Source: Dehalococcoidia bacterium (lineage in GTDB: Bacteria > Chloroflexota > Dehalococcoidia > Plut-88900). From it: a DNA stretch of 64,000 nucleotides. The notes beneath the pieces were generated by a model. The model ran no database searches and had not been told where the DNA came from. It saw nothing but the letters and a program-made list of their open reading frames with translations. Each line of letters begins with the position of its first letter. The stretch's first letter is position 1. Location: the NCBI GenBank assembly GCA_965116945.1, contig OZ220734.1, forward strand, positions 598,610-662,609. The letters are read 5' to 3'. A program made the translations under genes and the position numbers. This document shows, piece by piece, positions 1 through 64,000 of this stretch.

Positions 1-82
1 AGACGCAGCTACCAACCTGCTGCCGGAGTTTGCGATAGGGTCCGCGGGGCTGGAGGCTGCTTTCGGGGCAGCATATTTTGGG

Positions 83-1123
83 GTGTCGATAATTGCGGGA
101 TTCCTGGTGTACTTCATCGTGTCCAGGATTATCAGAACGGCGGCGGGTAAGACGCGCACCTCCCTGGACGACCTGGTAGTCAATGCGCTGAGCAGGCCAA
201 TCTTTGCGTTCGTCGTCCTGTTCGGGATGTACGCAGGGCTCACGGCCTCGACGTTCCTCGACACCCACCAGGAGCAGGTAGACAGGGGCCTCCTGTCGGC
301 GGTCATCCTGGTTGCGGGATACCTGGTCAGCAGATTGCTACACGCATTGATCTCCTGGTACGGGAGTGAGATTGCAAGCAGGACAGAGACGACATGGGAC
401 GACAGGGTACTACCACTGATCGAGCGGGTGGCCAACGCAGTCATATTCGGGCTTGTGGTGATGCTGGTGCTGCAAGCCCAAGGGCTGAATATCAGCCCCT
501 TGCTTGCAGGTCTGGGCATCGGGGGTCTGGCCGTGGCCCTGGCGGTGCAGCCAACTCTCGCCAATTTCGTAGCGGGAACGTACACGGTGACGGAGAGCGG
601 GATATCTGTGGGCGACTTTATCGAAATAGATGGCGGCGCCTCCGGGTGGGTGGAGCAGGTAGGATGGCGCACTACGAAAATTCGCACTTTCTGGAACAAC
701 CGGGTGGTAATTCCGAACGGGAAGCTTTCGGAGTCGATAGTGACGAATTACCAAGGGCCAGACCCTTCGGTGTATGCCCTGGTGTCGGCGGGCGTGAGCT
801 ACGAGAGCGACCTGCAGCACGTGAATGACGTGGCCCTGGAAGTGACCAACGAGGTTCTGAGCAGGACGGACAGGGCGGACATGAGCTATACGCCAGCGGT
901 GAGGTTCAGTAACTTCGGGGACTCCAACATCGACTTCAACATCATCTTCAAGGTGAAGGGGTTCGTGGACCAGTACGCTATCAAGGACCAGATAATCCGG
1001 GGAGTCCACAAGCGGTTCGGGGAGGAGGGGATAGAGATCAACTACCCGGTGCGGAAGCTGGTCTATCCTCACGAGGTGTCGGGTGGGGAGGGAAACGGGA
1101 GTGCGCCGATAAACGGGGCTTAG
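83..1123 (+). CDS. Small-conductance mechanosensitive channel (MscS family); the reading frame stays open to the window start, so the gene may begin upstream
   Basis: 346-aa ORF with N-terminal TM helices plus a conserved MscS beta/alpha-beta core (...GLNISPLLAGLGIGGLAVALAVQPTLANFVAG...GDFIEIDG..G.VE.VG.R.T.IRT..N...IPNG). No in-frame stop between position 2 and 83. Confidence 0.8.
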   Translation: MSIIAGFLVYFIVSRIIRTAAGKTRTSLDDLVVNALSRPIFAFVVLFGMYAGLTASTFLDTHQEQVDRGLLSAVILVAGYLVSRLLHALISWYGSEIASRTETTWDDRVLPLIERVANAVIFGLVVMLVLQAQGLNISPLLAGLGIGGLAVALAVQPTLANFVAGTYTVTESGISVGDFIEIDGGASGWVEQVGWRTTKIRTFWNNRVVIPNGKLSESIVTNYQGPDPSVYALVSAGVSYESDLQHVNDVALEVTNEVLSRTDRADMSYTPAVRFSNFGDSNIDFNIIFKVKGFVDQYAIKDQIIRGVHKRFGEEGIEINYPVRKLVYPHEVSGGEGNGSAPINGA

Positions 1124-1175
1124 GGGGAGAGGTCTCCGAATTCCTGCAGGATATTGGTTTGTGGGGGGTGAGGTT

Positions 1176-1239
1176 TTGATTGAACGTTGATTGAACATTG
1201 ATTGAAGTTTGATTGAACTCGTAGCTGTTTTGATTGAAC
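1176..1239. repeat. Five direct copies of TTGATTGAA(C/G) at 11-bp phasing (1176, 1187, 1198, 1209, then 1230)
   Basis: Read directly from the sequence. One helical turn per repeat; AT-rich inside GC-rich DNA, just downstream of the mscS-like stop. Confidence 0.85.
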
Positions 1240-1283
1240 GAAGTCTAGAGGGATTTCCGGGGGGGTTGCGTGGCGCGTGGGGC

Positions 1284-1480
1284 GGGAAGGAAACCCTCAC
1301 CCCCTTTATCCCCCTCTCCCCCGTATCGGGGTACGGGGCAGGCTCTTAGGGCCTTTAAGGGAGAGGGGGAGGAAAAAACAGAGGCATACGCCCGCACCCG
1401 GGTGCGGGCGTATGCTTCTAGTTTGATACTGGTGGGAGGGGAAGGATAGATTCCGAACCGGGGGCTGGAATGATGCTGTG
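1284..1480. repeat. Composite intergenic repeat (modules A + D-hairpin + C-like)
   Basis: GAAACCCTCACCCCCTTTATCCCCCTCTCCCC...GGGAGAGGGGGAG, then hairpin ACAGAGGCATACGCCCGCACCCGGGTGCGGGCGTATGCTTCTAG (1378-1421), then a G-rich C-like tail. Related copies occur at many other loci. Confidence 0.8.
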
Positions 1481-1491
1481 GAGGGTTGCAT

Positions 1492-1640
1492 ATCCGGCTT
1501 AAGAAGGGAAACCCTCACCCCTTTGGTCCCCCTCTCTCCCTCGAGGGACTCGGGGCAGGCTCTTCGACTTCGCTCAGGGCAAGCGGAACCCCAACCCCGT
1601 GGGGTGGATGCCCGGCCGGAGTCGGGAATGACGGACAAGG
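1492..1640. repeat. Composite intergenic repeat (modules A + B + C)
   Basis: GAAACCCTCACCCCTTTGGTCCCCCTCTC...CTTCGACTTCGCTCAGGGCAAGCGGAACC...CCGGCCGGAGTCGGGAATGACGG. Confidence 0.8.
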
Positions 1641-2454
1641 AAGGGTGGCGGTGGAAGATACCGGACGGTTTGCGCAGATAGTCGGCGACGCCTGTACCGA
1701 TGCGGGGTGTCCGCTCCATGGGACGGTCCACACCAGCATCGACCCTGCGACAGCCCCATACTTCCGAGAGGATGTGGACGAGACACGAGATATTCTCGCT
1801 CTGGGGCAGTCCCGTCCACCGGAAGTGCTCTACCACCCCAGGGGATGGGAGCGGGGACCCGTGACCGCCGTTCGTAGACCGGAGCTCTCCGATGGTGACA
1901 ACGGTGGAATCCTTATATGGTCTGTTTGTTTTGAGTCGGGCAACCTCCGACTGCTCGGACCGACCGGCAAGGTCTACGCCGGGGGAGTCCGAGGAGGGCG
2001 CTATGGCCCAGGTGAGCATCTTTACACCGTGCTCCAGAGCGTCGCCTGACGGGGCGATACCGTTGCGCCACGTCAGTGGGGCGCTCACTCGGCTGTGGCC
2101 CTTGTAGGGGGCATGCCGTGATTTGTCCGGGAACCTTCCTTGCATGGGGCGGGACGGTGATAGATCGCTGCGAAGGTTTAGGCGTTGGGCCTTTGGGCAG
2201 CGCTTGATGTGGGTGTTGGGTAGGGAAGGACTGGGGAGGAGGCGCGTGTCGGGGGCCGGGCGGTGGGATACCGCTCGGCTGAGACGGGGCTTATGTAGGC
2301 CGGTGCGACTCATGGGACTCCTTTAGTTCCGCCAAGGGGCGGATGTTCCACCTTTCCTGTGATGGGCGCCGAGGTAGGAGGTCGGATGCCTGGGGTGGAA
2401 TATAGTACAGGTGTTCAGGTAGGGTCAAGGGGCGAATGTCCCACTTTTGGGGGG

Positions 2455-2510
2455 AGGGAACCCTCACCCCCGGGGATGGATTCCCGATCGGGGTCGCGAA
2501 TGACGGGGGG
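2455..2510. repeat. Short repeat copy (module A core + module C) at the left edge of low-GC island 1
   Basis: GGGAGGGAACCCTCACCCCCGGGGATGGATTCCCGATCGGGGTCGCGAATGACGGGGGG. Confidence 0.75.
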
Positions 2511-2585
2511 TAGAGGTAGATTTACAGAGGGGGTAAAAGGTCAGTTCATAGACTATTGCGAGTGTCAATTTCACGGGGTTATGGC

Positions 2586-3164
2586 TTATCGCTGCCAGCC
2601 TCTTGAACAATCACCGCTACGGTTTTCTGCGAATAGATCTAGGCTATCATCCGGCCAAGGAGTTTTATCCTTCCTTTGGAATGCCCTGCGAACTTTGGGC
2701 ATTACTCTCCTGGCGACTCTTCTCCGAGGCCACTTATAGATGGCTGAGAAAGAGTCATTGCCGTCAATATTGAGTGCCAGCCGCTGTGGAATCAGGTGAG
2801 GGTTGCGGTCTTCCGGGTCCTTCCGGTAATCAGGGTGATGCGGCAATAGGAGACCAACAACCCCACACCTCTTATTTCTTGGTCGGTCGATGATACTGGC
2901 GGAAATTTCCCAATCGACGTGTTTTCTCTGCCAAGTGCATGGACCAATCAGGACGATGGTTACTACAGCGTCGGCAATGTGGTCATCTCGAATCCTGCGA
3001 CGTATTTCGTCCAGAGGGAGGTTTTCATCGTGGATATCCCCAGGGCTGACAGACTTGTCTATAGCTTTACTGTTCAGTGCCTGCACTAGGCGGTTCTTGT
3101 ACTCCTGGTCGCCCTCGTGGTAGTAACTGATGAATACTTTATATTTGGTTACCTTAGGAGCCAT
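2586..3164 (-). CDS. TIR-domain protein (ThsB-like / DUF1863 TIR_2 family), second TIR gene of the cassette
   Basis: From the internal Met: MAPKVTKYKVFISYYHEGDQEYKNRLVQALN...AVVTIVLIGPCTWQRKHVDWEISASI. This matches the bacterial TIR signature (KVFISY.H.D ... VLIG..T..R.WV.WEI with the conserved Glu). AGGAG lies 9 nt upstream of this ATG; the longer ORF start (3239) would overlap the upstream gene by 60 nt. Confidence 0.75.
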   Translation of the reverse strand: MAPKVTKYKVFISYYHEGDQEYKNRLVQALNSKAIDKSVSPGDIHDENLPLDEIRRRIRDDHIADAVVTIVLIGPCTWQRKHVDWEISASIIDRPRNKRCGVVGLLLPHHPDYRKDPEDRNPHLIPQRLALNIDGNDSFSAIYKWPRRRVARRVMPKVRRAFQRKDKTPWPDDSLDLFAENRSGDCSRGWQR

Positions 3165-3178
3165 AGCTTTTGCTCCTA

Positions 3179-3619
3179 CTACAAAACCCAACCCCAGGAC
3201 ACCAGCACCGTCGAAGTTACTAAAACATAGAATGGCCATATAGATATCGAACCCAAAAGACAGCGCACAACCAAAGGAGACCCCATGCCAACTGGAATTA
3301 CTTTATAAAGGTCGGTACGCTCCAAGTTGCCTTCGTGCAACTTGGATACAAAGTTGTTCTGCGATTTGATGAACGCCCTTTCAAGCGCCAAGTAATAAGA
3401 ATCTAGGAACATGAACAACAATGTTGGCGCCAAGGCTATCAGCACATGCCTAGGCTCTCCCGTCCGCGCCACCAGCACCAGAATGGCTGCGACAAGGGTG
3501 ACGCACCACACCTTGCAATAGCGGCTGTTCTCCGCCATTCGGGTGATTACGCCCTGCATTATCTTAAGGTGCTTTTGGACAGCGGGGGAATCGTGGTCTA
3601 TTTTCGGGTTTCCTGCCAC
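3179..3619 (-). CDS. Small (146 aa) predicted 3-TM membrane protein; candidate effector of the TIR cassette
   Basis: Hydrophobic segments CKVWCVTLVAAILVLVA, HVLIALAPTLLFMFLDSYYLAL and a C-terminal SISIWPFYVLVTSTVLVSWGWVL. Tightly packed between two TIR genes (12-15 bp gaps) on the same strand. No recognisable SLOG, Macro or SIR2 domain. Confidence 0.6.
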   Translation of the reverse strand: MAGNPKIDHDSPAVQKHLKIMQGVITRMAENSRYCKVWCVTLVAAILVLVARTGEPRHVLIALAPTLLFMFLDSYYLALERAFIKSQNNFVSKLHEGNLERTDLYKVIPVGMGSPLVVRCLLGSISIWPFYVLVTSTVLVSWGWVL

Positions 3620-3630
3620 GTTTATGCTTC

Positions 3631-4125
3631 TCAGTGTTTCTTCCGAATCGAGATTGCCTCTTCAACCCAATCTGCAAGATTGTCTCGTATGTGGGAGTAA
3701 AGGTTCTTGCTGTTTGTATACCCACTGCCAAAAGTCTTCACGATGTTTGATAAGTTCCTTTGACCAACAGTGAAATTTTCAAACGGATTTCGTCCTTTCA
3801 GGGCGGTTCTACCATTCGCATTCTTCAGCATATGGATGTAGATGCCTAGTAGCCCCTTCTCGTCGTTCCAGGTTTTTTTTATTTCATATTTGATCCACTT
3901 GCGTTCGGCTGTCTTGCTCCCTATTAGGACGATAACGCAGGATTTCCCAAACATTTGTCTGTCAATCCATTTCTGGATTGCGGCATCGCCGCCTCGCGCT
4001 ATAGTCTCCCACTCGTTATCCGAAACGGGACCATCTTCCTCAACGACGCCCATGTTCCTAATCGTAGCTGCACGCCAAGCGTCACGGGTGTAGTGAAAGC
4101 TGAAGAATGTTCTCCTCTTGACCAT
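3631..4125 (-). CDS. thsB: Thoeris ThsB-like TIR-domain protein
   Basis: MVKRRTFFSFHYTRDAWRAATIRNMGVV...CVIVLIGSKTAERKWIKYEIKKTWNDEKGLLGIYIHMLKNANGRTALKGRNPFENF follows, almost motif for motif, the Bacillus cereus ThsB pattern as I recall it (VFFSFHY..D..R..VRN ... CVLIGS.T..R.WV.YEI ... GI.I ... KG.NPF). GAGAGGA lies 7 nt upstream of the ATG. Confidence 0.8.
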   Translation of the reverse strand: MVKRRTFFSFHYTRDAWRAATIRNMGVVEEDGPVSDNEWETIARGGDAAIQKWIDRQMFGKSCVIVLIGSKTAERKWIKYEIKKTWNDEKGLLGIYIHMLKNANGRTALKGRNPFENFTVGQRNLSNIVKTFGSGYTNSKNLYSHIRDNLADWVEEAISIRKKH

Positions 4126-4339
4126 TGGTTGTCCTCTCGATGCAATACTCCCAAAATATTGCTCTGCCCATGTTCCTACAATTTCTCGCTACACTCCTCT
4201 AGTTGCACGTTCTAGGAGGAATATGTCAGTTAATATCTCCTCCATGGGCTGGATGGGTTGGGGTTTGTTGAAATGGAAGGTGGCAATTGATTTCAGAGTT
4301 TATTTTACGCTGCTAGGCAAATCTGCTGGGTTGTGGAGC

Positions 4340-4368
4340 GGATTCCCGAGTAGTCGGGAATGACGGAG
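4340..4368. repeat. Module C repeat copy (GGATTCCCGAGTAGTCGGGAATGACGG) at the right edge of island 1
   Basis: Direct-orientation match to the module C copy at 2478-2510; contains the short inverted repeat TTCCCGA/TCGGGAA. Confidence 0.75.
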
Positions 4369-4450
4369 GGGAAGGGTTGGATGTCGGTTCTGTTTCGATT
4401 CGCTATGCTAAACTCAATTTCCAACCCCACTCGACATCAGGAGGAGAGAT

Positions 4451-4972
4451 ATGGACGCCAGTGAGCTGGTAACGAAGCTGCTGAAGGGAAACCGGAGTAT
4501 GGTCAGGAAGGCTTTTGACGGGCTTTCGGATGAGGAGGTTTCGATGAGGCCGAGTGGGGATTGCAATTCCATGGCGTGGCTGCTGTGGCACCTGTGTCGG
4601 GTGGAGGATGGATTTATATCGGCGCTGGAGGGGTCGGAGGAACTCTGGAACCAGGGGTGGTCGGAGAAGTGTGGGATATCCGAGGAGACGGAGGGGATGG
4701 GTTACGGACACAAAGCGGGAGACCTGGAGACATTCAGCGTGGGGTCGATTGATGCGCTGAAGGAGTATTTCGGGGAGACGGAGAGGAGGGTGGCCGGGTA
4801 CCTGGCGTCGTTGAGCCCCGAGGACCTAGACAGGGAGGTGCCGGCGATGGTGGGCGAGGGTATGGTGCCATTGGCTGCGCATTTACAGATTCTGGTGAAT
4901 GAGGCGTTGGTGCATGGGGGGCAGATTGCTTACTTGAGGGGGATGCACAAGGGGATGGGGTGGTATTTCTAG
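4451..4972 (+). CDS. DinB/YfiT-like (DUF664) four-helix-bundle metal-dependent protein
   Basis: 173-aa protein with a DinB_2-like pattern (WLLWHL.R.ED...H.GQI.YLRG). GGAGGAG RBS upstream. Confidence 0.55.
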   Translation: MDASELVTKLLKGNRSMVRKAFDGLSDEEVSMRPSGDCNSMAWLLWHLCRVEDGFISALEGSEELWNQGWSEKCGISEETEGMGYGHKAGDLETFSVGSIDALKEYFGETERRVAGYLASLSPEDLDREVPAMVGEGMVPLAAHLQILVNEALVHGGQIAYLRGMHKGMGWYF

Positions 4973-4984
4973 AGCGTGAGGGGT

Positions 4985-5195
4985 GGGAAGGGAACCCTCA
5001 CCCCCTTTATCCCCCTCTCACGCCACAGGCGCACGCCTAGGCGCATCTTCGACCCTTAGGGCCTTTAAGGGAGAGGGGGAGAGAAGAACAGAGGCAGAGG
5101 TTGGCGCATCTGCGCCAACCTCTGCCTCTAGTTCAGTACTGGGGAGATGGGAGGGATGGATTCCCGATCGGAGTCGGGAATGACGGATGAAGAGG
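4985..5195. repeat. Composite intergenic repeat (modules A + D-hairpin + C)
   Basis: GGGAACCCTCACCCCCTTTATCCCCCTCTC...GGGAGAGGGGGAG...AGAGGCAGAGGTTGGCGCATCTGCGCCAACCTCTGCCTCT (perfect 19-bp stem)...GGATTCCCGATCGGAGTCGGGAATGACGG. Confidence 0.8.
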
Positions 5196-5205
5196 AGGGA
5201 GAAGG

Positions 5206-6207
5206 CTAGGTGAGGGTCAGGGCGGCGGCGCCGTTGATATGGCCTTGTTTCAGGTCTATGAGGGCTTCGTTGGCGGATTCGAGGGGGTAGGGGTGGACGT
5301 GGGTGCGGACTGGGATTTCGGCGGCGAGGGAGAGGAGTTCTTCGACGTCCTGTCGGGTGCTGTTGGCGGCGCTGCGTATGACTTTCTCGTCGTAGAGGTG
5401 TCGGGTGTAGTCGAGGGTGGGGATGGGGGTCATGTAGATGCCCGCTAGGGAGAGGAGACCACCCTTCTCCAAGTGTTCAAGGGCCAGGGGGACCAGCTCG
5501 CCGGCTGGGGCGAAGATGATGGAGGAGTCGAGCTTGTTGGGCGGGCCCTTTTGTGCGGTTCCGACCCAAACTGCACCCAGGTCTCGGGCGAGGGAGGCGT
5601 GCTGTTCGCTTCTGGAGAATACGTAGACTTCGAGCCCCTGGTGCACGGCTAGCTGGATGACTATGTGGGCCGATCCGCCGAACCCGTACAAGCCCAGCCT
5701 GCCACCGGGTGGTACGTCGGCAAGACGGAGGGCGCGGTAGCCGATTACGCCGGCGCAGAGGAGGGGCACGGCCTGGAGGTCTGGGAAGGCGTCGGGAACA
5801 GGGAAGGTGAAGGACTGGTCGCTGAGGAGGTAGTCGGCATAGCCGCCGTCGACGGTGTAGCCGTTGAAGAGGGCGGCTTCGCAGAGGTTTTCACGGCCTC
5901 GGAGACAGAACGAGCAACGGCCGCAGGTGCTGTGGACCCAGGGAATACCGACACGGGTGCCGACCTCCAGGCCGTTCACGCCTTCGCCCAGCTCTTGAAC
6001 GGTCCCAACTACCTGGTGGCCGGGGGTCAGTGGGGACTTCCTGGGCGGGAGCTCTCCCTCGATAACGTGGAGGTCGGTGCGGCAGACACCGCAGACAGAA
6101 ACCCGAACGAGGACCTGACCCGGGCCCGGGGAGGGGATGGGGACATCGTTGAGTTCGAGCGGTCGGCGCTCCACTGGTGTGGGAGCGCTGAAGGACATGG
6201 CTCTCAT
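5206..6207 (-). CDS. Zinc-dependent alcohol dehydrogenase (MDR superfamily)
   Basis: CGVCRTDLH, GHQVVGTV and C.RC.FC structural-Zn motifs plus a GLYGFGGSAH Rossmann motif. Start moved to the internal MRAMSF to remove a P/S/T-rich N-terminal extension. Confidence 0.8.
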   Translation of the reverse strand: MRAMSFSAPTPVERRPLELNDVPIPSPGPGQVLVRVSVCGVCRTDLHVIEGELPPRKSPLTPGHQVVGTVQELGEGVNGLEVGTRVGIPWVHSTCGRCSFCLRGRENLCEAALFNGYTVDGGYADYLLSDQSFTFPVPDAFPDLQAVPLLCAGVIGYRALRLADVPPGGRLGLYGFGGSAHIVIQLAVHQGLEVYVFSRSEQHASLARDLGAVWVGTAQKGPPNKLDSSIIFAPAGELVPLALEHLEKGGLLSLAGIYMTPIPTLDYTRHLYDEKVIRSAANSTRQDVEELLSLAAEIPVRTHVHPYPLESANEALIDLKQGHINGAAALTLT

Positions 6208-6223
6208 GGATCGGGTGAGGGGC

Positions 6224-6835
6224 CTAGTCGTAGACCTCGAGTTGCAGGTCGGAGGGGTTGTAACCGTTGCAAGCGTTGAGGTCCTGGGGACAGGCTGAAC
6301 CTGCGACAATGAGGTCGTCCAGGGCAAGGAGGACGACGTAATCACCGGCACGGGAGACGGGCTCTTTTACGGAGAGGTTGCCCTCATCGTCGGGGCCGCT
6401 GTTCTGGAAGATATTGAAGACCTCGGGGGTCACGGGCGGGTGGATGTCGAGGGTGGCGAGGGCTTCAAGGACGTTCTCCTTGCAGCTTCGGTGCTCGGTG
6501 ACTTCGTAGTCGATGAGATATCGCTGGGGGTCGCAGGGGGCGTAGAGCATGTCGTGGATGCCGATGGTGGTGTCCTCAACGAAGGCCATGATGGCGTGGC
6601 GGTGGTTGTCGTAGAGGGTGTCGCCGACGCGGGGGCGAACTCGGGCGATAGTGCTCCGGGTATACACTCCCGAGAGGTAGACGGAAGTGTCCGACGCTCG
6701 AAGGGCGAAGAAATCGCAGACCTGTTTTCCTTCAACGTCTGTGACCTTGACCTTCTGACCGCCACGCACGATTACGGCGCGACCGTGTCGGGCGGGAATG
6801 GTGACGGACTCGACCAATTTTCCTAGCTCTGCCAT
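6224..6835 (-). CDS. DUF1989 family protein (urea-carboxylase-associated-like)
   Basis: About 200-aa protein resembling the DUF1989 fold; the internal Met (MAELGK) has AAAGGGGG upstream. Assignment from recalled family features. Confidence 0.5.
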   Translation of the reverse strand: MAELGKLVESVTIPARHGRAVIVRGGQKVKVTDVEGKQVCDFFALRASDTSVYLSGVYTRSTIARVRPRVGDTLYDNHRHAIMAFVEDTTIGIHDMLYAPCDPQRYLIDYEVTEHRSCKENVLEALATLDIHPPVTPEVFNIFQNSGPDDEGNLSVKEPVSRAGDYVVLLALDDLIVAGSACPQDLNACNGYNPSDLQLEVYD

Positions 6836-6989
6836 GAGTGCCCCCTTTGGTTGAACCTGGAAGTTCTTCACGCGTCCGGGTTCGGGTATAGGGTAGTATA
6901 TTCCCTCCACGGATGAAATTACGAGATGCGTGGACTAGAATTGGCGTAACCGGGCTCTTGCCAAGGCGCCAGTTTCAGGAGGGACAATA

Positions 6990-8438
6990 ATGAGCAGCAG
7001 GTACGTTGACGTTATCGTGCACGACGGCGAGGTGGTGACCTCGAAGGATGTGACCCGAACCAGCATCGCCGTGAAGGACGGGAGAATCGTGGCCCTGGGG
7101 CCGAAGGAACTGCTGCCGGAGGCGGGGCAGTACATCGATGCCTCGGGGAAGTACGTTCTGCCGGGGGCGATAGACGCGCATATGCACATAGACCCGCTGA
7201 AGTGCGACGACTGGGTGAACGCACCGCTCGCGGCTGCGCACTCGGGGATAACGAGCCTCATCGTATTCTGCATCTACGACGACCTGAACGGTGAGACGAT
7301 TCCCGATGCCTTGAGGCGGAACCAGGAAGAGGCGAAGGCGGGGTCGGTGCTGGACTACGCTTTCCACTTCATCCTGCACAAGCAGCCCTACGTGCTGGAA
7401 GGATTGCCCGAGGCTTTCGACATGGGGGTTACCTCCTACAAGATGTTCATGACCTACAAGACCCGGAAGTACCGCATGTGCTCCGACGACTTCATCCTGC
7501 AGGCGATGGACGTAATAGGCAGCAACGGAGGCGTGACCCAGCTGCACTGCGAGAACGGTGACGTGCTGGACTACCTGCAGACCAAGTTCATGTCGGAAGG
7601 GTGCACGCACCCGCGGTACTTCCCCCAGTCCTGTCCACCGTGGGCGGAGGCGGAGGCAGTAAACAGGGCGATAAACATGGGCGCAATGACCCAGTGCCCG
7701 ACTTACGTGGTCCACCTGAGTACCCAGGGTGGACTTGAGAAGATCAGGGAGGCGCAACAGCAAGGGCAGCGGATCTGGACCGAGACCTGTCCCCAGTACC
7801 TACTCCTAACAGACGCTGAGATGGAGAAGTGGGGACCTCACGCGAAGATCGGGCCTCCGTTGAGGCCGGAAGACGGGCCGGACCAGGAGGCGCTGTGGGG
7901 TGGTCTCCAGGGCGGCCAGATCTCAATTGTCGCGAGCGATCACTCGGCGACGCACAGGGAGAAGAAGGAGTCCGGGTGGGACAATGTATTCCAGGACGCA
8001 CAGGGTAACACCGTGCCGTTTGGCAGCGCTTCAGTGGAGACCATGCTGCCGCTGATGTACAGCGAGGGGGTGGTGAAGCGGGGGATGTCGATTACGTGGA
8101 TAGCGCGGGCGCTGGCGGAGAACCCGGCCCGGGTGTTCGGGCTGTACCCGCGTAAGGGCGTCATAAATATCGGCTCGGATGCGGACCTGCTGCTAATCGA
8201 CCCGAACTACGAGCGCACTATCACGGCGTCGGACATGAAGAGCAATGCAGGGCTGACGCTATACGAGGGCTGGGGGCAAAAGGGACGTCCGTGGATGACA
8301 ATGGTGCGAGGGGAGGTGGTGCTGAAGGAAGGCGAGATCCTGCAGAAGCCGGGTTATGGAGAGTTCGTGCGCTGCGGAGGTCCTATGGCGCCATTAGGCG
8401 GGCCGGTGCCGACCTCGCCAGTCGGGGTTGAGAACTAG
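6990..8438 (+). CDS. Cyclic amidohydrolase (dihydropyrimidinase/hydantoinase/allantoinase-like)
   Basis: 482 aa with GAIDAHMHID and a ...HCENGD... metal-ligand pattern typical of DHOase-type amidohydrolases. Confidence 0.8.
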   Translation: MSSRYVDVIVHDGEVVTSKDVTRTSIAVKDGRIVALGPKELLPEAGQYIDASGKYVLPGAIDAHMHIDPLKCDDWVNAPLAAAHSGITSLIVFCIYDDLNGETIPDALRRNQEEAKAGSVLDYAFHFILHKQPYVLEGLPEAFDMGVTSYKMFMTYKTRKYRMCSDDFILQAMDVIGSNGGVTQLHCENGDVLDYLQTKFMSEGCTHPRYFPQSCPPWAEAEAVNRAINMGAMTQCPTYVVHLSTQGGLEKIREAQQQGQRIWTETCPQYLLLTDAEMEKWGPHAKIGPPLRPEDGPDQEALWGGLQGGQISIVASDHSATHREKKESGWDNVFQDAQGNTVPFGSASVETMLPLMYSEGVVKRGMSITWIARALAENPARVFGLYPRKGVINIGSDADLLLIDPNYERTITASDMKSNAGLTLYEGWGQKGRPWMTMVRGEVVLKEGEILQKPGYGEFVRCGGPMAPLGGPVPTSPVGVEN

Positions 8439-9322
8439 GGCCTGAAGGACCGGAACTGGGGGCCGTCTTTGGGGGCCCAGCTGTCGGCTACGACCTCTCG
8501 TGGGAAAGAGTCGGGGAGGACGCCGTCGGTGGCGTATTCGTAGAGAGCGGCAACGTAGATTGCCTTGAGGGCAGCGGTAACCAAGATGAGCGCACCCAGC
8601 CCCACCACCCCCAAGGCCACGGCTATGACTATGCCCGCGGGAGCGGGGATGATAAAGGCGATTACCACGCAGACCAACACGATGGGAATGGCCACGATGA
8701 TGACCATGAGATCGAATCCGAACCTGCTGACCAGCTGCTCTCCCCATGTCCTTCTAAGCAAGGCTGCCGACCGTTTGATGGCCTCTATGGGACCAACACC
8801 CTCGACAACCAGCACGGGAATCACGAGGTAGGTGAAGACCGACCAAGCCCCGCGCAGCAGCCACGTTACCAAGACCAAGGCAAAGGCGCCGATGCCACCC
8901 CGGCTCCTTGCCGCCTTTTCCAAGGCGTAGAAGATAAGGGACACGATGGCGGATATGAAGGCCCAGCCAAGGATGCCGACGATGTTGGAATTGGCGGCGC
9001 GGAAGCCGTCCCGGAGGGTAGGGTCGCCGCCTCGGAGGCGGATACGTGCTGCGCCGATTAGGGCGGCGTTAAAATATATGATGATGAAGTAGTTGACGAA
9101 GTAGAAGATGCCCATGAGCAGGTAGTCGGTGGGTACCAGGGCGAGTTCGCCTTCTGTGGAGTCGGCGGCGCGGAATACCATGCCGGAGCCGAAGATCATG
9201 GCGGCGGTGATAACCAAGGCGATGGTTGATATCAGGGGGAAGACGAGCAGCTCCTTATCGTGGAGGAGGACCCTCCAGCAGACTTTGTAGAGCTGCCAGC
9301 TGCGACCGATGGTGGCGAACAT
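8435..9322 (-). CDS. Polytopic integral membrane protein of unknown function
   Basis: 295 aa with 6 or more hydrophobic helices and ordinary codon usage. Confidence 0.5.
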   Translation of the reverse strand: MFATIGRSWQLYKVCWRVLLHDKELLVFPLISTIALVITAAMIFGSGMVFRAADSTEGELALVPTDYLLMGIFYFVNYFIIIYFNAALIGAARIRLRGGDPTLRDGFRAANSNIVGILGWAFISAIVSLIFYALEKAARSRGGIGAFALVLVTWLLRGAWSVFTYLVIPVLVVEGVGPIEAIKRSAALLRRTWGEQLVSRFGFDLMVIIVAIPIVLVCVVIAFIIPAPAGIVIAVALGVVGLGALILVTAALKAIYVAALYEYATDGVLPDSFPREVVADSWAPKDGPQFRSFRP

Positions 9323-9451
9323 GGGGGAGATTATACGCTTTTCAAGGATGGGTGCGCGACGCCGAATATCTTGCTACGGGTTACCTTGGAGAAATAGTGA
9401 TCTTGGCAAATGCGGTTTTAACTCGACAAGGGACCGCTGCCACTTCATTAT

Positions 9452-9739
9452 TTGAGGATGACAAAGGACTCTGGTCGAACAAATAAGTCCTGCGCAGGCC
9501 CCACATCAAAGGGCAGGCTGGAGACTTTCAGGTTTCTAGCAGTATTTGAGACCAATGAAGACGGATGGGAGACAGTCAGCTGTCCGTCTCTTCCGGGGTG
9601 CCACAGTCAGGGACGAACGAGAAGTGAATCCGTCGCAAATGCCAGGGAAGCGATACGGGGTTACTTGGGGAGTATGCGAGATGACGGTATACCCCTTCCT
9701 GCTTCTGATGCTTGCGAAGTAGTTGAAGTGACGGTATAG
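9452..9739 (+). CDS. HicB-like (UPF0150) antitoxin-fold protein; start uncertain
   Basis: ...FLAVFETNEDGWETVSCPSLPGCHSQGRTRSESVANAREAIRGYL matches the HicB N-terminal domain. No ATG sits immediately before the domain, so the N-terminal 30 aa of the ORF may be spurious. Confidence 0.55.
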   Translation: MRMTKDSGRTNKSCAGPTSKGRLETFRFLAVFETNEDGWETVSCPSLPGCHSQGRTRSESVANAREAIRGYLGSMRDDGIPLPASDACEVVEVTV

Positions 9740-9885
9740 CGGCCTGCATTCCCCAAAACGCCCTGCGACAAGGTCGTTCGGGCGGTTGCAGCTTCAAGTT
9801 TCTGAGACAAGGGTAATGGCCAAATTTTCCTGTATACTCGCGCCGGTTTTGGCACGGGACCAGGGCCACGGGAAAGGAGCTCGGG

Positions 9886-11169
9886 GTGACTACGGCGGCA
9901 ACGGCAGACAGGACCTCAAAGCCGGAGGAGGGAGGCGCCCTTGCGACGGCGCTGGAGCAGTTCGAGACGGCGGCCGACTTCCTGGGCCTGGACGAGAACA
10001 TCCGGCAGATCCTGAGAAAACCCAAGAGAGAGCTTATAGTCCACTTCCCCGTGACAATGGACGACGGCCGCGTCGAAGTATTCACGGGGTACCGGGTGCA
10101 GCACAGCATGTCCCGGGGCCCGGCCAAGGGAGGCATCCGATACCATCCCGACGTCAGCCTGGACGAGGTCCGCGCCCTGGCCATGTGGATGACCTGGAAA
10201 TGCGCTGTTGTGGACATTCCATTTGGAGGTGCGAAGGGCGCTGTCGCATGCGACACGAAGCTGCTCTCCATAAAGGAACTGGAAGGGTTGAGCAGGCGAT
10301 ACGCCAGCGAGATATCGATAATAATCAGCCCGGAAGGCGACATTCCGGCGCCCGACATGAATACGAATGCCCAGATCATGGCGTGGATAATGGACACCTA
10401 CAGCATGCACCGCGGCTATTCGGTGCCGGGGGTGGTGACAGGGAAGCCGTTCAGCGTCGGGGGGACTAGGGGCAGGGTGGAATCGACGGGGCGGGGTTGC
10501 ATGAACATGGCCAAGCAGACGGCAAAGCACCTCTCCATGCCGTTGGAAGGGGCGAGGATAGCGGTGCAGGGGTTCGGGAACGTGGGATCGGTAGCGGCGA
10601 GGATGCTTGAGGAGCAAGGATGCAAGGTAATAGCCGTCAGCGACGCCTCGGGCGGGGTATATAGGGACTCGGGGCTGGACGTGGGGGCGATGGTTGCCGA
10701 CAAGGAACACACCCACAACCTCCGGGACTCGAGGCACGGGGACCGGATAACCAACGCCGAGCTCCTGGAGCTGCCCTGCGACATCCTGATGCTGGCGGCC
10801 ATGGAAGGCCAGATAACCGAGGCCAATGCCTCCAACGTGAAGGCCAGGATCATCGTTGAAGGGGCGAACGGGCCGACTTCAACGGAGGCAGACAAGATCC
10901 TGGTGGACAAGGGCGTTTTCATAGTGCCGGACATTCTTGCCAATGCGGGCGGAGTCATCGTCTCCTATTTCGAATGGGTGCAGGACCTGCAGTTCTACTT
11001 CTGGGAGGAGCAGGAAGTGGAGAAGCGGCTGGACTCGATCATGAAATACAGTTTCGAGTCTGTGCTGGCGACGGCGGAAGAGAATAAGGTGAGCATGAGA
11101 ATGGGGGCTTACATCCAAGGGGTGAGTCGGGTGGCGGCAGCGCACAACACCCGGGGCATCTACCCCTAG
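9886..11169 (+). CDS. gdhA: Glutamate dehydrogenase (Glu/Leu/Phe/Val dehydrogenase family)
   Basis: GGAKGAV and GFGNVGS motifs; GTG start with a GGAAAGGAG RBS. Confidence 0.9.
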   Translation: MTTAATADRTSKPEEGGALATALEQFETAADFLGLDENIRQILRKPKRELIVHFPVTMDDGRVEVFTGYRVQHSMSRGPAKGGIRYHPDVSLDEVRALAMWMTWKCAVVDIPFGGAKGAVACDTKLLSIKELEGLSRRYASEISIIISPEGDIPAPDMNTNAQIMAWIMDTYSMHRGYSVPGVVTGKPFSVGGTRGRVESTGRGCMNMAKQTAKHLSMPLEGARIAVQGFGNVGSVAARMLEEQGCKVIAVSDASGGVYRDSGLDVGAMVADKEHTHNLRDSRHGDRITNAELLELPCDILMLAAMEGQITEANASNVKARIIVEGANGPTSTEADKILVDKGVFIVPDILANAGGVIVSYFEWVQDLQFYFWEEQEVEKRLDSIMKYSFESVLATAEENKVSMRMGAYIQGVSRVAAAHNTRGIYP

Positions 11170-11232
11170 CATTCGAAACTGCCACACTTGCAAATTCCTG
11201 CGATGATTCGATTATGAGATTCCCACGCGCCT

Positions 11233-12450
11233 ATGAATGACAGAACGCTTGGCGGAATCCGGGTGGTGGAGCTGGGGAGCCTGGTATCGGCGCCATATTG
11301 TGCGCGGTTGATGGCGGCTCTCGGGGCGGAGGTGATCAAGGTGGAGCCACCAGAAGGGGAGAAGGCCCGAGAGCATGGACCCTTCCCCGGTGGAGATCCC
11401 CATGCCGAGAAGAGTGGACTCTTTCTGGCGATGAACCTGGACAAGAAGGGCGTCACGCTAGACCTGAGGTCGGGAGCAGGGGCGGAGGTGTTCAAGAAGC
11501 TGATAGCTAAGTCGGATGTGGTTGTGGAAAACGGGCCGCCGGGGTGGCTGGAAGAGGTGGGGCTGGGGTACGAGTCGCTGAAGGCGAAGACCCCGGGGTT
11601 GATCATGGTGTCGATTACCCCTTTCGGGCAAGACGGGCCGTACAGGGACTACGCAACCCACGACCTGAACCGATGGCATGCGGGTGGCTGGGGATATCTG
11701 TGGAAGGAACGCAGCGCAGAGGGTACACCCGGCCGAATGGTCCGGGGGCCAGGTTTTCTGCCAGCCTTCCAGGCTGCCTACAACGCCCTGACAGCGGTCG
11801 TGGCGGCGTTGTATTTCCGGGATATGGGTGGGGAGGGGCAGCACATTGACGTCTCCGAGCAGGAGTCTATGGCATTTATACTGAACGGCGCTTTTCCGGT
11901 GTACAACGGCCTGAATCAGATACATGGGAAGGACGTGGCGATTCCGGCGTCAGTGCCCTCGGGGGTGCTTCCCTGTCGCGACGGATACGTGTTGATCAGC
12001 GCGATCGAATATCACCAGTGGGAAGGCCTGGTGAAGATGCTGGGAGAACCGGAATGGAGCCAAGCAGAATGGGCCAGTACGGTGGAGGGCCGACGCCTGA
12101 ACTTCGACATCATAAATGCGTTTGTGTTGGAGTGGCTGGAAGACAAAGACGCGGACTGGGTGGTGAAGAAGGCGATTGAATACAGGATACCGGCCAGTCC
12201 CGTGGGGGTGACGGCGGGGCGTATCTTTGGGGACGAGCACCTGAAAGAAAGAGGATTCTTCGCGGAGATTGATCACCCGATTGCCGGAAAACTGGCCTAT
12301 CCCTCGGCGCCGTACAGGTTCTCGGAAACGGAGAGTTTCGCTCGGTTGCCAGCACCGCTGCTGGGCCAGCACAACAACGAGGTTTTCGGTGAAATTCTGG
12401 GGCTGGAACAAGATGCGGTGGCCCGGTTGAAACAAGAAGGGAACATCTAG
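11233..12450 (+). CDS. CoA-transferase family III (CaiB/BaiF)
   Basis: N-terminal L.G.RV.ELG...A.PYC...LA.LGA.VIKVE and a C-terminal GQHN motif. Confidence 0.85.
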   Translation: MNDRTLGGIRVVELGSLVSAPYCARLMAALGAEVIKVEPPEGEKAREHGPFPGGDPHAEKSGLFLAMNLDKKGVTLDLRSGAGAEVFKKLIAKSDVVVENGPPGWLEEVGLGYESLKAKTPGLIMVSITPFGQDGPYRDYATHDLNRWHAGGWGYLWKERSAEGTPGRMVRGPGFLPAFQAAYNALTAVVAALYFRDMGGEGQHIDVSEQESMAFILNGAFPVYNGLNQIHGKDVAIPASVPSGVLPCRDGYVLISAIEYHQWEGLVKMLGEPEWSQAEWASTVEGRRLNFDIINAFVLEWLEDKDADWVVKKAIEYRIPASPVGVTAGRIFGDEHLKERGFFAEIDHPIAGKLAYPSAPYRFSETESFARLPAPLLGQHNNEVFGEILGLEQDAVARLKQEGNI

Positions 12451-12453
12451 GAA

Positions 12454-13695
12454 TTGGCTGTCGGAGAAACACCCCCGGGAGTTACAAAGGGGGCGCTGGC
12501 GGGTGTAAGGGTGGCAGATTTTACAGCGTCGTGGGCGGGGCCTCACTGCGTGTCATTGCTGGCGTTCATGGGCGCGGAGGTAATCAAAATCGAGAGCCGT
12601 TCCAAACTGGACCTGGCCCGTTACTACCCTCCTTTCAAGGATGGCATCGAAAGTCCCGACAGGGCAATGTGGTTCGCACAGATGCATCGAAACAGCCTGA
12701 GCGTAACCCTGAATCTGCGGGAGGCCGAGGGCGTTGAGATAGCCAAGCAGATCGTGGCGATTTCGGATATAGCGGCGGAGAACTTCCGGGCCGGGGTGGC
12801 GGACAGGTTGGGGCTGGGATACAGGGACCTAGTGAAGGTGAATCCACAGGTAATCATGGCATCGCTATCGGGGTTTGGGGCGTATGGGCCCCGGTCTCGG
12901 TGGGTCACCTATGGCATGCACGTGTCGAACATCTCGGGGCTGATGGGAGGGGTGGGGTACCCGGACACGGACCCGGTGTCGGACTGGGTAGAGTTGCCGG
13001 ACCCCTCGGGAGGGGTGGCGGGGGCCTCGGCGGTACTGGCGGCGCTTCATTACAGGCTGAGGACAGGAAAGGGGCAGCACATAGATCTTTCGGAGGAGGA
13101 GACGGCAATCGGGTTTCAATCCGAAAAGCTGATGGACTACGCGATGAACGGTAGGGAGGCGGAGCGAATGGGAAACCGGGCCCCCGGCATGGCGCCTCAC
13201 GGAGTTTACAGGTGCGCCGGCGATGATGAATGGGTGAGTGTAGCTGTCGAGAGCGAAGAGGAATGGGAAAGGTTGTGCTCGGCGATTGGCAAGGCTGAGC
13301 TTGCCAGGGACACAAGATTCAGGACGCTGGCGGTACGTAAGGAGAATGAAGGTGCCCTGGACGAGATAGTCGAGTCGTGGACACGGGTTCGGTCCAAGTG
13401 GGAGGTGATGAAGTCGTTACAGGGGTCGGGGGTGGGGGCAGTGGCGACATTCACAAATGAAGACCTTTATCAGGACGAACACCTGGCAGCGCGGGGGTTC
13501 TTCACGTGGGATGAGCACCCGGTGCAGGGTAGGGCAAGGATGCCTGCCCAGCCGTGGAAGATGTCCGAGACGCCGCTGGCGATGACCCGGCCGGGGCCAA
13601 CTATGGGGGAGCACAACGGGCATGTGCTGGAGGAGTTGTTGGGGCTGGGTCGGGGGCAGGTTGAGGAGTTGGAGGGGCGGGGGGTGGTGTATTAG
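12454..13695 (+). CDS. CoA-transferase family III (CaiB/BaiF), paralogue of the preceding gene
   Basis: Same family signature; starts 4 nt after the preceding gene. Confidence 0.85.
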   Translation: MAVGETPPGVTKGALAGVRVADFTASWAGPHCVSLLAFMGAEVIKIESRSKLDLARYYPPFKDGIESPDRAMWFAQMHRNSLSVTLNLREAEGVEIAKQIVAISDIAAENFRAGVADRLGLGYRDLVKVNPQVIMASLSGFGAYGPRSRWVTYGMHVSNISGLMGGVGYPDTDPVSDWVELPDPSGGVAGASAVLAALHYRLRTGKGQHIDLSEEETAIGFQSEKLMDYAMNGREAERMGNRAPGMAPHGVYRCAGDDEWVSVAVESEEEWERLCSAIGKAELARDTRFRTLAVRKENEGALDEIVESWTRVRSKWEVMKSLQGSGVGAVATFTNEDLYQDEHLAARGFFTWDEHPVQGRARMPAQPWKMSETPLAMTRPGPTMGEHNGHVLEELLGLGRGQVEELEGRGVVY

Positions 13696-13859
13696 GGGGG
13701 TTAAAGGTGGGTATGCCATCCACTCAAAGAGGAACTATGCACGGGGAAGGGTGAGTGGAGACCAGGGATGTGAATAGCAGGCAGGCGCTTTAGGTCTCTC
13801 GCGGGGCCTCGGGATGAGTTGTCGGAGGGGGAGTGGATCGGCGATTGCGGACGCTTGGA

Positions 13860-14040
13860 TATGCCTGGGCCTCCCCTCCGCTCATACTTCGAGGGCCTCA
13901 GCACGAGCGGCCCCACCGCCGGGGAGGACAGGCACGAGAACTGCCTCTACGGGGAGAGGACGGGATGCTCCACACCATTCCGCTCCTGAGACGCTTCGAC
14001 TCCGCTCAGGGCGAGCGGAATACCCCAACCCGCGGAATGT
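13860..14040. repeat. Two module-B repeat copies
   Basis: CCGCTCATACTTCGAGGGCCTCAGCACGAGCGG and CGCTTCGACTCCGCTCAGGGCGAGCGGAATACC. Confidence 0.75.
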
Positions 14041-14043
14041 TCC

Positions 14044-14514
14044 CTAGCGGCGGCGGACGTGGGAGCGGCCGGCGCGGGCTACCAGGTGGCCGTGCTGGTT
14101 GCGGAAGTTGTGCTCTACGACTATGAAGGCCATGTCTCCGGTGCGGCCGGTCTTTCGGTAGACATCAGTGACACGGGCGGTGCAGGTTAGGACATCGCCG
14201 GGGCGGACGGGGAGGAGGGGTTCGACCCACTGGCCAGCCATGTAGATGGTGCCTTCGAATTCAAGATTCAGGTCGGAGGGTTCATCCAGGCGGACGAAGG
14301 AGGCGACGAAGGATGGCGGGGCAATGACGTCACCGTAGGGGCCACGGGCGGAGGCTTCTTCATCGACGAATAGGGGGTTGGTCTCTCCGATGGCGCGGGA
14401 GAAGCCGAGGACCATCTCCCGGGTGACGGTATGGGTGGCCTTTAAGTAGTCCCTGCCAAGTACTTCCCGGTTGAACCGGAGGGCTTCCTGGGGAGAGGGT
14501 TGGGCGGCAGTCAT
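14044..14514 (-). CDS. MaoC-like hot-dog fold dehydratase/hydratase
   Basis: 156 aa with a MaoC-type hot-dog pattern. Confidence 0.7.
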   Translation of the reverse strand: MTAAQPSPQEALRFNREVLGRDYLKATHTVTREMVLGFSRAIGETNPLFVDEEASARGPYGDVIAPPSFVASFVRLDEPSDLNLEFEGTIYMAGQWVEPLLPVRPGDVLTCTARVTDVYRKTGRTGDMAFIVVEHNFRNQHGHLVARAGRSHVRRR

Positions 14515-14530
14515 GATGCGTTCAGGATGA

Positions 14531-15856
14531 CTAGTCGTGGGCCTTTATCTCTGCGACAACCCGATCGCCTGACTGGATAGCGCCGTTGGTGAACCCAGGG
14601 CTGGTGTAGTCGCCGCAAAAGTGAAGCCGGCCCACGGACCTTTGAAGGAGTGGGTATATCTCGGTGTGACCGGGCTTCCATAGGGGTATTGCGTGGGGCC
14701 AGTGGGCGATGTCGGACTGTACGACTTTGCCACGGACCTCGGGAACCATGTCCACGAGGTCGTCGAGGAGTATTTCCGAGACTTCACCGTCTGAACGGGA
14801 CATGAGGTCTTTAGCTACGGCGTTGCCGGTGTAAACACGCAGGATACCCTGACCGGTCTTGCGCTTGTATTCGTCGGAGTATGTGAAGGATGGGTCTGTG
14901 ATGGCACAGACCCTCTGGCCGGATACCGGCACCCGCCACACGCCCTTGCCGATCAGGTTTTCGGAGAGTTCGTCGATGAGAAAGGCGGCGGTGGTCATGG
15001 AGCCGTATTCGATCTTGGCGAGGGCTTCGCGCTTCCAGTCGGGGAGGCCCTGTACGCAACTCAGGGTAAAGGGCGCCTGGGAGGCCATAACGCAGCGTCG
15101 GGCGTGGACGGTCTTCTTCTTGCCGCCACGGTCATAAGTGATCTTGACACGATCTTCAAGTTCCTTGACCTCCGTAACCTCTGTACCCAGGAGCGCTTTG
15201 TCTCCGAGCAGGCGGTGGAGGGCTATGGTGGCCTGGTGGGTACCGCCTTCAACAAAATACTCATCTTCCATGAAGGCGAGTATTACCATGAGCGAGTGAA
15301 AGGGGGTGACCGTATCGGCGCCCATGGTGCTGGCCGTGATGGCGAATACATTCCACAACTCACGGATTGATTCCGGAGCAATGCCCAGGAATTCATCAAC
15401 GGTGGATGAATTAAGTTCGATTACCTTGGGGTTAGTGGGGTCAAAGTCGGCATCGAGAAGGGACTTGTACTTGCGCCGAGTCTTCCACATGTGCCAGGCG
15501 AACTTGATCTTGTCCATGAAAGGAATGGGCATTTTCAGTAGGAGCCGGTATTCGTTGGCGGCAGCTACCAGCTTGCCGTTCATGTACAAAGGGAGCTTGG
15601 ACTTGGCGATAAGAGTGCGCTCGACGCCAATTTCATCGACAAGCTTGGCGAAGGGGCCTTCGTTTCCCATGACGACCTGGGCCCCGGCGTTGTAGACGTA
15701 AGGGCCTAGGGTGCGGGACTCGGTGCGGCCACCGGGAATCTCCTCTTTTTCGAGGAGAAGGATATTGCGGTCACGCATGCGATAAGCAGCGGTGAGACCG
15801 GCAAGGCCACCGCCAACTATTACTACGTCGAGGAGAGAGTCGGTGTTGTCAGGCAT
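14531..15856 (-). CDS. FAD-dependent oxidoreductase (amine-oxidase / protoporphyrinogen-oxidase-like)
   Basis: N-terminal VIVGGGLAGLTAAYRL..LEKEE.PGGR dinucleotide-binding motif. Confidence 0.7.
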   Translation of the reverse strand: MPDNTDSLLDVVIVGGGLAGLTAAYRMRDRNILLLEKEEIPGGRTESRTLGPYVYNAGAQVVMGNEGPFAKLVDEIGVERTLIAKSKLPLYMNGKLVAAANEYRLLLKMPIPFMDKIKFAWHMWKTRRKYKSLLDADFDPTNPKVIELNSSTVDEFLGIAPESIRELWNVFAITASTMGADTVTPFHSLMVILAFMEDEYFVEGGTHQATIALHRLLGDKALLGTEVTEVKELEDRVKITYDRGGKKKTVHARRCVMASQAPFTLSCVQGLPDWKREALAKIEYGSMTTAAFLIDELSENLIGKGVWRVPVSGQRVCAITDPSFTYSDEYKRKTGQGILRVYTGNAVAKDLMSRSDGEVSEILLDDLVDMVPEVRGKVVQSDIAHWPHAIPLWKPGHTEIYPLLQRSVGRLHFCGDYTSPGFTNGAIQSGDRVVAEIKAHD

Positions 15857-17207
15857 GGCTAGGCACCGGCTCCTGCTGGAGCTCTCTTAGAACTCGTTGG
15901 GCGGAGAGGACGGCGGCTTCCAGGCCGCCGCTGACTGTGTAGTCCCCGCAGTAGTGAATGCGACCAGTAGGTTCCTTGATCCTCTCGGCGATTTCCAAAC
16001 GTCCGATGCGCCAGGGGCTGATGGCGTGGGGCCAGTGCTTTATCGAGGTCTCGACTATCTTGCCGGCAATAGCGGGGAATGCGGATACAAGCTCTTCGGT
16101 GAGGACTTCGAGCGCCTCGCCGTCGGACATCTGCTGAAGCTCCTTGGAAGCCTTGTCGCCGGTATAGACTCGAAGGAGCCCCTGCCCCGTGCGTTGCTTG
16201 ATCTCTTTGGAGAAGGTGAAGGTAGGGTTGGTTACGGAAACGATTTTTTTGCCGATGATGGGCACCCGCCAGACGCCTTCGCCCAGGAATTTTTCAGAAT
16301 TCTCACTGAGGAGGAACCCGGCGGATGTCATGGACCCGAAATCAACCTGATCGATGACTTCGCGTTTCCATTTGGGCATGTCCTTGACTATGCTCGATAC
16401 CAGGGGAGCGGGTATAGCAATGATGCAACGCCTGGCGGCGACGGTCTTGCGTTGCCCGGCATGGTCGTAGCTGACACGGACAGTGCCGTTTTCGTGGACG
16501 ATCTCGTCTACGGTGGCGGAGGTCTCGGTCTTGTCCTGAACGAGGCTCCACAGGGCCTTTGTAAGTTCCCAGGTCCCGCCGGTGACGTAGTACTCATCCT
16601 CGGCGAAGTGCAGGAAAGTGTTGACGGGTTGGAAGGCGGCTACCTCGTCGGCGGCAGCCGTGTTGGCGGCCATGGATAGAGTGTCCCAGATTGCTCGAAT
16701 ATCCGGGTGGTAGGCGTTCATGTAGTCTTCGAGGGTGACCGCTGAGAGTTCCCGGGTCTTGGGGTTATTGGGGTCGGGTTCCTGGTCGACTAGCTCGCTG
16801 TAGCGGTTACGCGTGCGGAGGACCTTGAAGCCCATCTTGACCTTTTCAGTGAGGGGAATTGGGAGTCGCCATAGGAAAAGGGGTTCGCCAAGGGTGCGGG
16901 GCTTGAGAGGGGCGGTGATGAGCTTGCCCTTCATGTGCATGGGCATCCGAGTCTTGTCGATGAGCGAAAACCCCACGCCGATCTCCCGGGCGAGCTTTGC
17001 GGTCTCGCTCTCATCGCTCAGGATAACCTGGGCGCCGGTGTTGTAGACGTATTCGCCCATCTTGCGGGAGATGGTGCGGCCGCCGCAGAAATCCTCTCTT
17101 TCGAGAACGAGGATGTTCTTGTCCCTGAGTCGGTAGGCTGTGGTGAGGCCAGCAAGGCCTGCGCCAACGATAACAGCGTCAAAGACTTGATTGATTTCAT
17201 CCGACAT
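15849..17207 (-). CDS. FAD-dependent oxidoreductase, tandem paralogue of the preceding gene
   Basis: VIVGAGLAGLTTAYRL..LERED.CGGR; overlaps its neighbour by 8 nt (an operon). Confidence 0.7.
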   Translation of the reverse strand: MSDEINQVFDAVIVGAGLAGLTTAYRLRDKNILVLEREDFCGGRTISRKMGEYVYNTGAQVILSDESETAKLAREIGVGFSLIDKTRMPMHMKGKLITAPLKPRTLGEPLFLWRLPIPLTEKVKMGFKVLRTRNRYSELVDQEPDPNNPKTRELSAVTLEDYMNAYHPDIRAIWDTLSMAANTAAADEVAAFQPVNTFLHFAEDEYYVTGGTWELTKALWSLVQDKTETSATVDEIVHENGTVRVSYDHAGQRKTVAARRCIIAIPAPLVSSIVKDMPKWKREVIDQVDFGSMTSAGFLLSENSEKFLGEGVWRVPIIGKKIVSVTNPTFTFSKEIKQRTGQGLLRVYTGDKASKELQQMSDGEALEVLTEELVSAFPAIAGKIVETSIKHWPHAISPWRIGRLEIAERIKEPTGRIHYCGDYTVSGGLEAAVLSAQRVLRELQQEPVPSHA

Positions 17208-17239
17208 TGATGGTCATTCCTTCCGGCGATTTGGTTGGT

Positions 17240-17725
17240 GGTGAATAAGCCCCCGGGGGCCGGGGGAATGATACAACATCGGGGTGGGGAGGTGGGGGAC
17301 AGCGGTGATGCAGTGGAAACGGGAGGATACCCCCGACCCCACAGAGGAACCCTCTCCCCCTTGGTCCCCCTCTCCCTTAGGGCCTGTAAGGTAGAGGGGG
17401 AAAGAAGAACAGAGGCATACCCCATGCGCTAAAGCGCATGGGGTATGCCTCTAGTTCAGTACTGGGGGGTGGGGAGGTGGGGGATGATGACGGTATTATG
17501 GGTGTACGGGTGGTCCTGTCCCCGGCGCTAGAATCACCCTCACCCTAGCCTTCTCCCGTCAAGAGGTCTTTGCGTAACTCCGCGTTAGGGGAGCGCGACA
17601 CCCCACCCATTCCGCTCTTGAGACCCCCTTCGAGAGCCTCAGGACATGCTTCGACTCCGCTCAGGGCGGGCGGAATCCCATACCACAGGGCATGGTTTCC
17701 CGATCGGAGTCGGGAATGACGGAGA
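17240..17725. repeat. Cluster of repeat modules (C-like, A + D-hairpin, C-like, A-prime, B, C)
   Basis: GGGGTGGGGAGGTGGGGGA occurs on both sides of the A+D unit (17281-17300 and 17461-17480). D-hairpin AGAGGCATACCCCATGCGCTAAAGCGCATGGGGTATGCCTCT (perfect 19-bp stem) sits at 17411-17452. Confidence 0.8.
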
Positions 17726-17728
17726 GGG

Positions 17729-18145
17729 TTAGCTTGGGTCGTGGTTGAGCATCCAGTTGATGCCGAACTTGTCGGTGCAGGCGCCGAAGTAAGAGCCCCA
17801 GAACATGTCCTGCTGGGGCATGGTTACGGTTCCGCCCTCGGAGAGTTTGGCAAAGAGCTGATCGGCTTCCTCACGGGTGGAGGGCATGTAGGAGATGGAG
17901 AAATTGGTGCCCATTATCGGCGGGGGACCAAAGGCCGAGGGCATGTCGCTGCCCATGAGGACGCTGCTGCCGATGGTGTAGGAGACGTGCATGACGTTGT
18001 TACGCTCATCTTCGGCGATGGGCATGTCGTCGGGACCTTCGGCGAAGGTTGTAAAGATGTCATATTCACCGCCGAAAATGGAGCGGTAGAACTCAAAGGC
18101 CTCTCGGCAGTTGCCAGGGAAGTGAAGATATACGAAGAGGGACAT
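17729..18145 (-). CDS. PhnB-like VOC-superfamily protein (3-demethylubiquinone-9 3-methyltransferase domain)
   Basis: 138 aa; YTIGSSVLMGSD and a ...FGI.W... C-terminal pattern typical of the PhnB family. Confidence 0.7.
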   Translation of the reverse strand: MSLFVYLHFPGNCREAFEFYRSIFGGEYDIFTTFAEGPDDMPIAEDERNNVMHVSYTIGSSVLMGSDMPSAFGPPPIMGTNFSISYMPSTREEADQLFAKLSEGGTVTMPQQDMFWGSYFGACTDKFGINWMLNHDPS

Positions 18146-18339
18146 ATTTTCCTGCCTTACTAGTGGTTGTACGGTGTTTTCTGCGGGCGAGTTATTTTAA
18201 CTGAGAATCCAGTTGAAGGAGAGGTGCGTCCCAATAGGGGCCCGGAAAGAAGTCACGGCTCTCATACATCATAGTTAGCGACCTCCGTGCCGCGGGGATG
18301 GGCGCTGAGGTGGTATATAATTGGTGCTCTGGGGAAGCC

Positions 18340-18627
18340 ATGGCATTAAGTAGAGAAGAAGTAGAGCATATTGCCCTGTTGGCGCGAGTCGGGATGACGG
18401 AGGAGGACCTGGAAACCTTCGGGGGGCAGCTGTCCCACATACTGGAGCAGTTCAACGTGCTGAATGAAGTCGACACCGAGGATATTCCCCCCACCTCCCA
18501 CACCGTAGACCTGTCCAGTGTATTCAGAGAAGATGAAGCACGCCCGTCCCTGTCGCAGGAGGACACATTGTCCAACGCTCCCCGCAGGGACGACGACTAT
18601 TTCAGGGTCAAGCCGGTGCTCGGCTGA
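18340..18627 (+). CDS. gatC: Asp/Glu-tRNA amidotransferase subunit C
   Basis: MALSREEVEHIALLARVGMTEEDLETFGGQLSHILEQFNVLNEVDTEDIPPTSH; immediately upstream of gatA. Start taken at the internal MALS Met of the ORF. Confidence 0.85.
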   Translation: MALSREEVEHIALLARVGMTEEDLETFGGQLSHILEQFNVLNEVDTEDIPPTSHTVDLSSVFREDEARPSLSQEDTLSNAPRRDDDYFRVKPVLG

Positions 18628-18635
18628 CTCTTAGG

Positions 18636-20105
18636 ATGAGCAACTCGCAACCCCTTCACGACCTCACCATTCACGATGCGTCCGATCTATTGACGCGCCG
18701 TGAAATCACTTCCGTTGAACTTACGGAGGCAGTGCTGGAGCGCATCGAGAACGTGGATGAGAGAGTCAAGGCATTTGTTACCGTAACGGGCGAAGGGGCT
18801 ATGGCAGAGGCGCGGGTGTCTGATGAAAGGCGAGGAGAGGGGGCGGTGGGGCCTCTGGACGGGGTCCCAATGATGTTGAAGGACAACCTGTGCACCAGGG
18901 GCATTCGCACAACCTGTTCTTCGAAGATGCTGGAGAGCTTCGTGCCGCCCTACGACGCTCACGTAGCGGAGCGGCTGCGGGAGTCGGGGGCGGTGATGGT
19001 GGGGAAGGGAAACCTGGACGAGTTTGCGATGGGATCGTCGACGGAGAACTCTGCGTACTTTGCGACGCGAAACCCATGGGACCTGGGTCGGGTGCCGGGG
19101 GGAAGCAGCGGCGGGGCGACGGCGGCGGTGTCGGCGGGGGAGGCTATGTACTCACTGGGATCCGATACCGGAGGCAGCATCCGCCAGCCAGCGTCGTTCT
19201 GCGGGGTGGTTGGGCTGAAGCCTACTTACGGTGCGGTAAGCAGGTATGGACTGGTGGCATTCGGAAGTTCGCTGGACCAGATCGGGCCAGTAACCAAGGA
19301 CGTGACGGATAGCGCACTTGTGATGAATGCAATTGCGGGGCACGACGCCCGGGACTCGACGTCCGTGCCGTTCGAACCGCCAGACTACACCAAGGCTCTC
19401 GTCCCGGACATCAAGGGAATGCGTATAGGCGTGCCGAAGGACTATTTTGTAGAGGGCATGGGCCAGGATGTCAGTGACGTGCTGGAGAGAGCCATCGGCA
19501 AGCTGGAAGAGCTGGGGGCGGAGGTTGACCGGGACGTTTCACTGCCGCACACGAAGTATGCGTTGGCGGTGTACTACATAATCGCTCCGTCCGAGGCATC
19601 GGCGAACCTGGCGCGGTACGACGGGGTGAAGTACGGGTATTCGGCGCAGGAAGCGGGGAGCATGTGGGAGGCCATGGAGAAGACGCGGCAGTACGGGTTC
19701 GGGCCCGAGGTGAAGCGGCGGATAATGCTCGGGACGTATGCTCTGTCGTCAGGTTACTACGACGCTTACTACCTGAAGGCGCAGAAGGTCAGGACGCTGA
19801 TACGTCGGGAGTTTGAAGAAGCATTCGAGAGGTTCGATGCGGTGGTTGCGCCAACCTGCCCGACTCCGGCGTTTGAGCTCGGGGCCAAGATGGATGATCC
19901 GGTACAGATGTACCTGAGCGACATCTGTACCATACCGGCGAACATAGCCGGCATACCGGCGATGTCGGTGCCTGCTGGGTTTTCGTTTGGCCTGCCGGTG
20001 GGCATGCAGATCATGTCCAAGGCGTTTGGGGAGTCGGCGTTGTTGCGGGTTGCATACGCATACGAGCAGTCGATGGGATGGCGGCACCTTCGGGCGCCGG
20101 TGTGA
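18636..20105 (+). CDS. gatA: Glutamyl-tRNA(Gln) amidotransferase subunit A (amidase signature family)
   Basis: GGSSGG amidase signature; 489 aa; the gatC-gatA arrangement. Confidence 0.92.
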   Translation: MSNSQPLHDLTIHDASDLLTRREITSVELTEAVLERIENVDERVKAFVTVTGEGAMAEARVSDERRGEGAVGPLDGVPMMLKDNLCTRGIRTTCSSKMLESFVPPYDAHVAERLRESGAVMVGKGNLDEFAMGSSTENSAYFATRNPWDLGRVPGGSSGGATAAVSAGEAMYSLGSDTGGSIRQPASFCGVVGLKPTYGAVSRYGLVAFGSSLDQIGPVTKDVTDSALVMNAIAGHDARDSTSVPFEPPDYTKALVPDIKGMRIGVPKDYFVEGMGQDVSDVLERAIGKLEELGAEVDRDVSLPHTKYALAVYYIIAPSEASANLARYDGVKYGYSAQEAGSMWEAMEKTRQYGFGPEVKRRIMLGTYALSSGYYDAYYLKAQKVRTLIRREFEEAFERFDAVVAPTCPTPAFELGAKMDDPVQMYLSDICTIPANIAGIPAMSVPAGFSFGLPVGMQIMSKAFGESALLRVAYAYEQSMGWRHLRAPV

Positions 20106-20301
20106 GGGTTAACCAAGACTGCCAAATACCCAAGTGAACCTGCACCATCCCGATCAACACTTCGACGGGGAGCAGGGCCAGCGGCACAACCCATTGATGG
20201 ATTTTGCGTCGGGTGCTGAAAAGACGATTGTATGTAGGGTCTCAAAGCCAGTTTGATATACTCACCCGGCTTTCTCCGAGCTTTCCTTTACCAGGGTAGA
20301 T

Positions 20302-21846
20302 ATGGGCAATCGCGACGTTTCAGCAGCGTGGGACTATCACAACTCTACGAAGCACACGTATTGGAGTGTGCGAGGGGGCCAAGGGCTGGACTGGCCCAAC
20401 CAGCCCCTGCCTTTCAAGATTTACAAAGACGTTGAGAGTAGGCGGCTCCCGCGGGACGGTACTCCAATAACAGCCGGACTTCTGGAGGCGCTGGTCGCAT
20501 CTTCGGCACCACTTGATGGCGAGTCGGTACCCGACCTCGGCCTGCTGGCCCGCATATTGTATTTCTCGGCGGGGATTACGAAGAGGATGCCATACACGGG
20601 TGGTGAGATCTTCTTTCGGGCTGCGGCATGCACGGGGGCGCTGTACCACATCGACATCTACCTGGTCTGCGGCGATCTGCCGGGGCTGGAAGCGGGGATT
20701 TACCACTTCGGGCCGCATGACTTCGGACAAGTGCAGCTTCGTAAGGGTGACTACCGTCAGATGCTGATTGAGGCATCGGGGGAAGAGTCTGCGATCGCTG
20801 ATGCCCCGGTTACTGTTGTCCTTGCCGACACCCATTGGCGCAACGCCTGGAAGTACGGGGCGCGGGCCTATCGGCATGCGTTCTGGGACTCGGGGACGTT
20901 GCTTTCCAATATGCTGGCTGCGGCCTCGGGAGTTGGACTGCCTGCAAGGGTGGTAATGTCCTTCGTGGACGAGGAGGTGCATCGGCTGCTGGGGCTGGAG
21001 GAGGAGAGGGAATCGGTGATAGCGCTGGTGCCGTTGGGTCGGGCACAAGGGCAAAAGGTTGGAGAGACGCCTCCGATAGGCTCTCTCAACCTCCCCACCG
21101 AACCCCTTTCCCCGAAGATTGTGGAGTACCCCACGCTATACGACTTTCACAGAAGTTCTACCCTGGCGTCGGTGGAGGAAGTGAGGGGAGTGAGGGGCGG
21201 GGCTCCTTCGGGCCAGCCAGAGCAAACTGCGGAGAAGCTAGTATCATTGCAACGAGGTGGGGAGGGGCTGAGGTACCGGACACTGGAAGACACTATTGTC
21301 AGGCGAGGGTCGACTCGGGCCTTTGCTCATGAGCCGATATCGCTCGATCAGTTGTCCGCGGCGCTGGACTATTCGACTCGAGGGTTTGACTCTGACTTTC
21401 TGTCGTCCGACGACCCATCACTCAACCGTCTGTTTCTGATAGTAAATGCGGTAGACGGGCTAAGCCCGGGGGCATATCTCTATCATCGGGAGTCGCATGC
21501 ACTTGAACTGATCAATGAAGGCGACTTCCGGCGTGAGGCGGGATATCTCGGGCTGGAGCAGAAGATTCCCGCCGATGCCAGCGTGAACGTGTACATGCTG
21601 ACTGACCTAGAGCGGATCCTAGATACCTTCGGGAACAGGGGGTACCGGATGGCGGAGATGGAGGCGGGGATAATAGGTGGCCGGTTGTACCTGGTGGCGT
21701 ATGGCACGGGATTCGGGGCCAGCGGCCTGACGTTCTATGATGACGAGGTTATCGAGTTCTTCGGGCCGAGGGCGAAGGGGCTGAGCGTTATGTTCCTAGT
21801 GGCCCTAGGCAAATCCGTGAAGAGGAAGAAGGCGGACAAAGGTTGA
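20302..21846 (+). CDS. SagB/ThcOx-type dehydrogenase (tandem nitroreductase-fold domains)
   Basis: 514 aa; N-terminus W.YH.STKH...P.Q...K.Y is characteristic of the SagB-type dehydrogenase domain. No YcaO or cyclodehydratase partner is visible. Confidence 0.6.
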   Translation: MGNRDVSAAWDYHNSTKHTYWSVRGGQGLDWPNQPLPFKIYKDVESRRLPRDGTPITAGLLEALVASSAPLDGESVPDLGLLARILYFSAGITKRMPYTGGEIFFRAAACTGALYHIDIYLVCGDLPGLEAGIYHFGPHDFGQVQLRKGDYRQMLIEASGEESAIADAPVTVVLADTHWRNAWKYGARAYRHAFWDSGTLLSNMLAAASGVGLPARVVMSFVDEEVHRLLGLEEERESVIALVPLGRAQGQKVGETPPIGSLNLPTEPLSPKIVEYPTLYDFHRSSTLASVEEVRGVRGGAPSGQPEQTAEKLVSLQRGGEGLRYRTLEDTIVRRGSTRAFAHEPISLDQLSAALDYSTRGFDSDFLSSDDPSLNRLFLIVNAVDGLSPGAYLYHRESHALELINEGDFRREAGYLGLEQKIPADASVNVYMLTDLERILDTFGNRGYRMAEMEAGIIGGRLYLVAYGTGFGASGLTFYDDEVIEFFGPRAKGLSVMFLVALGKSVKRKKADKG

Positions 21847-21904
21847 CAGTATGGGCTAATGGGGTGGAGTTCGAAATCATTTCGTTAGGAAGGGAGAAGG
21901 GACG

Positions 21905-23065
21905 ATGAAGCAAGCGACATGGCAGTATTTCACGCTGGAGGAGTACCAAGGCAGGCTGGATGCGCTGAGGGCGAGGATGGAGGCCAAGGATGTGGACTGC
22001 ATGATGGTGCACACGCCGGAGAACCTATGCTACCTGACGGGATACCAGACGCCCGGATACTACTGGTACCAGACCCTCATCGTGCCCATGGACCGGGAGC
22101 CGGTGTTCATCACCCGGCTCCTGGAGAACTCCAACGTGGAACACCTGACGTGGGTCGAGGACAGCAGGCCCTACGGGGACTCGGACGACTGGGTGCAGCA
22201 GACCAAAGACACGCTTGTCGATCTGGGCATGGGGTCTAAGAGAATCGGGGTGGAGATGGGCTCCTGGTTCATAACTATCTCGGACTATCAACGTCTGCAG
22301 GGAATGCTGCCCGACGCCCAGTGGGTCGACTGCTCGATGATGGTGGAAGAGGGCCGGATGATCAAATCGCCGCAGGAGATCGAGTACATCACGCAGGCGG
22401 CCCGGGCCACGGAGGCCGGCGTGCTGGCGGGTATCGAGGCCTCGGCGGTTGGCGTGACGGAAAACGAAGTTGCTGCCGCCGTGTATGCGGCCCAGATAAG
22501 GGCCGGGAGTGAGTACACCGGTCTGCCCCTGTTCGTCACCGCTGGCAAAAGGTCGTTCCTGGGGCACGTGACGTGGTACCGGGAGACAATACAGCCGGGA
22601 GACACGGTTTTCCTGGAGATATCGGGGTGCATTAACCGGTATCACGCGTCGCAGATGCGGAACGTGTACCTCGGGGACCCGCCGGAGGCGTCGGTTAAGG
22701 CAACAGGCGTGATGGCCACGGCGTTGGAGGAGATGATCAAGTTCATAAAACCGGGGGTCAGGGCGCACGATGCCCACATGGTCTGCAAGAACGTCATCGC
22801 CGGTGCGGGCCTCGGGGCAGAGCTGAACCACAGGGCAGCGTATTCGATAGGCCTGGCATTTGCTCCAGACTGGGGCGAGGGCCATATTCTAAGCATGAAC
22901 GAGGGCGAGTACCGGGAACTGCGCCCCGGCATGACGTTCCACCTGATACCAGCGATATTCATACCGAGCCTGACGTCGGTGGGGGTGAGCGAGACGGTGC
23001 TTGTTACGGAGTCTGGGTGCGAGCCTATAACGGGGAATGTGGAGAGGAAGCTGTTTTCGAAGTAA
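21905..23065 (+). CDS. M24-family metallo-hydrolase with creatinase-type N-terminal domain (creatinase / Xaa-Pro peptidase / ectoine-hydrolase-like), copy 1 of 3
   Basis: N-domain F...EY..RL..L...M....D...V...EN..YL.GY plus a pita-bread C-domain. Copies 2 and 3 are about 55-65% identical. Confidence 0.8.
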   Translation: MKQATWQYFTLEEYQGRLDALRARMEAKDVDCMMVHTPENLCYLTGYQTPGYYWYQTLIVPMDREPVFITRLLENSNVEHLTWVEDSRPYGDSDDWVQQTKDTLVDLGMGSKRIGVEMGSWFITISDYQRLQGMLPDAQWVDCSMMVEEGRMIKSPQEIEYITQAARATEAGVLAGIEASAVGVTENEVAAAVYAAQIRAGSEYTGLPLFVTAGKRSFLGHVTWYRETIQPGDTVFLEISGCINRYHASQMRNVYLGDPPEASVKATGVMATALEEMIKFIKPGVRAHDAHMVCKNVIAGAGLGAELNHRAAYSIGLAFAPDWGEGHILSMNEGEYRELRPGMTFHLIPAIFIPSLTSVGVSETVLVTESGCEPITGNVERKLFSK

Positions 23066-23201
23066 GGGGGTGAAGGTGATCCCTCACCCTGAGCCTCTGG
23101 CAGGCCCATCCCAGCCCACCGCTCATACTTCGAGGGCCTTGGCACGAACAGCTCCACACCAGGCCGCAAAAGATATTCACGACTCGTAGTTAGAGGGAGA
23201 A

Positions 23202-24362
23202 GTGAAGAAACCTAACTGGCAGTATTTTAGCTTGGAAGAATACCAGCAGAGACTCGAAGCCCTGAGGGGTCGGATGGAGGGGTTGGGGGTGGATGCGGTG
23301 CTCATAAACACCCCTGAGAACCTGTACTACCTATCCGGGTACCAGACGCCGGGGTACTATTGGTGGCAGACCCTGGTCGTGCCGATGGACCGGGAGCCGG
23401 TTTCCGTGACGAGACGGGTGGAGGACTCCAACATGCGGGAGCTGGGTTGGGTCGAGGACCGGCGCCCCTACGAAGACTACGAGGACTGGGTCGAGAAGAC
23501 CCGGGATGTACTGGTGGACCTGGGACTCGGGGGGAAGACGATCGGGATGGAGCTGGGGAGTTTCTTCCTGCCGGCCAGAGACTACCTGAAGCTGCAGGCA
23601 TTGTTGCCCGAGGCAAAGTTCGTGGACAGCACGGGGTTGGTGGAGGATGGGCGGCTTATCAAGTCGGCGCAGGAGATCGAGTACATGCGTCAGGCAGCTC
23701 GGGCGGCGGAAGCGGCGACGCTGGCAGGCATCAATGCGGTGGGGCTGGGAGCTACCGAGAACGATGTGGCGGCGGAAATGCACCGGGCGCAGATCAAGGC
23801 GGGGAGCGAGTACACGGGCCTGCCCATGTTCATAGCGTCGGGGGTGAGGTCTACGATGACCCATGCCACCTGGTACCGGCGGCCGCTGCAGAAGGATGAA
23901 GTTGTGTTTTTCGAGGTGCCGGGATGCATAAATCGGTATCACGCGGCGATGATGCGGGAGGTGTACATCGGGGACCCGCCGGAGTGGATGTCCAGGGGAA
24001 TGGACGTAGTAACAGACACCCTGGCCAAGGCCAAAGAGAAGATCAAGCCGGGAGTCGCGGCGGGGGAGTTGTTCGAAGAGATCAAGGAGATGCTGGACTC
24101 CGCGGAGCTGGGGGCCAAGCTGGAGCGTCGGGCGGCGTACTCCATAGGCATAGCCTTCGCACCCGACTGGGGAGAGGGACACATCCTGAGCATTATGAGA
24201 GGTGAGGAGCGGCAGCTTCAGGCCGGGATGGCCTTCCACCTGATTCCCGGAGTCCGGGTGGTGGGGCTGGGGGGCATCCTGTGCAGCGACACGGTGCTGG
24301 TAACAGAGGACGGTTGCGAGACGTTAACGGGTGGAGTGGAGCAGAAGTTGTTTGTGAAGTGA
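23202..24362 (+). CDS. M24-family metallo-hydrolase (creatinase-like), copy 2 of 3
   Basis: Tandem paralogue; a repeat module lies in the spacer. Confidence 0.8.
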   Translation: MKKPNWQYFSLEEYQQRLEALRGRMEGLGVDAVLINTPENLYYLSGYQTPGYYWWQTLVVPMDREPVSVTRRVEDSNMRELGWVEDRRPYEDYEDWVEKTRDVLVDLGLGGKTIGMELGSFFLPARDYLKLQALLPEAKFVDSTGLVEDGRLIKSAQEIEYMRQAARAAEAATLAGINAVGLGATENDVAAEMHRAQIKAGSEYTGLPMFIASGVRSTMTHATWYRRPLQKDEVVFFEVPGCINRYHAAMMREVYIGDPPEWMSRGMDVVTDTLAKAKEKIKPGVAAGELFEEIKEMLDSAELGAKLERRAAYSIGIAFAPDWGEGHILSIMRGEERQLQAGMAFHLIPGVRVVGLGGILCSDTVLVTEDGCETLTGGVEQKLFVK

Positions 24363-24495
24363 GGGCGAGGCGCGACAGAAGGGCAGTTACGGGCCACCCC
24401 CGCTCGACCCTTCGAGTGCCTCAGGGTGAGCGGCCCCACCGCAACGGGGGGACGGAGATTTCGGCAAGACATCCAGAGAGCCCGGGGGAACGGAG

Positions 24496-25671
24496 ATGAG
24501 AAAGCCCAAATACCAGTTCTTTGCCCTGGAAGAGTACCAGGGGCGGTTGGATGCGCTAAGGGGTCGGATGGAGGAGCGGGGTATTGACGTGCTGCTGGTG
24601 AACTCGCCGGAGAACCTTTACTACATCTCGGGGTACCAGACGCCGGGATATTACTGGTACCAAACCCTGATCGTGGGGCTGGACCGGGAGCCGACCTTCG
24701 TGACCCGGCTCAACGAGGCCTCCAACATTGAGCCTTTCTCCTGGGTCGAGGACAGCAGGCCCTACGAAGACCACGAGGACTGGATTGAGCACACCAGGGA
24801 TGTGCTGACGGACCTGGGGCTGGCCGACAAGCGAGTCGGGTTGCAATACGATTCCTTTTTCCTCACTTCCCGGGACGAAAAGGGGCTGGCGGCGGCTCTC
24901 TCGGCGGCGACGTTTGTGGATGGGTCAGGGCTGGTGGAGGAGGGTCGGATGGTGAAATCGGAGCAGGAGATTGAGTATATACGGCAAGCTGCGAGGACGG
25001 CGGAGGCGGGGTTGAGGGCGGGAATAGAGGTGTGTGAGGTCGGGGTGACGGAGAACGACGTGGCAGCGGAGATACATCGGGCGCAGATTGCGGCGGGCAG
25101 CGAATACACGGGGCTGCCCATATTCATCAGGACGGGGTCCCGTGACCTGATGACACATTCCACCTGGTACCGCAACGTCCTGCAGCCCGGCGACAGTGTG
25201 ACCATCGAAATGCCGGGGTGTATCAACCGGTACCATGCGGCGACGTATCAGCAGATATATCTCGGAGACCCACCGGAGCTGCTGCTCAGGGCCCGGGAGA
25301 CAGGAGCCAAGGTGATGGCCGAAGCAAAGTCGGCGATAAGGCCGGGGGTGCCGGCGGGCGATATACACCGGCTTGTCCAGCAAAGCCTGGAAGAGGCCAT
25401 GGGCGCCGGGAGCAAGCGAAACAGTCGGGCGGCCTACTCCATAGGCATCGCGTTCGCGCCGGACTGGGGCGAGGGGCACATCATCAGCATGACGGAAGGC
25501 GAGACCCGACCTCTGCAGGCCGGAATGACCTTCCACCTGCTCGCGGGCCACGTGGCCCTGCAGGGCCTGGATGGGGTCAAGAGGGCCGTGAACAGCGACA
25601 CCATCCTGGTCACGGAAGACGGCTGCGAGACGCTGACGGACGGGCTGGAGCACAGACTTTGGGTGAAGTAA
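24496..25671 (+). CDS. M24-family metallo-hydrolase (creatinase-like), copy 3 of 3
   Basis: Tandem paralogue; a repeat module lies in the spacer. Confidence 0.8.
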   Translation: MRKPKYQFFALEEYQGRLDALRGRMEERGIDVLLVNSPENLYYISGYQTPGYYWYQTLIVGLDREPTFVTRLNEASNIEPFSWVEDSRPYEDHEDWIEHTRDVLTDLGLADKRVGLQYDSFFLTSRDEKGLAAALSAATFVDGSGLVEEGRMVKSEQEIEYIRQAARTAEAGLRAGIEVCEVGVTENDVAAEIHRAQIAAGSEYTGLPIFIRTGSRDLMTHSTWYRNVLQPGDSVTIEMPGCINRYHAATYQQIYLGDPPELLLRARETGAKVMAEAKSAIRPGVPAGDIHRLVQQSLEEAMGAGSKRNSRAAYSIGIAFAPDWGEGHIISMTEGETRPLQAGMTFHLLAGHVALQGLDGVKRAVNSDTILVTEDGCETLTDGLEHRLWVK

Positions 25672-25843
25672 GGGGCAGGCGCGAAGGAATGGCAGGGGTG
25701 GGCCGAGCCCCCCGCTCGACCCTTCGACTCCGCTCAGGGTGAGCGGCCCCACCCCAGAACGCGCTTGCAGACTATCAGGGACGGCAAGGAGGACGGCGAG
25801 GTGTGCTATTCTGCCTCTGACTATTTATCTCGGAGGTGATTTT

Positions 25844-26842
25844 GTGAAGTTTGGGATTATGCTGCCGCATTCGGGGGCTTTGGCAGGGGTGGAGGCTATT
25901 AGACGGGTGGCGCTGGAGGCCGACGATTTGGGCTTCGATTCGGTGTGGTGCCACGACCACGTGACTTACGATACGGACTGGTTCCTGCACAGGGGGTCGG
26001 GGCTTATTGAGCAGTGCGAGGGTATAGAGCCCCATTTTTATGAATCGATTAACACGCTGACCTGGGTGGCAGGGATGACTCAACACGTGAAGCTGGGCAC
26101 GGCGATCCTGGTGCTGCCCCTCCGGGACCCCAGGGTCCTGGCCCGACAGGCAATGACATTGCAGTCGCTTTCAGGGGGGAGGCTGATGCTGGGGGTGGGA
26201 ATTGGGGACTACCCCAGCGACTTCCGGGTGATGCAGATACCCTACGACGAGAAAAATCGCATCACAGACGAATACATAGACGTGCTGAACGCTGCCTTCC
26301 AGGGCGGGAACGTGGACTTCCAGGGACCAAATATCTCCTTCGAGAACGCATCGTACTTCCCGAAGACGGAGCCCAAGGTGCCGGTGCTGTACGGGGGTGG
26401 GGTGATATATCCCCGCAAGACCCGACAGCCGAAGCTCTACGAGCCGGCCATACGCCGCATCGCCGAGCGGTGCGACGGCTGGATACCGGAAGGGCCGCCG
26501 CACGTGATGGCGGATGGGATAAGGCGGATCCGGGAGTTGGCGTCGGAGGCGGGGAGGGGGGATGTCGATTTCCAGGTGACGGGTTACATACCGCTTTACA
26601 TAGACCATGATTCGGCGGCGCAGGCCATTACCAGGAAAACGCTCGTTACGGAGATTCACACGTTTGAAGAGGGGTTGGCGGGGTCATTGGTGGGGTCGGT
26701 GGACCGGATCTGCAAGGTTATCGAGTCGTACCAGGAGGCTGGGGTGAATGGGCTGGGGATGAGGTGCTGGGCGGAAAACCTGCCGAGGTTCGTGGCGATG
26801 ATGAGGACGTTTGCGCGAGAGGTTATGCCTAGGTTTGAGTGA
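25844..26842 (+). CDS. LLM-class (luciferase-like) flavin/F420-dependent oxidoreductase
   Basis: A GTG start (VKFGIMLPH) lies 7 nt downstream of GGAGG. The TIM-barrel LLM pattern includes DSVW..DH. Confidence 0.75.
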   Translation: MKFGIMLPHSGALAGVEAIRRVALEADDLGFDSVWCHDHVTYDTDWFLHRGSGLIEQCEGIEPHFYESINTLTWVAGMTQHVKLGTAILVLPLRDPRVLARQAMTLQSLSGGRLMLGVGIGDYPSDFRVMQIPYDEKNRITDEYIDVLNAAFQGGNVDFQGPNISFENASYFPKTEPKVPVLYGGGVIYPRKTRQPKLYEPAIRRIAERCDGWIPEGPPHVMADGIRRIRELASEAGRGDVDFQVTGYIPLYIDHDSAAQAITRKTLVTEIHTFEEGLAGSLVGSVDRICKVIESYQEAGVNGLGMRCWAENLPRFVAMMRTFAREVMPRFE

Positions 26843-26889
26843 GGGTTGGGGAAAGATCACCTTCACGACGATCCATCGCTTTATGAGAG

Positions 26890-27045
26890 CTGTTTACCCA
26901 ATACCGAATCACCCTCACCCTAGCCCTCTCCCGTCGAGGGAGAGGGGACGAGACCACTCCCACCCGACCCTTCGAATTATCTCAGGGCGAGCGGCCGAAC
27001 ACGGGGATGGATTCCCAATCAGAGCCGGGAATGACGACTGGCGAT
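26890..27045. repeat. Composite repeat (modules A-prime + B + C)
   Basis: ATCACCCTCACCCTAGCCCTCTCCCGTCGAGGGAGAGGGGA...CTTCGAATTATCTCAGGGCGAGCGG...GGATTCCCAATCAGAGCCGGGAATGACGAC. Confidence 0.8.
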
Positions 27046-27047
27046 AG

Positions 27048-28208
27048 CTACCCGAGGGCTGGAGCCGGAGAGGGTATGCGGTAGAGTTCCAGGGCGTTTT
27101 CGCCGAGGATTTTGCGCTGGTCTGCTTCGGGGAGGTCTGAGATGTGGGACTTGACCTTGCTGACGGGGTTGGTGTGGCCCTCGGGGTGGGGCCAGTCGGA
27201 GCCCCAGAGAAAGCGGTCGGTCCCGACTATCGGTGCGATGGCGCCCAGAGCCTTCTCCGTAGGCTCGGCGCTTATCCAGCACTGGCGCTTGAAGTACTCG
27301 CTGGGCTTCATTGTGAGGATGGACTCGAAGCCGAAACGGGAGAATTTGAAGTCGAGGAAGTCGAGCCAGTGGGCGATCCAAGTGCACCCTATCTCTACCA
27401 TGGAGATACGCAGGTTGGGGAATTTCTCGAAGACTCCTTCAGTCATCATGTTGGTGAAGGAGAGGAAGGGGTCTCCGAAGACCATGGACTCTACGAAGAA
27501 GTCGGGGCCGAGGCCCGGGTAGTCCGGGTAAAGGTGCTTGCCGATGTAGTCGGGGTTGAAGATGACGTGGAGGGTGACGGGCATGTCCAGGTCCTGGGCG
27601 GCGGCCCAGAATGGGTCGTAGTAGGTGTCGCCGTACTTGATACCGTTCACGGGTGCGGGGCAGATAAATGCACCTTTCATGCCGTCCTTAGCAGCACGGT
27701 TTAGCTCTGAAACCCCTAGCTCGACCTCTCTGACGGAGACGTGGGCCACGGGGTAAAGCTGATCCGGATAGTCCTTACAGAAGTCAACGAGCCAGCGGTT
27801 GTAGGCGCGGCAGTAGGCGTCGGAGATTTCGGCGTCCTGGCACTCGGCTTCCCAGCCCAGGCCGAGGCTGGGGAAAAGGAAGGTCTTATCGACGCCCTCT
27901 TCGGCGAGGTGCTTGATCCTCTCGTTGGGGTAGGCGGCGCCCGGGGCGAGGGAGGCGGCTTCGGCGTAGGGAAGGACGGCATGGCCTTCAATCCAGTCCC
28001 GGTCTTTCTCTACGGCAGCGATTCGGCCTAGGGCGCCACCGCTGTAGCCACTACTCATCTTGCCATCGATGTCCAAGTATTCGAGGCCCTGTTCGTCTAT
28101 GTTGATGCCCATGGCGCGGGAACGGTAGGCGGGGTCAATATAATCTCGCCACATGTTGGCGGGTTCGATGATGTGGCTGTCGGAGTCTACGACTGTTCCT
28201 GGTGACAT
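27048..28208 (-). CDS. Amidohydrolase-2 family metal-dependent hydrolase (ACMSD-like)
   Basis: MSPGTVVDSDSHIIEPANMW... The internal Met carries an AAGGAG RBS. The ORF's R/P-rich N-terminal 59 aa were rejected. Confidence 0.8.
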   Translation of the reverse strand: MSPGTVVDSDSHIIEPANMWRDYIDPAYRSRAMGINIDEQGLEYLDIDGKMSSGYSGGALGRIAAVEKDRDWIEGHAVLPYAEAASLAPGAAYPNERIKHLAEEGVDKTFLFPSLGLGWEAECQDAEISDAYCRAYNRWLVDFCKDYPDQLYPVAHVSVREVELGVSELNRAAKDGMKGAFICPAPVNGIKYGDTYYDPFWAAAQDLDMPVTLHVIFNPDYIGKHLYPDYPGLGPDFFVESMVFGDPFLSFTNMMTEGVFEKFPNLRISMVEIGCTWIAHWLDFLDFKFSRFGFESILTMKPSEYFKRQCWISAEPTEKALGAIAPIVGTDRFLWGSDWPHPEGHTNPVSKVKSHISDLPEADQRKILGENALELYRIPSPAPALG

Positions 28209-28225
28209 AGCAGATACTCCTTCTT

Positions 28226-29389
28226 CTAGCCGATGGCGGGAGCGGGAACGGAAAGGCCGTACATGGCGAGGGCGTTTTCGCCCAGGATTTTGTTCTGGTC
28301 GGCTTGAGAGAGTCCGGCGATATTCTCCTTGACCTTGCGCAGGGGGTCGGTGTGGCCCTCGGGGTGGGGCCAGTCTGAACCCCACATGAAGCGATCGACA
28401 CCGATCATCTCGGCCACGGCCCCGATGCCCTTTTCCACGGGCTCGGCGCTGATCCAGACCTGGCGCCTGAAATACTCGCTAGGCGTCATGGTGAGAGGCA
28501 TGTCGAAACTGAAACGGCCAGTCTTGAAGTCCATCATGTCCAGCCAGTGGAGGAGCCAGGTGCAGCCGATTTCGACCATGCCGAGCTTGAGGCGGGGGAA
28601 TTTTTCGAAGGTGCCGTCGCCCATCATGCAGGTAAAGCTGATGAGGGGGTCGGCGAAGGTCATTACGTTGTTGAAGAACTCGGGGCCGAGGCCGGTCTGG
28701 TCTTCGGGGTAAGATGAGCGGCCGGGGTAGTCGGGGTTAAGAACGACATGGAAGGTTATGGGCATATCGAGGTCCTGGGCGGTGGCCCAGAAGGGGTCGT
28801 AGTATTCGTGGCTGTAGCGGATTCCGTTCATGGGGGCAGGGCAGATGAATGCACCCTTCATGCCGTCCCTGGCAGCCCTTTCCAGCTCTTTCACACCTTC
28901 GTTGACATCCCGGACGGTTATGTGGGCAATGGGGTAAAGGCGGTCCGGGTAGGGTGAACAGAAGTCTACGAGCCAGCGGTTGTAGGCAGTGCAATATGCG
29001 GCGGAGAGGGCAGGGTCTTCGCACTCAGCTTCCCAGCCGAGGCCGAGAGTCGGGAACAGGAAGGTCTTGTCCACACCTTCCTTGTCGAGGTGTTTGATTC
29101 TGGCGTGGGGGTCGACGGAGCCAGGGGCGAAGTTCTTGATCTCGTCGTAGGGTAGGGTGGGATGTTCCATCATCCACTCTCGGGTCTGGTCTATACCTGC
29201 GATCCTACCAAGCGTGCCGCCGTTGTAGCCGATGCTCACCTTGCCATCGATGTCGAGGTATTCCAGGCCGAACTCATTAGTGTTAATGCGAAGGGCACGG
29301 TCCCGGAACTTAGGGTCCATGTACTCCAGCCAGAGATTGGCGGGTTCCATGATGTGGCTGTCGGCGTCGACGACGATGGAACGGGTCAT
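28226..29389 (-). CDS. Amidohydrolase-2 family metal-dependent hydrolase, tandem paralogue
   Basis: MTRSIVVDADSHIMEPANLW...; about 60% identical to the downstream copy. Confidence 0.8.
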   Translation of the reverse strand: MTRSIVVDADSHIMEPANLWLEYMDPKFRDRALRINTNEFGLEYLDIDGKVSIGYNGGTLGRIAGIDQTREWMMEHPTLPYDEIKNFAPGSVDPHARIKHLDKEGVDKTFLFPTLGLGWEAECEDPALSAAYCTAYNRWLVDFCSPYPDRLYPIAHITVRDVNEGVKELERAARDGMKGAFICPAPMNGIRYSHEYYDPFWATAQDLDMPITFHVVLNPDYPGRSSYPEDQTGLGPEFFNNVMTFADPLISFTCMMGDGTFEKFPRLKLGMVEIGCTWLLHWLDMMDFKTGRFSFDMPLTMTPSEYFRRQVWISAEPVEKGIGAVAEMIGVDRFMWGSDWPHPEGHTDPLRKVKENIAGLSQADQNKILGENALAMYGLSVPAPAIG

Positions 29390-29479
29390 GACATTCCTCC
29401 TGAAGAAAGCGGGGCCTCGGGTGAATTTTGAGTATACATTTTGGGGAAATGTCGGGTCAACGCGGGATGGTGGGTCAGA

Positions 29480-29560
29480 CCTACGTCGATACTCGGGCCA
29501 GCGCGGGCCCCCCTCTCATACTTCGAGTGCCTCAGCATGAACGGCCCCACCTCGCGATGG
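29480..29560. repeat. Module-B repeat copy
   Basis: CCCTCTCATACTTCGAGTGCCTCAGCATGAACGGCCCC. Confidence 0.7.
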
Positions 29561-29614
29561 GCAAGTTAAGCAACGTTTCACCTATGGAGAGGGCAGTAGG
29601 AGGGACGAGGTGAG

Positions 29615-30583
29615 TTAGAGTAGGGGGGCGACTTTGTTGGCCATGAGGTCCATCTGGCGCATAAGGGTCTCGTGGGGTTCGACGCCGTGGCGGACAAAGT
29701 CGAAGACGAAGTGGTCGAGGCCGGCGTCGAGGTAGTTGGAGATTCGCTCGGCGCTCTGTTCTGGGGAGCCGGCTACGGTGACGGCGCCAATGTCTACGGC
29801 GTACTCCAGGTCCATCAGGCCGGAGAAGTAATCCTCGATTTCGGAAGTGGACAGGTCTCGGCCTTCGGTGACGTTGGAGTATATCCAGGCGCTGATCCTG
29901 GGCTTCTGGCCCCACTTACCCATCGGAGCATCGTTGATGCGGGGGAGGTAAACGTTCTGCAGTTCGTCGAAGGTGGGCCAGGGAGGGTTGATGTATTCAC
30001 AGTAGCGGGCGGCGCGGGGGATGGATACAGCTCGGCCGCCCCACCAGATGGGTGGATAGGGTTTCTGCACGGGTTTCGGTTCCATGGTGACGCCGTTCAG
30101 CTTGTAGTACTGGCCATCGTAGGTGACTTCGTCCTCTGTCCAGAGCCGGGTGATGATCTCTAGCTGTTCATCGGCGATGGCCCCGCGCTTGCGACGGTCG
30201 GCGCCGACGGCGTGGAAGGCCTCGTCGACCATGCCCAGACACATGCCTACGATTACCCTGCCGTTGGATATGACGTCCAGGCTGGCGAAATACTTGGCCC
30301 AGTCGAAGGGTGGGAGGTAGGGCAGGGGAATGGAGTCGACGGCTATGCGGATTCTGGAGGTGGCAGCGATGATTGCGGGAAGGAGGACTCGGGCGTCCAG
30401 GATGCTCTTATTACCGAAGCGGCCGAAGGGTCCGGCGTCCGGGATGGCATTCATAAGGGGAACGTTGACGGAGTAAAAGCCAAGCTTTTCCGCGTACTGG
30501 GCGGCCTCCACGACTTCGGTCATGGTCGGGGGTTTGCGACCCCAGGGGAAAACGGCGACGCTGAAGTGGTCCATTATGGGCAT
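29615..30583 (-). CDS. LLM-class flavin/F420-dependent oxidoreductase
   Basis: 322 aa with the luciferase-like monooxygenase pattern. Confidence 0.75.
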   Translation of the reverse strand: MPIMDHFSVAVFPWGRKPPTMTEVVEAAQYAEKLGFYSVNVPLMNAIPDAGPFGRFGNKSILDARVLLPAIIAATSRIRIAVDSIPLPYLPPFDWAKYFASLDVISNGRVIVGMCLGMVDEAFHAVGADRRKRGAIADEQLEIITRLWTEDEVTYDGQYYKLNGVTMEPKPVQKPYPPIWWGGRAVSIPRAARYCEYINPPWPTFDELQNVYLPRINDAPMGKWGQKPRISAWIYSNVTEGRDLSTSEIEDYFSGLMDLEYAVDIGAVTVAGSPEQSAERISNYLDAGLDHFVFDFVRHGVEPHETLMRQMDLMANKVAPLL

Positions 30584-30602
30584 GGGGTGTCTCCGGGGAC
30601 GG

Positions 30603-33038
<2,436 letters not shown>

Positions 33039-33139
33039 CCGGTGTTGCGGTCTCCTGTATTGCGCGTCGGGTCCGTGCAATGGGAGAAATTACCACGCAG
33101 GGGGTGGAGGCGCAAGGATGGGGTGACGATTGGACTAGC

Positions 33140-33215
33140 GTGGGCCACCCTCCCGCTCATACTTCGACTACGCTCCCGCCCGAGGCGGATCTGCGACAGC
33201 ATGAGCGGCCCCTCC
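33140..33215. repeat. Module-B repeat copy in the leuS upstream region
   Basis: CCGCTCATACTTCGACTACGCTCCCGCCCGAGGCGGATCTGCGACAGCATGAGCGG (hairpin CCGCTCAT/ATGAGCGG). Confidence 0.7.
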
Positions 33216-33282
33216 GCCAAAGGAGTTCGGGTTATTCAGTTGTGGGGGGAGGGGTTTTGATTGTTCTGTTGGGTTTTGGGGC

Positions 33283-33646
33283 GGCGATGGAAGGTCCGGG
33301 ACTCTATGGGAAGAAATCGGCGGGTCTATGGATATGTGAACGGGCCAGGCGGTCCGCCATAGAGGTTGAACCACCGAAAGAGCGGGCAGAAGCCCGCCAG
33401 AGTCGTCGTAGTAGACGCCAGAGGAATCCGGTTTACGGACGGGATTCCAACAAGGCCGAATGGGGCCTTCAGATGCACCGGCAAGGTCAATGCCGGTGGC
33501 ATAGACGCGGTTCTTGCGGTATCCGCGCAGACGGCATGTCCTTCAGAGAGGATGCGCCGTAGAGAGTGTATGGACCTTCCATCGCCTGGAAGTTAGGGAA
33601 GGGGCACGGGACCCGGTGGGTCGGGTGGGCTTCCCTGGGTTTTTTG
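33283..33646 (+). ncRNA. Candidate structured RNA (or MITE) closed by a 15-bp perfect inverted repeat and ending in an intrinsic terminator
   Basis: GGCGATGGAAGGTCC (33283-33297) is perfectly complementary to GGACCTTCCATCGCC (33572-33586). Internal hairpins include GCGGGCAGAAGCCCGC and CACCGGCAAGGTCAATGCCGGTG. The 3-prime hairpin AGGGAAGG...CTTCCCT plus TTTTTT lies at 33594-33646. Confidence 0.4.
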
Positions 33647-33749
33647 GTTCCTCCTTGAGGTGGGTGTCGGGTCTAGACTGAGGAGGAATATAGCACATGT
33701 GTTTGGGTGGGGTCAAGCGTGCAAAGCAGGGTGCGCTAGCATCTATTCT

Positions 33750-34847
33750 TCAGGATTTTACAGCCCACAAATCGAATTCCTGGAAAGCCTCGGAGCGTAT
33801 ACCGAAATGACTAGCTTGACGCTTTCCAATGGAGGCAGACCCCGCATTGCATCGAGTCTGAATGCGCCAATCCGTATTCGACAGCGAAGCACGCAGGATT
33901 TCAACTGGGTCGGTATTGCGATCAGGTATGCGTCCGAACCGTATCACCATCCGAGCACCGTCTTTACTTACGTTTGCACAATTTTGCCAAACCTGCGAAA
34001 GCTGATTGGCAAAATCCTCGGGACTACTATGGATGAGTTGTTCTTCTTGAGAATAATCTACAGAATCTTCCCCTCCTAGGAACCATAACCTGAGCCATTG
34101 ATCAGGGCGATAGGTCCTAAGGCCATAATATGGAGGAGAAGTAATTACCCAATCAAAACGTTGCCCTTTTAGCCTTGCATTAAACAGGATTGAGTCCCTG
34201 CTATCTCCAAGAATGACACGCGAACAAGGCTGGGGAAGAGGGTCTTGATAGAACCTTGCGGCCCGGCGGGCCACTACTTCTCTAATATCTATTTTCCTCG
34301 GCCTAAGCTCATGCTTACGCCAGAAGGAGACGGCATATCTTGGCTTTGGTGCGTAAGTACGGGGACATTGATTGGAGAAATAAGATGGGCTCCCTTTTGA
34401 AACAGGCCCATGCAGGGCTCCAAGCATAATAGCCCGGAGGGCTATGCGGGAAGTTTCACGACAACTGTGCACTAGTGAGTTGCGTATTTTTATAAGAGAT
34501 AGTAGTGTTGATTCCTCAAAAGCTAGCTTCCAAAACTCCCCGGACGGAATATCTTCAGGGTTGCCCTCTTGTTCAAGAATTTTGTCAAGAGTGCGTAATA
34601 TGGCTTGAGGGTTTGTTGATACGAGCTTGGCCTCCGTTAATGCGGCTGCGAGCGGATGGCTATCTATCCCCACACTTGCTAGACCTTTAAGGCGGGCTGC
34701 CATATTTGTGGTTCCACGCCCACAGAATGGGTCAAGTACAGATACCGTAGTCCTTTGTTCCCTGCTAAGAACTTTCCGCGGAAATGAGAGGGGGAACATC
34801 GTGAAGTAGGGACAGATTGCGTTGAGTGAGTCGGGACTAGTGAGCAT
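33750..34847 (-). CDS. SAM-dependent amino-methyltransferase (N6-adenine / N4-cytosine DNA MTase-like): motif I DPFCGRGTT, motif IV SPPY
   Basis: Start at MLTSPD..., whose ATG overlaps the TAA stop of the upstream ATPase (TAATG). VLDPFCGRGTT, and later VITSPPYYG. Sits in a low-GC island. Confidence 0.7.
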   Translation of the reverse strand: MLTSPDSLNAICPYFTMFPLSFPRKVLSREQRTTVSVLDPFCGRGTTNMAARLKGLASVGIDSHPLAAALTEAKLVSTNPQAILRTLDKILEQEGNPEDIPSGEFWKLAFEESTLLSLIKIRNSLVHSCRETSRIALRAIMLGALHGPVSKGSPSYFSNQCPRTYAPKPRYAVSFWRKHELRPRKIDIREVVARRAARFYQDPLPQPCSRVILGDSRDSILFNARLKGQRFDWVITSPPYYGLRTYRPDQWLRLWFLGGEDSVDYSQEEQLIHSSPEDFANQLSQVWQNCANVSKDGARMVIRFGRIPDRNTDPVEILRASLSNTDWRIQTRCNAGSASIGKRQASHFGIRSEAFQEFDLWAVKS

Positions 34848-36928
34848 TATTTCTGGATTGCTCTTACCCAGGTTGTATTCCTGCCTTCGGGCGTAAAGGG
34901 CTCCCAATGTTCACCTTTCTTGCCTAATAAGCTATTCATAGCCTTCTCAACCAAGAGATAAGCAAACTGCCCTCGATCATCCATATGCTCAGGTAGCATT
35001 TCTAGGAAGAATGCTCTTACCGTTCCCCATGCCACACCATCGTTCTTGATTTTCTTGAACATTTCACTATTGCTGAGGGTTTCAATAACATAGGTCTCCA
35101 GAGATTCTAGTGCATCTACTGATTCAAACTTGGGGCATTCTGTATTCTGATTGCGAGAACTTTGCGCTTTAGATAATGCAGACGTAGCATTCCCGATTAG
35201 CTTTTGGAGTTCCTTTGCATAGGTGGGTATGGAAGGGCGATCGTAATGTCCATCGAGCAACTGGTCATGCAGGTCCTCAAACGATAGAACCCGCAATGGA
35301 ACAGGATATTGCTTGCCTTCTACAGCAGAACTCCAAAAGACCCCTTGACCTCGTATTGTCTCATTCAGCAATGTACTCAAAATATCTTGACCAAAGTGCG
35401 CGTTAGCTGCCTGAACATTCCTCAGGTCTCCGGCGGACAAAAGATGGAACAGAAACCAGTTGTCACCCTGGCTCAGAATTTCAAATGGTATGCTACCTGG
35501 CTGCTGCGTAACTAATACCGCTCCCAGATCATATTTACGACCTTCTTTCACCCATTGGATGTAAGGTTCAGATGTTACGGTTCTTTCATTGAGTACTGCC
35601 TGGGCCTCTTCTATAACAGCAATAGTAGGGATTGTTTTGGGTTGAGCGGCAGTGAACTGCTCTTGGTTTCGGTCAAATATTCGACGTAGGATCAACCCAG
35701 ACAAGACAAGCGCTGGACCAGCAGATATTTGCGAAACGTCCACTACACACAATTTCCCATCTGTTAGGGCTTTCAAAATCATATCCATTAGTTGGCTTGA
35801 TGGATCGTGTAGCATACGTACTATACGGGTCGCATTAGCCCTTGCTGCTAAGGCTTCCATTTCCTGATTTGGCTCCAGTCCAAGCAACGTTTTTATTTGT
35901 TGAATCGAAGCGTTATTTCCTTCGGAGTAAATTAAGTTGACCAACTCTATCCAATTATTTCGTCTGATGCTTCTGAGTTTTTGGACGTTCTGTTGATCTT
36001 GGCGTTCCACCGGAAGCGCTATAGATACAACATCTTCGGGATTCAATCTGCGAATATCTAAACGGATTGCTCCTGCTACGAAGGATTGATAGAACTCACT
36101 GGGAGCGCTTCTGGATGTGAACACAACTAGGTGCTCTTCCATTCCGGGGACGTCACAAAGGCCGGGGCGGCCTTTGTCATCTGGCCAGAAATATTCTCCG
36201 TCTGGATCAAAGAGGATCGTGCCCACTGGTACTCTACGTCCATGTCTTTTCTCTACAGTAGGGGTCCGCTCATATAGCTTGCTGAAAAGGAGTTTATTGA
36301 GGTTGGATTTGCCAAAGCCAGCGCGGGCAAATATAAAACTCCTTCTAGCCACCAAACTATCTACTGCAAAGTTCACCTTGACTTCTTCAGATTGTGGCTG
36401 CATCCATTCCTCTGTTGCCAAAGATGAAGGGCCATAAAAGTACTCGCCTAGGGCAAAGTGACCGATTGTCGCACCTTCCACGTTGTGCCCAACTATTTCC
36501 CTAAGTACATCCCCGGAAAGAAAAGCGACGCGGCTACCCACATGTGGAAGGCGTCGGTGTGACGCTACAAAGTTGAGTTTTCCTTCAGGCGTAGCCCGGA
36601 CAACCCCTAATACCCTGATGTTGACCTGATACCTGAGGTATTGCTCCCTTAGATCCTCAGGGATGGGACGGTCTTCCTGTATGGCCCTTATGTTGAATTC
36701 CTCCCCTGAGCCAGAGGACAGCCTACCTTGTGATGATAGTGAGGCTATCCTGCCCAATACGGCTTCGTCAGGAGTCTCCAACTGTACCAACAGGAACTGA
36801 CCATGCATTGGGATGCTCTGGAAATCCTGTCGATACGGCAAAGCTAAATCAGCGTGGAATTCCATACCGCCTTCACGGAATCCCCGGAACACTCCCACTA
36901 TGTTTTCTTGAGTGAATAACTTAATCAA
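34847..36928 (-). CDS. HerA/FtsK-superfamily ATPase (DUF87-like) with N-terminal HAS-barrel-like domain
   Basis: Walker A ARAGFGKSN, Walker B IAVIEEAQ and LVTQQP motifs. N-terminus IVGVFRGFREGGMEFHADLAL...HGQFLLVQL resembles the HerA HAS-barrel. Confidence 0.65.
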   Translation of the reverse strand: MIKLFTQENIVGVFRGFREGGMEFHADLALPYRQDFQSIPMHGQFLLVQLETPDEAVLGRIASLSSQGRLSSGSGEEFNIRAIQEDRPIPEDLREQYLRYQVNIRVLGVVRATPEGKLNFVASHRRLPHVGSRVAFLSGDVLREIVGHNVEGATIGHFALGEYFYGPSSLATEEWMQPQSEEVKVNFAVDSLVARRSFIFARAGFGKSNLNKLLFSKLYERTPTVEKRHGRRVPVGTILFDPDGEYFWPDDKGRPGLCDVPGMEEHLVVFTSRSAPSEFYQSFVAGAIRLDIRRLNPEDVVSIALPVERQDQQNVQKLRSIRRNNWIELVNLIYSEGNNASIQQIKTLLGLEPNQEMEALAARANATRIVRMLHDPSSQLMDMILKALTDGKLCVVDVSQISAGPALVLSGLILRRIFDRNQEQFTAAQPKTIPTIAVIEEAQAVLNERTVTSEPYIQWVKEGRKYDLGAVLVTQQPGSIPFEILSQGDNWFLFHLLSAGDLRNVQAANAHFGQDILSTLLNETIRGQGVFWSSAVEGKQYPVPLRVLSFEDLHDQLLDGHYDRPSIPTYAKELQKLIGNATSALSKAQSSRNQNTECPKFESVDALESLETYVIETLSNSEMFKKIKNDGVAWGTVRAFFLEMLPEHMDDRGQFAYLLVEKAMNSLLGKKGEHWEPFTPEGRNTTWVRAIQK

Positions 36929-36936
36929 CGCGCCAC

Positions 36937-38157
36937 CTAGTATCTTCGTTGTGCAGGATCAACATCTCTTAGTTGGAACTCGTCAAGGCTAGGCGACTCG
37001 GAGCCCAGCGCCGCACGGAGACCGGAAATAACCTCGTCTTGAATAATATCAAAGTCAAAATCGACCAATGCTGCGTTCTCATGTGCCTTCTGAAGACACA
37101 TAGGATAAAAGGGAACAGGGAAACCATTATTAGCATCAGACAGCAGGCATCCGAGTATCGCTCCCGCTTCCCTTTCTTGCGGGACAAATATATCAACCGG
37201 CCAAACCGGATCGTTGGATCTGCTACCGAACTTTACGAAGAACATTTTACCAGCGACGAATTTGTTTACCTCACCACCTTCCAGTCCTACGTCATCCCCT
37301 CGGGCATATTCAGCCCAAATATAGGCCTTCTTCTCCAAATCTCTTGGTACTAGCGTGTAACAAGGATATCCAGCTGTAAGTATGTGCTCCAAAGACATGG
37401 CCAAACGATAGCGATCCAGAACTTTGGAGTGCTTTGCCAGACCAACCAGATAGATGTTCCTGCGATGCTTTCGCTTGTGTCTCTCAATGGCTTGCTTAAA
37501 TCCGTCGCTCAGGCGTATGAACAAGTCCTCGGCAAAAACCTTGCTCCTCAATAGACCATCACGGACTATGATTGTGTCAGTACCGAATTCCTTCTCAGTT
37601 AGTATTGAGAAGAGCACCGCCCATTCCATGAGCTCACGATAAACTTGAACCCAACTCGGGCTGGAAGGCCTGTCGTCATCATTCCTTCGAATCATGTTGC
37701 TCAGTCGCGTTAGGTCTTGGACATTTAGGAATTCCATCATCTTACCTAGCGCCGTGATTGGAACACCTTTGTCATCAAACTGCATGCGGCTGAGTTCAGT
37801 TACGCTAGTTGTAGGTGATATAGCCTCTAGGCAATACTCGTTGTTGCTGGAATCAACAACACGCACCAATTGCACCAGAAAAGGGTCAAACTGGATTCGA
37901 TTGTTGCCTCCGTCCGTTCCAACTAGAGAAAAGGAGGTGGTCATTCTTGGCTGTACCTGGCGAACTGTGGATTGGAGTGGCTTAATTTCGACCCTGAGGT
38001 CGTCCAATAGGCTCATGTCCTGCCTAATCCGATTCTCGATCTCGCCCTTCAATATGTCGTAGCTCTGTAAATCTATCATTACATCCTCTAGTCGACTTAG
38101 TGAAGCCCACAGTGACGCGGGTTCGATATATCCTACCACTTGCCGATCTGAGATCAT
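36937..38157 (-). CDS. NurA-like nuclease (RNase-H-fold, HerA partner); start uncertain (M at 38157 or 38079)
   Basis: SLVGTDGGNNRIQFDP (NurA motif-I-like D) and a C-terminal GFPVPFYPMCLQKAHENAAL (NurA-like Y...AH). The ORF's first 117 aa overlap leuC on the opposite strand and were rejected. GAGGA RBS lies before the 38079 ATG. Confidence 0.55.
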   Translation of the reverse strand: MISDRQVVGYIEPASLWASLSRLEDVMIDLQSYDILKGEIENRIRQDMSLLDDLRVEIKPLQSTVRQVQPRMTTSFSLVGTDGGNNRIQFDPFLVQLVRVVDSSNNEYCLEAISPTTSVTELSRMQFDDKGVPITALGKMMEFLNVQDLTRLSNMIRRNDDDRPSSPSWVQVYRELMEWAVLFSILTEKEFGTDTIIVRDGLLRSKVFAEDLFIRLSDGFKQAIERHKRKHRRNIYLVGLAKHSKVLDRYRLAMSLEHILTAGYPCYTLVPRDLEKKAYIWAEYARGDDVGLEGGEVNKFVAGKMFFVKFGSRSNDPVWPVDIFVPQEREAGAILGCLLSDANNGFPVPFYPMCLQKAHENAALVDFDFDIIQDEVISGLRAALGSESPSLDEFQLRDVDPAQRRY

Positions 38158-38218
38158 GTATAGGTAGTTGGGGTGGGGGTTGGTGCCTTTGCTATAATCG
38201 GCGCTATCCAATTCGTTT

Positions 38219-39637
38219 GTGAGGTCCGTTGAGATGCCCCCTAAGACTATGTTCGAGAAGATTTGGGATGCCCATGTGGTGCACCAGGACCCGGGGCAGG
38301 ATGCGATCCTGTATGTGGACCTGCACCTGGTGCATGAGGTGACTTCCCCGCAGGCCTTTGAGGGGCTGCGGTTGTCGGGGAGGGGGGTGCGGAGGCCGGA
38401 GCTGACGGTGGCGACGGTCGACCACTCCATACCGACATGGGAGCGCTCCCGGCCGACGGAAGACCCGATTGCGGCGCAGCAGATCGCTACGATGCAGGAG
38501 AACGCCAAGGACTACGGCCTGCCGTTCTACGACGTGCACAGCGACGGGCAGGGAATCGTGCACGTTATCGGGCCGCAGCTGGGGTACACGCAGCCGGGGA
38601 TGCTGATAGTGTGCGGGGACAGCCATACGTCGACGCACGGGGCGTTTGGGTCGATGGGTATGGCAATCGGGACCACGCAGGCGGAGCACGTGCTGGCGAC
38701 GCAGTGCGTCCAGCAGGCGAACCTGCAGACGATGGAGCTGCGGCTGACGGGGAGCCTGCCCTCGGGGGTGGGGGCGAAGGACATCATCCTGGGGATCATC
38801 GGGGAGATAGGGATAGACGGGGCGAGCGGGTATGCGGTGGAGTACACGGGCGAGGCGATACGGGGCCTTTCGATGGAAGGTCGGATGACGGTATGCAACA
38901 TGTCGATAGAGGCGGGGGCGCGAATCGGGATGGTTGCGCCGGACGAGACGACTTTTGAGTACGTGAAGGGGCGTGGGTTTGCGCCGAAGGGGGAGGCCTG
39001 GGAGGAGGCTGTTGAGAAGTGGCGCAAGCTGCCCACGGACACCGATGCCAAGTACGACCGGTTAGTCGAGATTGACGCGGGGTCGATGGAGCCGTACGTG
39101 ACCTGGGGGACGAACCCGGGAATGGTGGCGAAGGTGTCGGGGAACGTGCCTGATCCGGCGGGTATGGAGTCGGGGGCGGAGAAGGAGGCGACGGAGAGGG
39201 CGCTGCAGTACATGGGCCTCGAGGCTGGGAAGGCTATCGAGGACATCAGGATCGACCGGGCGTTCATAGGGTCGTGCACCAACTCTCGGATCGAGGATCT
39301 GCGAATTGCGGCGGAGGTCGCCAAGGGCAAGAAGGTGGACCCGAAGGTGTATGCGATGGTCGTGCCCGGGTCGTTCGTGGTGAAGCAGCAGGCGGAGCAG
39401 GAGGGGTTGGACCAGGTATTCAAGGACGCGGGTTTCGACTGGCGGGAGGCGGGGTGCTCGATGTGCCTGGGGATGAACCCCGACATTCTGCAGCCGGGCG
39501 AGAGGTGCGCGTCGACGTCCAACCGGAACTTCGAGGGGCGTCAGGGCAAGGGCGGGAGGACTCACCTTGTGAGCCCGGCGATGGCGGCGGCGGCGGCGAT
39601 TGCGGGGCACTTTGTCGATATTCGGGACTGGAGTTAG
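38219..39637 (+). CDS. leuC: 3-isopropylmalate dehydratase large subunit
   Basis: Aconitase-family motifs ([20 protein letters not shown], and the Fe-S cysteines in ...GSCTNSR...CSMC). Confidence 0.95.
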
Positions 39638-39646
39638 GGGGCAGGC

Positions 39647-39850
39647 ATGAAGTTAACCGTTGTTCTCGAACCTAGCGATGAGGGCGGATACACCGTCATT
39701 GTTCCCTCCCTGCCGGGTTGCATAAGCGAAGGGGATAGTCGGGAGGAGGCGTTGACGAATGTGAGGGAAGCGATAGGGCTTTGCCTGGAGCTAACCGAAT
39801 TCGACCACGTAAACAAAGCAAATGATGAGATAGTTTCTCTGACACTCTAA
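39647..39850 (+). CDS. HicB-like (UPF0150) small protein inserted between leuC and leuD
   Basis: MKLTVVLEPSDEGGYTVIVPSLPGCISEGDSREEALTNVREAIGLCLE. Confidence 0.7.
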   Translation: MKLTVVLEPSDEGGYTVIVPSLPGCISEGDSREEALTNVREAIGLCLELTEFDHVNKANDEIVSLTL

Positions 39851-39882
39851 AGCAACTACCAATTCCGAGGTTAATCAGAAGC

Positions 39883-40500
39883 ATGCAAGCATTCAAGACT
39901 TTAACCGCAACCGTGGCCGTTCTGGACCGATCGAATGTGGATACGGACCAGGTTATTCCGAAGCAGTTCCTGAAGAGGATCGAGCGGACGGGATACGGGG
40001 AGTTCCTGTTCTTTGACTGGGGTCGCAAGGAGGATGGGTCGGCGGACCCGGATTTTGAACTGAATCTGCCCCAGTACCAGGGGGCGGGGATCCTGGTGAC
40101 GGGGCCGAACTTTGGGTGCGGGTCATCCCGGGAGCATGCGGTGTGGGCGATTCACCAGCACGGGTTCCAGGCGATAATTGCCCCGTCCTTCGCAGAAATC
40201 TTCCACAAGAACTGCTTCCAGAACGGGTTGTGTCCCGTATTGCTGGAGGAGAAGCAGGTGTCGGAGATCATGGAAAGGGCTCGGGGGAAGGCGCCCGGGT
40301 CATATTCGCTGACCATTGACCTGGAATCGTGCGTACTCTTCGATAGCGAAGGCTTCGAGCTTCCCTTTGTAATCCACCAGGACAAGGCCACGCACGATTT
40401 CCGGCGTCGGTGCCTGTTGGACGGGTTGGACGAGATAGACCTGACGCTGCAACACGAGGATGCGATTCTCGCCTACGAAAAGGCCCGCGGGATAGCCTAA
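39883..40500 (+). CDS. leuD: 3-isopropylmalate dehydratase small subunit
   Basis: 205 aa LeuD/aconitase swivel domain; follows leuC. Confidence 0.92.
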   Translation: MQAFKTLTATVAVLDRSNVDTDQVIPKQFLKRIERTGYGEFLFFDWGRKEDGSADPDFELNLPQYQGAGILVTGPNFGCGSSREHAVWAIHQHGFQAIIAPSFAEIFHKNCFQNGLCPVLLEEKQVSEIMERARGKAPGSYSLTIDLESCVLFDSEGFELPFVIHQDKATHDFRRRCLLDGLDEIDLTLQHEDAILAYEKARGIA

Positions 40501-40512
40501 AGGGGGTCGGTC

Positions 40513-41991
40513 ATGGACTGGCGGGAGGACTACAAGCGGAAGCTCGGGTCTCCGGAGGATGCGGCCGCCCGCGTGAAGTCGGGGGACCTGGTGCACACAG
40601 GCCTCCTGCCCATGCCGCGGTTGATTGCGGATGCGATAGTCGGGCGTCGGGAAGAATTGGGGCACCTGGACGTTACGATGGTCGAGCCGGAGTACGATCC
40701 GGGCTTCCTGGACAACGCTTTCTCGGACAAGTTTTCCGTCACTGTCGAAATCCACATAGGCAGTGTGGCGATCGATGCGATGGACGAGAAGAGGGTCGAC
40801 TACTCGCCGGTGCTGTTTTCCACGTGGTTCAAGCCGGTGACCGACCCTCGGCCTAACTTCCGGACGCCGGACGTGTTCCTGTGCACGGTGTCGCCGCCCG
40901 ACGAAAACGGGTATTGCAGCTTCGGGGCGGACCTGTGGAACAAGCACACCCTTGCCAATATCTCCGGCACGGTCCTGGCGGAGGTGGATGAACGGTTCAT
41001 CCGCACTTACGGGGACAACCACATCCACGTTTCCGAGATAGACGCCTTCGTGGAAAACACGCCCCCGCCGATGCACGACGAGGAGTTGGAAGGCATCATC
41101 GAGGCCATTGAGGAGGCGGACAGACGGGAGACGCTCAGGGAGATCGCGGGAGCTCTGGAGTTTGAAAGGCGTCGGGACTTTGTGCCGCAGCTGGCGGACC
41201 TTGAGTTATCGCAGATGCGGCAGTGGGCGGGGTTCTACGCGGGCCTATCGGACCCGGGCCCCGGGCCCCGGCGGATTGCCGAGTATGCTTCCGAGATGGT
41301 GCCGGATGGCGCGACCATCCAGCTCGGGACGGGGACGCCTTCAACGCTTCTGCCGAGCCTCGGGGCGTTTGACGAGAAGCATGACCTGGGCATTCACTCG
41401 GAGATGGGCGCTCCGGGGATGATAGACCTTATAGAAAAGGGTGTTGTGACGGGCAAGTACACCAACACTCATCCCGGGGTGGCCCGGCTCAGCGCGCTGA
41501 CAGCTACGAAGATCAGCGAGCAGAAGTGGGCGGAGTACAACCCCAAGCTGGAACTGCTGGAATCCCACGACGTGGTGAACATTGCGGCGATATCGCAGAT
41601 TGACAACATGTGCACGATCAACAACGCGTTGTCGGTGGACCTGTACGGGCAGATAAACTCGGAGACGGTGTTCGGGGGACGGCTGGTGGCGGGGACCGGG
41701 GGGCAGACGGAGCTTCACATCGGGGCTACGCAGTCAAAGGGGGGTCGGGGGATAATCCTGCTAAGGTCCACGGCATTAGGGGGCTCGATGTCCCGGATAG
41801 TGCCTCAGCTGGAGGAGGGGGCGATCGTGACCATACCCCGGACCTTCGCCGACATAGTGATAACGGAGTACGGGGTGGCGCAGCTGATGGGGAAGTCGAA
41901 CCGGCAGAGGGCGGAGGAGCTGATAAGCATTGCGCACCCGGACTTCAGGGCGGAGCTGCGTCGGGAGGCGGAGAGGATGATGTGGCCGTAG
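40513..41991 (+). CDS. Acetyl-CoA hydrolase/transferase family protein (4-hydroxybutyrate CoA-transferase-like), copy 1
   Basis: 492 aa; N- and C-terminal AcetylCoA_hydro domains (...GTGTPSTL...GGQTELH...). Confidence 0.8.
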   Translation: MDWREDYKRKLGSPEDAAARVKSGDLVHTGLLPMPRLIADAIVGRREELGHLDVTMVEPEYDPGFLDNAFSDKFSVTVEIHIGSVAIDAMDEKRVDYSPVLFSTWFKPVTDPRPNFRTPDVFLCTVSPPDENGYCSFGADLWNKHTLANISGTVLAEVDERFIRTYGDNHIHVSEIDAFVENTPPPMHDEELEGIIEAIEEADRRETLREIAGALEFERRRDFVPQLADLELSQMRQWAGFYAGLSDPGPGPRRIAEYASEMVPDGATIQLGTGTPSTLLPSLGAFDEKHDLGIHSEMGAPGMIDLIEKGVVTGKYTNTHPGVARLSALTATKISEQKWAEYNPKLELLESHDVVNIAAISQIDNMCTINNALSVDLYGQINSETVFGGRLVAGTGGQTELHIGATQSKGGRGIILLRSTALGGSMSRIVPQLEEGAIVTIPRTFADIVITEYGVAQLMGKSNRQRAEELISIAHPDFRAELRREAERMMWP

Positions 41992-41999
41992 GGGTAGAG

Positions 42000-42075
42000 G
42001 CACGGCATCACCCTCACCCTAACCCTCTCACGCCTGAAGCGCATCTTCGACCCATCAAGGGAGAGGGGACCGGGG
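42000..42075. repeat. Module A-prime repeat variant at the duplication junction
   Basis: ATCACCCTCACCCTAACCCTCTCACGCCTGAAGCGCATCTTCGACCCATCAAGGGAGAGGGGA. Confidence 0.7.
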
Positions 42076-42157
42076 TACAAGACCGATCCTGAATCAGGTC
42101 GGTTACTAAGCAGCGATTTCTAAAAGGCCCGCGGGATATCCTAAAGGAGGTCGGTCA

Positions 42158-43634
42158 TAGACTGGCGAGAGGACTACAAGCGCAAACTCGGGTCTCCGGA
42201 GGATGCGGCGGCGCTGGTCAAGTCGGGGGACCTGGTACACACAGGATCTCTGCCCATACCCCGGCTGATTGCGGATGCAATAGTTGCGCGTCGGGAGGAG
42301 TTTGAGCATCTGGACGTCAAGATGGACGCCCCAGAGTACGACCCCGGATTCCTGGACAACGCCTTCTCTGACAAATTCTCCGTCACCGTCGAAATCCACA
42401 TAGGCAACGTGGCAATCGATGCGATGGACGAGAGACGGATAGACTACTCGCCGGTATTGTTTTCCACGTGGTTCAAGCCGGTGACCGATCCCAGGCCGGA
42501 CTCTCGGGCGCCGGACGTGTACCTGTGCACCGTATCGCCGCCCGATAAGAACGGTTACTGCAGCTTCGGGGCGGACCTGTGGAACAAGCACACGTTTACT
42601 AAGATATCTCGAACCGTTTTGGCTGAAGTCGACGAACGGTACATTCGCACATTTGGCGACAACTACATTCACGTATCGGAGATAGATGCCTTTGTGGAGA
42701 ACACTCCTCCACCGATGCTGGACGAGGAGCTCGACGGGATCATTGCGTCGATAGGCGAAGCTGAGAGGCGGGAGACGCTGAGGGAGATTGCGTCGGTGCT
42801 GGAGTTTGACAGGCGTCGGGACTTTATTCCGCAAGTCGCCGACCTAGACTCAGCCCAAATGCGACAATGGGCGGCGTACTATGCGGGCCTGTCGGACCCG
42901 GGCCCGGACGTGCGTCGGATGGCCGAGTACGTTTCCGAGATGGTCCCGGACGGCGCGACGCTACAAATTGGTATGGGGACCCCTTCAACCCTGCTGGCGA
43001 CTCTGGGCACCTTCGACAAGAAGCATGACCTGGGGATTCACTCGGAGATGGGTGCGCCGGGGATGATCGACCTTATAGAGAAAGGCATTGTGACAGGCAA
43101 GTACACAAACACACATCCGGGTGTGGCAAGGCTCAGCGCCCTGACGGCCACGAATATCCGCGAGCAGAATTGGGCGGAATACAACCCCAAGCTGGAACTG
43201 CTGGAGTCCCGCGACGTGGTGAACATTGCGGCGATTTCGCAGATCGACAACATGTGCACGATAAACAACGCTTTGTCGGTGGACCTGTACGGGCAGATCA
43301 ACTCGGAAACGGTGTTCGGGGGCCGGCTGGTGGCGGGGACCGGGGGGCAGACGGAGCTTCACATCGGGGCTACGCAGTCGAAGGGGGGTCGGGGGATCAT
43401 CCTGCTAAGGTCGACGGCTTTAGGGGGTCGATGTCCCGGATAGTTCCACAGCTGGAGGAAGGGGCGATCGTGACCATACCCCGGACTTTCGCCGACATCG
43501 TGATAACGGAGTACGGGGTGGCGCAGCTAATGGGGAAGTCGAACCGGCAGAGAGCGGAGGAGCTGATAAGCATTGCACACCCAGACTTCCGGGCAGAGCT
43601 GCGTCGGGAGGCGGAGAGGATGATGTGGCCTTAG
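42158..43634 (+). pseudogene. Degraded tandem duplicate of the acetyl-CoA hydrolase/transferase gene (start ATG to ATA; a 1-nt deletion frameshift near the 3-prime end)
   Basis: GGTCGGTCATAGACTGG here versus GGTCGGTCATGGACTGG in copy 1. ORF 42322-43443 ends ...LGGRCPG* where copy 1 reads ...LGGSMSRIVPQ. The remaining C-terminus continues in the +1 frame (43170-43634). Confidence 0.75.
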
Positions 43635-43661
43635 GGGTGGTTACCTCTTTGCGTCCTACGT

Positions 43662-44339
43662 ATGGCTAAGCACGACTATATTTTTGTGGATGAGTCGGGA
43701 GACCCGGGGTACAAGATCGACCCTGAATCGGGCCAACTACTAAGCAGCAGTTTCTATATCGCCGCCGCCTTGCATTTGAGTGATGACGCCTTTGCAGGCC
43801 TGAACAAGCACATGGCGGCGTTCAGGTACTACTCGGGGCTGAACAGGGAGTTGAAGATTCCGCCGTCTCGGGAGGAATTTTCAAGGCTTCTGGGCCCGGT
43901 AAAGGTTATGGCGGAGGCGGGTGCGGACATTCGGGCGTCGGTAGTGTACTTGGACAAGCGCAAATACAACGGCAGATTTCTGAAGGGTGGAAAGGGCAGA
44001 CCTCCCGAGCCGTTCAAGTTCAGAAACTACATCCTAAGGCTTCTGCTGGTTCACCACTTCCATATATACGGTCTCATTTCAGGCCAATATGACCTTGTAC
44101 TCGACAGGGTTCCGATAGACAGAGCAATGATTGGTGGGATACGGAACGGGTTGGTCAGAAACAGAAATATTCCCTCTCCAGCATATATCACTCACGCCGC
44201 ATCAATTTACGTGGAAGGTTTACAGGTAGTGCATCACATAGCGAACGGATTTCAAAGTGCGGTGGAGGGGTTGGAAGTCCCTGCGGAGCTTTCCTTTGTC
44301 AGTGCGCGGGACATAACCACAAGACAGCGGATATTCTGA
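43662..44339 (+). CDS. DUF3800 family protein
   Basis: N-terminal YIFVDESGDPG, the hallmark start of DUF3800 proteins (recalled). Confidence 0.55.
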   Translation: MAKHDYIFVDESGDPGYKIDPESGQLLSSSFYIAAALHLSDDAFAGLNKHMAAFRYYSGLNRELKIPPSREEFSRLLGPVKVMAEAGADIRASVVYLDKRKYNGRFLKGGKGRPPEPFKFRNYILRLLLVHHFHIYGLISGQYDLVLDRVPIDRAMIGGIRNGLVRNRNIPSPAYITHAASIYVEGLQVVHHIANGFQSAVEGLEVPAELSFVSARDITTRQRIF

Positions 44340-44348
44340 ACAAAAGCT

Positions 44349-44396
44349 GGGCTAGGTCGGACCTCCATGCTTCGGGAGGTCTGCCTAGCCCACAAG
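44349..44396 (+). terminator. Imperfect hairpin downstream of the DUF3800 gene
   Basis: GGCTAGGTCGGACCTCC...GGAGGTCTGCCTAGCC, followed by a weak T-rich tract. Confidence 0.3.
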
Positions 44397-44456
44397 AGGT
44401 TGTAACTTAATGCAACCTGCCTTTTAATTTTGGTGCATAAACCTGAGGCTGTCAAC

Positions 44457-45938
44457 ATGGACTGGCAAGAGGAATATAAGCGTAAGCTGGTTTCGGCGGA
44501 GGAGGCTGTGGGGCTGGTGAAGTCGGGGGACAGGGTGGAGATATCCATCTTCCCCACGCCATCGCTGTTGCCTCCTGCGCTGCATGAGCGCAGGGAAGAG
44601 CTCCGAGGGGTCGAAACGGTGATGCCGGAGCCCGCTTATCCGATGCCGTGGTTTGAGCCGGGGTACGATGAGTCGTTCTCCAGCACGCTGGAGGTCCACG
44701 TGGGGATGGGTGGTGCGAGGCCGGTCGTCGACGAGAAAAGGGCGGACTACTACCCTATCCTGTTTTCGCTATGGCACAAGCCCCACTTTGACAGGCCCAA
44801 TACTGCGCCGCCTATCGACGTTTTCATGTGCACGGTGTCGCCGCCTGACAAGAACGGGTATTGCAGCTTCGGTGGGCATTTGTGGAACAAGCGGGTGCTG
44901 GCGAGGCATGCAAAGGTGGTGCTTGCTGAGGTGGACGATACGTTCATCAGGACACACGGGACAAACTACATCCACATTTCGGAGATAGACCGGTTCGTAG
45001 ACAACTCTCCCAAGCTGATGCCCGACGAGGAGATGGAGCAAATCATCCGGGCTATGCCGGACGAGGAAGGGAGCCGGGAGCTGAGGGCGGTGGCTGAACG
45101 AGTCGAGGTCGAGCGTCGGTACGATTTTATCCCCAAGCTGGCCATGATGGACGGGGCCACCATCCGGGGGTGGGCGCAGGTCTACGGATACCAGAGTGAA
45201 ACGGAGCCAATGGCGCTGACTATAGGCCAGTATGTGGCCGAACTGATACCGGATGGGTCGTGCTTACAGGTAGGCGGAGGGACGCCGTCCACGTTGATCC
45301 CCGGGATGGGGGTGCTGGACGAGAAGCAAGACCTGGGGGTGCACTCTGAGATGTCCGCTCGGGGGTTGGTGGAGCTGGTCCGGAAGGGCGTGGTCACCGG
45401 GAAGCGGAAGAATTTTCATCCGGGCAAGTACATAGTCTCGGCGCTTACGGCTTGCACGCAGGACGAGATCCGGTTCACCCACAATAATCCGATGTTCGAG
45501 CTCTATGACTCCCACTACGTGGTCAATATCGCCAACGTATCGGCCAACGACAACATGGTGTCCATAAACAGCGCCCTGGCCATAGACCTGACGGGCCAGA
45601 TCACGGCCGAAACGGTGTTCGGGGGAAGGCTGATAGCTGGGACGGGAGGACAGCCGGAGCTTCACATGGGGGCGATCAACTCCCGAGGGGGTCGGGCGAT
45701 CACGTGCTTGAGGTCGACGGCGATGGGTGGGGTGATGTCGAGGATCGTTCCCCAGCATGACGCGGGCACGGCGATCACGGTGACCCGGGGTTTTGCGGAC
45801 TACGTGGTGACGGAATACGGTGTGGCCAGCCTGCTGGGCAAAACCTTCCGTCAAAGGGCGGAAGAGCTAATCAACGTCGCACATCCTGACTTCCGGGCCG
45901 AGCTTCGCCAGGAAGCGCAGAAGCTCTTCTACCCGTGA
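44457..45938 (+). CDS. Acetyl-CoA hydrolase/transferase family protein, copy 3
   Basis: Start at MDWQEEYKRKL (the ORF's 9-aa extension was rejected). About 45-50% identical to copy 1. Confidence 0.8.
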   Translation: MDWQEEYKRKLVSAEEAVGLVKSGDRVEISIFPTPSLLPPALHERREELRGVETVMPEPAYPMPWFEPGYDESFSSTLEVHVGMGGARPVVDEKRADYYPILFSLWHKPHFDRPNTAPPIDVFMCTVSPPDKNGYCSFGGHLWNKRVLARHAKVVLAEVDDTFIRTHGTNYIHISEIDRFVDNSPKLMPDEEMEQIIRAMPDEEGSRELRAVAERVEVERRYDFIPKLAMMDGATIRGWAQVYGYQSETEPMALTIGQYVAELIPDGSCLQVGGGTPSTLIPGMGVLDEKQDLGVHSEMSARGLVELVRKGVVTGKRKNFHPGKYIVSALTACTQDEIRFTHNNPMFELYDSHYVVNIANVSANDNMVSINSALAIDLTGQITAETVFGGRLIAGTGGQPELHMGAINSRGGRAITCLRSTAMGGVMSRIVPQHDAGTAITVTRGFADYVVTEYGVASLLGKTFRQRAEELINVAHPDFRAELRQEAQKLFYP

Positions 45939-45945
45939 GCCGCTG

Positions 45946-47427
45946 ATGGACTGGCAAGAGCACTACAAACGGAAGCTGGTCAGCACTGACGAGGCCGTGA
46001 AGCTCGTGAAGTCGGGGGACAGGGTGGAGATCGCCATGTCACCTACGCCCTCGGTGTTGCCGCCAGCGCTGGGGAAGCGCTGGCCCGAACTCAAGGGCGT
46101 TGAGACTGTCATGTCCGAGCCGGCCTACGACATGCCGTGGTATGAGCCGGGACAGGAGGGGTCGTTATCGACTACGCTAACCGTCCATGTGGGGATGAGC
46201 GGGAGTGGGATGATGATCGACGAAAGGCGAGGCGACTATCTGCCTTCACTGTTCTCCCTATGGCACAAGCCGTTGGACGACCGCCGCACTGATGCTCCAC
46301 CCGTCGATGTGTTTATGTGCACGGTGTCGCCGCCGGACAAGAACGGGTATTGCAGTTTCGGGCCGTACCTGTGGTACAAGCGGCAGCTGGCCAGGCACGC
46401 CAAGGTGGTGCTGGCGGAGGTCAACGATACCTACATCCGGACGTATGGAACCAACTACATCCATGTATCCGAGATTGACCGGTTTGTAGACAACTCGTCG
46501 AGGGCAATGCCCGATGAAGAGATGGAGGCGATTATCCGGGGCATGGAGGACGAAGAGGCGAAGGAGGAGCTAAAGGCCATATCCAGCCGGATAGAACCAT
46601 TGAGGCGCTACGAGCTAATTCCGAAGCTGACGAAGATGGAAGCCCAGGCGATGCGGCGATGGGCTGAATCGATGGGGTTTCAAAGTGAGCCGGAGCCCGT
46701 GGCCCTGGCCATATGCCGTCAGGTCGCAGAGCTTATTCCCGATGGGTCTTGCCTTCAGGTCGGGGGTGGGACGCCGTCCACGCTGCTGCCGAGTCTGGGG
46801 GTGCTGGATGAAAAGCGTGACCTAGGGTTCCATTCGGAGATGTCTCCGAGGGGTGTAATAGACCTGGTGCGGAAAGGAGTAATGACCGGCAAGCGAAAGA
46901 ATTTCCATACGGGGAAGTATGTCTCCTCATCGCTTTCCAACTGCACACAGGATGAGATCCAGTTCGCGCACAACAATCCGATGTTCGAGCTAAGAGATAC
47001 GTCATACGTGGTGAACATAGCGAACGTGGCATCTAACAACAACATGGTCTCAGTGAACAGCGCGATAGCGATAGATCTCACGGGGCAGATCACTGCGGAG
47101 ACGGTGTTCGGGGGGAGGTTGATAGCGGGGACCGGGGGCCAGCCTGAGCTTCACATGGGTGCGTTAAGCTCCCGAGGGGGTCGGGCGATCACGTGCCTGA
47201 GGTCCACGGCGATGAAGGGGGTGGTGTCGCGTATCGTGCCGCAACACGAGGCGGGGACTGCGATAACTGTGCCTCGGGGGTATGCGGACTACGTGGTGAC
47301 GGAATACGGTGTGGCCAGCCTGTTCGGCAAGACGTTCAGGCAGAGGGCCGAGGAACTGATAAGCGTCGCTCACCCGGATTTCCGCGCCGAATTGCGTCGG
47401 GAAGCGCAGAAGCTGTTTTATCCGTGA
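45946..47427 (+). CDS. Acetyl-CoA hydrolase/transferase family protein, copy 4
   Basis: MDWQEHYKRKL...; close paralogue of copy 3. Confidence 0.8.
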   Translation: MDWQEHYKRKLVSTDEAVKLVKSGDRVEIAMSPTPSVLPPALGKRWPELKGVETVMSEPAYDMPWYEPGQEGSLSTTLTVHVGMSGSGMMIDERRGDYLPSLFSLWHKPLDDRRTDAPPVDVFMCTVSPPDKNGYCSFGPYLWYKRQLARHAKVVLAEVNDTYIRTYGTNYIHVSEIDRFVDNSSRAMPDEEMEAIIRGMEDEEAKEELKAISSRIEPLRRYELIPKLTKMEAQAMRRWAESMGFQSEPEPVALAICRQVAELIPDGSCLQVGGGTPSTLLPSLGVLDEKRDLGFHSEMSPRGVIDLVRKGVMTGKRKNFHTGKYVSSSLSNCTQDEIQFAHNNPMFELRDTSYVVNIANVASNNNMVSVNSAIAIDLTGQITAETVFGGRLIAGTGGQPELHMGALSSRGGRAITCLRSTAMKGVVSRIVPQHEAGTAITVPRGYADYVVTEYGVASLFGKTFRQRAEELISVAHPDFRAELRREAQKLFYP

Positions 47428-48704
47428 GCCCCCGCCTGCCTGCTTTCCTTTCGTTCGTGTTCCGGCGGTCGCTGCCCAACGACTACCTGACTACTCAGCT
47501 GGAAAAGGCGTGTGCCGCAAATGTCTGTCCCATCTGCACCTTCGAAGGGGAGGCGCGTTACAACTGGATCTGGAGCTTCCTGTGGGAGCATGTGAACGAC
47601 CCCGACATCCGGGAGGAATTCATAGCTGCCGGGGGGATGTGTCGGGCGGACCTGTGGCGCTCGGTAGAGGTGGCGCGGAACGTAATCAAGAACTCGCTGG
47701 GTGTGGCGATGGTATTCCAGCACCTGGTGAAGGTAGTTACGAGGGCGCTGGAGAGTGAGCGATCAGGGGAGAGGTGGATTGGGACGGCGCCCTGGAGCTT
47801 CAAGTTGGGGCAAGGGTGCCAGGCGTGCGAGACGGCGTCGGGGGCGGGGAGGCGGGGACTGGCACGCTTGCTGCTGGCTGCCACGGTAGAGAAGCCGCCC
47901 GGTTGGCTCGAACCAGGGTTTCCGTTGTGCAGAGGGCATTTTGAGGCATTAGTCTCATCAACGCGAAGACCCGAGGAGCGGCCCCGGTTGTACGAGCTTC
48001 AAAATTCGGGCTTATCGAGGTTTTCGAAGGGGGGCGGCTCGGGGGTGGGGGATAGGCGGGTTGAAGCGGCGATTCTGCCTGTTCCAGGTCTATTTCCGGT
48101 ACCGATAAGGTCGGAGAGCGTTTATGTGAATGCGTCGGAGAGGTGCCCGGTGTGTGAGCGGCTGCAACGGTCGGAAGGGGACTCGGCTTTTCCCGAGTCG
48201 GGGCGGGTGAATCTCTGTTTAGCACACTACCGAGGGACAAGGTCACCTGGCAGCAGGCTCTTTGCCCATCTTGATCCTGCGGAGGAGTCGGGGGGGCAGG
48301 GTGAGGTAGATGACTGTCCAATGTGTTTGCAACGGAGAGAGCTGGAGGAGCGGGCGCTGGAGGAGGCAGTATCCCAGATCAAAGATTTCGGGGCGCGGGA
48401 CCTGTTGTGCCTCGGGCATCTGACATGGGTTCTGAGGGAGATGGGTGGGGAGGGGAGCGGGGCATTCCTGAAGGACCAACTGGAAAGATTGAATACGCTT
48501 ATAGGGGAACTGGACGATTTCATTGCGCTGCACGACTACCGGTACGGAAAGCAGCCGGCGGAGAACCCCGACTCGCCCTACAGGTGGGCTTTGCGGTTCC
48601 TGTCGTCGGAGCCGAGCATTTACGCCCATAACCTGCCGTTGGGGGGCTCGGAAAGATTTCTGCCGAGCAGGAGGGGGAACCTGGCGTCGGGGCGGCGTTC
48701 TTGA
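47424..48704 (+). CDS. Cys-rich hypothetical protein with four CxxC...C.H modules (putative C3H zinc-binding repeats)
   Basis: CPICTF...MCRADLW; CQACET...LCRGHF; CPVCER...LCLAHY; CPMCLQ...LCLGHL. Putative GTG start overlaps the upstream stop (GTGA). The N-terminal 77 aa of the ORF overlap copy 4 and were rejected. Confidence 0.45.
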   Translation: MSPRLPAFLSFVFRRSLPNDYLTTQLEKACAANVCPICTFEGEARYNWIWSFLWEHVNDPDIREEFIAAGGMCRADLWRSVEVARNVIKNSLGVAMVFQHLVKVVTRALESERSGERWIGTAPWSFKLGQGCQACETASGAGRRGLARLLLAATVEKPPGWLEPGFPLCRGHFEALVSSTRRPEERPRLYELQNSGLSRFSKGGGSGVGDRRVEAAILPVPGLFPVPIRSESVYVNASERCPVCERLQRSEGDSAFPESGRVNLCLAHYRGTRSPGSRLFAHLDPAEESGGQGEVDDCPMCLQRRELEERALEEAVSQIKDFGARDLLCLGHLTWVLREMGGEGSGAFLKDQLERLNTLIGELDDFIALHDYRYGKQPAENPDSPYRWALRFLSSEPSIYAHNLPLGGSERFLPSRRGNLASGRRS

Positions 48705-48768
48705 CATTGACGCACCAGCCTTCGTAAAATCTCGATAGAGGAAATCCACCAAAAGCCGGAAGACTGCC

Positions 48769-49116
48769 ATGACAACAGCGCCAACTTTGCCCACAATCCA
48801 CGTAACGGAGCAGGCTGCAAAGCAGATGCAGAAACTTGCTTCCAGGGAAGGCTACGACGACTTTGGCCTCCGAATGTCGGTCAAGGGGGGTGGTTGCTCG
48901 GGGCTGACGTACAAGCTGGGCTTCGCCGAGACGGCAAAGAAGGACGACAAGGTCATAGAGGAGCACGGGGTAAAATTGTTCGTGGACTTCAAGAGCATGT
49001 TCTACTTGGGGGGCACGGTCCTGGACTTCTCCGGGGGGCTGAACGGCAAGGGCTTCGAGTTCACGAACCCTAACGCCAAGACGACGTGCGGGTGCGGGAA
49101 CTCGTTCTCGGTGTAG
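48769..49116 (+). CDS. IscA/HesB-family iron-sulfur cluster insertion protein
   Basis: C-terminal ...TTCGCGNSFSV and CSGLTYKL motifs. Confidence 0.85.
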   Translation: MTTAPTLPTIHVTEQAAKQMQKLASREGYDDFGLRMSVKGGGCSGLTYKLGFAETAKKDDKVIEEHGVKLFVDFKSMFYLGGTVLDFSGGLNGKGFEFTNPNAKTTCGCGNSFSV

Positions 49117-49190
49117 ACGCAAGCCACATAGACGAGGCGACTCGGGGGCCTTCCAGTTGATTGGAAGGCCCCTTTCTTCTACCATCTATT
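49041..49190. repeat. Direct repeat copy 1 (iscA 3-prime end plus its terminator)
   Basis: About 150 bp and about 92% identical to 49502-49652; the two copies flank the HicB-like gene. Confidence 0.8.
49144..49180 (+). terminator. Intrinsic terminator after iscA
   Basis: GGGGGCCTTCC AGTTGATT GGAAGGCCCC followed by TTTCTTCT. Confidence 0.6.
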
Positions 49191-49211
49191 TCTCTAAGGT
49201 AGTGGAGGGCG

Positions 49212-49424
49212 ATGCACAAATACGAGGTCATCATCTATTGGAGCAATGAGGACGGGGCATTCGTGGCCGAAGTCCCGGAGCTTCCCGGTTGCGCGGCCCA
49301 CGGAGATACTCAACAAGCGGCCCTGGAGCAGATCGGACAAGCTATAGATCTGTGGCTGGAAACGGCGCGAGAGTTTGGCGATTCGATCCCCGAACCGAAG
49401 GGCGAACGGCTGATGCTGGCGTAG
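49212..49424 (+). CDS. HicB-like (UPF0150) small protein
   Basis: MHKYEVIIYWSNEDGAFVAEVPELPGCAAHGDTQQAALEQIGQAIDLWLE. Confidence 0.7.
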   Translation: MHKYEVIIYWSNEDGAFVAEVPELPGCAAHGDTQQAALEQIGQAIDLWLETAREFGDSIPEPKGERLMLA

Positions 49425-49501
49425 GGACTCGCGACGGACACCCCTTTTTAGGGGGTGGAATGGGCTTGAGGCTCTTAGCGTTTTTGACTCTCATCAAGCC
49501 G

Positions 49502-49652
49502 ATTGAACGGCAAGGGTTTCGAGTTCACGAACCCTAATGCCAAGACAACGTGCGGGTGCGGGAACTCCTTCTCGGTGTAGACTCAAGCAACATATACGAG
49601 GCGACTCGGGGGTCTTCCGGTTGATTGGAAGGCCCCTTTCTTTTAGGATTTG
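49502..49652. repeat. Direct repeat copy 2 (diverged duplicate of the iscA 3-prime end and terminator)
   Basis: ...AACGGCAAGGGTTTCGAGTTCACGAACCCTAATGCCAAGACAACGTGCGGGTGCGGGAACTCCTTCTCGGTGTAG...GGGGGTCTTCCGGTTGATTGGAAGGCCCCTTTCTTTT. Confidence 0.8.
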
Positions 49653-49681
49653 ATATACAAATTCTTGGGAAGACGAGAGCC

Positions 49682-50692
49682 ATGACTCAGACTGCAGAAT
49701 TCACATCTACCGAAATAGCCCTGTGTGCCGCAAGGGAAGGCGTTGCCCTCGCCCGGCCCCCGATGCCCGGCATTTTGCGCATGACGGGGGAGGATGCGCT
49801 GGACCTGGTGGACCGGCTTTCGACGAATGAGGTCGTTGAAAGGCCCGTGGGTTCGGGGGTGGTGACGGTGCTGACGACCAACAAGGGTCGCGTGGTAGAC
49901 CTGCTGACGGTGCTGTACGCGGCCGACCACTGGCTGGTACTCACCTCACCCGGGAACCAGCAGAAGGTCGTCGATTGGATTGAGGAGTTCACGTTCGGGG
50001 AGGAGATTGAACTGGAGGATGTGACGGAGGAGAAAGGGTTTATCACGGTGGTCGGGCCCAGGGCGGAAGACAAGGTGAGAGAAGTATCGGGGGAGGATGC
50101 GCGTGAACTTGCGGACTATCACTGCGTTGAGGCAACGATAGCAGGGGTGGAAGTGATTGTTTATAGGGGCGGGGTGGGGATGGAAAGGGCGTTTAACGTA
50201 ATTGCGCCCTCGGGTGGGGTGGAAGCCATAAGCTCGGCGTTGGTCGGGGCGGGGGTGGTGGAGATGGATGCAGAGACATACGAAGTGTTCCGCGTAGGGG
50301 CGGGGGTCCCGGTTTTCGGCGCGGAGATGGGTGAGGAAGTGAACCCGTTGGAGGCAGGGCTATGGGAGGCGGTGAGTTTTACCAAGGGGTGCTACGTGGG
50401 CCAGGAGGTCGTGGCACGGCTGAACACATACGAGAAGGTGAAGCGGCACCTGTCCATGCTGAGCTTCGAAGACGGCGCAGCGCTGGAGCCCGGGACGACC
50501 TTGACGGTTGATGGGAAGGAAGCGGGGAAGATCACGTCGGTGGCGCCGGTGGCGGTGTCGGGGCGGAGGGCTGCGCTGGGGTACGTTAGGAAGAAGTACG
50601 CTGAGCCGGAAGCGAAGTTGATCGCTGAAACAGCCGATGGCACGGTGGTTTGCCAGTTTGTTGAGAGGGTCGGGAGACGGGAGGAGGGCTAG
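49682..50692 (+). CDS. ygfZ: YgfZ/CAF17-family folate-binding Fe-S repair protein (GcvT-like fold)
   Basis: KGCYVGQE signature; adjacent to iscA. Confidence 0.8.
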
Positions 50693-52785
50693 CGGGTCGG
50701 GAGGCCGAAGGTTCTGAGGTTGGACTCCAGGACGGCGGGGTCGTTGGTGGGGAGGGCGCAGGTGTTTCCGGCGCAGACGTAGACCTGGGGCCCGACCTCC
50801 CTGGACATCATGCCCTGTACCGCGGGCGGGAGGAGGGATGGGTCGCTCTTTTCCGGATCATAGAGCGAGACGATCTTGTGGGGCCGGTAGGTGGCGAGGG
50901 CCTTCTTCCAGAGGGTTAGGGTGAGGGAGTCTGCCTCTGGGCCGACGATTACGGCGTGGGCCGGGGGGTTGAGGTGCTGGTCCAAGGCGAGGAAGTAGGT
51001 GCTGGCGAAGAGGCCGTACTGGTCGGCCATCGGGCCGAAGAGCTTCAGGGTTTGTTCCGCTTTGTCGCGATATTCCTCACGATGGGTCAGGTAGTAGAGT
51101 CTATCGAGGGTGAGGGCGGCTACGGAGTTTGTCCCGGGGGTGGGGGAGTCCTGGATGGGCTTGTCGGCCTCTTCCAGCCCCACCGAGCCCCGCTTGAAGT
51201 CGGCGAGATCAAAGAAGCCGGATTCGATGTCGTCCCAGAAGTGCTCAATGGTGAAGTCCATCAGCTCTTGAGCAAGGGTGAGGTATCGGGTTTCAGCGGT
51301 GGCTTCATGGGCGTCGAGTAGGGCTCGGGCCATATGGACCTGGTCGTCGAGGAGGCCGTCGACCTTGGCTTCGCCGTCTACGAGGCTGTGGTAAAAGCCC
51401 CGACCGGGCTTGTAAGCCTCGTCTACCAGCCGGTCGATGGCCTTGAGGGCCGAATCACGGCAGCTCTCCAATCCCAGGCCCTTGTAGGCCTCCAGGTGGG
51501 CAGAGGCCATCATGCCGTTCCAGCCGGAGTAGACGGTGGCATCGATGTAGGGCTCGGGTCTGAGGGCCCGGGCTTCAATCAAAGACTGTTTGGCGGCGTC
51601 GATGCGTTCGGCGATGTAGTCTTCTTCGAGGTCAAGGCGGCGGGCGATGGTGTCGGGAGCGGCGTCCACGAACAGAACGTTCTTGGCGGGGTTGTGGTGC
51701 ATTTCGCCGCGGGGCTCTACGTTGTAGTAGAGGGAGATGATGCGGGTGTCCTCAGGGGATAGAACGTCCTCTACTTCCTGGAGAGTCCATGTGAAGTAGT
51801 CTCCGTCGTCATCGAGTCCGACATCGGCGTCCTGGCTGGCGTAGAAGCCGCCGCGGTCGGGGTCTGAGGCGACTTCGGAGACCCATTTCACGATTCCTTC
51901 CGAAATCTCTCTGAACAGGTCGGAGCCCGTGGCCTGGTAAGCGTGGACGTAGTTCCTGAGAAGTTCCGAGTTGTCGTAGGACATCTTCTCGAAGTGGGGG
52001 ACTATCCAGCGTTCGTCCACGGAGTAGCGGTGGAAACCTCCCCCAAGCTGGTCGTAGACGCCGCCGAGGGCCATCTTGTCCAGGGTCTTGTTGATGATGA
52101 TGCTCAGCCAGTCCTCGCCGGTGGCGTAGTGTCGGGAGAGGGCAAGCTCGATGGCGGAGGTGTGGGGGAATTTCGGGGCCCGGCCGAAACCGCCGTGGAC
52201 TATGTCGAAGCCCTGACCTATGGCCTCGAGGGCGGCGTCGATAGCCGAGTCCTGGAGCAGGTGGCCTTCCTCGCCCTGCACGGTGAGTTTGCCCAGATGC
52301 TCCTTGATCTTTCTGGCATTTTCGAGGGCCGAGGGCCTGTCGTCCCTGTAGAGGTCGCTGATGCGAGCTAGGAGGGTCTTGTAGCCGGGCCTGCCGTGCA
52401 TGTCGTTCTTGGGGAAGTAGGTGCCGCCGTAGAATACCTGTCCCTGGTCGGTGAGGAAGGCGGTAAGGGGCCAGCCGCCCTGGCCCGTGATGGCGCCGAC
52501 AGCGCCCTGGTAGCGGCGGTCGACCTCGGGCCTTTCGTCCCGGTCGACCTTAACGGCGATAAAGTGGTCGTTGATGATGGCAGCGACTTCGGGGTCTTCG
52601 TAGCTCTCACGGTCCATGACGTGGCACCAATGGCACCATACTGCCCCGATGTCGAGGAGTACGGGCTTATTCTGTCGGGCGGCGAGGAGGAAGGGTTCTT
52701 CGCCCCACGGGTGCCAGTCGATAGGCTGGTGGGCGGCGCTTTTGAGGTAGGCGCTGGATTCGTTGGTCAGGCGGTTTGTGGTCAT
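50689..52785 (-). CDS. Thioredoxin-domain protein of the DUF255 / YyaL family (N-acylglucosamine-2-epimerase-like C-terminal domain)
   Basis: N-terminus ...[10 protein letters not shown]...[24 protein letters not shown]; 698 aa. Confidence 0.8.
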
Positions 52786-52851
52786 GCTTGTCTACTTGAC
52801 GAGATTAGTCGTGGAGAATGCTAACAGGTCTGGTCGGCGGTTTCCCGACCT

Positions 52852-53127
52852 CTAATCATTGAAAGGAGACCGCCTGGAAAGCCAGACGTATGGAGTCGGA
52901 TGGCCGACCCGGACGGCCCATGTCATTGCGTCGGGGTGACGGTCGAGAAGGCGGCTAGTTGCATCGGCGTCACGGGTGTCTACCTCATAGTCGCCGCTAA
53001 AGACATCAATCACCACGAATTTTCCATTCTCTCGGGGTTCGACTTTGGAGCGGATTCTTTGTTCGTAGAGGGCGGCGCCTCGGGCAGGGAGGTCAGCGGG
53101 CATTGATTGCGACATGCTCAAACTCAT
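52852..53127 (-). CDS. Small hypothetical protein (DUF5678-like?)
   Basis: 91 aa; ...GKFVVIDVFSGDYEVD... Family assignment is uncertain. Confidence 0.35.
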   Translation of the reverse strand: MSLSMSQSMPADLPARGAALYEQRIRSKVEPRENGKFVVIDVFSGDYEVDTRDADATSRLLDRHPDAMTWAVRVGHPTPYVWLSRRSPFND

Positions 53128-53225
53128 AGGGCTATGCTAACACGCTCAGGCATCCCGGACACAGTCCCATGTATTGGGGATGGAGTGGGAGGATGGTATA
53201 TTACCTAAACAGGAGGGCACCCCAG

Positions 53226-54011
53226 ATGAACAACCACAACAACCCCGCAGCATTCAGGGCCGAGACCCGCTCGGGGGCTTTTGCGGGGGTCACGGCGGGC
53301 GTCGCGCCCGGATACACGCAGGCGAACCTGGCGATTCTGCCGAAGGAGTACGCTTTCGACTTCCTGCTGTTCTGCCAGCGGAACCGCAAGCCGTGTCCCC
53401 TGATCGAGGTGCTGGAGCCTGGTCAGGTTGAGCCTCGGGCGTCGGCGCCGGGGGCGGACATACGCACGGACCTGCCAGCCTACCGGGTGTACCGGGATGG
53501 GGTGCTGGAAGCCGAGGTACCGGACATCGCAGAGTACTGGCGCGACGATATGGTGTCGTTCCTGCTGGGATGCAGCTTCACATTCGAAGAGGCGTTGATG
53601 CGGGCGCAGATCCCGATGCGCCATATCGAGGAGGGATCCAACGTCTCGATGTACGTGACGAACATAGATACACAGAGCGCCGGGGTGTTCTCGGGGCCGA
53701 TGGTGGTGAGCATGAGGCCTGTAGCCCACTCCCAGGTTGTCAAGGCGGTGCAGGTGACGTCCCGGTACCCGGACGTGCACGGGGCGCCGATCCACGTCGG
53801 GGAGCCGGGAGCTATCGGGATAAAGGACATTTCGAAGCCCGACTACGGAGACCCCGTGGAGTTCAAGGAGAACGAAACGCCGGTGTTCTGGGCGTGCGGA
53901 GTTACTCCACAGGCAGTCGCCGAGAAGTCCCGACCGTCGTTGATGATCACGCACGCGCCGGGATACATGTTCGTGACGGATATTCCGAACGAGACGACGG
54001 CAGCCTTGTAG
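53226..54011 (+). CDS. DUF1445 / UPF0317 putative hydro-lyase (D-glutamate-cyclase-like domain)
   Basis: Start MNNHNNP with AGGAGGG 9 nt upstream; ...GYTQANLAILP... pattern (recalled family). Confidence 0.6.
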   Translation: MNNHNNPAAFRAETRSGAFAGVTAGVAPGYTQANLAILPKEYAFDFLLFCQRNRKPCPLIEVLEPGQVEPRASAPGADIRTDLPAYRVYRDGVLEAEVPDIAEYWRDDMVSFLLGCSFTFEEALMRAQIPMRHIEEGSNVSMYVTNIDTQSAGVFSGPMVVSMRPVAHSQVVKAVQVTSRYPDVHGAPIHVGEPGAIGIKDISKPDYGDPVEFKENETPVFWACGVTPQAVAEKSRPSLMITHAPGYMFVTDIPNETTAAL

Positions 54012-54022
54012 AAAGTAAGTCC

Positions 54023-54874
54023 ATGACTATAGAAGACATCATCCTGAGTCGAGACACACGCGGCGTTTCCCGCTTGAGACGCAAATTGCCACCCGACTTC
54101 TGCAGTCGGGCGGCGGAGTACGTGCTGGAGTCGGAGGGGTCGGTGATCATACTGACGGGCTTCTACGTGAAGGGGTCGTGGGAGACGGACGGGCCTCCAG
54201 GGGCGGTGGCGATAGGTCGAGCACTGGAAAAGCTGGGGAGGAAGGTGACCTACATCACCGATGGAGCGGCGCCGATGCTGCGAAAGCTGGTGGGAGGGGC
54301 CAGGAAGAAGGTCCGGGAATTCGCAATTGCAGGCCACGAAATCAGCAAGCTGGAGTCAAGGAGCCTCCTGACGGAGTTGAAGCCGGGGCTAGCGATCTCG
54401 ATAGAGCGGGCGGGGATGACGAGGGAGTCGAAGCTGTACCTGAACATGAGGGGCGTGGATATATCTGAGAATACGGCGAAGCTTGACTACCTGTTCCAGG
54501 CGGTGGACAGTACCGTGGCGATTGGAGACGGCGGCAACGAGATAGGAATGGGGTCGGTGTATGAGCACATACCTGCTGTCTCGACCCTCGTGCCCGACCC
54601 GGCAACCACCCCCGCCGAGCATCTGATCATCGCGAGCGTTTCGAACTGGGGAGGGTATGGGTTGGTGGCGTGTCTTTCCGCCCTGACGGGCAAGGACCTG
54701 CTCCCGACGACGGACCAAGAGTTCAAGTGGGTGAAGAAATGGATAGATGCTGGTGGGGTTGATGGGATATCGGGTGAGAAGGTGTACACGGTGGACAACA
54801 TGGAAGCCGTACATACCGCCGAGGTCCTGGCCCGGCTCCGGAGAGAGGTGGCGGCAGCGAGGGCGGCGGCATGA
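54023..54874 (+). CDS. DUF4392-like protein (partner domain of DUF1445 in D-glutamate cyclase)
   Basis: Start MTIEDIIL inside the longer ORF 53570-54874 (the upstream part overlaps the previous gene). Adjacent to DUF1445. Confidence 0.5.
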   Translation: MTIEDIILSRDTRGVSRLRRKLPPDFCSRAAEYVLESEGSVIILTGFYVKGSWETDGPPGAVAIGRALEKLGRKVTYITDGAAPMLRKLVGGARKKVREFAIAGHEISKLESRSLLTELKPGLAISIERAGMTRESKLYLNMRGVDISENTAKLDYLFQAVDSTVAIGDGGNEIGMGSVYEHIPAVSTLVPDPATTPAEHLIIASVSNWGGYGLVACLSALTGKDLLPTTDQEFKWVKKWIDAGGVDGISGEKVYTVDNMEAVHTAEVLARLRREVAAARAAA

Positions 54875-55809
54875 AGATCTGTTCACTACTACCAAGCAGC
54901 ACAGAGATAGTGTTCGCGTTGGGGTTGGGGGACTCGCTTGTCGGGGTTACGCACGAGTGCGACTATCCGGCGGAGACGGCAGGCATCCCATCGGTGACGT
55001 CCAGCGTGGTGAACGGGGAGTCGATGAGCGGGAAGGACATCCACGACGCTATCACGGGGTTGGTCCACGGCGGGAGCAGCATTTACAACCTGGACCAGGA
55101 ACTGCTGGACGAGGCCGGCCCCGACCTTATCCTCACCCAGGAACTGTGCGACGTTTGCGCGGTGTCCTACCACCAGGTCGAGGCTGCGGCATCGATGCTG
55201 CAATGCGACACCCGGGTGGTCTCCCTGGAGCCGAGCTCCGTCGGTGAGATACTGGACACGATCAGGATAGTGGGGGAGATGGCGGGGGTAGAGGGTCGGG
55301 CGGAGGAGGTGATTAGCGGGCTGAGGGCTCGGGTGGAACGGATAGAGAGGATAGCGTCCCAAGCCCAGAGCAAGCCTCGGGTACTGTGCATGGAGTGGCT
55401 GGACCCGGTTTTCGTGGGCGGTCACTGGGTGCCGGAGATGGTGGCTATGGCGGGCGGGGAGGATGGGCTGGGCATTGCAGGCAAACCATCTTTCCAGGTG
55501 GACTGGGGCAGGATCGCCGAATACAACCCCGACCTGATCGTGGCGATGCCCTGCGGGTTCAGCGCGGGCCGGACGATGATGGAGATGGAGAAGACCGTCT
55601 TCCCCGACGAGTGGCACGAACTGGATGCGGTGAAGCGGGGGGAGGTGTACGTGGTGGACGGGTCGTCGTACTTCAACCGGCCCGGGCCCCGGGTGGTTGA
55701 CGGGCTGGAGATATTGGCCCAGATCTTCCATCCTGAGCTGTTTTCACCCGAAGGGGCCAGGTTCGGGGGGATGGTGAAGGTGCCTTATCCGGTCCGGACT
55801 GCAAACTAG
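54871..55809 (+). CDS. ABC-transporter substrate-binding protein family (Fe-siderophore / cobalamin class, PF01497-like)
   Basis: MKICSLLPSSTEIVFALGLGDSLVGVTHECDYP...; no obvious signal peptide. Confidence 0.65.
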   Translation: MKICSLLPSSTEIVFALGLGDSLVGVTHECDYPAETAGIPSVTSSVVNGESMSGKDIHDAITGLVHGGSSIYNLDQELLDEAGPDLILTQELCDVCAVSYHQVEAAASMLQCDTRVVSLEPSSVGEILDTIRIVGEMAGVEGRAEEVISGLRARVERIERIASQAQSKPRVLCMEWLDPVFVGGHWVPEMVAMAGGEDGLGIAGKPSFQVDWGRIAEYNPDLIVAMPCGFSAGRTMMEMEKTVFPDEWHELDAVKRGEVYVVDGSSYFNRPGPRVVDGLEILAQIFHPELFSPEGARFGGMVKVPYPVRTAN

Positions 55810-55815
55810 GGCGTC

Positions 55816-56217
55816 ATGGTTTCCGAGGGAGACGCCATAGCCGATGTAACGGCGGCCAACGAGCGGTTCTACCGGGCGTTCGAAAGCCTGGATATTGAGC
55901 AGATGGCGGGGGTGTGGGTGCAGGACGACTCGGCGCAGGTAATTCACCCTGGATGGACTTTGAAGTCGGGGTGGGAAGACGTGAGGGAGAGCTGGGCTGT
56001 GATATTCAGGAACACCCGCTACATGGAGTTCAACCTGACGGGTGTGGAGGTGCTGGTGTCGGGGCCGTGGGCCCGGGTGACGTGCACTGAGAACCTGCGA
56101 AGCGTGTCGGGCGGGCAGGAGAACATGGGGCTCGTGCAGGCTACCAACCTGTACACGCTGCAGGGCGACAGGTGGCTGATGGTCCACCACCACGGGTCAC
56201 CGATATTCACGGGTTGA
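55816..56217 (+). CDS. NTF2-like / SnoaL-like (DUF4440) protein
   Basis: 133 aa; ...ANERFYRAFESLDIEQMAGVW... pattern. Confidence 0.65.
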   Translation: MVSEGDAIADVTAANERFYRAFESLDIEQMAGVWVQDDSAQVIHPGWTLKSGWEDVRESWAVIFRNTRYMEFNLTGVEVLVSGPWARVTCTENLRSVSGGQENMGLVQATNLYTLQGDRWLMVHHHGSPIFTG

Positions 56218-56395
56218 GCCGGCCTACTCCTCTATCCGGGCAAGGCACTTCATTCAAATCGTAGCCACGTGTGGTGCTAATCTTCTCTCCGCGCGGAAGG
56301 CCTTCGTCTCCCTACGCTCCAACTGGCAAATCCTCAAAGCGCCAGTACCAAGGGATGTTAGAATCGGAACAGCTTAGGCAACGAGGAAAACAATA

Positions 56396-56779
56396 ATGAA
56401 GATCAAGATTACGAGCGTATTTGTAGACGATCAGGACAAGGCTCTCAGGTTCTACACGGAAGTCTTGGGGTTCGTTAAGAAGCAGGACTTTCCGGTGGGG
56501 GAGTTCAAATGGCTCACAGTCGTTTCCCCGGAGGAACCGGATGATGTTGAGCTGCTTCTTGAACCGAACGCCAATCCCGCTGCCGGCACTTACCAGAAGG
56601 CCCTCTTCGAGCAGGGGATCGCCCAGACCGGATTTGCAGTTGAAGACATCAACAAAGAGTACGAACGGCTAAAGGGGCTGGGCGTTGCATTCATGATGGA
56701 GCCCACGGATGCAGGTACGGCCGTAATTGCCGTTTTCAATGACACCTGCGGCAATTGGATACAGCTGTACCAAGTCTAA
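56396..56779 (+). CDS. VOC-family (glyoxalase / bleomycin-resistance fold) protein
   Basis: 127 aa; MKIKITSVFVDDQDKALRFYTEVLGF... Confidence 0.8.
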   Translation: MKIKITSVFVDDQDKALRFYTEVLGFVKKQDFPVGEFKWLTVVSPEEPDDVELLLEPNANPAAGTYQKALFEQGIAQTGFAVEDINKEYERLKGLGVAFMMEPTDAGTAVIAVFNDTCGNWIQLYQV

Positions 56780-56781
56780 CC

Positions 56782-58212
56782 TTACTCCTCAATCCGGGCC
56801 AGGCGCCTGACCTTTTCCGCGGCGGCATCAAAGTCATAGCCGAAGATTGTCATCATCTTCTGGGCCTGGGGCGAGCCTGCGCCGTGGTACTCGGTCATCA
56901 GGAAGTGGCCGGCATATTCGTCGGCAGCGATGTCACGCACGAAATTGTAGAGCCTCATACGCTGGTCTGCAGTGGCCCTGTCGCCGCCCGAGAGGTACTT
57001 TCTAAAGGCAGAGTGAAGTTCGGGGTTGTTATAGTCAGCCTCCCAGGGCTGGGTAGCGATAATCGCCCCGCCGATGTCTATCAGGTGCTTGTACATGTCG
57101 CTTAGCTTGTCGGTGAACATGTACTTGGCCACGTTGGTAATCACGCCGTTGGGTATTGCCATGCCGTCGGACATTGTGCAGGTCATGGCGGCGGAAGTGA
57201 CGAAGGCGTCCATGGCGCTGGCCAGCATGGCGAATTCGAAGAAGTGGTCGCGGATGTGGGGGGCCCTTTCGACGCCGTTGTACTGGGCCAGCAGGTAAGC
57301 CGCTCCCGCCAGCACCTCTGCGGTGTGCTTCATGCTGCACAGGGCAGAATAGCGCAGCAGGAGGCCCAGGCCCCGGGCGATGGGCTGCGAGAGCCAGTCT
57401 TCCCCGTTCTGGATCACCCTCTCCCAGGGTACGAAAACGTCATCGAACCAGACGAAACACTCGGCGCCCGGCTCGTCGTGGCTGACCGGGTACTCAAAGT
57501 TTGAGCCCACCATGCGCCGGGGCCTCATGAGCAGCTTCACGCCTTCGGTCCCCGGGGAAACGATGCAGGTCACGGAGTATTCCGACTCGTCGGGTCTCAT
57601 CTTCTTGGTAGGCATCACCACCAATTCGTGCATGTAGGCGGCCCCCGTGATGTGGGCCTTCATGCCGCGAATGACGATGCCGTCGTCTCGTTCTTCCACC
57701 TTTCGGACGTATAGGTCGGGGTCGGACTGCTGGCCGGGGTGAAGGGAACGGTCGCCCTTGGTGTCGGACATGGCGATAGCCATGATGAGGTCTTCTTCGC
57801 GAAAGCGACGGTAGAAGTTATCGATGTTAGCCTTGTACATCGGGTTGGCATCGGCGATTTCCTGGGAGACCATGAATAGGGAAAGCATGGCATCGCTCAA
57901 TGCGGGCGCCCCCCCATATCCCAGCTCTTCAGAGAGAGCCAGCGCCTTGGCCCGCCTGAGCAGGTCGTCGGCGGACCTGGGGGGTGTGAGGAAGAGGTCG
58001 ACGGGTTCGCCGGTCTCGGGGTCGGGGGCGGTGAAGATATCTTTGACTGCGGGGTCGTGGAAGCGAGCATATTGTCGGGAGTAGGACAGCGCGCCGTGTC
58101 GGGTGACGGGGTGGTCCATCACGTCGGTGATCTTCTCGCCGTCGGCGTAAATGACCCGGCCGTCCCGGATGCTTTCGATGTAGTCCTGGGGGGTTTTAAA
58201 GGTCTTGGCCAT
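56782..58212 (-). CDS. HpaB/AbfD-family flavin enzyme (4-hydroxyphenylacetate 3-monooxygenase oxygenase component / 4-hydroxybutyryl-CoA dehydratase-like)
   Basis: 476 aa; N-terminus MAKTFKTPQDYIESIRDGRVIY.DGEKI.DV..HP. Confidence 0.75.
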   Translation of the reverse strand: MAKTFKTPQDYIESIRDGRVIYADGEKITDVMDHPVTRHGALSYSRQYARFHDPAVKDIFTAPDPETGEPVDLFLTPPRSADDLLRRAKALALSEELGYGGAPALSDAMLSLFMVSQEIADANPMYKANIDNFYRRFREEDLIMAIAMSDTKGDRSLHPGQQSDPDLYVRKVEERDDGIVIRGMKAHITGAAYMHELVVMPTKKMRPDESEYSVTCIVSPGTEGVKLLMRPRRMVGSNFEYPVSHDEPGAECFVWFDDVFVPWERVIQNGEDWLSQPIARGLGLLLRYSALCSMKHTAEVLAGAAYLLAQYNGVERAPHIRDHFFEFAMLASAMDAFVTSAAMTCTMSDGMAIPNGVITNVAKYMFTDKLSDMYKHLIDIGGAIIATQPWEADYNNPELHSAFRKYLSGGDRATADQRMRLYNFVRDIAADEYAGHFLMTEYHGAGSPQAQKMMTIFGYDFDAAAEKVRRLARIEE

Positions 58213-58247
58213 TTGGTCATCTCCTTTGAGGGGACTGGGGCATTGCC

Positions 58248-59027
58248 TTGACCCGCGGCGCTCGTGATTCCTATACTCGCCCGGTGCGACCCCTCAGCTA
58301 CTCCCAGATATCAGCATATCAGACCTGTCCCCTATTCTACAGGTTCCAGTACATCGACAAGCTGCCCACCAAGCCCCGCTTCTATTTCAGTTTCGGGAAT
58401 ACGCTGCACCGGTGCGCGCAGTACTTCTTCAAGAGGGGGCAAGGGCCACCGACCCTGGAAGAACTCCTGGAATTCTACGATCGGGCGTGGAGCTCGGCGG
58501 GGTACTTCAGCAGGAAAAAAGAGGCCGCGGACAAGCAGACGGGCAGGGAGATCTTGACCCGGTTCTGGGAGCTCAACTCCCGGGACTACCGGATGCCGCT
58601 GGCGACGGAGAAGTGGTTCACGGTGGATGTCGGGGGCGTGCCGTTCAGGGGTTACATAGACCGGGTGGACATATCGCCGACCGGCGGGCTGAACATCCTG
58701 GACTACAAGAGCGGCAAGCGGGACATCACGACAAGCGAGGTGGAAGAGAGCCTGCAGCTGAGCATGTACCAGATAGGGGCGCAGGGGACGTGGCTCCTGC
58801 CGGTGGAGAAGCTGTCGCTGTATCACCTGCGGTCGAACACAAACGTGGAGGTCGGGGCCCGGGATGAGTCGACGCTGAGGGAGGCGGAGGAGACTGTAAC
58901 ATCGGTCTCTCAAGCGATAGCGAATGAAGAGTTCGATCCCCGGCTGAACCCGTCCTGCCCGTGCGAATTTTCGGAGATGTGCCCGCTGTTCAATCCTTCG
59001 GCTGATCCGTCGGCTCCAAAGTCCTGA
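58248..59027 (+). CDS. PD-(D/E)xK nuclease, Cas4/RecB-nuclease-domain-like, with C-terminal Cys cluster
   Basis: LSYSQISAYQTCPLFYRFQYI, the GYIDRVD...LNILDYKSGK catalytic motifs, and CPCEFSEMCP. The ORF-track start is a TTG, so the true start is uncertain. Confidence 0.6.
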   Translation: MTRGARDSYTRPVRPLSYSQISAYQTCPLFYRFQYIDKLPTKPRFYFSFGNTLHRCAQYFFKRGQGPPTLEELLEFYDRAWSSAGYFSRKKEAADKQTGREILTRFWELNSRDYRMPLATEKWFTVDVGGVPFRGYIDRVDISPTGGLNILDYKSGKRDITTSEVEESLQLSMYQIGAQGTWLLPVEKLSLYHLRSNTNVEVGARDESTLREAEETVTSVSQAIANEEFDPRLNPSCPCEFSEMCPLFNPSADPSAPKS

Positions 59028-59580
59028 CCTTTTCACCTTTGAAGAGAGTCTGGGCGGCCAGGACCAGGGCCCCGATCTCGACGGGCAAGACGGATAGGGC
59101 GTCATCAAACACCTTTTTCGTGTGGCGGAGGTAGAGGGAAGGTTCGTGGAAGAGGAGGTTGCCATCTAACAGTGCCACCTCTTTAGCGGTCCCGACTCCG
59201 GGGATCGCGTTTAGCAACTGGGCGAGCAGATTTTTCCTGATATCTCCCGTTCCGTCTTTGCCGAGGCCGCCAAGGGCCGAAGCCATTGCACCCATTGCCG
59301 AAAAGGTGGCGCCGTTCATGCCCTGAGCATCGACGGCCTTCCCCAGGGGAGTCTGCTTCAAGAGGCTGGCGGCAAGTTTAGGGCCGAGTAGCGAGGCGAT
59401 ACCGCCTCCCAGCCCGGATGCGCCCGCGGACTTGGCAAGGGAATCGGCCCAGCGTCGGGCGGAGGGGCCGGAGAGGACGCCGACGTTTTCGGAAACGGCC
59501 ATCTCGGCGACCTGCACGAAGGCCATGGCCAGGAGCCGCCTTTGCAGGCCTTTGCCTATGAGGAGTCGGGGGAGGAACAT
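58990..59580 (-). CDS. Hypothetical Ala/Gly-rich protein
   Basis: 196-aa ORF co-directional with the GNAT gene; no family recognised. Confidence 0.35.
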   Translation of the reverse strand: MFLPRLLIGKGLQRRLLAMAFVQVAEMAVSENVGVLSGPSARRWADSLAKSAGASGLGGGIASLLGPKLAASLLKQTPLGKAVDAQGMNGATFSAMGAMASALGGLGKDGTGDIRKNLLAQLLNAIPGVGTAKEVALLDGNLLFHEPSLYLRHTKKVFDDALSVLPVEIGALVLAAQTLFKGEKVRTLEPTDQPKD

Positions 59581-59581
59581 A

Positions 59582-60186
59582 TCAAGCGCCTACCAGGGGC
59601 TTTTCCATCCGGTGCACCGCTTCCGACTTGGCAGCCAATCTGACCAGGAACCCCTTTTCGGTACGGGTAATCCTGTACCCCAGCCGCTCGTAGAGGCGTA
59701 TGGCGCCCGTGTTCTCGCAAATCACGTCGAGTGTCATCTTCCGCATGCCCAAAGATCGGGCCTGCTCCTCAGCTTTCATCATGAGTGCACTGCCAATGCC
59801 CATGCCCCGGGAGGCGGGGTCTACGGCTATGGTTTCCACCTTGAACTCGTCAGCTTTAACCGAGTCTTCCAATGACAGCAGACCCAGGTTGAACAGCACC
59901 CGCATGGTCTTCAAGGGGTCGAATGTGGTCAAGAGGGGGCGGATGCCCAGATTATAGAACGTCCGGTTCTTCGTCTTGACCGCCAGAATCCCCGAAAGCC
60001 GACCATCGACTATTCCCGTAATACAGCTGCCCCTGTCCACGGAGTCCCGAAAGAGCCGGACCAGGTCTTCTGCGCTCCTGAAGCCGATGCGGAACTTCTT
60101 AGCGAAGGCTTTATAAGTGACCCTGAGTGCATCGTCAACGTGCTCCTTAGCCAGCCCGTCGACGATTTCAACTTCGCGGGCCATCA
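59582..60186 (-). CDS. GNAT-family N-acetyltransferase
   Basis: Start at MMAREVEI... The ORF's P/S/T-rich 62-aa extension was rejected. Acetyl-CoA-binding motif RGMGIGSALM. Confidence 0.75.
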
Positions 60187-60218
60187 TCAGTGCCTGATTC
60201 CCTGCCGACATACACAGT

Positions 60219-61445
60219 CTAGGAGCAGATGGACTCGGCGGTGAGGGCGAGGACCCGGCTGCAGAGCTCCATCTCGTCGATGTCAGAGTAGTCGACGCCG
60301 TAGGAGCCGCCGGAGGGGCCGTAGATGGGAGCGGGAATGCCTGCGAGCCATAGGTGGGAGTCGTCATCGCCATACCTGGCAGATAGGGCCGACTCCGGCG
60401 GCCCGACCTGCCTGACCTCCTTGCCCGTGACCCGGCGGTAGCTCTCGGAGACGACCTTGACTATCTCCTCGTCCTCATCCATGTCCATGGGCGGGTGGTC
60501 CAGGATCCAGGTATTGAACCTCCGCTCGATGGGATGGACAAGCTCGTATTCAAAGTCGGGGTCTTCGGCCTTGAGCGTGTTCAGGGTGGCCTCGAAGTCG
60601 GCGCGGAGGGTGTCGGCGGTCATGCCGGGGACGGTGCTGACGGCTATGAAGGCGGTGCAGAGGTCGGCGTTGCGGCTGACGGAGCGCATGTCGTAGGACT
60701 CGCCGCGGCCGCCGATGATGGACCCGATCTTGAGCCAGGGCAGGCCTTCGATGACCCAGGGGTCATGGGTTAGTTTAGTGGCGTAGATGGCCTCAATGGC
60801 CTTCATCATCTTGGGGATGGCGTCGACGCCGTGGACATCGGCGCCGTCGGGGTGCCGGCCTTTGACGTGGAGGGAGAACTTGCTCATGCCGCCGTGCTTG
60901 GTGCACACCTGGTGAGCGCCGTAGGGTTCTGTGACGACGGCAACGTCAGTCTTGTAGCCGTTTTCAATGGCGTGGAGCGTGCCCAGACCACCCTGGAGTT
61001 CGGCGAGGACGCAGGCGACAACGACGTCGCCTTTCAGCTTGACACCGGACTTGATGATGGCGTCGGCGGCGTGGATCATGGAGGCGACGCCACTCTTCAT
61101 GTTCCTGATGCCTGCGCCGTAGAGGCGGTTGCCTTCGACCCAGGGGTCGTAAGGGTTGCGGGTCCAGCCTGCGGCGATGGGGTTGCTGTCGAGGTGGCCG
61201 TTGAGCATGATGCTGCGCCCACCGCCCGATCCCTTAACCACGCCTATGGCCTGGTACCAGCCGGGCTCTACCTCCTGAAGCTCCACCTCAAGGCCGCGGG
61301 ACTTCATGTACTCGGCGGTCCAGCGGGCAGCGGGGGTCTCTTCGCCTATTTTGCTGGGTATGCGGATGAGGTCTTTCCCCAGTTCCACAAGCTCGTCTCG
61401 GTTGATCTCGCTGAGGATGGGGTGGGCTGAAATATTTTCAGGCAT
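60219..61445 (-). CDS. M20-family metallopeptidase (ArgE/DapE/acetylornithine-deacetylase-like)
   Basis: Start MPENISAHP with an AAGAGGGGG RBS. LNGHLDS and ...RLYGAG...D.K motifs. The ORF's R/P-rich 97-aa extension was rejected. Confidence 0.75.
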   Translation of the reverse strand: MPENISAHPILSEINRDELVELGKDLIRIPSKIGEETPAARWTAEYMKSRGLEVELQEVEPGWYQAIGVVKGSGGGRSIMLNGHLDSNPIAAGWTRNPYDPWVEGNRLYGAGIRNMKSGVASMIHAADAIIKSGVKLKGDVVVACVLAELQGGLGTLHAIENGYKTDVAVVTEPYGAHQVCTKHGGMSKFSLHVKGRHPDGADVHGVDAIPKMMKAIEAIYATKLTHDPWVIEGLPWLKIGSIIGGRGESYDMRSVSRNADLCTAFIAVSTVPGMTADTLRADFEATLNTLKAEDPDFEYELVHPIERRFNTWILDHPPMDMDEDEEIVKVVSESYRRVTGKEVRQVGPPESALSARYGDDDSHLWLAGIPAPIYGPSGGSYGVDYSDIDEMELCSRVLALTAESICS

Positions 61446-61447
61446 GG

Positions 61448-62671
61448 CTATATGGCCCCCTCTTTCTGCAGGGCGTCTACCTCTTCGGTAGAGTAGTCGA
61501 GGAGGCCGGTAAGAATCTCGCTGTTGTGCTGGCCGAGGGTGGGGGCGGGGGCAAAAGCCTCGGCCTCGGTTTCGGACATCTTGATGGGGTTGCCGGCGGC
61601 CTTGTACCGGCCGCTTACGGGGTGCTGCTGCTCGACGACCATTTTGCGGTGGATTATCTGAGGGTTGGATAGGGCCTCGGCGAAGTTGTTGACCTTGGCT
61701 GCCGGGACCTGGCCCTCGGAGAGCTCTTTGAGCCACTGTTCGACGGATTTCATGGAGAAGGCTCGCTGGATAATCTCCTCCAGCTCAGCCTTGTGCTCGT
61801 GGCGGAGGTTGGGGGAGGCGAATCGGGGGTCGGAGGGGAGGTCGGCGAAGCCGTCCATGCGGGAGATAATGTCGGCCAGGTTTTCGTAGAACTTCTGGGT
61901 CGGGCAGCTAATCTGAACGTAGGCGCCATCACTGGTGCCGAAAGCGCCGATGGGGACGTTGGTCTCGTGGCTGTTGCCCACGGGATTCGGGAGGTTGCCG
62001 GAGACCAGGAACAGCTGTCCGACATGGGCCTGCAGGGCGATCTGAACGTCCAAGAGGCTGATGCTTATCTCCTGTCCGACACCTTTCTGCTCTCGAGAGT
62101 AGAGGGCGGCGAGAATGCCCTGGACAGCGTAGAGGCCGCCGCCAACGTCGCCCATGGGGTAGCCCATGAGGGCGGGAGGCCCGCCTTTGAACCCTGTCAC
62201 GCTCATAGCGCCGCCCATGGCCTGGATCATGCCATCGAAGGCGGGGCCGTCTCTCAACGGTCCGGAGGTGCCGAAACCCGAAATTGAGCAATAAATGATT
62301 CGGGGGTTTATCTCTTTCAGGGCCTCGTAGCCGAAGCCGAGCCGGTCCAGGACACCGGGCCTGAAGTTTTCATAGACCACGTCGGAGACCTTGACCAACT
62401 TGCGAAAGACTTCCTTGCCCTTGTCGCTCTTCAGGTTGAGGGTGAGGCCCTTCTTGTTGCGGTTCATGCCGAGGAAGTAGGCGCTTTCACCTTCCAGATA
62501 GTAGGGAGGGAAGCGTCGGCTGGAATCACCGACTGCTGGTTGTTCTATTTTCAGGACCTCGGCGCCCAGGTCTCCCAGGATCCGGGAGCCGAATGGACCC
62601 GCCAAGGCCTGGCTCATATCCAGCACCCTGACCCCGGCGAGGGGAAGGCTGCTGCTGCCGTTGTTACCCAT
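61448..62671 (-). CDS. CoA-transferase family III (CaiB/BaiF)
   Basis: Start MGNNGSS... with a GGAGG RBS; LAGVRVLDMSQALAGPFG...LGAEV.KIE. Confidence 0.8.
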   Translation of the reverse strand: MGNNGSSSLPLAGVRVLDMSQALAGPFGSRILGDLGAEVLKIEQPAVGDSSRRFPPYYLEGESAYFLGMNRNKKGLTLNLKSDKGKEVFRKLVKVSDVVYENFRPGVLDRLGFGYEALKEINPRIIYCSISGFGTSGPLRDGPAFDGMIQAMGGAMSVTGFKGGPPALMGYPMGDVGGGLYAVQGILAALYSREQKGVGQEISISLLDVQIALQAHVGQLFLVSGNLPNPVGNSHETNVPIGAFGTSDGAYVQISCPTQKFYENLADIISRMDGFADLPSDPRFASPNLRHEHKAELEEIIQRAFSMKSVEQWLKELSEGQVPAAKVNNFAEALSNPQIIHRKMVVEQQHPVSGRYKAAGNPIKMSETEAEAFAPAPTLGQHNSEILTGLLDYSTEEVDALQKEGAI

Positions 62672-63461
62672 AGGCTTTTTCCTCCAGGGCCAGTTTGCCC
62701 TTGGCCTCCTGCCAAAGCGCTTCAAGCTCCGCGAATCCCATCTCGGCCAAGTCGAGGCTGCGCTCGAGGCAGAGCTCCTCCATGCGGGTGAAGCGTCTAA
62801 TGAATTTCCGGTTCGACTTTCGGAGGGCCGCTTCCATGTCGAGGTCGAGCTTGCGACCCACGTTTACGAGGGTAGACAGGACATCGCCAAGTTCTTCTTC
62901 AAGTTCCTCGGGGGTGGATGCTTCACGCAGTTCGGCGATCTCCTCATCCAGTTTTTCCATTGCGCCATCTACGTCGTCCCAGTCGAAGCCCGCGTTGGCG
63001 GCACGGCGGTGGATGGACTGGCTGTGGGCGAGGGCGGGAAGGGCGCTGGGGACTCCGTCGAGGACGGACTTGCGACCCTTCTCCTTGCGTTTACGAACCT
63101 CCCAGCGGGCTTCGATGTCCTCGGCGGTAGCTGCGTCGTCGTCACCGAAGACGTGGGGGTGTCGGCTGACCAGTTTGTCGGAGAGGACGGATATCACGTC
63201 GTCCACGCTGAACAGGCCCTTGTCCTCGGCAATGCTGGAATGAAGCATGACCTGGAGAAGGATATCGCCCAGCTCCTCTTTGATTTTGGCGGGGTCGTCT
63301 TCATCGAAGGCTTCGAGGGCCTCGTAGCATTCCTCTACGAGGTGCTTGCCGAGGGTCTGGTGGGTCTGCTTGCGGTCCCAGGGACAGCCGCCCGGGGCGC
63401 GCAGGGTCGCGACAATCTGAGTAAGGGCGTCGAAGTTGGAATGATCTTGATTAAGGGGCAT
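62664..63461 (-). CDS. mazG: MazG nucleoside-triphosphate pyrophosphohydrolase (tandem MazG domains)
   Basis: Start MPLNQD with a GGAGGAG RBS. EELGDILLQV and EELGDVLSTLV (two EExxD/E motifs). Confidence 0.85.
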   Translation of the reverse strand: MPLNQDHSNFDALTQIVATLRAPGGCPWDRKQTHQTLGKHLVEECYEALEAFDEDDPAKIKEELGDILLQVMLHSSIAEDKGLFSVDDVISVLSDKLVSRHPHVFGDDDAATAEDIEARWEVRKRKEKGRKSVLDGVPSALPALAHSQSIHRRAANAGFDWDDVDGAMEKLDEEIAELREASTPEELEEELGDVLSTLVNVGRKLDLDMEAALRKSNRKFIRRFTRMEELCLERSLDLAEMGFAELEALWQEAKGKLALEEKAYG

Positions 63462-63554
63462 GGGGCTCCTCCCCCGCCTAGAGGGGCCGGTGCGATTATA
63501 CCGGCCAGCCCGACTCCTTGACAACAAAATCAGCCGGTACCTACCATCCACGTA

Positions 63555-64000
63555 ATGACGCCCGACACTGCCGCCCTTCGCCTCACCCTGCGTGTAGCAG
63601 CCGCCCTGGCAATTGTCGCCATTCCCATTCTGTTGGTGACCAGCAGTCTGCGCTTTGCCATCAACGCCGGGGGGCTGTACGAGTACGGATTTGACAGGTA
63701 CGACATCAGCCTGAGGACGGGGATCGAGAGGGAGGAGCTTTCGAGGCTCGGGGGGGAGATACGGGACTATTTCAACGACGACGCCGAGCTAATCGACATA
63801 GACGCCGTCATCTACGGAGAGCTCGTACCCCTGTTCACCGAACGGGAGATCATCCACATGAAGGACGTGAAGGGGCTGATCCAGGGCGTCTACATGTTCC
63901 AGTGGATTACGCTGGGCTACTTGTTGGCGGCGGTGGCGGCCTATGCCTGGCTGAGGCGCAAAGAGTCGACAGGAGGAATCCTGAGGGTGGGGTTCTGGGG
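63555..64000 (+). CDS. Partial (runs off the window) integral membrane protein, DUF1461-like?
   Basis: ATG at 63555; MTPDTAALRLTLRVAAALAIVAIPILLVTSSLRFAIN...; no stop before the window end. Confidence 0.45.
   Translation, partial: MTPDTAALRLTLRVAAALAIVAIPILLVTSSLRFAINAGGLYEYGFDRYDISLRTGIEREELSRLGGEIRDYFNDDAELIDIDAVIYGELVPLFTEREIIHMKDVKGLIQGVYMFQWITLGYLLAAVAAYAWLRRKESTGGILRVGFW

Follow-up and report, generated by a model that had tools for sequence, protein, structure and literature searches.

The Neisseria dRS3 element is a 20-bp ATTCCC-N8-GGGAAT inverted repeat that bounds arrays of RS units and serves IS110-type enzymes, as attC sites serve integron integrases; an attC site carries R''/R' (RYYYAAC / GTTRRRY) and L boxes together with extrahelical bases, and is found in arrays beside intI. 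REPs are defined by GT[AG]G or CGTC at 0-2 nt from the foot of a hairpin (PMC6006769). TM(ECO) is the intrastrand triplex motif of BoxC repeats (Holder et al. 2015, NAR, PMC4666352), IS200/IS605 elements transpose as ssDNA and are strongly biased in their orientation with respect to replication (PMC3971601), and template switching is documented to homogenise arms and to invert spacers (PMC8604942, PMC8794818). Here we describe a repeat family that shares features with several of these systems. The best explanation, which we consider moderately probable, is that it represents, in an uncultured Dehalococcoidia-type genome, lineage-wide intergenic mosaic repeats whose units are joined in a BIME/NIME-like manner, and in which the covariation of one hairpin (module D) comes from DNA-level copying between its arms. 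We regard the family as a new, polarised variant of the BIME/NIME-type mosaic repeats.

Modular composition and distribution of the family

A sequence-only reading of the window, by which we mean the whole 64,000-nucleotide stretch of DNA that was analysed, had proposed a modular intergenic repeat family built from modules A-D at 14 or more loci. Its list comprises 13 loci, and at all of them the modules lie on the + strand, as does every oriented module match in the window. The modules themselves were confirmed, with counts far above chance: we found four matches to module C (GGATTCCCGATCGGAGTCGGGAATGACGG, at ≤3 mismatches) compared with 0 in shuffles, five to its core TCGGGAATGACGG compared with 0.2, five to module B compared with 0 and, for module A, seven to ACCCTCACCCY and six to GGGAGAGGGG, compared with 0.27 and 0.9, respectively. 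Hairpins are formed by modules B and C as well, each having a constant foot and a changing interior, and there are additional modules beyond A-D, namely an upstream GGGG..CCCC hairpin and a tail, GTACTGGGGAG. The features of the window are the following:

1290-1370, + strand: module A, made up of a ACCCTCACCCC block and the hairpin CCCCCTCTCCC...GGGAGAGGGGG, with 23 nt inserted in the loop of this copy
1376-1424, + strand: first module D hairpin; AAAC/GTTT as outer stem, A bulged at 1420, a single G-T mismatch in the core (1380-1419); TTTTTT comes after it on the - strand
1449-1473, + strand: degenerate module C (GATTCCGAACCGGGGGCTGGAATGA)
1506-1588, + strand: left part of a second module A, followed by module B (CTTCGACTTCGCTCAGGGCAAGCGG, 1562-1586)
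1606-1634, + strand: module C hairpin
2457-2506, + strand: module A left block plus module C (2478-2506)
4340-4366, + strand: module C, ATTCCC-N8-GGGAAT (dRS3-like); the sole copy in a divergent intergenic region
4990-5080, + strand: module A with an insert in the loop
5086-5134, + strand: second module D hairpin, with a perfect core (5090-5129); the - strand gene 5206-6351 has its stop 77 nt upstream of it
5158-5186, + strand: module C, consensus copy
13878-13910, + strand: module B, short form (CCGCTC...GAGCGG)
13977-14021, + strand: module B, full hairpin ATTCCGCTC...GAGCGGAAT (-13.6 kcal/mol, z = -4.9)
17330-17406, + strand: upstream GGGG..CCCC hairpin plus compact-form module A
17407-17457, + strand: module D hairpin, copy 3; core 17411-17452 with perfect 20-bp arms
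17531-17722, + strand: BoxC-type module A', then full B hairpin (17609-17677), then module C (17694-17722)
23081-23151, + strand: A'-like block and a module B; the first M24 peptidase paralogue lies upstream
24401-24434, + strand: module B
25711-25748, + strand: module B
26908-27037, + strand: module A' (26908-26950; reverse complement of BoxC/TM(ECO) type A), B (26959-26996) and C (27006-27037)
29512-29545, + strand: module B
33153-33210, + strand: module B with an insert
42007-42070, + strand: module A' with an insert in the loop

A scan of the window found no tRNA or tmRNA genes. Rfam gave zero matches at the gathering threshold in the whole window, and only sub-threshold hairpin matches at an E-value threshold in 1100-2600. 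The lower-GC PDC-M50 defence genes at 2586-4125 are bracketed by two directly oriented module C copies. Also in this part of the window, we rejected the idea that the region 1640-2450 is non-coding DNA (no codon periodicity, frames equally conserved), tests that are underpowered at 80-90% identity; it is a decayed, truncated gene fragment.

A restriction to these 64 kb would have counted against the sequence-only reading, but the family is spread across genomes: D with the same flanks recurs, tens of times, in at least seven Dehalococcoidia MAG species (it was found in OY760104, OY764147, CBDBLV01, OZ241876, OZ244800, CBDFLQ01 and DAOUKX01). Among 72 D copies with common flanks the module combinations vary between loci, truncated copies exist and the composition is mosaic. 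Units come and go as discrete blocks, chiefly at gene ends. At syntenic loci their number differs (one in L019, two in L088), and a B-B-C block that lies inside the copies of a further unit, X, at L103 and L013 is absent at the same point in the window, L078 and L028. An IS481-like element is inserted in the module A loop at six loci. The family would comprise at least five small units (hairpins or triplex) joined in varying combinations, like the BIMEs of E. coli or the NIMEs of Neisseria.

The X unit bears a promoter and has D downstream of it in the window, L078, L028 and L013, and loci L106 and L107, which hold intact X homologues, are without modules. We rejected the composites as terminator-promoter cassettes with an outward promoter because the conserved -10 element is part of the separate X unit and occurs in the vicinity of just 4 of 70 D copies. 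A plasmid search with A-D-C and B-C returned one short match only, to C, in Sulfurovum. A literature search with the module sequences led from A to BoxC/TM(ECO) and from C to dRS3, and yielded nothing for B or D.

Modules A and C compared with BoxC and dRS3

Read on the - strand, module A' has the layout of TM(ECO) type A, CCCTCTCCC-loop-GGGAGAGGG-CTA-GGGTGAGGG (PMC4666352). All three blocks are present at 26908-26950 and, with variations, at 17531-17560 and 42007-42070. Module A' matches E. coli chromosomes with 93-95% identity over 41 nt in 4112 of 5426 genomes, as well as replicons of Sinorhizobium, Azospirillum and Rhizobium. Judged by its sequence, module A is the known BoxC / TM(ECO) triplex motif. 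As with BoxC/TM(ECO), it is intergenic and associated with variable regions; unlike it, the motif is fused here with D, the tail and C as a composite, and often carries loop inserts and G5/C5 runs. Moreover, BoxC has no strand bias in E. coli (13 +, 10 -), whereas here the left block of A is on the G-rich strand at a ratio of 96:22.

Module C, with its ATTCCC-N8/10-GGGAAT form and its variable self-complementary centre, resembles in sequence the Neisseria dRS3 (ATTCCCgcCTgcgcGGGAAT). The N8 form of dRS3 fits 4340-4366 and the subtype ATTCCCGACTCCTCGGGAAT, the main C type is N10, and other subtypes have the feet ATTCCT/AGGAAT or ATTCCG/CGGAAT. Both NIMEs and the family described here combine short repeat units into intergenic mosaics, and both NIME/dRS3 and this family are targeted by mobile elements. 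In contrast to dRS3, most C spacers are N10, GAC(G) comes after module C, C is polarised through asymmetric flanks, the host phylum differs, and we saw here neither an IS110-type recombinase nor a filamentous prophage. Mosaics in Chloroflexota are also built from the BoxC/triplex motif and from dRS3-like hairpins, both of them known from Proteobacteria. Neither likeness had been part of the sequence-only reading.

Paired change in hairpin D

Module D is laid out as a 4-bp outer stem, a bulged A, a stem of 18-19 bp and a loop of 2-4 nt; its flanks are 5' (G/A)AAC and 3' AGTT(C/T), and the outer stem pairs (G/A)AAC with GTT(C/T) across the bulged A. The three self-complementary copies reported by the sequence-only reading, with one mismatch in the first, were borne out, and the hairpin turned out to be 4 bp longer, across the bulged A, than it had been drawn. 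DNA folding of the three gave -23 to -28 kcal/mol (z = -7 to -12).

We next compared 65 distinct D copies, in which 99.1% of the stem cells are paired. Both sides of the stem have changed in 10 of 19 pairs (197 cells), a value reached by none of 500 shuffles, and slid controls pair in only 28-51%. Part of the apparent invariance of the outer stem is a matter of ascertainment, because CAGAGGCA and TGCYTCTAGTT were set in the pattern used to collect the copies, and unselected neighbours carry other outer stems (AGAGGGA/TCCCTCT and AGAGACG/CGTCTCT, at L033 and L037). The 12 inner pairs, unconstrained by the search pattern, are 98% Watson-Crick. RNAalifold independently recovered the helices of A and D and picked up the exchange of GAAC/GTTC for AAAC/GTTT; the consensus A-D fold contains two strong helices, compensatory changes being seen in 30 of 30 sequences. 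The compensatory change that had been proposed is therefore well founded, but the inner stems are not completely different from one another, as had been stated. Across the 72 copies, paired changes connect them step by step into one series, so they are diverged relatives; unrelated sequences would also have counted against the sequence-only reading.

The kind of change is also informative. G-U accounts for four cells in D stems, against 12 other mismatches, with no enrichment of G-T. Identical stems carry loops that are the reverse complement of each other: AAC in six copies and GTT in four, TTCT in five and AGAA in four, TTCA in five and TGAA in three. We counted 16 such flipped loop pairs where 7.9 were expected, a number attained in 18 of 2000 shuffles. 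In six syntenic pairs the hairpin is identical in four despite a flank difference of 5-15%, and none of the six shows a flipped loop. Homogenised arms together with an inverted spacer are the published signature of replication template switching, which argues for maintenance at the DNA level and not for covariation of the RNA type. The template-switch model (Ripley; PMC8604942, PMC8794818) predicts two signatures, and both are found here: homogenised arms with multi-base compensatory change, and inverted 2-4-nt spacers on long arms. They had previously been described at scattered inverted repeats and rRNA hairpins, and here they appear in a multi-copy family with constant flanks. Thus, the long hairpin of D seems to be kept perfectly paired by DNA-level copying between its arms, and we infer template switching from this signature in the sequences. 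When one arm mutates, template switching in the palindrome or hairpin-templated repair would erase the change or copy it to the other arm, and would occasionally invert the loop, while copies without pairing would be removed or decay. The outcome would be a graded series of differing, near-perfect Watson-Crick stems between constant flanks.

Where the sequence-only reading had left the choice between selection on structure and palindrome-templated copying, the scarcity of G-U and the loops flipped on the same stem favour the latter. Arm pairing could also stem from selection on a DNA or RNA hairpin, and these processes are not exclusive, but selection at the RNA level is not needed to account for the covariation of D. 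Compensatory change alone should accordingly be treated with caution, as it is not proof of selection on RNA structure. With dozens of paralogous hairpins, constant flanks, graded stems and flipped loops, the family offers a natural data set on the upkeep of perfect hairpins.

Strand polarity, gene context and alternative explanations

The orientation of the modules follows GC skew and not gene direction, with more than 95% pointing the same way, a near-absolute polarity that the sequence-only reading had overlooked. Of 72 D copies, 69 are on the G-rich strand (p = 3e-17), and the module-wise counts by strand are 71:2 for D, 85:1 for C and 44:3 for B. Around D, the contexts +E+ and -E+ both occur. 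The skew is similar in + and - genes (0.21 and 0.16), which shows that it belongs to the chromosome and not to gene direction. The G-rich strand is not to be equated with today's leading strand because the GC skew of OZ241876 changes sign at least seven times along the sequence. KOPS/SRS-like motifs were rejected as the cause of the polarity: no specific motif stands out, since G-rich 8-mers are generally 96-100% one-stranded, even inside genes. Such near-total polarity is unusual for a mosaic repeat family and points to replication-linked spreading or strand-specific selection. It suggests that single-stranded DNA at the replication fork is involved. One possibility, which we hold to be unlikely, is a replication-coupled system in which a non-RAYT enzyme acting on ssDNA hairpins would insert or maintain units on one template strand and re-template the hairpin tops; alternatively, polarity would be selected because triplex- or G4-prone structures are tolerated on one template strand only. 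An enzyme working on one template strand, if real, would explain why the BoxC-type triplex motif, unpolarised in E. coli, is polarised here.

The location of most copies at gene ends, as first proposed, is supported: of 32 D copies with both neighbours close, as placed by a home-made gene caller, 12 lie in convergent, 16 in tandem and four in divergent regions, the last being a weak depletion (p = 0.07). In 24 of these 32 (p = 0.007) the neighbour to the right is a - strand gene. On that strand, TTCTTCTCTC or GTTTTTT comes after D, and the tails are T/C mixtures except in an A-run subtype; the three D copies of the window are the top terminator-like matches on the - strand of 1-20000. Read on the C-rich strand, the sequence of D looks like an intrinsic terminator, usually after a gene end. 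These observations, the position of D downstream of the promoter-bearing X unit and the few D copies in divergent regions would fit a reading in which D, and perhaps other hairpins, are intrinsic terminators or 3'-end stabilisers whose covariation reflects selection on an RNA stem. We find this reading rather unlikely: D tracks skew and not genes, its stems show no G-U enrichment and their loops are freely inverted, 22-23 bp far exceed what a terminator needs, modules A, B and C are without a U-tract, and terminator-like sites in total (14, against 14.8 in shuffles) show no excess. D and its T/C-rich tract probably have a secondary use on the C-rich strand, as a terminator or 3'-end hairpin of the gene ending to the right. 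That the A-D unit is a multi-copy small-RNA gene with its own transcript is hardly credible. Its two consensus helices with compensatory changes would agree with a structured RNA, but there is no conserved promoter beside A-D (the X-type -10 being near so few copies), no Rfam family matches, composition is mosaic with truncated copies, and the pairing is of the DNA type.

Mobility has to be weighed as well. The likeness to REP/BIME that had been proposed stands as far as mosaic, high-copy intergenic hairpins of 20-45 nt, a preference for convergent and tandem regions, and targeting by IS are concerned (PMC3733652, PMC6006769, PMC3116915); basal stems of 7-20 paired nt and loops of 2-5 nt also agree with REPs, as does the bulged base within the stem, and the polarity recalls the ssDNA-transposing IS200/IS605 (PMC3971601, PMC6006769), which are likewise hairpin-bearing elements. 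The likeness does not extend to canonical REPs or REPINs mobilised by a RAYT (TnpA-REP, Y1 HUH) encoded elsewhere in the genome, an origin we judge very improbable. GT[AG]G or CGTC is absent at 0-2 nt from every A-D hairpin foot, copies are co-oriented instead of forming inverted doublets, the stems are perfect and longer, and the cognate RAYT for which the sequence-only reading had suggested a search was not found, with no HUH...Y motif or tblastn match in the window or in 570 kb surrounding 69 copies, a search of limited sensitivity. In contrast to IS200/IS605 and their miniature derivatives, we found no TnpA/TnpB gene, defined left and right ends, or Rfam omega-RNA or HEARO match. Recombination or integration sites, in which the hairpins would be recombinase targets (as dRS3 is for IS110-type enzymes and attC for integrases) marking hotspots of foreign-gene entry, are quite improbable too. 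Module C has the form of dRS3, two direct copies of it flank the defence genes at 2586-4125, the A loop is repeatedly targeted by the IS481-like element, and D is attC-like in its fixed base, bulged base and variable top. Nevertheless, that bracketing is the single case seen, no gene for an IS110 enzyme or an integrase was seen among the multi-copy ORFs, the sites lie dispersed between housekeeping genes, and of the attC features D has only AAC/GTT from the R-box consensus and one bulged A.

Repeats of this kind can seed rearrangements and mis-assemblies. They also generate long spurious ORFs, such as the one at 1306-2313.

Modules of the window and covariation in hairpin D

The sequence-only reading described four recurring intergenic modules, A to D, and these are real: reading the listed loci and scanning the window with mismatches placed all four far above the dinucleotide-shuffled expectation. 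Module C gave 4 matches against 0 in shuffles and its 13-nt core 5 against 0.2, while module B gave 5 against 0, ACCCTCACCCY 7 against 0.27 and GGGAGAGGGG 6 against 0.9. All oriented matches in the window lie on the + strand, and a repeat finder independently grouped the same loci (families D13-D20, I4 and I15). The earlier count of 14 or more loci needs adjusting, as the list holds 13. Other corrections are structural: modules B and C are hairpins too, and the D helix goes on for 4 bp beyond the bulged A. Two extra pieces also recur, an upstream GGGG..CCCC hairpin and a tail, GTACTGGGGAG. Folded as single-stranded DNA, the three D cores of the window (1380-1419, with one G-T mismatch, 5090-5129 and 17411-17452) reach -23 to -28 kcal/mol (z = -7 to -12).

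We scanned for the family with the pattern CAGAGGCA-N20-44-TGCYTCTAGTT in one genome per GTDB species, which returned at least 105 stretches, and used 65 distinct D copies, oriented by their flanks, for the covariation analysis. In the 19-pair D helix, 99.1% of cells are paired and 10 of the 19 pairs show changes on both sides (197 cells); the covariation score was reached by 0 of 500 shuffles, and pairing falls to 28-51% when the partner is slid by 1-3 columns. As the outer 7 pairs were set by the search pattern, the 12 inner pairs give the fair figure: 706 of 719 cells are Watson-Crick. Even the “invariant” foot covaries, as seen in unselected D copies adjoining selected ones: AGAGGGA/TCCCTCT (L033) and AGAGACG/CGTCTCT (L037, like the other L numbers a locus sampled from related MAGs). 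RNAalifold, run on 30 full elements, recovered both a 14-bp A helix and the D helix, with the outer D pair across the bulged A being G-C in 17 sequences and A-U in 10. The compensatory change proposed for D is genuine, and the inner stems, described earlier as completely different, are not unrelated sequences; they form a stepwise series joined by paired changes (GAGGTTGGCGC, GACGTTGGCGC, GACGTGGGCGC, GACGTGGGTGC, GGCGTGGGTGC, GGCGCATGTGC, TACGCATGTGC, TACGCCTGCGCC, AGCGCCTGCGCC, TGCACCTGCGCC).

Two origins had been offered for this covariation, selection on secondary structure and palindrome-templated copying. G-U pairs are the usual intermediates in RNA helices; in D stems they show no excess over other mismatches (4 cells against 12). 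The asymmetric D loop is found in either orientation, with stem and flanks unchanged (AAC 6 / GTT 4; TTCT 5 / AGAA 4; TTCA 5 / TGAA 3; CAAG 5 / CTTG 2; TAT 3 / ATA 1). Within identical stems we counted 16 flipped loop pairs against 7.9 expected, a number reached in 18 of 2000 shuffles; for 45 of the 67 D copies whose loop is asymmetric, another family member carries the reverse-complement loop type. When replication switches template within inverted repeats, two products are documented: the arms become homogenised, and short spacers separating long arms become inverted (PMC8604942). A single such step can introduce compensatory changes at several bases as well as loop inversions (PMC8794818). 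The scarcity of wobble pairs and the flip-flop loops point to covariation of a DNA type. Six syntenic pairs of loci from different species also show constraint on D, which is identical in 4 and differs only in the loop in 2, with flanks differing by 5-15%. None of the six pairs has a flipped loop, so flipping is not fast. The covariation is most simply explained by arm-to-arm templating at the DNA level, which would keep the D arms paired, together with a presumed loss of copies without pairing; selection on RNA structure is not the simplest explanation.

Strand polarity and gene context

With the element masked, the flanking 7.5 kb are G-rich on the element's + strand in 69 of 72 D cases (p = 3e-17), and in 66 of 72 when only called coding sequence is considered. 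The polarity rule is common to all modules, with strand ratios of 44:3 for B, 85:1 for C, 71:2 for D, 65:5 for the tail and 96:22 for the left block of A; that last block is itself C-rich, so base composition does not account for its lying on the G-rich strand. The skew goes with the chromosome strand and not with transcription: on the window's + strand, mean GC skew is 0.21 for + genes and 0.16 for - genes, and G-rich octamers fall 96-100% on one strand even within genes (for example, GGGGAGGG 78:2). Very strong strand asymmetry was seen in the window and all Dehalococcoidia loci, with a GC skew of ~0.17 on + and - genes alike. The elements (E) do not take their direction from the genes around them: contexts of the types -E-, -E+, +E- and +E+ number 23, 19, 15 and 4.

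Along OZ241876.1 the skew changes sign at least 7 times in 3.4 Mb and the repeat strand switches with it; polarity thus follows blocks of skew, and the G-rich strand need not be the current leading strand. These blocks may reflect past inversions or assembly joins. Many switches of skew and repeat orientation also occur along CBDBLV010000005.1 and OY760104.1 (positions of L001-L103), and such switches on “complete” MAG chromosomes could stem from many inversions, repeat mis-joins or an unusual replication layout. Replication-related orientation bias is known for IS200/IS605, IS91, IS110 and IS607 (PMC3971601). For BoxC in E. coli no such bias is reported, with 13 + and 10 - copies, in contrast to the polarised elements here.

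A terminator role, also suggested earlier, is plausible as a secondary use, given the gene positions, the - strand T-tract and the terminator-like scores. Of the D copies with called neighbours within 700 nt, 12 sit in convergent, 16 in tandem and 4 in divergent regions, and in 24 of these 32 the right-hand gene runs on the - strand (p = 0.007). Read on the - strand, D runs into TTCTTCTCTC or GTTTTTT; the best three terminator-like hits in 1-20000 are the three window copies, the second of which lies 77 nt past the stop of a minus-strand dehydrogenase gene. D may plausibly serve genes of the C-rich strand as a secondary terminator or 3'-end hairpin, but this role leaves the polarity, the flipped loops and the other modules unexplained.

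Spread, turnover and relatives of the modules

Among the matches listed, ~70 are genuine copies of D, each from a Dehalococcoidia MAG (records OY760104, OY764147, CBDBLV01, OZ241876, OZ244800, CBDFLQ01 and DAOUKX01); the others listed are chance matches in unrelated taxa and lack the palindrome. The family is therefore not restricted to this 64-kb region. True copies are always preceded by a module-A hairpin and a purine spacer and followed by AGTT(C/T)(A/G)GTACTGGGG, often with a C-type hairpin next. A neighbouring segment of the window is 78-89% identical to L078, L028 and L103, and the window derives from a relative of the D-bearing MAGs.

Several observations are evidence that the mosaic units come and go. 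A B-B-C block of ~100 nt lies inside the copies of X, a multi-copy unit, in L103 (flipped; 7030-7125) and L013 (6895-6970), at the same point after ...CTGGGGAGGAG, matching window ~2240; the X copies of the window, L078 and L028 are uninterrupted exactly there. Flanked in L103 by a 10-nt direct repeat, TGGGGAGGAG, the block is a candidate insertion footprint of B/C units. Syntenic loci hold one A-D unit in L019 and two in L088, and truncated and degenerate D copies were also found. At six loci (L015, L017, L026, L033, L037 and L056) a 1.31-kb IS481-like element (TIR TGTATAGACCGGGGA, 401-aa rve-type ORF, 5-bp duplication GGCCT) sits exactly in the module-A hairpin loop, in both orientations.

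Module A', a form of A, matches proteobacterial replicons (E. coli 93-95% over 41 nt, 4112 of 5426 genomes) and is, judged by its sequence, a BoxC repeat. BoxC has been described as the G/C-rich intrastrand triplex motif TM(ECO), CCCTCTCCC-loop-GGGAGAGGG-TTA-GGGTGAGGG, present in >260 genomes, always intergenic and tied to local rearrangement (PMC4666352). Module C shares the form of Neisseria dRS3, ATTCCC-N8-GGGAAT, which bounds neisserial intergenic mosaic elements and is a target of an IS110-type enzyme (PMC3046118); in relatives' loci its subtypes have compensating inner stems (CGA/TCG, TGC/GCA, GGC/GCC). A single 31-36-nt match to module C (92-97%) was seen in the 395-kb replicon of Sulfurovum mangrovi (NZ_CP087125.1, 53557-53592), and may hint that C-type hairpins occur in more than one phylum, Sulfurovum being Campylobacterota. 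For D and B we found no published or database counterpart, and Rfam held no matching family. Canonical REP membership was rejected: the elements have neither a GT[AG]G or CGTC tag nor inverted doublets, and no Y1 transposase was found in the sampled 570 kb of loci plus the window. The family is best filed as a strand-polarised BIME/NIME-type mosaic variant that combines reused BoxC-type and dRS3-type blocks with a long hairpin specific to the lineage.

Unit X and neighbouring defence-type genes

Directly right of the first module cluster, 1640-2450 is not anonymous DNA. The features of this and a second region are as follows.

1640-2450, - strand: unit X
2428-2399, - strand: X promoter, TTGACC-18-TATATT, conserved, sigma-70-type
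ATG at 2313, - strand: X 5' part, with 5' hairpin; Shine-Dalgarno and ATG conserved in 11 further loci
2586-4125, - strand: gene trio, GC 0.52, two ThsB-like TIR proteins and a PDC-M50A homologue (PDC-M50A/B)
~33250-33720, - strand: second X-type copy, more decayed; promoter TTGACC-17-TGTGCTATATT, then RVYATGIDLAG...
33750-38508, - strand: low-GC island, GC 0.46-0.49, with DNA methylase, HerA/DUF87-type ATPase (693 aa) and a 523-aa protein

X encodes a truncated terminase-type RNase H-like (Terminase_6C-like) nuclease domain, of which it keeps the first half. The product aligns to residues 7-106 of P0002, an intact 204-aa protein, with 42% identity (E = 2e-23), and relatives carry PF17289; the frame runs on through modules C, B and A, producing a spurious 335-aa ORF (1306-2313). 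Truncated X copies occur in at least 17 sampled loci (including L078, L028, L103, L013, L035, L082, L051 and L100), some with a 160-nt internal tandem duplication. X may be a mobile-island relic or a functional unit. The second copy is 96% identical to L015 over 380 nt.

Both window copies abut lower-GC defence-type genes. The trio, a candidate PDC-M50 defence system, is bracketed by direct module-C copies (2478-2506 and 4340-4366), with the X promoter adjacent. The low-GC island adjoins the second copy, starting right where that copy's promoter end lies, and is probably a defence island; its methylase and HerA-like ATPase span 33750-36928, and the 523-aa protein had no family match.

Other repeats lie in the window. 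A 142-nt direct repeat, 93% identical (49040-49181 / 49504-49645), holds in each copy a hairpin, GGGGCCTTCCAGTTGATTGGAAGGCCCC, bearing no relation to modules A-D. Tandem paralogue arrays occupy 21905-25671 and 40513-48704; they comprise, respectively, three M24 peptidase/creatinase-like genes, each followed by a module-B copy that seems to have been duplicated along with it, and four to five acetyl-CoA hydrolase/transferase-like genes.

What the first reader, a model, noticed from the sequence alone, without database searches (positions are those of the whole stretch)
2586..4125. Thoeris-like cassette with two TIR proteins flanking a tiny 3-TM protein in place of a canonical ThsA effector
The minus-strand operon reads ThsB-like TIR (164 aa), then a 146-aa three-helix membrane protein, then a second TIR (192 aa), with 12-15 bp spacers. 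Both TIR proteins keep the WxxxE glutamate of NAD-cleaving bacterial TIRs. Known Thoeris ThsA effectors are SIR2-SLOG or multi-TM Macro proteins that bind a TIR-made nucleotide signal. Here the only non-TIR gene has no room for a SLOG or Macro sensor, since its soluble segments are about 35 and 45 aa. That suggests either a minimal membrane-disrupting effector gated in a new way, or an undescribed TIR-signalling architecture. The cassette sits in a 1.8-kb island of about 45% GC inside DNA of over 60% GC, pointing to recent horizontal acquisition.
Basis: partly seen in the sequence, partly recalled or inferred. Interest (0 to 1): 0.85.

Follow-up and report, generated by a model that had tools for sequence, protein, structure and literature searches.

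The report
Type V Thoeris cassette, two sensors

Summary
On the minus strand lie a 164-aa ThsB-type TIR gene (3631-4125), a 146-aa three-helix membrane protein gene (3179-3619) and a 192-aa ThsB-type TIR gene (2586-3164). Spacers are 11 and 14 nt. GC is 48.9% against 59-60% around it.

The membrane protein is not an undescribed effector. It belongs to a very large family, with 3,764 representatives of 50%-identity clusters. PADLOC lists that family as candidate PDC-M50A. Yirmiya et al. [quoted passage not shown]

The gene beside the experimentally validated Bacillus thuringiensis type V ThsB matches the window protein (BLASTP 1e-15; family profile 99.4% probability, E 2.7e-21). Their Table S1 lists TIR genes 2620551307 and 2620551309 as "DUF2270 - Type V". 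These are 61% and 81% identical to the window's two TIRs. Their numbers leave one gene between them, implying the same TIR-X-TIR layout.

Most likely mechanism: a TIR-made cyclic ADP-ribose, probably 3'cADPR, opens a ThsF oligomer in the membrane. What stays open is which signal this subclade uses and why it has two sensors.

The parts
3631..4125 (-). thsB1: ThsB-type TIR protein, 164 aa; the presumed phage sensor and signal synthase.
   Evidence: Pfam ThsB_TIR 1.9e-26. PADLOC ThsB 2.1e-70 and PDC-M50B 1.8e-61. 57% identical to Synechococcus PCC 6312 TIR P0271 and 61% to IMG 2620551307, both labelled 'DUF2270 - Type V' in Yirmiya Table S1. Catalytic Glu E81 lies in WIKYE.
3179..3619 (-). thsF: 146-aa membrane protein with three hydrophobic helices; the presumed signal-gated membrane effector.
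   Evidence: PADLOC PDC-M50A 1.1e-25. No Pfam or NCBIfam hit. BLASTP 1e-15 to the gene next to the validated B. thuringiensis type V ThsB; the family profile matches that gene at 99.4% probability, E 2.7e-21. 54% identical to the neighbour of the Synechococcus type V TIR. Hydropathy and AF2 model. R27 and K36 are invariant across 113 representatives.
2586..3164 (-). thsB2: second ThsB-type TIR protein, 192 aa, from a different TIR clade than thsB1.
   Evidence: Pfam ThsB_TIR 4e-18. 81% identical over 155 aa to IMG 2620551309, labelled 'DUF2270 - Type V', TIR cluster 2741407742. Only 18% identical to TIR1. Glu E86 lies in HVDWE. The start at 3164 has GGAG 8 nt upstream.
4126..4351 (-). Upstream intergenic region, where the operon's promoter should lie.
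   Evidence: 47% GC over 4126-4450. The next gene is a divergent DinB-family gene at 4451-4972. The sigma-70 consensus scan found no promoter-like site here, so the promoter is not located.
2457..2506 (+). REP-like hairpin repeat at the downstream edge of the low-GC segment.
   Evidence: Repeat family D2. The core TCGCGAATGACGG is one mismatch from the consensus. Alignment of five copies.
4330..4380 (+). REP-like hairpin repeat at the upstream edge of the low-GC segment, in the same orientation as the copy at 2457-2506.
   Evidence: Repeat family D5. Exact core at 4354-4366. Alignment.

Best explanation
This is a type V Thoeris anti-phage system in a two-sensor layout, thsB1-thsF-thsB2.

Inferred mechanism, taken from the characterised B. 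thuringiensis homologue:
1. During phage infection one or both ThsB TIR proteins are activated.
2. They convert NAD+ into a cyclic ADP-ribose isomer, most likely 3'cADPR.
3. [quoted passage not shown]
4. The oligomer breaches the membrane, and the infected cell stops growing or dies before the phage completes its cycle.

The two TIRs come from different clades. They most probably widen the range of phages sensed, while feeding one effector.

Shown here: homology, synteny, an intact catalytic Glu in both TIRs, three hydrophobic helices, and conserved basic residues in ThsF.

Shown in the literature for homologues: defence, phage-induced 3'cADPR synthesis, and 3'cADPR-dependent toxicity.

Inferred: everything about this particular locus, including its signal, the oligomer and the roles of the two TIRs.
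For: Homology of the middle protein to validated ThsF:
- Its downstream neighbour L019:4773-5198 (141 aa) matches the window protein at BLASTP 1e-15.
- It matches the family profile A3 at 99.4% probability, E 2.7e-21, over 123 columns.
- It hits PADLOC PDC-M50A at 1.8e-48, the same models the window protein hits at 1.1e-25.

Both window TIRs have close relatives labelled 'DUF2270 - Type V' in Table S1:
- 2509429074 (= P0271) is 57% identical to TIR1, and its neighbour is 54% identical to the window ThsF.
- 2620551307 is 61% identical to TIR1 and 2620551309 is 81% identical to TIR2. They are two gene numbers apart.

Synteny: of 98 ThsF genes in 97 loci, a TIR gene lies directly upstream in 87 of 93 evaluable cases and on both sides in 13.

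Defence-island context: the cassette is nested in a type I restriction-modification operon in L008. It lies beside restriction-modification genes in L002, L004 and L005. It lies beside UvrD-helicase and OLD/TOPRIM ATPase genes (a Gabija-like pair) in L019.

Competence of the parts: the catalytic Glu is kept in both TIRs. R27 and K36 are invariant in ThsF, and R81 and K93 are conserved, next to the membrane helices.

Published function of homologues: defence, 3'cADPR synthesis, 3'cADPR toxicity, inhibition by the Tad1 sponge, and an AF3 heptamer with basic pockets.
Against: - Nothing has been tested for this locus or for any member of its subclade.
- A second validated type V system (Bacillus sp. 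1NLA3E) was not triggered by 3'cADPR, so the signal is not uniform across ThsF systems.
- TIR2's clade (cluster 2741407742) also pairs with the type VI effector, whose signal is 2'cADPR, and with the type VIII effector. TIR2 may therefore make a different molecule.
- The window's ThsF clade has I84 where 82% of the family has Arg.
- The published oligomer and pockets are AF3 predictions. No solved structure resembles the monomer model.
- The window protein gives no Pfam PF10028 hit.
- No promoter was found by the consensus scan.
Confidence: 0.8

Rival explanations
1. The family assignment is the same, but the signalling differs. In this subclade ThsF responds to a signal other than 3'cADPR (2'cADPR, canonical cADPR or something unknown). 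Alternatively, the two TIRs make two different molecules and ThsF needs both or answers to either.
For: TIR2's clade pairs elsewhere with type VI and type VIII effectors. Type VI uses 2'cADPR and canonical cADPR is used by other new types. The 1NLA3E type V system was not triggered by 3'cADPR. The window ThsF is only 38% identical to validated ThsF over 71 residues. Position 84 differs from the family's Arg.
Against: TIR clades are shared promiscuously among effector types in Table S1, so clade membership does not predict the product. The simplest reading of multi-ThsB Thoeris operons, from my own knowledge of type I, is several sensors making one signal.
Confidence: 0.15
2. One or both TIRs act as the killing arm by depleting NAD+. 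The small membrane protein is then an anchor, regulator or sensor rather than the effector.
For: Many bacterial TIRs are NAD+-depleting effectors. The catalytic Glu is intact in both TIRs. ThsF has no recognisable ligand-binding domain.
Against: In the B. thuringiensis homologue, added 3'cADPR impaired growth of cells expressing the system without phage. A 3'cADPR sponge reduced defence. That fits a signal-to-effector relay, not a TIR NADase effector. Both window TIRs are short stand-alone ThsB-type proteins, like known signal producers.
Confidence: 0.04
3. The cassette is a non-functional or silent passenger: recently acquired DNA that is not expressed in this host.
For: GC is about 10 points below the host DNA. 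No consensus promoter or terminator was found. REP-like repeats lie on both sides.
Against: All three ORFs are intact with conserved spacing. Catalytic and family-invariant residues are kept. The closest ThsF relatives are 88-91% identical and full length. The sigma-70 scan is not informative for a probable Chloroflexota host.
Confidence: 0.05

Closest known systems
Type V Thoeris (ThsB + ThsF, 'DUF2270' effector), Yirmiya et al., bioRxiv 10.64898/2025.12.03.692087
   Same: The effector family is the same. The TIR clades are the same. The gene order, with a TIR upstream of thsF, is the same. The effector has three predicted membrane helices. Table S1 gene numbers 2620551307 and 2620551309 imply the same TIR-X-TIR layout.
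   Different: The validated systems are two-gene operons from Bacillus, and their TIRs are of other clades (252 aa in B. thuringiensis). The window has two short TIRs of two clades flanking thsF. Its ThsF is only about 38% identical to the validated one over the N-terminal half. The signal for this subclade is untested.
PADLOC candidate system PDC-M50 (PDC-M50A + PDC-M50B), PADLOC-DB v2.0.0
   Same: The window ThsF hits all four PDC-M50A models (best 1.1e-25). TIR1 hits PDC-M50B at 1.8e-61 over its full length. Validated ThsF also hits PDC-M50A, at 1.8e-48.
   Different: PDC-M50 is a two-gene candidate with no function attached. No paper in the held library mentions it. TIR2 matches PDC-M50B only weakly (4.6e-07).
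Type I Thoeris (ThsA SIR2-SLOG + one or more ThsB)
   Same: It uses ThsB-type TIR sensors with the same catalytic Glu. It probably uses the same signal class, since 3'cADPR activates both ThsA and B. thuringiensis ThsF. Several ThsB genes per effector also occur in type I (my own knowledge).
   Different: There is no SIR2 or SLOG protein in the window. The effector is a 146-aa membrane protein, so the outcome is presumably membrane failure rather than NAD+ depletion.
Type II Thoeris (Macro-TM effector, His-ADPR) and type VII Thoeris (SLATT effector, cADPR)
   Same: In both, a TIR-made signal activates a membrane-spanning effector.
   Different: The window protein has no Macro domain and no SLATT match. 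Only 1 of 113 family representatives touches SLATT_6, at E 0.0077. The effector is much smaller, and the ligand site is presumed to lie between protomers.

Membership tests
Type V Thoeris (ThsB + ThsF) | The effector is homologous to experimentally validated ThsF. | tested here: met
   The neighbour of the 100%-identical B. thuringiensis ThsB (L019:4773-5198) matches the window protein at BLASTP 1e-15. It matches family profile A3 at 99.4% probability, E 2.7e-21. Both hit PADLOC PDC-M50A.
Type V Thoeris (ThsB + ThsF) | A TIR-domain (ThsB) gene lies adjacent to, and in an operon with, the effector gene. | tested here: met
   ThsB_TIR genes lie 11 and 14 nt from thsF on the same strand. A TIR gene is directly upstream in 87 of 93 evaluable family loci.
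Type V Thoeris (ThsB + ThsF) | The TIR has an intact catalytic glutamate. | tested here: met
   E81 (TIR1) and E86 (TIR2) fall in the invariant Glu column shared with B. cereus MSX-D12 ThsB and with validated type VI and XI TIRs.
Type V Thoeris (ThsB + ThsF) | The effector has three membrane-spanning helices. | tested here: met
   Hydrophobic stretches lie at about 37-52, 58-79 and 125-146. The AF2 model is helical. No dedicated topology predictor was available.
Type V Thoeris (ThsB + ThsF) | The effector forms a ring homo-oligomer with basic inter-protomer pockets. | not testable with these tools
   Only monomer prediction is offered. R27 and K36 are invariant and R81 and K93 conserved, which is compatible with the published model but is not a test.
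Type V Thoeris (ThsB + ThsF) | Phage defence, and a TIR-made signal (3'cADPR in the reference system) that triggers effector toxicity. | not testable with these tools
   This needs experiments. It is reported for homologues only.
Pfam PF10028 (DUF2270) | Score above the Pfam gathering threshold. | tested here: not met
   The window protein has no hit at E<=1. Validated ThsF has none at E<=10. 14 of 113 family representatives hit weakly, best E 9e-4. The DUF2270 label is the authors' annotation. At most, ThsF is a distant relative of PF10028 as the model stands.
Canonical Thoeris type I / type II | A SIR2-SLOG (ThsA) or Macro-TM effector next to the TIR. | tested here: not met
   tblastn of an annotated ThsA, a SIR2 protein and a Macro protein against the whole window gave nothing. 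The best hit was E 0.008 over 57 aa, on the strand opposite to leuS.
SLATT effectors (type VII Thoeris, CBASS) | Match to a SLATT profile. | tested here: not met
   The window protein has no hit. Only 1 of 113 representatives hits SLATT_6, at E 0.0077.

The most novel reading that the evidence does not exclude
The conserved thsB1-thsF-thsB2 subclade, seen mostly in Dehalococcoidia-like genomes, may not be a simple 'two sensors, one signal' version of type V. Its two TIRs come from clades that elsewhere serve different effectors. They could make different ADPR-derived molecules, with ThsF integrating both or responding to a signal other than 3'cADPR. That would be a two-input TIR signalling circuit.
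Probability: 0.12. Interest if true: 0.55.

Novelty: new member of a known kind. Interest (0 to 1): 0.2.

Why it matters
The locus adds an instance of type V Thoeris in high-GC, probably Chloroflexota, DNA. It documents that a two-ThsB layout around thsF is a conserved sub-architecture. It also shows that PADLOC's uncharacterised candidate PDC-M50 and the preprint's ThsF are the same family. That family is very large (3,764 representatives of 50%-identity clusters), and the Pfam DUF2270 model does not capture it. This is useful for annotation: these genes are currently called 'hypothetical protein' in RefSeq plasmids, including E. coli and Klebsiella conjugative plasmids. It does not open a new question. 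The remaining open point is which signal or signals this subclade uses and what the second TIR adds.

Tried and rejected
- A literature search for 'PDC-M50' found nothing.
- Fold search against AFDB was not possible because the library is absent. Foldseek against the PDB gave no match better than E 0.9.
A2 was used instead.
- The search for related loci with the diverse alignment A3 failed for lack of a conserved stretch. A1 worked.
- Looking for a ThsF neighbour through plasmid hits of the B. thuringiensis TIR led to TIRs next to Macro and SIR2 genes instead.
- The exact window ThsF sequence is not on record in the contig collection.
- Direct Pfam scans of several family members gave only noise.
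- SLATT membership was considered and rejected.
- The paper's separate '3TM' putative-effector class was considered and rejected. Its listed TIRs belong to other clusters, while relatives of both window TIRs are filed under 'DUF2270 - Type V'.
- An RNA gene in 1100-2600 was considered. There was nothing at Rfam gathering score, only sub-threshold hairpin matches, and no tRNA.
- No mobile-element gene (integrase or transposase) was found in ORFs flanking the cassette.

Full report
**What is in the sequence**

One search lists three minus-strand ORFs.
- 3631-4125 encodes 164 aa and starts at ATG.
- 3179-3619 encodes 146 aa and starts at GTG.
- 2586-3239 encodes 217 aa from its first ATG.

The third gene most likely starts at the ATG at 3164, which gives 192 aa. 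A GGAG lies 8 nt upstream, and homologues were called at 190-191 aa. The gaps between the genes are then 11 and 14 nt.

Both outer proteins pass Pfam's ThsB_TIR threshold (92.8 and 66.1 bits, cut-off 21.2). Both hit PADLOC ThsB models. NCBIfam has nothing for any of the three proteins.

The middle protein has no Pfam hit at E<=1. It has three hydrophobic stretches, at about 37-52, 58-79 and 125-146. Its AF2 model is all-helical (pLDDT 79, pTM 0.67).

The cassette is 48.9% GC. The window mean is 59.1% (SD 3.8% for windows of the same size) and the flanks are 60%.
- The GC is nearer 49% than 45%.
- The spacers are 11 and 14 nt.
- Only TIR1 has the W of 'WxxxE' (WIKYE, E81). TIR2 reads HVDWE (E86).

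The glutamate column is invariant across both proteins and the reference ThsBs.

**The middle protein is not an orphan**

A word-indexed search found 1,432 relatives, the top 120 of them 69-91% identical. A full HMMER scan of 1.84 billion cluster representatives found 3,764 at E<=1e-3 and 1,384 at E<=1e-10.

PADLOC places the protein in candidate family PDC-M50A (1.1e-25). TIR1 matches the partner family PDC-M50B (1.8e-61). So a TIR plus this membrane protein was already catalogued as a candidate defence pair in 2023.

**Synteny**

All five genome loci retrieved show TIR / TM / TIR on one strand (four Dehalococcoidia MAGs and one betaproteobacterium). They lie beside restriction-modification genes. 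Contigs carrying P0001, which is 91% identical to the window protein, have the same three genes in unrelated neighbourhoods. In L008 the cassette sits inside a type I restriction-modification operon.

I then surveyed 98 family genes in 97 loci, covering genomes, plasmids, 80 metagenome contigs and one viral contig. TIR genes were detected by my own iterative profile search from 15 seeds, which is not a curated method.

| Arrangement | Count |
|---|---|
| TIR gene directly upstream | 87 of 93 evaluable |
| At least one adjacent TIR | 91 of 98 |
| No adjacent TIR, upstream flank cut by the contig end | 5 |
| No adjacent TIR, flanks evaluable | 2 |
| TIR on both sides | 13 |

Of the 13 two-TIR loci, 8 are the close relatives L001-L008, 1 is the second pair on the Vibrio plasmid L011, and 4 come from the 62 evaluable metagenome loci.

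**Link to the literature**

Yirmiya et al. (bioRxiv 10.64898/2025.12.03.692087) define Thoeris types V-XI. Type V is a ThsB plus ThsF. They annotate ThsF as DUF2270 (PF10028), with three membrane helices and an AF3-modelled homo-heptamer bearing basic inter-protomer pockets.

In the B. thuringiensis DAR 81934 system:
- the TIR makes 3'cADPR on infection;
- added 3'cADPR is toxic to cells carrying the system;
- the 3'cADPR sponge Tad1 reduces defence.

I tied the window to this work in three ways.

1. Their Table S1 TIR 2509429074, labelled 'DUF2270 - Type V', is Synechococcus PCC 6312 protein P0271. It is 57% identical to window TIR1. Its downstream neighbour is 54% identical to the window membrane protein, E 5e-45.
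2. P0391 is 100% identical to the validated B. thuringiensis ThsB. Its downstream neighbour (141 aa) matches the window protein at 1e-15. It matches the family profile at 99.4% probability, E 2.7e-21, and PADLOC PDC-M50A at 1.8e-48. A Priestia plasmid protein next to a TIR that is 67% identical to the validated 1NLA3E ThsB behaves the same way.
3. Table S1 lists 2620551307 (61% identical to TIR1) and 2620551309 (81% identical to TIR2 over 155 aa), both as 'DUF2270 - Type V'. Their numbers leave exactly one gene between them. This is the window's layout, already in their catalogue.

**On the DUF2270 label**

With hmmscan, neither the window protein nor validated ThsF hits PF10028. Only 14 of 113 diverse representatives do, and weakly (best E 9e-4). 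I therefore file the protein under ThsF by direct homology. Its membership of PF10028 as currently modelled is not met.

Weak, nearly full-length matches to PF24838 ('octameric membrane protein') also occur. I did not follow these up.

**Mechanism**

The most likely mechanism is inferred from the homologue.
1. Phage infection activates ThsB1 and/or ThsB2.
2. NAD+ is turned into a cyclic ADPR isomer, probably 3'cADPR.
3. The signal binds between ThsF protomers. The family-invariant R27 and K36 and the conserved R81 and K93 flank the first two membrane helices.
4. The oligomer breaches the membrane and the infection aborts.

The sensor would be made by the assembly, not by a domain.

The two TIRs are only 18% identical and belong to different clusters in Table S1. 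The simplest role for the second is a wider sensing range.

Caveats:
- The 1NLA3E type V system was not triggered by 3'cADPR.
- TIR2's cluster also serves type VI and VIII effectors.
- The window's clade has I84 where 82% of the family has Arg.

The identity of the signal here is therefore open.

**Other checks**

No SIR2-SLOG, SIR2 or Macro homologue is detectable in the window by tblastn. Flanking genes are ordinary: an MscS-like channel, a DinB-family protein, an alcohol dehydrogenase and an amidohydrolase. No integrase or transposase was found.

REP-like hairpin repeats bracket the low-GC segment in the same orientation. The consensus scan found no promoter or terminator for the operon. 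That scan is weak evidence in a probable Chloroflexota host. The host assignment itself is an inference from the nearest homologues.

**Verdict**

It is a new member of an already described kind, type V Thoeris (also PADLOC PDC-M50), and its two-TIR layout already appears in the published catalogue. Interest is low.

The residual question is whether the conserved two-TIR subclade signals with one molecule or two.

Noticed in passing
window 33750-38508 (minus strand), next to leuS at 30603-33080: This is the lowest-GC stretch of the window (45.5%). It encodes an N6/N4 DNA methylase (PADLOC MTase_II 1e-15), a HerA/DUF87 ATPase (PADLOC HerA 5e-20) and a 523-aa protein with no Pfam or PADLOC hit. 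It may be a second acquired defence locus.
   Followed up: partly
window 1605-1634, 2477-2506, 4337-4366, 5157-5186, 17693-17722 (all + strand): A REP-like hairpin repeat of about 30 nt, GGATTCCCGATCGGAGTCGGGAATGACGG. Four of the five copies lie in the first 5.2 kb, and two bracket the Thoeris cassette. A longer repeat, 1345-1473 and 5055-5183, is 74% identical.
   Followed up: partly
window 1300-2400: About 1.1 kb of 60-65% GC DNA downstream of the cassette. It has no credible ORF, no Pfam hit, no Rfam family at gathering score and no tRNA. Its nature is unexplained.
   Followed up: partly
L012 (E. coli plasmid NZ_CP083514.1) 3971-5277, and about 30 further Enterobacteriaceae plasmids: A ThsF homologue (PDC-M50A 7.8e-32) lies beside a TIR gene on conjugative E. 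coli, Klebsiella, Shigella and Enterobacter plasmids, between IS26 and ISKpn26. All are annotated 'hypothetical protein'. The TIR appears split into 110-aa and 179-aa ORFs.
   Followed up: partly
L011 (Vibrio chagasii plasmid NZ_AP025467.1) 4001-5613 and 6205-8212: One plasmid carries two ThsF homologues. The first is followed by a TIR gene. The second has TIR genes on both sides.
   Followed up: no
L019:4773-5198 and members of alignment A3: There are weak but nearly full-length matches of ThsF proteins to Pfam PF24838 '8xMP, octameric membrane protein family'. Validated ThsF scores E 0.012 over residues 10-134 against profile positions 6-130 of 136. Five of 113 representatives also match. 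This may point to a real distant relationship that fits a ring oligomer.
   Followed up: no
L032, L067, L082, L095 (about 491-498 aa); L063, L080, L085, L092 (229 aa); L026, L034, L038, L054 (263-270 aa): Non-TIR ORFs of recurring lengths lie directly downstream of thsF in metagenome loci. They could be further conserved partners or simply repeated contigs. They were not identified.
   Followed up: no
L101 (IMGVR_UViG_2938612361_000006) 2965-3399: Only one viral contig in IMG/VR encodes a ThsF relative (45% identical), with a TIR ORF upstream. The family is essentially cellular or plasmid-borne.
   Followed up: no

Follow-up and report, generated by a model that had tools for sequence, protein, structure and literature searches.

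A probable terminase-derived repeat without an open reading frame upstream of leuS in a Dehalococcoidia bacterium

The DNA analysed here, referred to as the window, is a stretch of 64,000 nucleotides from a Dehalococcoidia bacterium. Between leuS and a low-GC island it contains an element which, at a probability that we put at roughly 60%, belongs as a degenerate member without ORF to a multi-copy family of minus-strand repeats that is restricted to one lineage and derives from a phage terminase gene. A full unit of this family would comprise a strong sigma-70 promoter, followed by a short leader carrying a ribosome binding site (RBS), a hairpin domain and a core of 0.3–0.5 kb closed by a long-range helix. 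The ancestor of part of the core would be a phage terminase large-subunit (TerL) gene, in particular the first half of its RNase-H-like nuclease domain. Other copies of the family possess an ATG start and a frame that is open through the unit, both of which the copy next to leuS has lost. The original prediction, made from the letters of the window, had offered three explanations for the element: a plus-strand non-coding RNA ending in an intrinsic terminator, a MITE, and a long leader of leuS. None of these holds as written, and the tests that were proposed along with them turned out to be the decisive ones. The coordinates of all features are collected in Table 1.

Table 1. Features of the element next to leuS and of its second, diverged copy, in positions of the 64,000-nt window.
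Feature	Position	Strand	Sequence, partner or remark
Promoter P1 of the unit	33687–33716	−	TTGACC (33716–33711), 18 nt, TG-extended TATATT (33692–33687); points to lower coordinates, into the element
Shine-Dalgarno-like box, putative RBS relic	33646–33659	−	CTCAAGGAGGAACC; no start codon after it; invariant in 8/8 loci
Hairpin domain HP0	33594–33639	−	Base AGGGAAG 33595–33601 / CTTCCCT 33630–33636; earlier read as a plus-strand terminator
Closing helix P1, arm 1	33283–33297		GGCGATGGAAGGTCC; inverted-repeat search and pairing test
Closing helix P1, arm 2	33572–33586		GGACCTTCCATCGCC; 'protein' conservation of the family stops at the equivalent arm
Helix P2, ACTCT side	33301–33305		Partner AGAGT 33563–33567; C-G to A-U in type C (pair 24/126)
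Hairpin Ha	33531–33560		Outer stem CGGC/GCCG kept; inner stem different in every type and in copy 2
Hairpin Hb	33506–33527		Pairing test, RNAalifold, covariance-model alignment
Hairpin Hc	33476–33498	−	Minus-strand codons A-T-G-I-D-L-A-G-A, first-aspartate motif of the terminase nuclease domain (frame-1 translation)
Remnant frame related to the nuclease domain of the terminase large subunit	33234–33542	−	No start codon; a stop closes the upstream end
C/A-rich, G-poor tail beyond the helix	33240–33282	−	Contains a 24-mer recurring at 1159–1182
leuS promoter P2, outside the element	33087–33115	−	TTGCGC, 17 nt, TAATTT; kept in loci with and without the element
Core of copy 2	1637–2147	−	Closing helix CAAGGAAGG 1639–1647 / CCTTCCTTG 2134–2142; GVDLAG hairpin (Hc-like) 1963–1985
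Promoter of copy 2	2399–2428	−	TTGACC, 18 nt, TATATT; near-identical to promoter P1
Intrinsic terminator of the copy 2 unit	1384–1415	−	14-bp stem, then CTCTGTTTTT

The element is adjoined by leuS, which lies on the minus strand. Its opposite side borders a 4.5-kb low-GC island encoding a type II methyltransferase, a HerA-type ATPase and an unknown protein (33750–36928), after which leuC follows on the plus strand. The best GTDB representative, within Dehalococcoidia/Chloroflexota, has a LeuS only 69% identical to that of the window, and in 80 GTDB leuS loci the element was absent by nhmmer, blastn and covariance model. Plasmid and phage collections gave no blastn match to it. The cluster of LeuS sequences at 90% identity has 187 members, and ten of its loci were examined. 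Seven loci contain a homologous element at the equivalent site, oriented as in the window. Three forms can be distinguished: type A (the window and L087) with a core of 304 nt, type B (L081–L083) of about 400 nt and type C (L084, L091 and L221) of about 395 nt. A further variant, in L222, departs after GGCGATGGAAGG. L089 and L090, in which LeuS shares about 96% identity with that of relatives bearing the element, have a leuC-leuS spacer of 228 nt without it; the spacer of L086, whose LeuS is 73% identical to that of the window, measures 143 nt and likewise lacks it. The element is thus present in some and absent from other close relatives. The cargo between element and leuC is different in every locus, and no gene was called within the element itself in any locus inspected. 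When metagenomes were scanned with the pattern GGACNNTCCATCGCCTGG, only chance matches were among those listed, the best of which (L122) is unrelated coding DNA; in viral contigs the same pattern gave only unrelated matches.

The structural observations behind the original prediction are real. The 15-nt inverted repeat is perfect, with 274 nt between its arms, and the local hairpins named at the time exist (GCGGGC-AGAA-GCCCGC, and CACCGGCA-AGGTCAA-TGCCGGTG, the latter being Hc), as does a hairpin with the base AGGGAAG/CTTCCCT (33595–33636) followed by T6 at 33640–33645. The proposed extent of about 300 nt has to be revised, since these parts are not isolated and belong to a conserved unit reaching from about 33240 to about 33720, promoter included. 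Per dinucleotide-shuffled window, 0.075 perfect 15-nt inverted repeats with 100–800 nt between the arms are expected, and 3 of 40 shuffles contained one, so that the repeat by itself is only marginal or suggestive. The closing helix lies at the same place in seven related loci. In a covariation alignment of the homologous loci, which had been among the proposed tests, 89.2% of the cells of the core are paired in comparison to 35–44% with partners slid, nine base pairs change on both sides, and the covariation score of 0.162 (0.088 in shuffles) was reached by none of 500 shuffles. RNAalifold unaided returned nearly identical helices with 10 compensatory pairs. As the sample consists of seven sequences in about three lineages, this evidence is good but not overwhelming; the compensatory changes suggest selection at the level of the nucleic acid. 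The 'wheel of hairpins' seen in the element is a mixture: the closing helix, Ha and Hb are common to the family, and others are palindromic codon runs, Hc reading T-G-I-D-L-A-G.

Compared with shuffled sequences the element folds strongly on both strands, with z −5.9 for the plus and z −7.7 for the minus strand. The structure itself does not reveal which strand is the relevant one, because wobble cells are balanced (10 G-T cells vs 13 A-C cells); three further counts were mixed or balanced, and a strand call based on wobble pairs was dropped. The G-richness of the plus strand reflects a GC skew that runs through the whole window irrespective of gene strand and is not specific to the element. 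No GNRA or UNCG loops were found in either orientation of the element.

A covariance model (R1) built from the contiguous conserved half of the element recovered all orthologues and one new site in the window, at 2036–2147 (34.7 bits, E 2e-8). This site lies in a second, diverged copy, referred to as copy 2, and its homology to the element is directly supported. The search for further copies, originally conceived as a MITE test, was therefore successful with a covariance model; blastn alone found no second full copy in the 64 kb. At the place equivalent to the Shine-Dalgarno-like box of the element, copy 2 has AAAGGAG, 6 nt and an ATG at 2313. The mechanical ORF starting there (2313–1306, 335 aa) extends beyond the terminator at 1415–1384 and has no match in Pfam. 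The minus strand of copy 2 folds with z −4.7, the plus strand with z −1.5. A 24-mer of the tail of the element recurs near copy 2, which lies directly downstream of another low-GC island, one with a ThsB-like TIR protein (2586–3239).

A dispersed multi-copy family with a perfect 15-bp inverted repeat, present in some and absent from other close relatives, is what a MITE with terminal inverted repeats at the edge of an island would look like, and the prediction of multiple copies was borne out by copy 2 and by several ORF-detected copies per genome. An inverted repeat around a folded interior is a further likeness. The repeat is, however, internal to a larger conserved unit with promoter, RBS and, in other copies, an ORF: homology between copies continues for about 130 nt past one arm, through HP0, RBS and promoter, and for about 40 nt past the other, into the tail. 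No target-site duplication was found in the flanks, which were compared in the DNA of two copies only, and L089 and L090 differ from the element-bearing loci over the whole leuC-leuS spacer, so that they do not provide a clean empty site. Moreover, the copies are strongly diverged, at 55–78% amino acid identity, and not near-identical, and coding-type features occur in other copies. We consider a MITE hardly credible.

The strand can be read from the signals at the upstream end of the unit. In a promoter scan, promoter P1 is the sole conserved sigma-70-type promoter in the region. The same site was called in L084 (TACTAT) and L221 (TAATAT), the alignment gives TATTAT in L082 and TACTAT in L081, and all eight loci keep A and T at positions 2 and 6, respectively, of the −10 box. 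Downstream of it, the Shine-Dalgarno-like box is followed by no ATG, GTG or TTG at the right spacing. Two other roles were considered for this box and rejected. A 'STAB-SD'-type 5' stabiliser was discarded because copy 2 shows the AAGGAGG box to be the RBS of the family, and a small ORF after the box is excluded by the missing start codon and by indels between relatives, which break any frame.

The hairpin with its T-run, read on the plus strand, had been taken as the terminator of a small RNA transcribed divergently from leuS. A terminator pattern scan does report a 5-bp local stem followed by GTTTTTTGGT on the plus strand, where the larger stem AGGGAAG/CTTCCCT is followed by GGG and T6, and the plus strand of the element folds well. 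Of the properties of an intrinsic terminator, the hairpin and the U-run are therefore found, and a position at the 3' end of a unit and compact conservation are not. In types B and C the locus alignment reveals a structured insert of about 85 nt inside HP0, and the T-run is broken in L084, where it reads GTTGTGG. The base of the HP0 stem covaries, being GGGGGAA/TTCCCCC in L084. Since the T6 is the complement of the A-run after the Shine-Dalgarno-like box, the supposed terminator represents the complement of the RBS relic, its A-run and the 5' hairpin domain. A scan of four loci gave no promoter on the plus strand, and the supposed 3' flank is overlapped by the conserved promoter of the opposite strand. 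That the plus strand is G-rich holds for the window at large, and copy 2 has promoter and terminator on the minus strand and folds poorly on the plus strand. A plus-strand small RNA is accordingly very unlikely. The conserved minus-strand promoter with the RBS relic, the broken T-run and the hairpin insert indicate that upstream of leuS there is a transcription unit of its own on the minus strand.

This orientation had been correctly anticipated by the third of the original explanations, in which the element is a long regulatory leader of leuS, T-box-like or of another riboswitch type. Element and leuS are oriented alike, and no intrinsic terminator was found between promoter P1 and leuS. Against a leader stands a promoter of leuS itself (spacing 17–18 nt), which lies between element and gene, is conserved across genera and is kept even in genomes without the element; in the window this promoter P2 was read from the sequence and was not called by the promoter scan. 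The element is absent from relatives with 96% identical LeuS, it has a paralogue at an unrelated locus, and on 331 nt no T-box or other cis-regulatory model matched even at E≤10. A leuS leader can thus be given scarcely any weight. Promoter P1 is probably still active and reading towards leuS. It would send a highly folded non-coding transcript in this direction, and between it and leuS only the C/A-rich tract might serve to load Rho. Since an intrinsic terminator is lacking there, any present-day effect of the degenerate repeat would consist of read-through into leuS or interference with its promoter and not of a dedicated RNA function.

We also searched for relatives of the ORF of copy 2. 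At E≤1e-3 there are 315, every one from an ENA/NCBI assembly and from the same Chloroflexota clade, and the best 120 of these include four or five on each of four contigs, contigs with LeuS orthologues among them. In a set of 1.84 billion representative proteins only 162 match the family profile. Conservation in the family begins at the ATG and does not reach beyond the 3' arm of the closing helix; the position of the stop codon is not conserved and the C-terminal tails are variable. A module of 47 aa (DSTVVT..VVEHFRW..EVWGC) is strongly conserved and occurs in 1–4 tandem copies. The homology of the element to this ORF family is directly supported, and the element itself is a non-coding relic: the start codon is lost, and a six-frame check found one to five stops in each frame. 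Because of these stops and the missing start, the question whether the family is coding does not alter the status of the window copy.

The origin of the family became apparent from viral sequences. Scanning IMG/VR viral contigs with the family alignment gave 16 loci in which the match lies inside ORFs of 479–511 aa. One such ORF (L224) matches Pfam Terminase_6C (PF17289) and PHROG 'terminase large subunit' (PHROG 5909), and hhalign of the family profile with this TerL gave 97.9% and E 3e-13 over TerL residues 278–393. The profile search of the 1.84 billion proteins also reaches proteins of 500–590 aa at residues of about 290–490, with E from 1e-8. In addition, tblastn of the viral TerL against L081, a type B orthologue, gave an alignment in one frame of the minus strand (32% over 113 aa, E 1e-9), and tblastx of copy 2 against TerL showed 50% identity over 80 aa. 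Homology between family and terminase is therefore directly supported. For the window copy, the minus strand reads YATGIDLAGASE, in a fuller reading ...KNRVYATGIDLAGASEG...KPDSSGV...LSVVQPLWRTAW, and BLASTP against the viral TerL of L224 aligned RLRGYRKNRVYATGIDLAGASE with RLQTPDPGKTYVAGIDLAGESE (E 0.001, 22 residues). Direct terminase similarity of this type A copy is thus weak, the link being carried by the orthologues and copy 2. The family has the motifs GIDLAG, DSTVVTIGE, VVEH..W and W.C.R(V/I) in common with the RNase-H-like nuclease domain of TerL. It differs from TerL in containing only about half of the nuclease domain and no ATPase domain, in the tandem duplication of the 47-aa module, in a variable first catalytic aspartate and in occurring several times per genome, every copy with a promoter of its own; there is no Pfam or PHROG match and no predicted fold, and the window copy is without any ORF.

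In genuine terminase genes the homologous segments reach z-scores of −2.1 and +0.3. Such weak folding of the real genes implies that the strong folding and the long-range helix were acquired within the family and were not inherited from the phage gene. Folding far stronger than that of genuine terminase genes (z −7.7 and −4.7 vs −2.1 and +0.3) speaks against a mere relic, as do the compensatory changes in the helices. Promoter P1 and the Shine-Dalgarno-like box are also better conserved than expected of a neutral relic; as the loss of the ATG is common to all three types, the 5' end must have been preserved by something other than an ORF.

According to a rival explanation, the whole family, including the window copy, would be a functional structured minus-strand RNA of about 0.45–1 kb with its own promoter, built partly from an old terminase fragment, with the ORFs as by-products of a C-rich strand. 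We regard this as possible but rather improbable. It is supported mainly by the excess of folding, which real terminase genes do not have. In addition, the closing helix is kept in the orthologues of the leuS-proximal element and in copy 2, 'protein' conservation ends at its 3' arm, and the stem sequences of Ha and Hb differ among types A, B, C and copy 2. Several features also speak against a real protein. Every one of the six frames has a negative codon log-likelihood, the GC content of codon position 2 amounts to 0.56 vs 0.41–0.46 in real genes, and AlphaFold2 with 75 sequences predicted no secondary structure (pLDDT 50, pTM 0.13). The stop position varies, the ORF of copy 2 outruns its terminator, many representatives match only residues 1–34 or only later pieces, as frameshifted copies would, and the first catalytic aspartate, in GIDLAG, is not conserved. 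Against a pure RNA stands the state of the frame: among the 120 best ORFs, 105 run through the unit without a change of frame and 96 begin with MSR or MTR, whereas a substitution-only neutral model leaves the frame open in 2–4% of copies at the observed divergence. Furthermore, the wobble counts favour neither strand, GNRA and UNCG loops are missing, no Rfam family matches, and the covariation comes from only three or four independent lineages.

The open frame could alternatively mean that the product of intact members is a real protein, fast-evolving and descended from the terminase nuclease domain. It might for example interfere with the packaging of phage DNA, its gene being located at the margin of defence islands, and the copy at leuS would be its pseudogene. 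Promoter, Shine-Dalgarno sequence, ATG and a frame open far more often than under neutrality fit this explanation, as do the strong conservation of the 47-aa module homologous to TerL and the position of both window copies next to low-GC defence islands (with the ThsB-like TIR protein at copy 2, and with the type II methyltransferase and HerA at the copy next to leuS). Such a protein would, however, be rich in Arg, Ser and Pro with non-native codon statistics, possess only half of an RNase-H fold in one to four tandem duplicates with a variable first catalytic aspartate, and end in variable C-terminal tails. In addition, AlphaFold yields no fold, Pfam and PHROG searches of the family ORFs gave no match, and the terminator of copy 2 lies inside its ORF. 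A functional protein therefore seems unlikely to us.

With regard to known RNAs, the original prediction had failed to match the element to RNase P, tmRNA, SRP or 6S RNA, which Rfam 15 covariance models and ARAGORN bear out. The Rfam scan that it proposed matched no family, T-boxes and group II introns included: in the window nothing reached the gathering score, E≤10 gave only noise on 801 nt and on 331 nt, and the models did not match types A, B and C in the relatives. ARAGORN found no tRNA or tmRNA. A 22-nt stretch, GGAAGGTCCGGGACTCTATGGG, resembles the CR-I region of RNase P; covariance models of RNase P gave no match on the 331 nt or on the longer relatives. In size, number of helices and the long-range closing stem the element is similar to ornate RNAs (OLE, GOLLD, ROOL, HEARO) and to RNase P RNA, but no covariance match to them appears at the gathering score or with E≤10, for the window copy or for the longer relatives, and near relatives show it to be both dispensable and hypervariable. 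Retrons, DRT systems, bridge RNAs, omega RNAs and integron attC sites were rejected, as no reverse transcriptase, recombinase, IscB/TnpB or integrase lies beside the element in the loci inspected.

The repeat family can be compared with pneumococcal BOX and enterobacterial ERIC and BIME sequences, which are multi-copy, mostly intergenic and strongly structured by prediction and have variable internal modules, as has the family described here. The present unit differs from these in being longer (0.45–1 kb), in having its own promoter and RBS, in originating from a phage gene and in the far greater divergence of its copies. A literature search found nothing relevant.

Going beyond the single locus, one may speculate that the family constitutes an undescribed kind of element, a fragment of a large-terminase gene that was captured, equipped with its own strong promoter, multiplied to several copies per genome and reshaped into a highly folded RNA of 0.45–1 kb which is possibly also translated. 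Located where variable defence islands end on their downstream side, it could act against phage, for instance by serving the incoming terminase as a decoy or a dominant-negative partner, or mark a hotspot of cargo exchange. We put this forward tentatively and consider it fairly improbable.

In summary, the locus next to leuS carries little weight on its own; being a relic, it would be wrongly annotated as a riboswitch or small RNA. It also calls for caution in scans for RNA structure, since strong z-scores and compensatory changes are possible in sequence derived from coding genes. The family is of more interest, as it comprises clade-restricted repeats derived from a phage packaging gene, with near-consensus promoters and folding far above that of real terminase genes, and both copies visible in the window lie beside low-GC defence islands. 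Should the family have a function, whether as RNA or as protein, this would represent an unusual recruitment of a phage structural-gene fragment by the host and would offer a handle on how island hotspots are organised.

A family of dispersed repeats was found in the window with the conserved flanks GGGAACCCTCACCCCC..TCCCCCTCTCCC..TTAGGGCC..TAAGGGAGAGGGGGA, enclosing a perfect hairpin of varying sequence (AGAGGCA-N12..N12-TGCCTCT). The repeats look like REP-like terminator modules with stems that covary among the copies. The arms of the hairpin at 1375-1424 are 88% complementary, and at 1415-1384 the repeat hairpin scores as an intrinsic terminator on the minus strand. The same family occurs adjoining the promoter in three leuS loci fetched from relatives (L081, L082 and L087).

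Coordinates of repeats, alleles and low-GC islands in the window
Feature	Position	Remarks
Dispersed hairpin repeat family	1289-1536, 2440-2511, 4990-5199, 17321-17475, 17688-17744, 27003-27036	
AGAGGCA/TGCCTCT hairpin, examples	17411-17452 and 5090-5129	
First low-GC island	2586-4125	GC 0.48; directly upstream of the copy 2 promoter
Second low-GC island	33750-38100	GC 0.44-0.50
leuS 5' UTR alleles	33039-33100	also same region in L081-L091, L221, L222
28-nt palindromic sequence GGGGCCTTCCAGTTGATTGGAAGGCCCC	49145-49172 and 49609-49636	occurs twice, with 436 nt between the copies

Downstream of copy 2, the second and diverged copy of the terminase-derived element upstream of leuS, TTGATTGAA(C) occurs five times at 1176-1240 with a spacing of about 10-20 nt. 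This array lies right after a 24-mer that also occurs in the tail of the leuS element, and reads as a C/A-rich, G-poor tract on the minus strand. In the first low-GC island, a Pfam match at E 4e-18 identifies a ThsB-like TIR protein, a component of Thoeris; two more ORFs there lie on the minus strand. The second carries a type II DNA methyltransferase and a HerA/DUF87 ATPase, the latter also matching the PADLOC model mad8. A protein of about 390-520 aa in the second island had no match in Pfam, PHROG or PADLOC, and no integrase or recombinase was seen there.

A further variant of the element lies upstream of leuS in locus L222 (1-386), where the contig stops before the remainder of the element. 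Its homology ends after GGCGATGGAAGG and restarts about 110 nt further on with GGACTCT, which suggests a hairpin-rich insertion within the closing helix, the long-range stem of the element. The stretch of about 55 nt between leuS promoter and start codon occurs as two unrelated alleles; these are independent of element type, both being found with type C elements, so this region is a recombination mosaic. L087, the closest relative of the window (LeuS 98.4% identical), carries an IS481-family transposase with an rve domain (4693-5817), inserted between leuS and a luciferase-like gene and lacking in the window.

Nearly all of the window shows a positive GC skew of about +0.1 to +0.3, irrespective of gene strand; at the mRNA level leuS is C-rich and leuC, on the opposite strand, G-rich. 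This skew is a strong replication-strand asymmetry, and it can mislead strand calls on RNA candidates.

Follow-up and report, generated by a model that had tools for sequence, protein, structure and literature searches.

How did a small gene for a HicB-like antitoxin come to lie between iscA and ygfZ in a Dehalococcoidia genome, and why is it bracketed by two copies of the end of iscA and its terminator? This question is raised by one locus in the 64-kb stretch of DNA analysed in the present study, which is termed the window herein and to which all coordinates refer unless a relative is named; the loci of relatives carry numbers beginning with L. The original prediction described a repeat of ~150 bp and ~92% identity on both sides of the HicB-like gene, and this repeat is real. 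The two copies, 49040-49182 and 49504-49646, align without gaps over 143 nt with 132 identical positions (92.3%, own count), and a repeat-finding scan returned nearly the same pair (49040-49181 and 49504-49645; 142 nt, 93%, ungapped). When the region was compared with the whole window by self-BLAST, the two repeat copies only were recovered (E = 8e-57), and thus the similarity is neither a chance match nor a repeat dispersed within the window. The extent of the repeat requires a small correction. It had been placed at 49041-49190 and 49502-49652 with ~110 nt of iscA, whereas 77 nt of iscA are measured within the 143 nt; the slightly wider coordinates are explained by ~8 further bases of weak similarity on the right. 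The features of the locus are as follows.

48769-49116, plus strand: iscA-type gene for Fe-S cluster assembly, 115 aa, intact (Pfam PF01521 Fe-S_biosyn, 1.2e-20).
49040-49182, plus strand: repeat copy A, the functional 3' end of iscA (77 nt) followed by spacer, terminator and T-run (66 nt).
49144-49173, plus strand: terminator hairpin of copy A, then a T-run (terminator scan; -24.7 kcal/mol, z = -4.5).
49183-49208, plus strand: remnant of IG', a duplicated intergenic region of foreign type, with a GGAGG Shine-Dalgarno motif as its 3' end (26/26 identical to L002 3553-3578).
49204-49208, no strand assigned: junction of the hicA deletion, with 5-nt GGAGG microhomology (comparison with L002).
49212-49424, plus strand: hicB-like antitoxin gene, 70 aa, without a hicA partner (HicB_lk_antitox 7.5e-10, UPF0150 1.8e-8).
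49425-49503, plus strand: right end of the cassette, a fast-diverging spacer of 79 nt with a small hairpin near 49439-49457 (lineage identities; fold of the spacer).
49504-49646, plus strand: repeat copy B, a non-functional 3' fragment of iscA (77 nt; the upstream 271 nt are absent) followed by spacer, terminator and T-run.
49608-49637, plus strand: terminator hairpin of copy B, of the local type, with two G.U pairs (terminator scan; -21.3 kcal/mol).
49647-49681, plus strand: native iscA-ygfZ intergenic region (31/36 identical to the empty site of L084).
49682-50692, plus strand: ygfZ-like gene for a folate-binding protein, 336 aa, intact (Pfam GCV_T 2.4e-35, GCV_T_C 2.3e-7).

The iscA protein of the window is 90-96% identical to the iscA products of L002 and L004, and homologues of its ygfZ product are named YgfZ by JGI. 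In the coding part, copies A and B differ at four positions, all of them synonymous third positions; in the hairpin stem, two differences replace a C-G and an A-U pair by the wobbles U.G and G.U. The terminator and T-run that had been recognised in the second copy are present, as the predicted hairpin of copy B listed above confirms. No Rfam family and no tRNA gene was found in the window. For annotation, the second iscA end should be treated as a pseudogene fragment and the hicB of the window as an orphan antitoxin.

In Dehalococcoidia, ygfZ is conserved directly 3' of iscA. The closest GTDB species representative is L004, a Dehalococcoidia metagenome-assembled genome with a YgfZ 62% identical to that of the window. 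Relatives closer than L004 were found in ENA and Logan metagenome assemblies only, and no JGI metagenome contig matched the 3' end of iscA in an exact-pattern scan. A search of relatives for an empty site, proposed together with the original prediction, was successful in five lineages, namely L084 and L091 (both 87% identical to the window in YgfZ), L088 (78%), L090 (63%) and L004. In these lineages iscA is followed by ~100 nt and then by ygfZ, and the repeat sequence is single-copy. Compared with the single copy in L084 and L091, copy A is identical at 132-134 of 143 positions and copy B at 133 of 143. The outer flanks, left of copy A and right of copy B, each match the empty site of L084 at 31 of 36 positions; the inner flanks match it at 16 and 9 of 36 and are not contiguous. 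Because the outer flanks are contiguous in the empty sites and the repeat is single there, the structure in the window is an insertion relative to the empty site.

Filled sites with the same junctions were also observed in five lineages: the window, L002, L085-L087, L089 and L092. L003 represents the same organism as the window (99.9% identical). All four of the other filled lineages carry hicA 11 nt upstream of hicB. In L002, hicA lies at 3738-3989, hicB at 4001-4213 and copy B at 4293-4435, and the insert between the copies comprises 740 nt with hicA and hicB only, compared with 321 nt in the window. The filled site thus occurs in three forms: complete, without hicA, and without most of copy B. 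The last form is that of L085-L087 and needs an extra deletion and a rearrangement in that lineage. The filled L092 and the empty L084 and L091 all come from one sample. L003, L092 and L002 are low-coverage long-read contigs with frameshifts, in which single-base details are uncertain. Overall, we favour the reading, with a probability of roughly 0.6, that a hicAB cassette was inserted with a long target duplication, was exchanged through the repeat, and later lost hicA in the lineage of the window. The insertion with target duplication that was originally proposed therefore stands with regard to the empty sites and the single repeat copy in five lineages; the inserted unit, however, was originally hicA-hicB and not a lone hicB.

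The evidence for this reading has several parts. First, the lone hicB of the window is the outcome of a later deletion. Compared with L002, 419 nt are missing from the window, comprising the rest of IG', a ygfZ fragment (ygfZ'), the upstream region of hicA and all of hicA. L002 carries GGAGG at 3574-3578 and again at 3993-3997; the match of the window extends over 26 nt of the left flank and 8 nt of the right flank, with GGAGG common to both. The comparison indicates a deletion of 419 nt between these two motifs, and no hicA was detected in the window by tblastn with the HicA of L002 (best E = 0.4). As a result, hicB lies ~40 nt downstream of the iscA terminator and has kept a GGAGG ribosome-binding site. 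HicA is an mRNA-cleaving toxin, which is bound and neutralised by HicB. In the relatives L002, L086, L089 and L092, HicA comprises 83 aa and matches the HicA_toxin family (Pfam PF07927, 1.1e-7), and the position of its gene 11 nt upstream of a hicB of 70 codons is the usual order and spacing of type II HicAB systems, from which the window differs by the absence of hicA. The HicB of the window matches PF15919 (7.5e-10) and PF21748 (UPF0150, 1.8e-8), both above the cut-offs, with its N-terminal domain only. Since the profile is covered at positions 1-59 of 123, the protein is predicted to consist of a toxin-binding-type N-terminal domain without the C-terminal DNA-binding domain. The HicB protein is identical in the window (and L003), L002 and L001 despite 8-26 synonymous differences between the genes. 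The expression of the orphan gene is uncertain because its native upstream region is deleted. At most, the orphan HicB could act against HicA toxins from other loci; alternatively, its gene may simply be in decay. The former role might resemble the anti-addiction model for orphan chromosomal antitoxins (Saavedra De Bast et al. 2008, reviewed in PMC2654758), in which a chromosomal antitoxin left after toxin loss could neutralise related incoming toxins.

Second, the duplication was originally longer than the ~150 bp first proposed and reached into ygfZ. In L002, L086, L089 and L092, the ~185 nt between copy A and hicA comprise a diverged intergenic region, followed by a decayed ygfZ start (GTGACCCAG...). 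When this stretch was aligned with the 5' end of ygfZ, including its Shine-Dalgarno site, in L089 and L090, z-scores of 8.7-9.8 were obtained and none of 500 shuffles reached the score; with the ygfZ start of L004 the similarity was not significant (z = 1.9), in contrast to the closer L089 and L090. The translation of the stretch in L086 reads VTQPTNHLDSEWVLRAARE, and the YgfZ N-termini read MTQTADRLDSESALRAARE in P0022 and MTQTADRIDSESALRAARE in P0031. On the other side, to the left of copy B, the similarity to iscA weakly continues for about a dozen bases or more in alignments, and this edge appears by eye as decayed iscA. Because a ygfZ start follows copy A and weak iscA similarity precedes copy B, the original duplication is estimated at ~260-300 nt, reaching into the first 25-30 codons of ygfZ; it comprised at least 77-90 nt of iscA, the 66 nt of the terminator region, ~40 nt of intergenic region and ~75-90 nt of ygfZ. 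In the ancestral arrangement reconstructed from these alignments, IG' ran into the 5' fragment of ygfZ, and only 26 nt of this left-hand remnant (49183-49208) survive in the window. An identity above 90% is left only in the 143 nt on which selection acts in all lineages, namely the iscA C-terminus and the terminator. In other words, a target duplication that seems to measure 150 bp can be the core that survives of an older and longer one.

A duplication of this length might also have arisen in two steps, through a ~300-bp tandem duplication of the junction between the iscA 3' end and the ygfZ 5' end, with hicAB captured later by illegitimate recombination. The same final structure would be produced, tandem duplications are common, and the junction would be tolerant of insertions. 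However, two rare events at one point are required, and the duplication without hicAB was present in none of the ten loci examined, where the original prediction had named just such a structure, or a repeat identity much lower than the ~92% measured here, as evidence against itself. We regard the two-step route as unlikely compared with the insertion of hicAB together with a long target duplication.

Third, the two copies are not simple in-situ duplicates. Copy A is followed by CTACCAT, as in the intergenic regions of the distant L004 and L090, whereas the TTAGGAT type follows copy B and is found in the empty sites of the close relatives L084, L088 and L091. The ygfZ fragment is of the RLDSES/RIDSES type seen in L089 and L090, and the window's own ygfZ is of the FTSTEI type. 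In the copy A terminator of the window, the C, A and T states at three stem or loop positions recur in L090 and, in part, in L004. By these comparisons, copy A in its right part, together with what follows it, is of the foreign L090/L004 type and not of the local one. In addition, some states are alike in both copies within a genome and unlike between genomes (CCT/CCG, ACGAG/ACTAG, and the loop GATTGG/GATAGG), which indicates exchange between the two copies. The damage in copy B varies among lineages. In L092, it encodes NPDPEMTCGC in place of NPNAKTTCGC, a non-synonymous change, and its edge carries two amino-acid changes in L002 and a one-base deletion in L089. The idea that copy B is kept as a coding sequence, for which the purely synonymous differences in the window might speak, was rejected given the non-synonymous changes in L092 and the edge damage in L002 and L089. 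The four synonymous differences rather suggest that recombination or conversion produced the copy B of the window from a functional iscA end, and that too little time has passed since then for damage to accumulate.

Fourth, the cassette is far less diverged between lineages than the host genes beside it. Between L086 and L089, the proportion of synonymous differences is 0.218 in hicA and hicB together and 0.584 in ygfZ (Fisher p = 1.4e-10), and the non-coding stretch after copy A differs at 14.6% of positions compared with 58% of ygfZ synonymous sites (p = 1e-21). Between L002 and L089, the nucleotide identity is 93.5% in the stretch after copy A, 98% in hicA and 75.5% in ygfZ, the ygfZ of L002 having a frameshift and being compared as nucleotide identity only. 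Between the window and L002, dS is 0.19 for hicB and 0.60 for iscA. For the window and L086 the synonymous divergence is comparable, at 0.31 for hicB and 0.42 for ygfZ. The synonymous divergence of hicAB could be lowered by purifying selection or by codon bias, and the non-coding stretch after copy A argues against this explanation. The distribution of the cassette is also patchy: L084 and L091, the closest relatives of the window, are empty, whereas more distant lineages are filled. Moreover, the flanks of L092 are mosaic, with the upstream region nearest to L085, iscA nearest to the window and ygfZ nearest to L002. Together, the low divergence of the cassette relative to the host genes, the patchy distribution and the mosaic flanks of L092 indicate that the cassette has been exchanged between lineages at a fixed site, and homologous recombination through the conserved repeat is the most likely vehicle. 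The insertion is also old and did not take place in this genome; the same junctions in five lineages speak against a recent or local event. The spacer after hicB is 73-82% identical between lineages, compared with 92-98% for hicA and hicB, and the model proposed below accounts for this divergent 79-nt segment only loosely.

Descent alone might be considered as an explanation for the same distribution, with one ancient insertion in a common ancestor, empty sites restored by repeated precise loss and no transfer. Direct repeats of at least 143 nt make precise deletion easy, and the comparable divergence of hicB and ygfZ between the window and L086 is consistent with a vertical origin of part of the distribution. 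However, when L089 is compared with the others, the cassette has diverged far less than the host genes. The sequence 3' of copy A is similar to the start of ygfZ in the L089/L090 clade and not to that of the current carriers, and at least three independent losses would be needed, given that the closest relatives of the window are empty. A strictly vertical history is therefore disfavoured and seems improbable to us, and exchange of the inserted cassette through its repeats is the reading retained.

Fifth, no dedicated mobility function was found. Tyrosine or serine recombinases, integrases and transposases were absent from the five filled loci and from within ~3 kb of them, and the neighbours at all filled loci are housekeeping genes. 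Besides the two terminator hairpins, no inverted repeats, and no terminal inverted repeats, were observed at the window locus. A transposon, an insertion sequence or a miniature inverted-repeat element was rejected on the basis of the absent terminal inverted repeats and of a duplication that is not short but at least 143 nt. An integron attC-like site in the hairpin loop was considered and rejected likewise, the loop being unlike the GTTRRRY core and the repeat being clearly derived from iscA. The cassette DNA had no match in plasmid and phage collections; viral contigs contained distant HicA relatives only (at most 49% identity).

Islands carrying integrases typically integrate at gene 3' ends, which they duplicate, as do the ssrA islands of Dehalococcoides. 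An integrase element at the iscA 3' end, supplying a replacement end and later reduced to hicAB, might accordingly be suspected here. Targeting of a 3' end with its duplication is typical of such islands, on which toxin-antitoxin genes are often carried, and the window shares with islands at tRNA and tmRNA/ssrA genes the direct repeats from the 3' end of the target gene on both sides of the insert. The locus differs in that no recombinase is present, the duplication crosses into the next gene, and the insert is only 0.3-0.75 kb. No integrase or extra gene lies between the repeats or within ~3 kb in five filled lineages, the junctions contain neither inverted repeats nor a shared core, and a duplication of ~260-300 nt over two genes, including the 5' end of ygfZ, fits a target duplication rather than a 3'-end attachment site. 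Site-specific integration is thus a poor candidate, with little probability in our view. A recent local duplication, or an assembly artefact joining strain variants, which the 92% identity of the copies might otherwise suggest, is hardly credible, given that assemblies made independently, with other samples and methods, show the same architecture (L002, L003, L085-L087, L089 and L092).

The preferred reading, an insertion of hicAB with a long target duplication, corresponds to an insertion type that has been described previously (Nobusato et al. 2000, Gene 259:99; Furuta, Abe and Kobayashi 2010, NAR 38:2428, PMC2853133). The published cases concern restriction-modification genes with repeats of 46-423 bp, often over a gene 3' end and without mobility genes, and it was proposed by the authors that the repeats allow amplification, release and re-invasion (PMC2853133). 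The structural marks of this class are an empty site in a relative, the alignment of both repeats to one copy, a repeat >30 bp, and an insert <20 kb without a mobility gene. Judged by sequence comparison, the window locus has all four and fits the class: it shares with the known cases a small addictive module, the absence of integrase and transposase, and repeats >30 bp matching a single copy at the empty site. A further mark of the class is a repeat that occurs nowhere else in the genome; in the 64-kb window, the two copies are the only ones. Several differences should be stated. The cargo here is hicAB, whereas the published cargo is restriction-modification genes; this reflects the scope of the survey rather than the mechanism, and in the literature searched restriction-modification cargo only, and no hicAB, was found for such insertions. 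The host is an uncultivated member of the Dehalococcoidia, the duplication is old, and only its conserved core is recognisable. In addition, direct comparative evidence is available here that the cassette and its inner flanks move between diverged lineages. Thus, the insertion type is extended to toxin-antitoxin genes and to Chloroflexota, and current views are not overturned; the case is a clear and instructive example of a known insertion type, and not a surprising one. It also provides a natural example, with five filled and five empty lineages, of a toxin-antitoxin pair entering and leaving a fixed chromosomal site without a dedicated recombinase.

Herein, we propose the following course of events. 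A type II toxin-antitoxin cassette of hicA and hicB would have entered the iscA-ygfZ site of an ancestor of the lineage, or of a relative, accompanied by the target duplication of ~260-300 nt outlined above, from the iscA 3' end through the terminator and intergenic region to the first 25-30 codons of ygfZ. Because the target was duplicated on insertion, iscA on the left and ygfZ on the right would both have remained intact, each with its own terminator and upstream region. Decay would then have affected the outer parts of the duplication: on the left, the ygfZ' fragment; on the right, the iscA' fragment at its left edge. From the patterns of sharing, we infer that RecA-type recombination uses the conserved 143 nt as homology arms. 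A crossover between the two copies would delete the cassette and restore the empty site, and recombination with DNA of a relative would install or replace the cassette. Where a crossover falls inside the 143 nt, the left copy would carry the right-hand sequence of the donor and the right copy the left edge of the donor. Such recombination through the arms would result in the patchy presence, the low divergence of the cassette and the mosaic copies. In the lineage of the window, the deletion of 419 nt between GGAGG motifs finally removed hicA with its upstream region and left an orphan hicB.

Template switching in replication, the repair of a break, a circle that integrated and an earlier tandem duplication are all conceivable origins of the first insertion; both inner junctions have decayed so far that a microhomology or recombinase site is no longer readable. 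The original suggestion that the locus exemplifies how such small genes spread is borne out in part, the repeat accounting better for later spread and loss by homologous recombination than for the first insertion. More tentatively, and with considerable doubt, the cassette together with the gene ends that it carries (the decayed ygfZ start on the left, the iscA end and terminator on the right) might be regarded as a mobile unit free of any recombinase. Recombination between the repeats would release a circle of hicAB and one hybrid repeat, re-entry into any related genome by homologous recombination in the 143 nt, whether of the circle or of a linear fragment taken up from a relative, would recreate the duplication each time, and the toxin-antitoxin pair would penalise loss; the hsdR-linked arrays described below would reflect the same process, repeated at a different target. 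No circular or excised form of the cassette was seen. If true, this would represent the cycle of release and re-invasion proposed by Kobayashi's group for restriction-modification genes, which was never demonstrated by them.

The nearest hicAB relatives in other genomes (L093-L102) are arranged in a different context. They form stacks of DUF433-hicA-hicB units upstream of an entire hsdR, and a copy of the 5' end of hsdR follows every unit. By analogy, these hsdR-linked arrays suggest that the insertion process might be general in these communities. Since the nearest hicAB relatives sit directly upstream of hsdR, the spacer after hicB was also tested as a remnant of the hsdR 5' end, and this origin is not claimed here (collinear alignments with z of at most about 2; 23-44 of 500 shuffles scored as high).

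Finally, a promoter-like motif was observed across each terminator. Its -35 element, TTGAT(A/T), lies in the hairpin loop, and its -10 element reads TACCAT in copy A and TAGGAT in copy B; the consensus is matched at 9 of 12 positions in L002 and at 8 of 12 in the window (own count). If this motif were active, one might speculate that the duplication gave the cassette a copy of the ygfZ promoter.

Several features of the hicA-hicB cassette inserted between the iscA-ygfZ repeat copies A and B have been revealed by comparison of the lineages that carry it. First, the spacer downstream of hicB shows only 73-82% identity between lineages, while next to it hicA and hicB reach 92-98%, and the non-coding stretch 3' of copy A (84-93.5%) is also better conserved than this spacer. 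As judged from these identities, the spacer is an apparent local excess of divergence relative to the rest of the cassette. Second, the filled lineage comprising L086, L085 and L087 lacks most of copy B, together with the intergenic region and ygfZ codons 1 to approximately 16. Here ygfZ begins at GTG with a different N-terminus, MIQRADIKNLERAIGAAHE, and a local duplicate of the cassette right-end motif, ATCCAACGGGC(T/A)GAT, lies upstream of the new start. In other words, ygfZ, an essential-looking gene, appears to have gained a new 5' end out of cassette-derived sequence in this lineage. Third, a sigma-70-like promoter motif overlaps the terminators, with a -35 box, TTGAT(A/T), within the hairpin loop, followed after 17 nt by a -10 box, TACCAT or TAGGAT, immediately 3' of the T-run. 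This motif may be the ygfZ promoter, copied along with the terminator.

Window 49425-49503: spacer 3' of hicB; homologues in L002, L086, L089 and L092
L086 2955-3025: altered copy B/ygfZ 5' region; also in L085 and L087
Window 49160-49188 and 49624-49652; L002 (filled lineage) 3527-3555 and 4410-4438: sigma-70-like promoter motif overlapping the terminator

The nearest relatives of the cassette hicAB are found in other genomes (L093-L102), with HicA 81% identical. At these loci the unit order is DUF433-hicA-hicB followed by a piece of the hsdR 5' end, and one or two such units are piled 5' of a vapBC-like pair and a complete hsdR. Compared with one another or with the complete gene, the hsdR fragments show 73-99% identity. 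This arrangement looks like insertion accompanied by a long duplication of the target, repeated, at a second target.

L096 771-1412, 2978-3888 and 4821 onward: example of the DUF433-hicA-hicB/hsdR arrangement

The hicAB locus of L001 adjoins a type I restriction gene; the HicB encoded there matches the window HicB at 100% in protein but at only 87.6% in DNA. A tandem pair of an 88-nt stretch spanning the hicA start was read by eye at L001 3601-3776.

Three orphan HicB-like genes and no hicA were observed in the 64-kb window. One is solitary, with neither a hicA partner nor a flanking repeat, and sits between a leuC-like gene (38219-39637; 9 nt away) and a leuD-like gene (39883-40500; 32 nt away). 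Another, detected by tblastn with the window HicB (E = 1.7e-7 across 9542-9709), has no hicA in its neighbourhood and lies directly upstream of a glutamate-dehydrogenase-like gene (9886-11169).

Window 39647-39850, + strand: second solitary HicB-like ORF, 67 aa, MKLTVVLEPSDEGGYTVIVPSLPGC...
Window 9452-9739, + strand: third HicB-like ORF

Tandem paralogues were also observed in the window. The acetyl-CoA hydrolase/transferase-like array shows 60-96% nucleotide identity in blocks, and one three-gene and one two-gene array occupy 21906-25539 and 27048-29374. In addition, short repeats of 46-129 nt, belonging to several families with 62-91% identity, are scattered over the first half of the window and resemble REP-type or miniature mobile elements.

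Window 40478-47431: tandem array of four consecutive acetyl-CoA hydrolase/transferase-like genes
Window 1273-1640, 4974-5192, 13863-14039, 17329-17728 and 23104-23158: short dispersed repeats
Window 24386-24440, 25711-25767, 29497-29551 and 33138-33192: further short dispersed repeats
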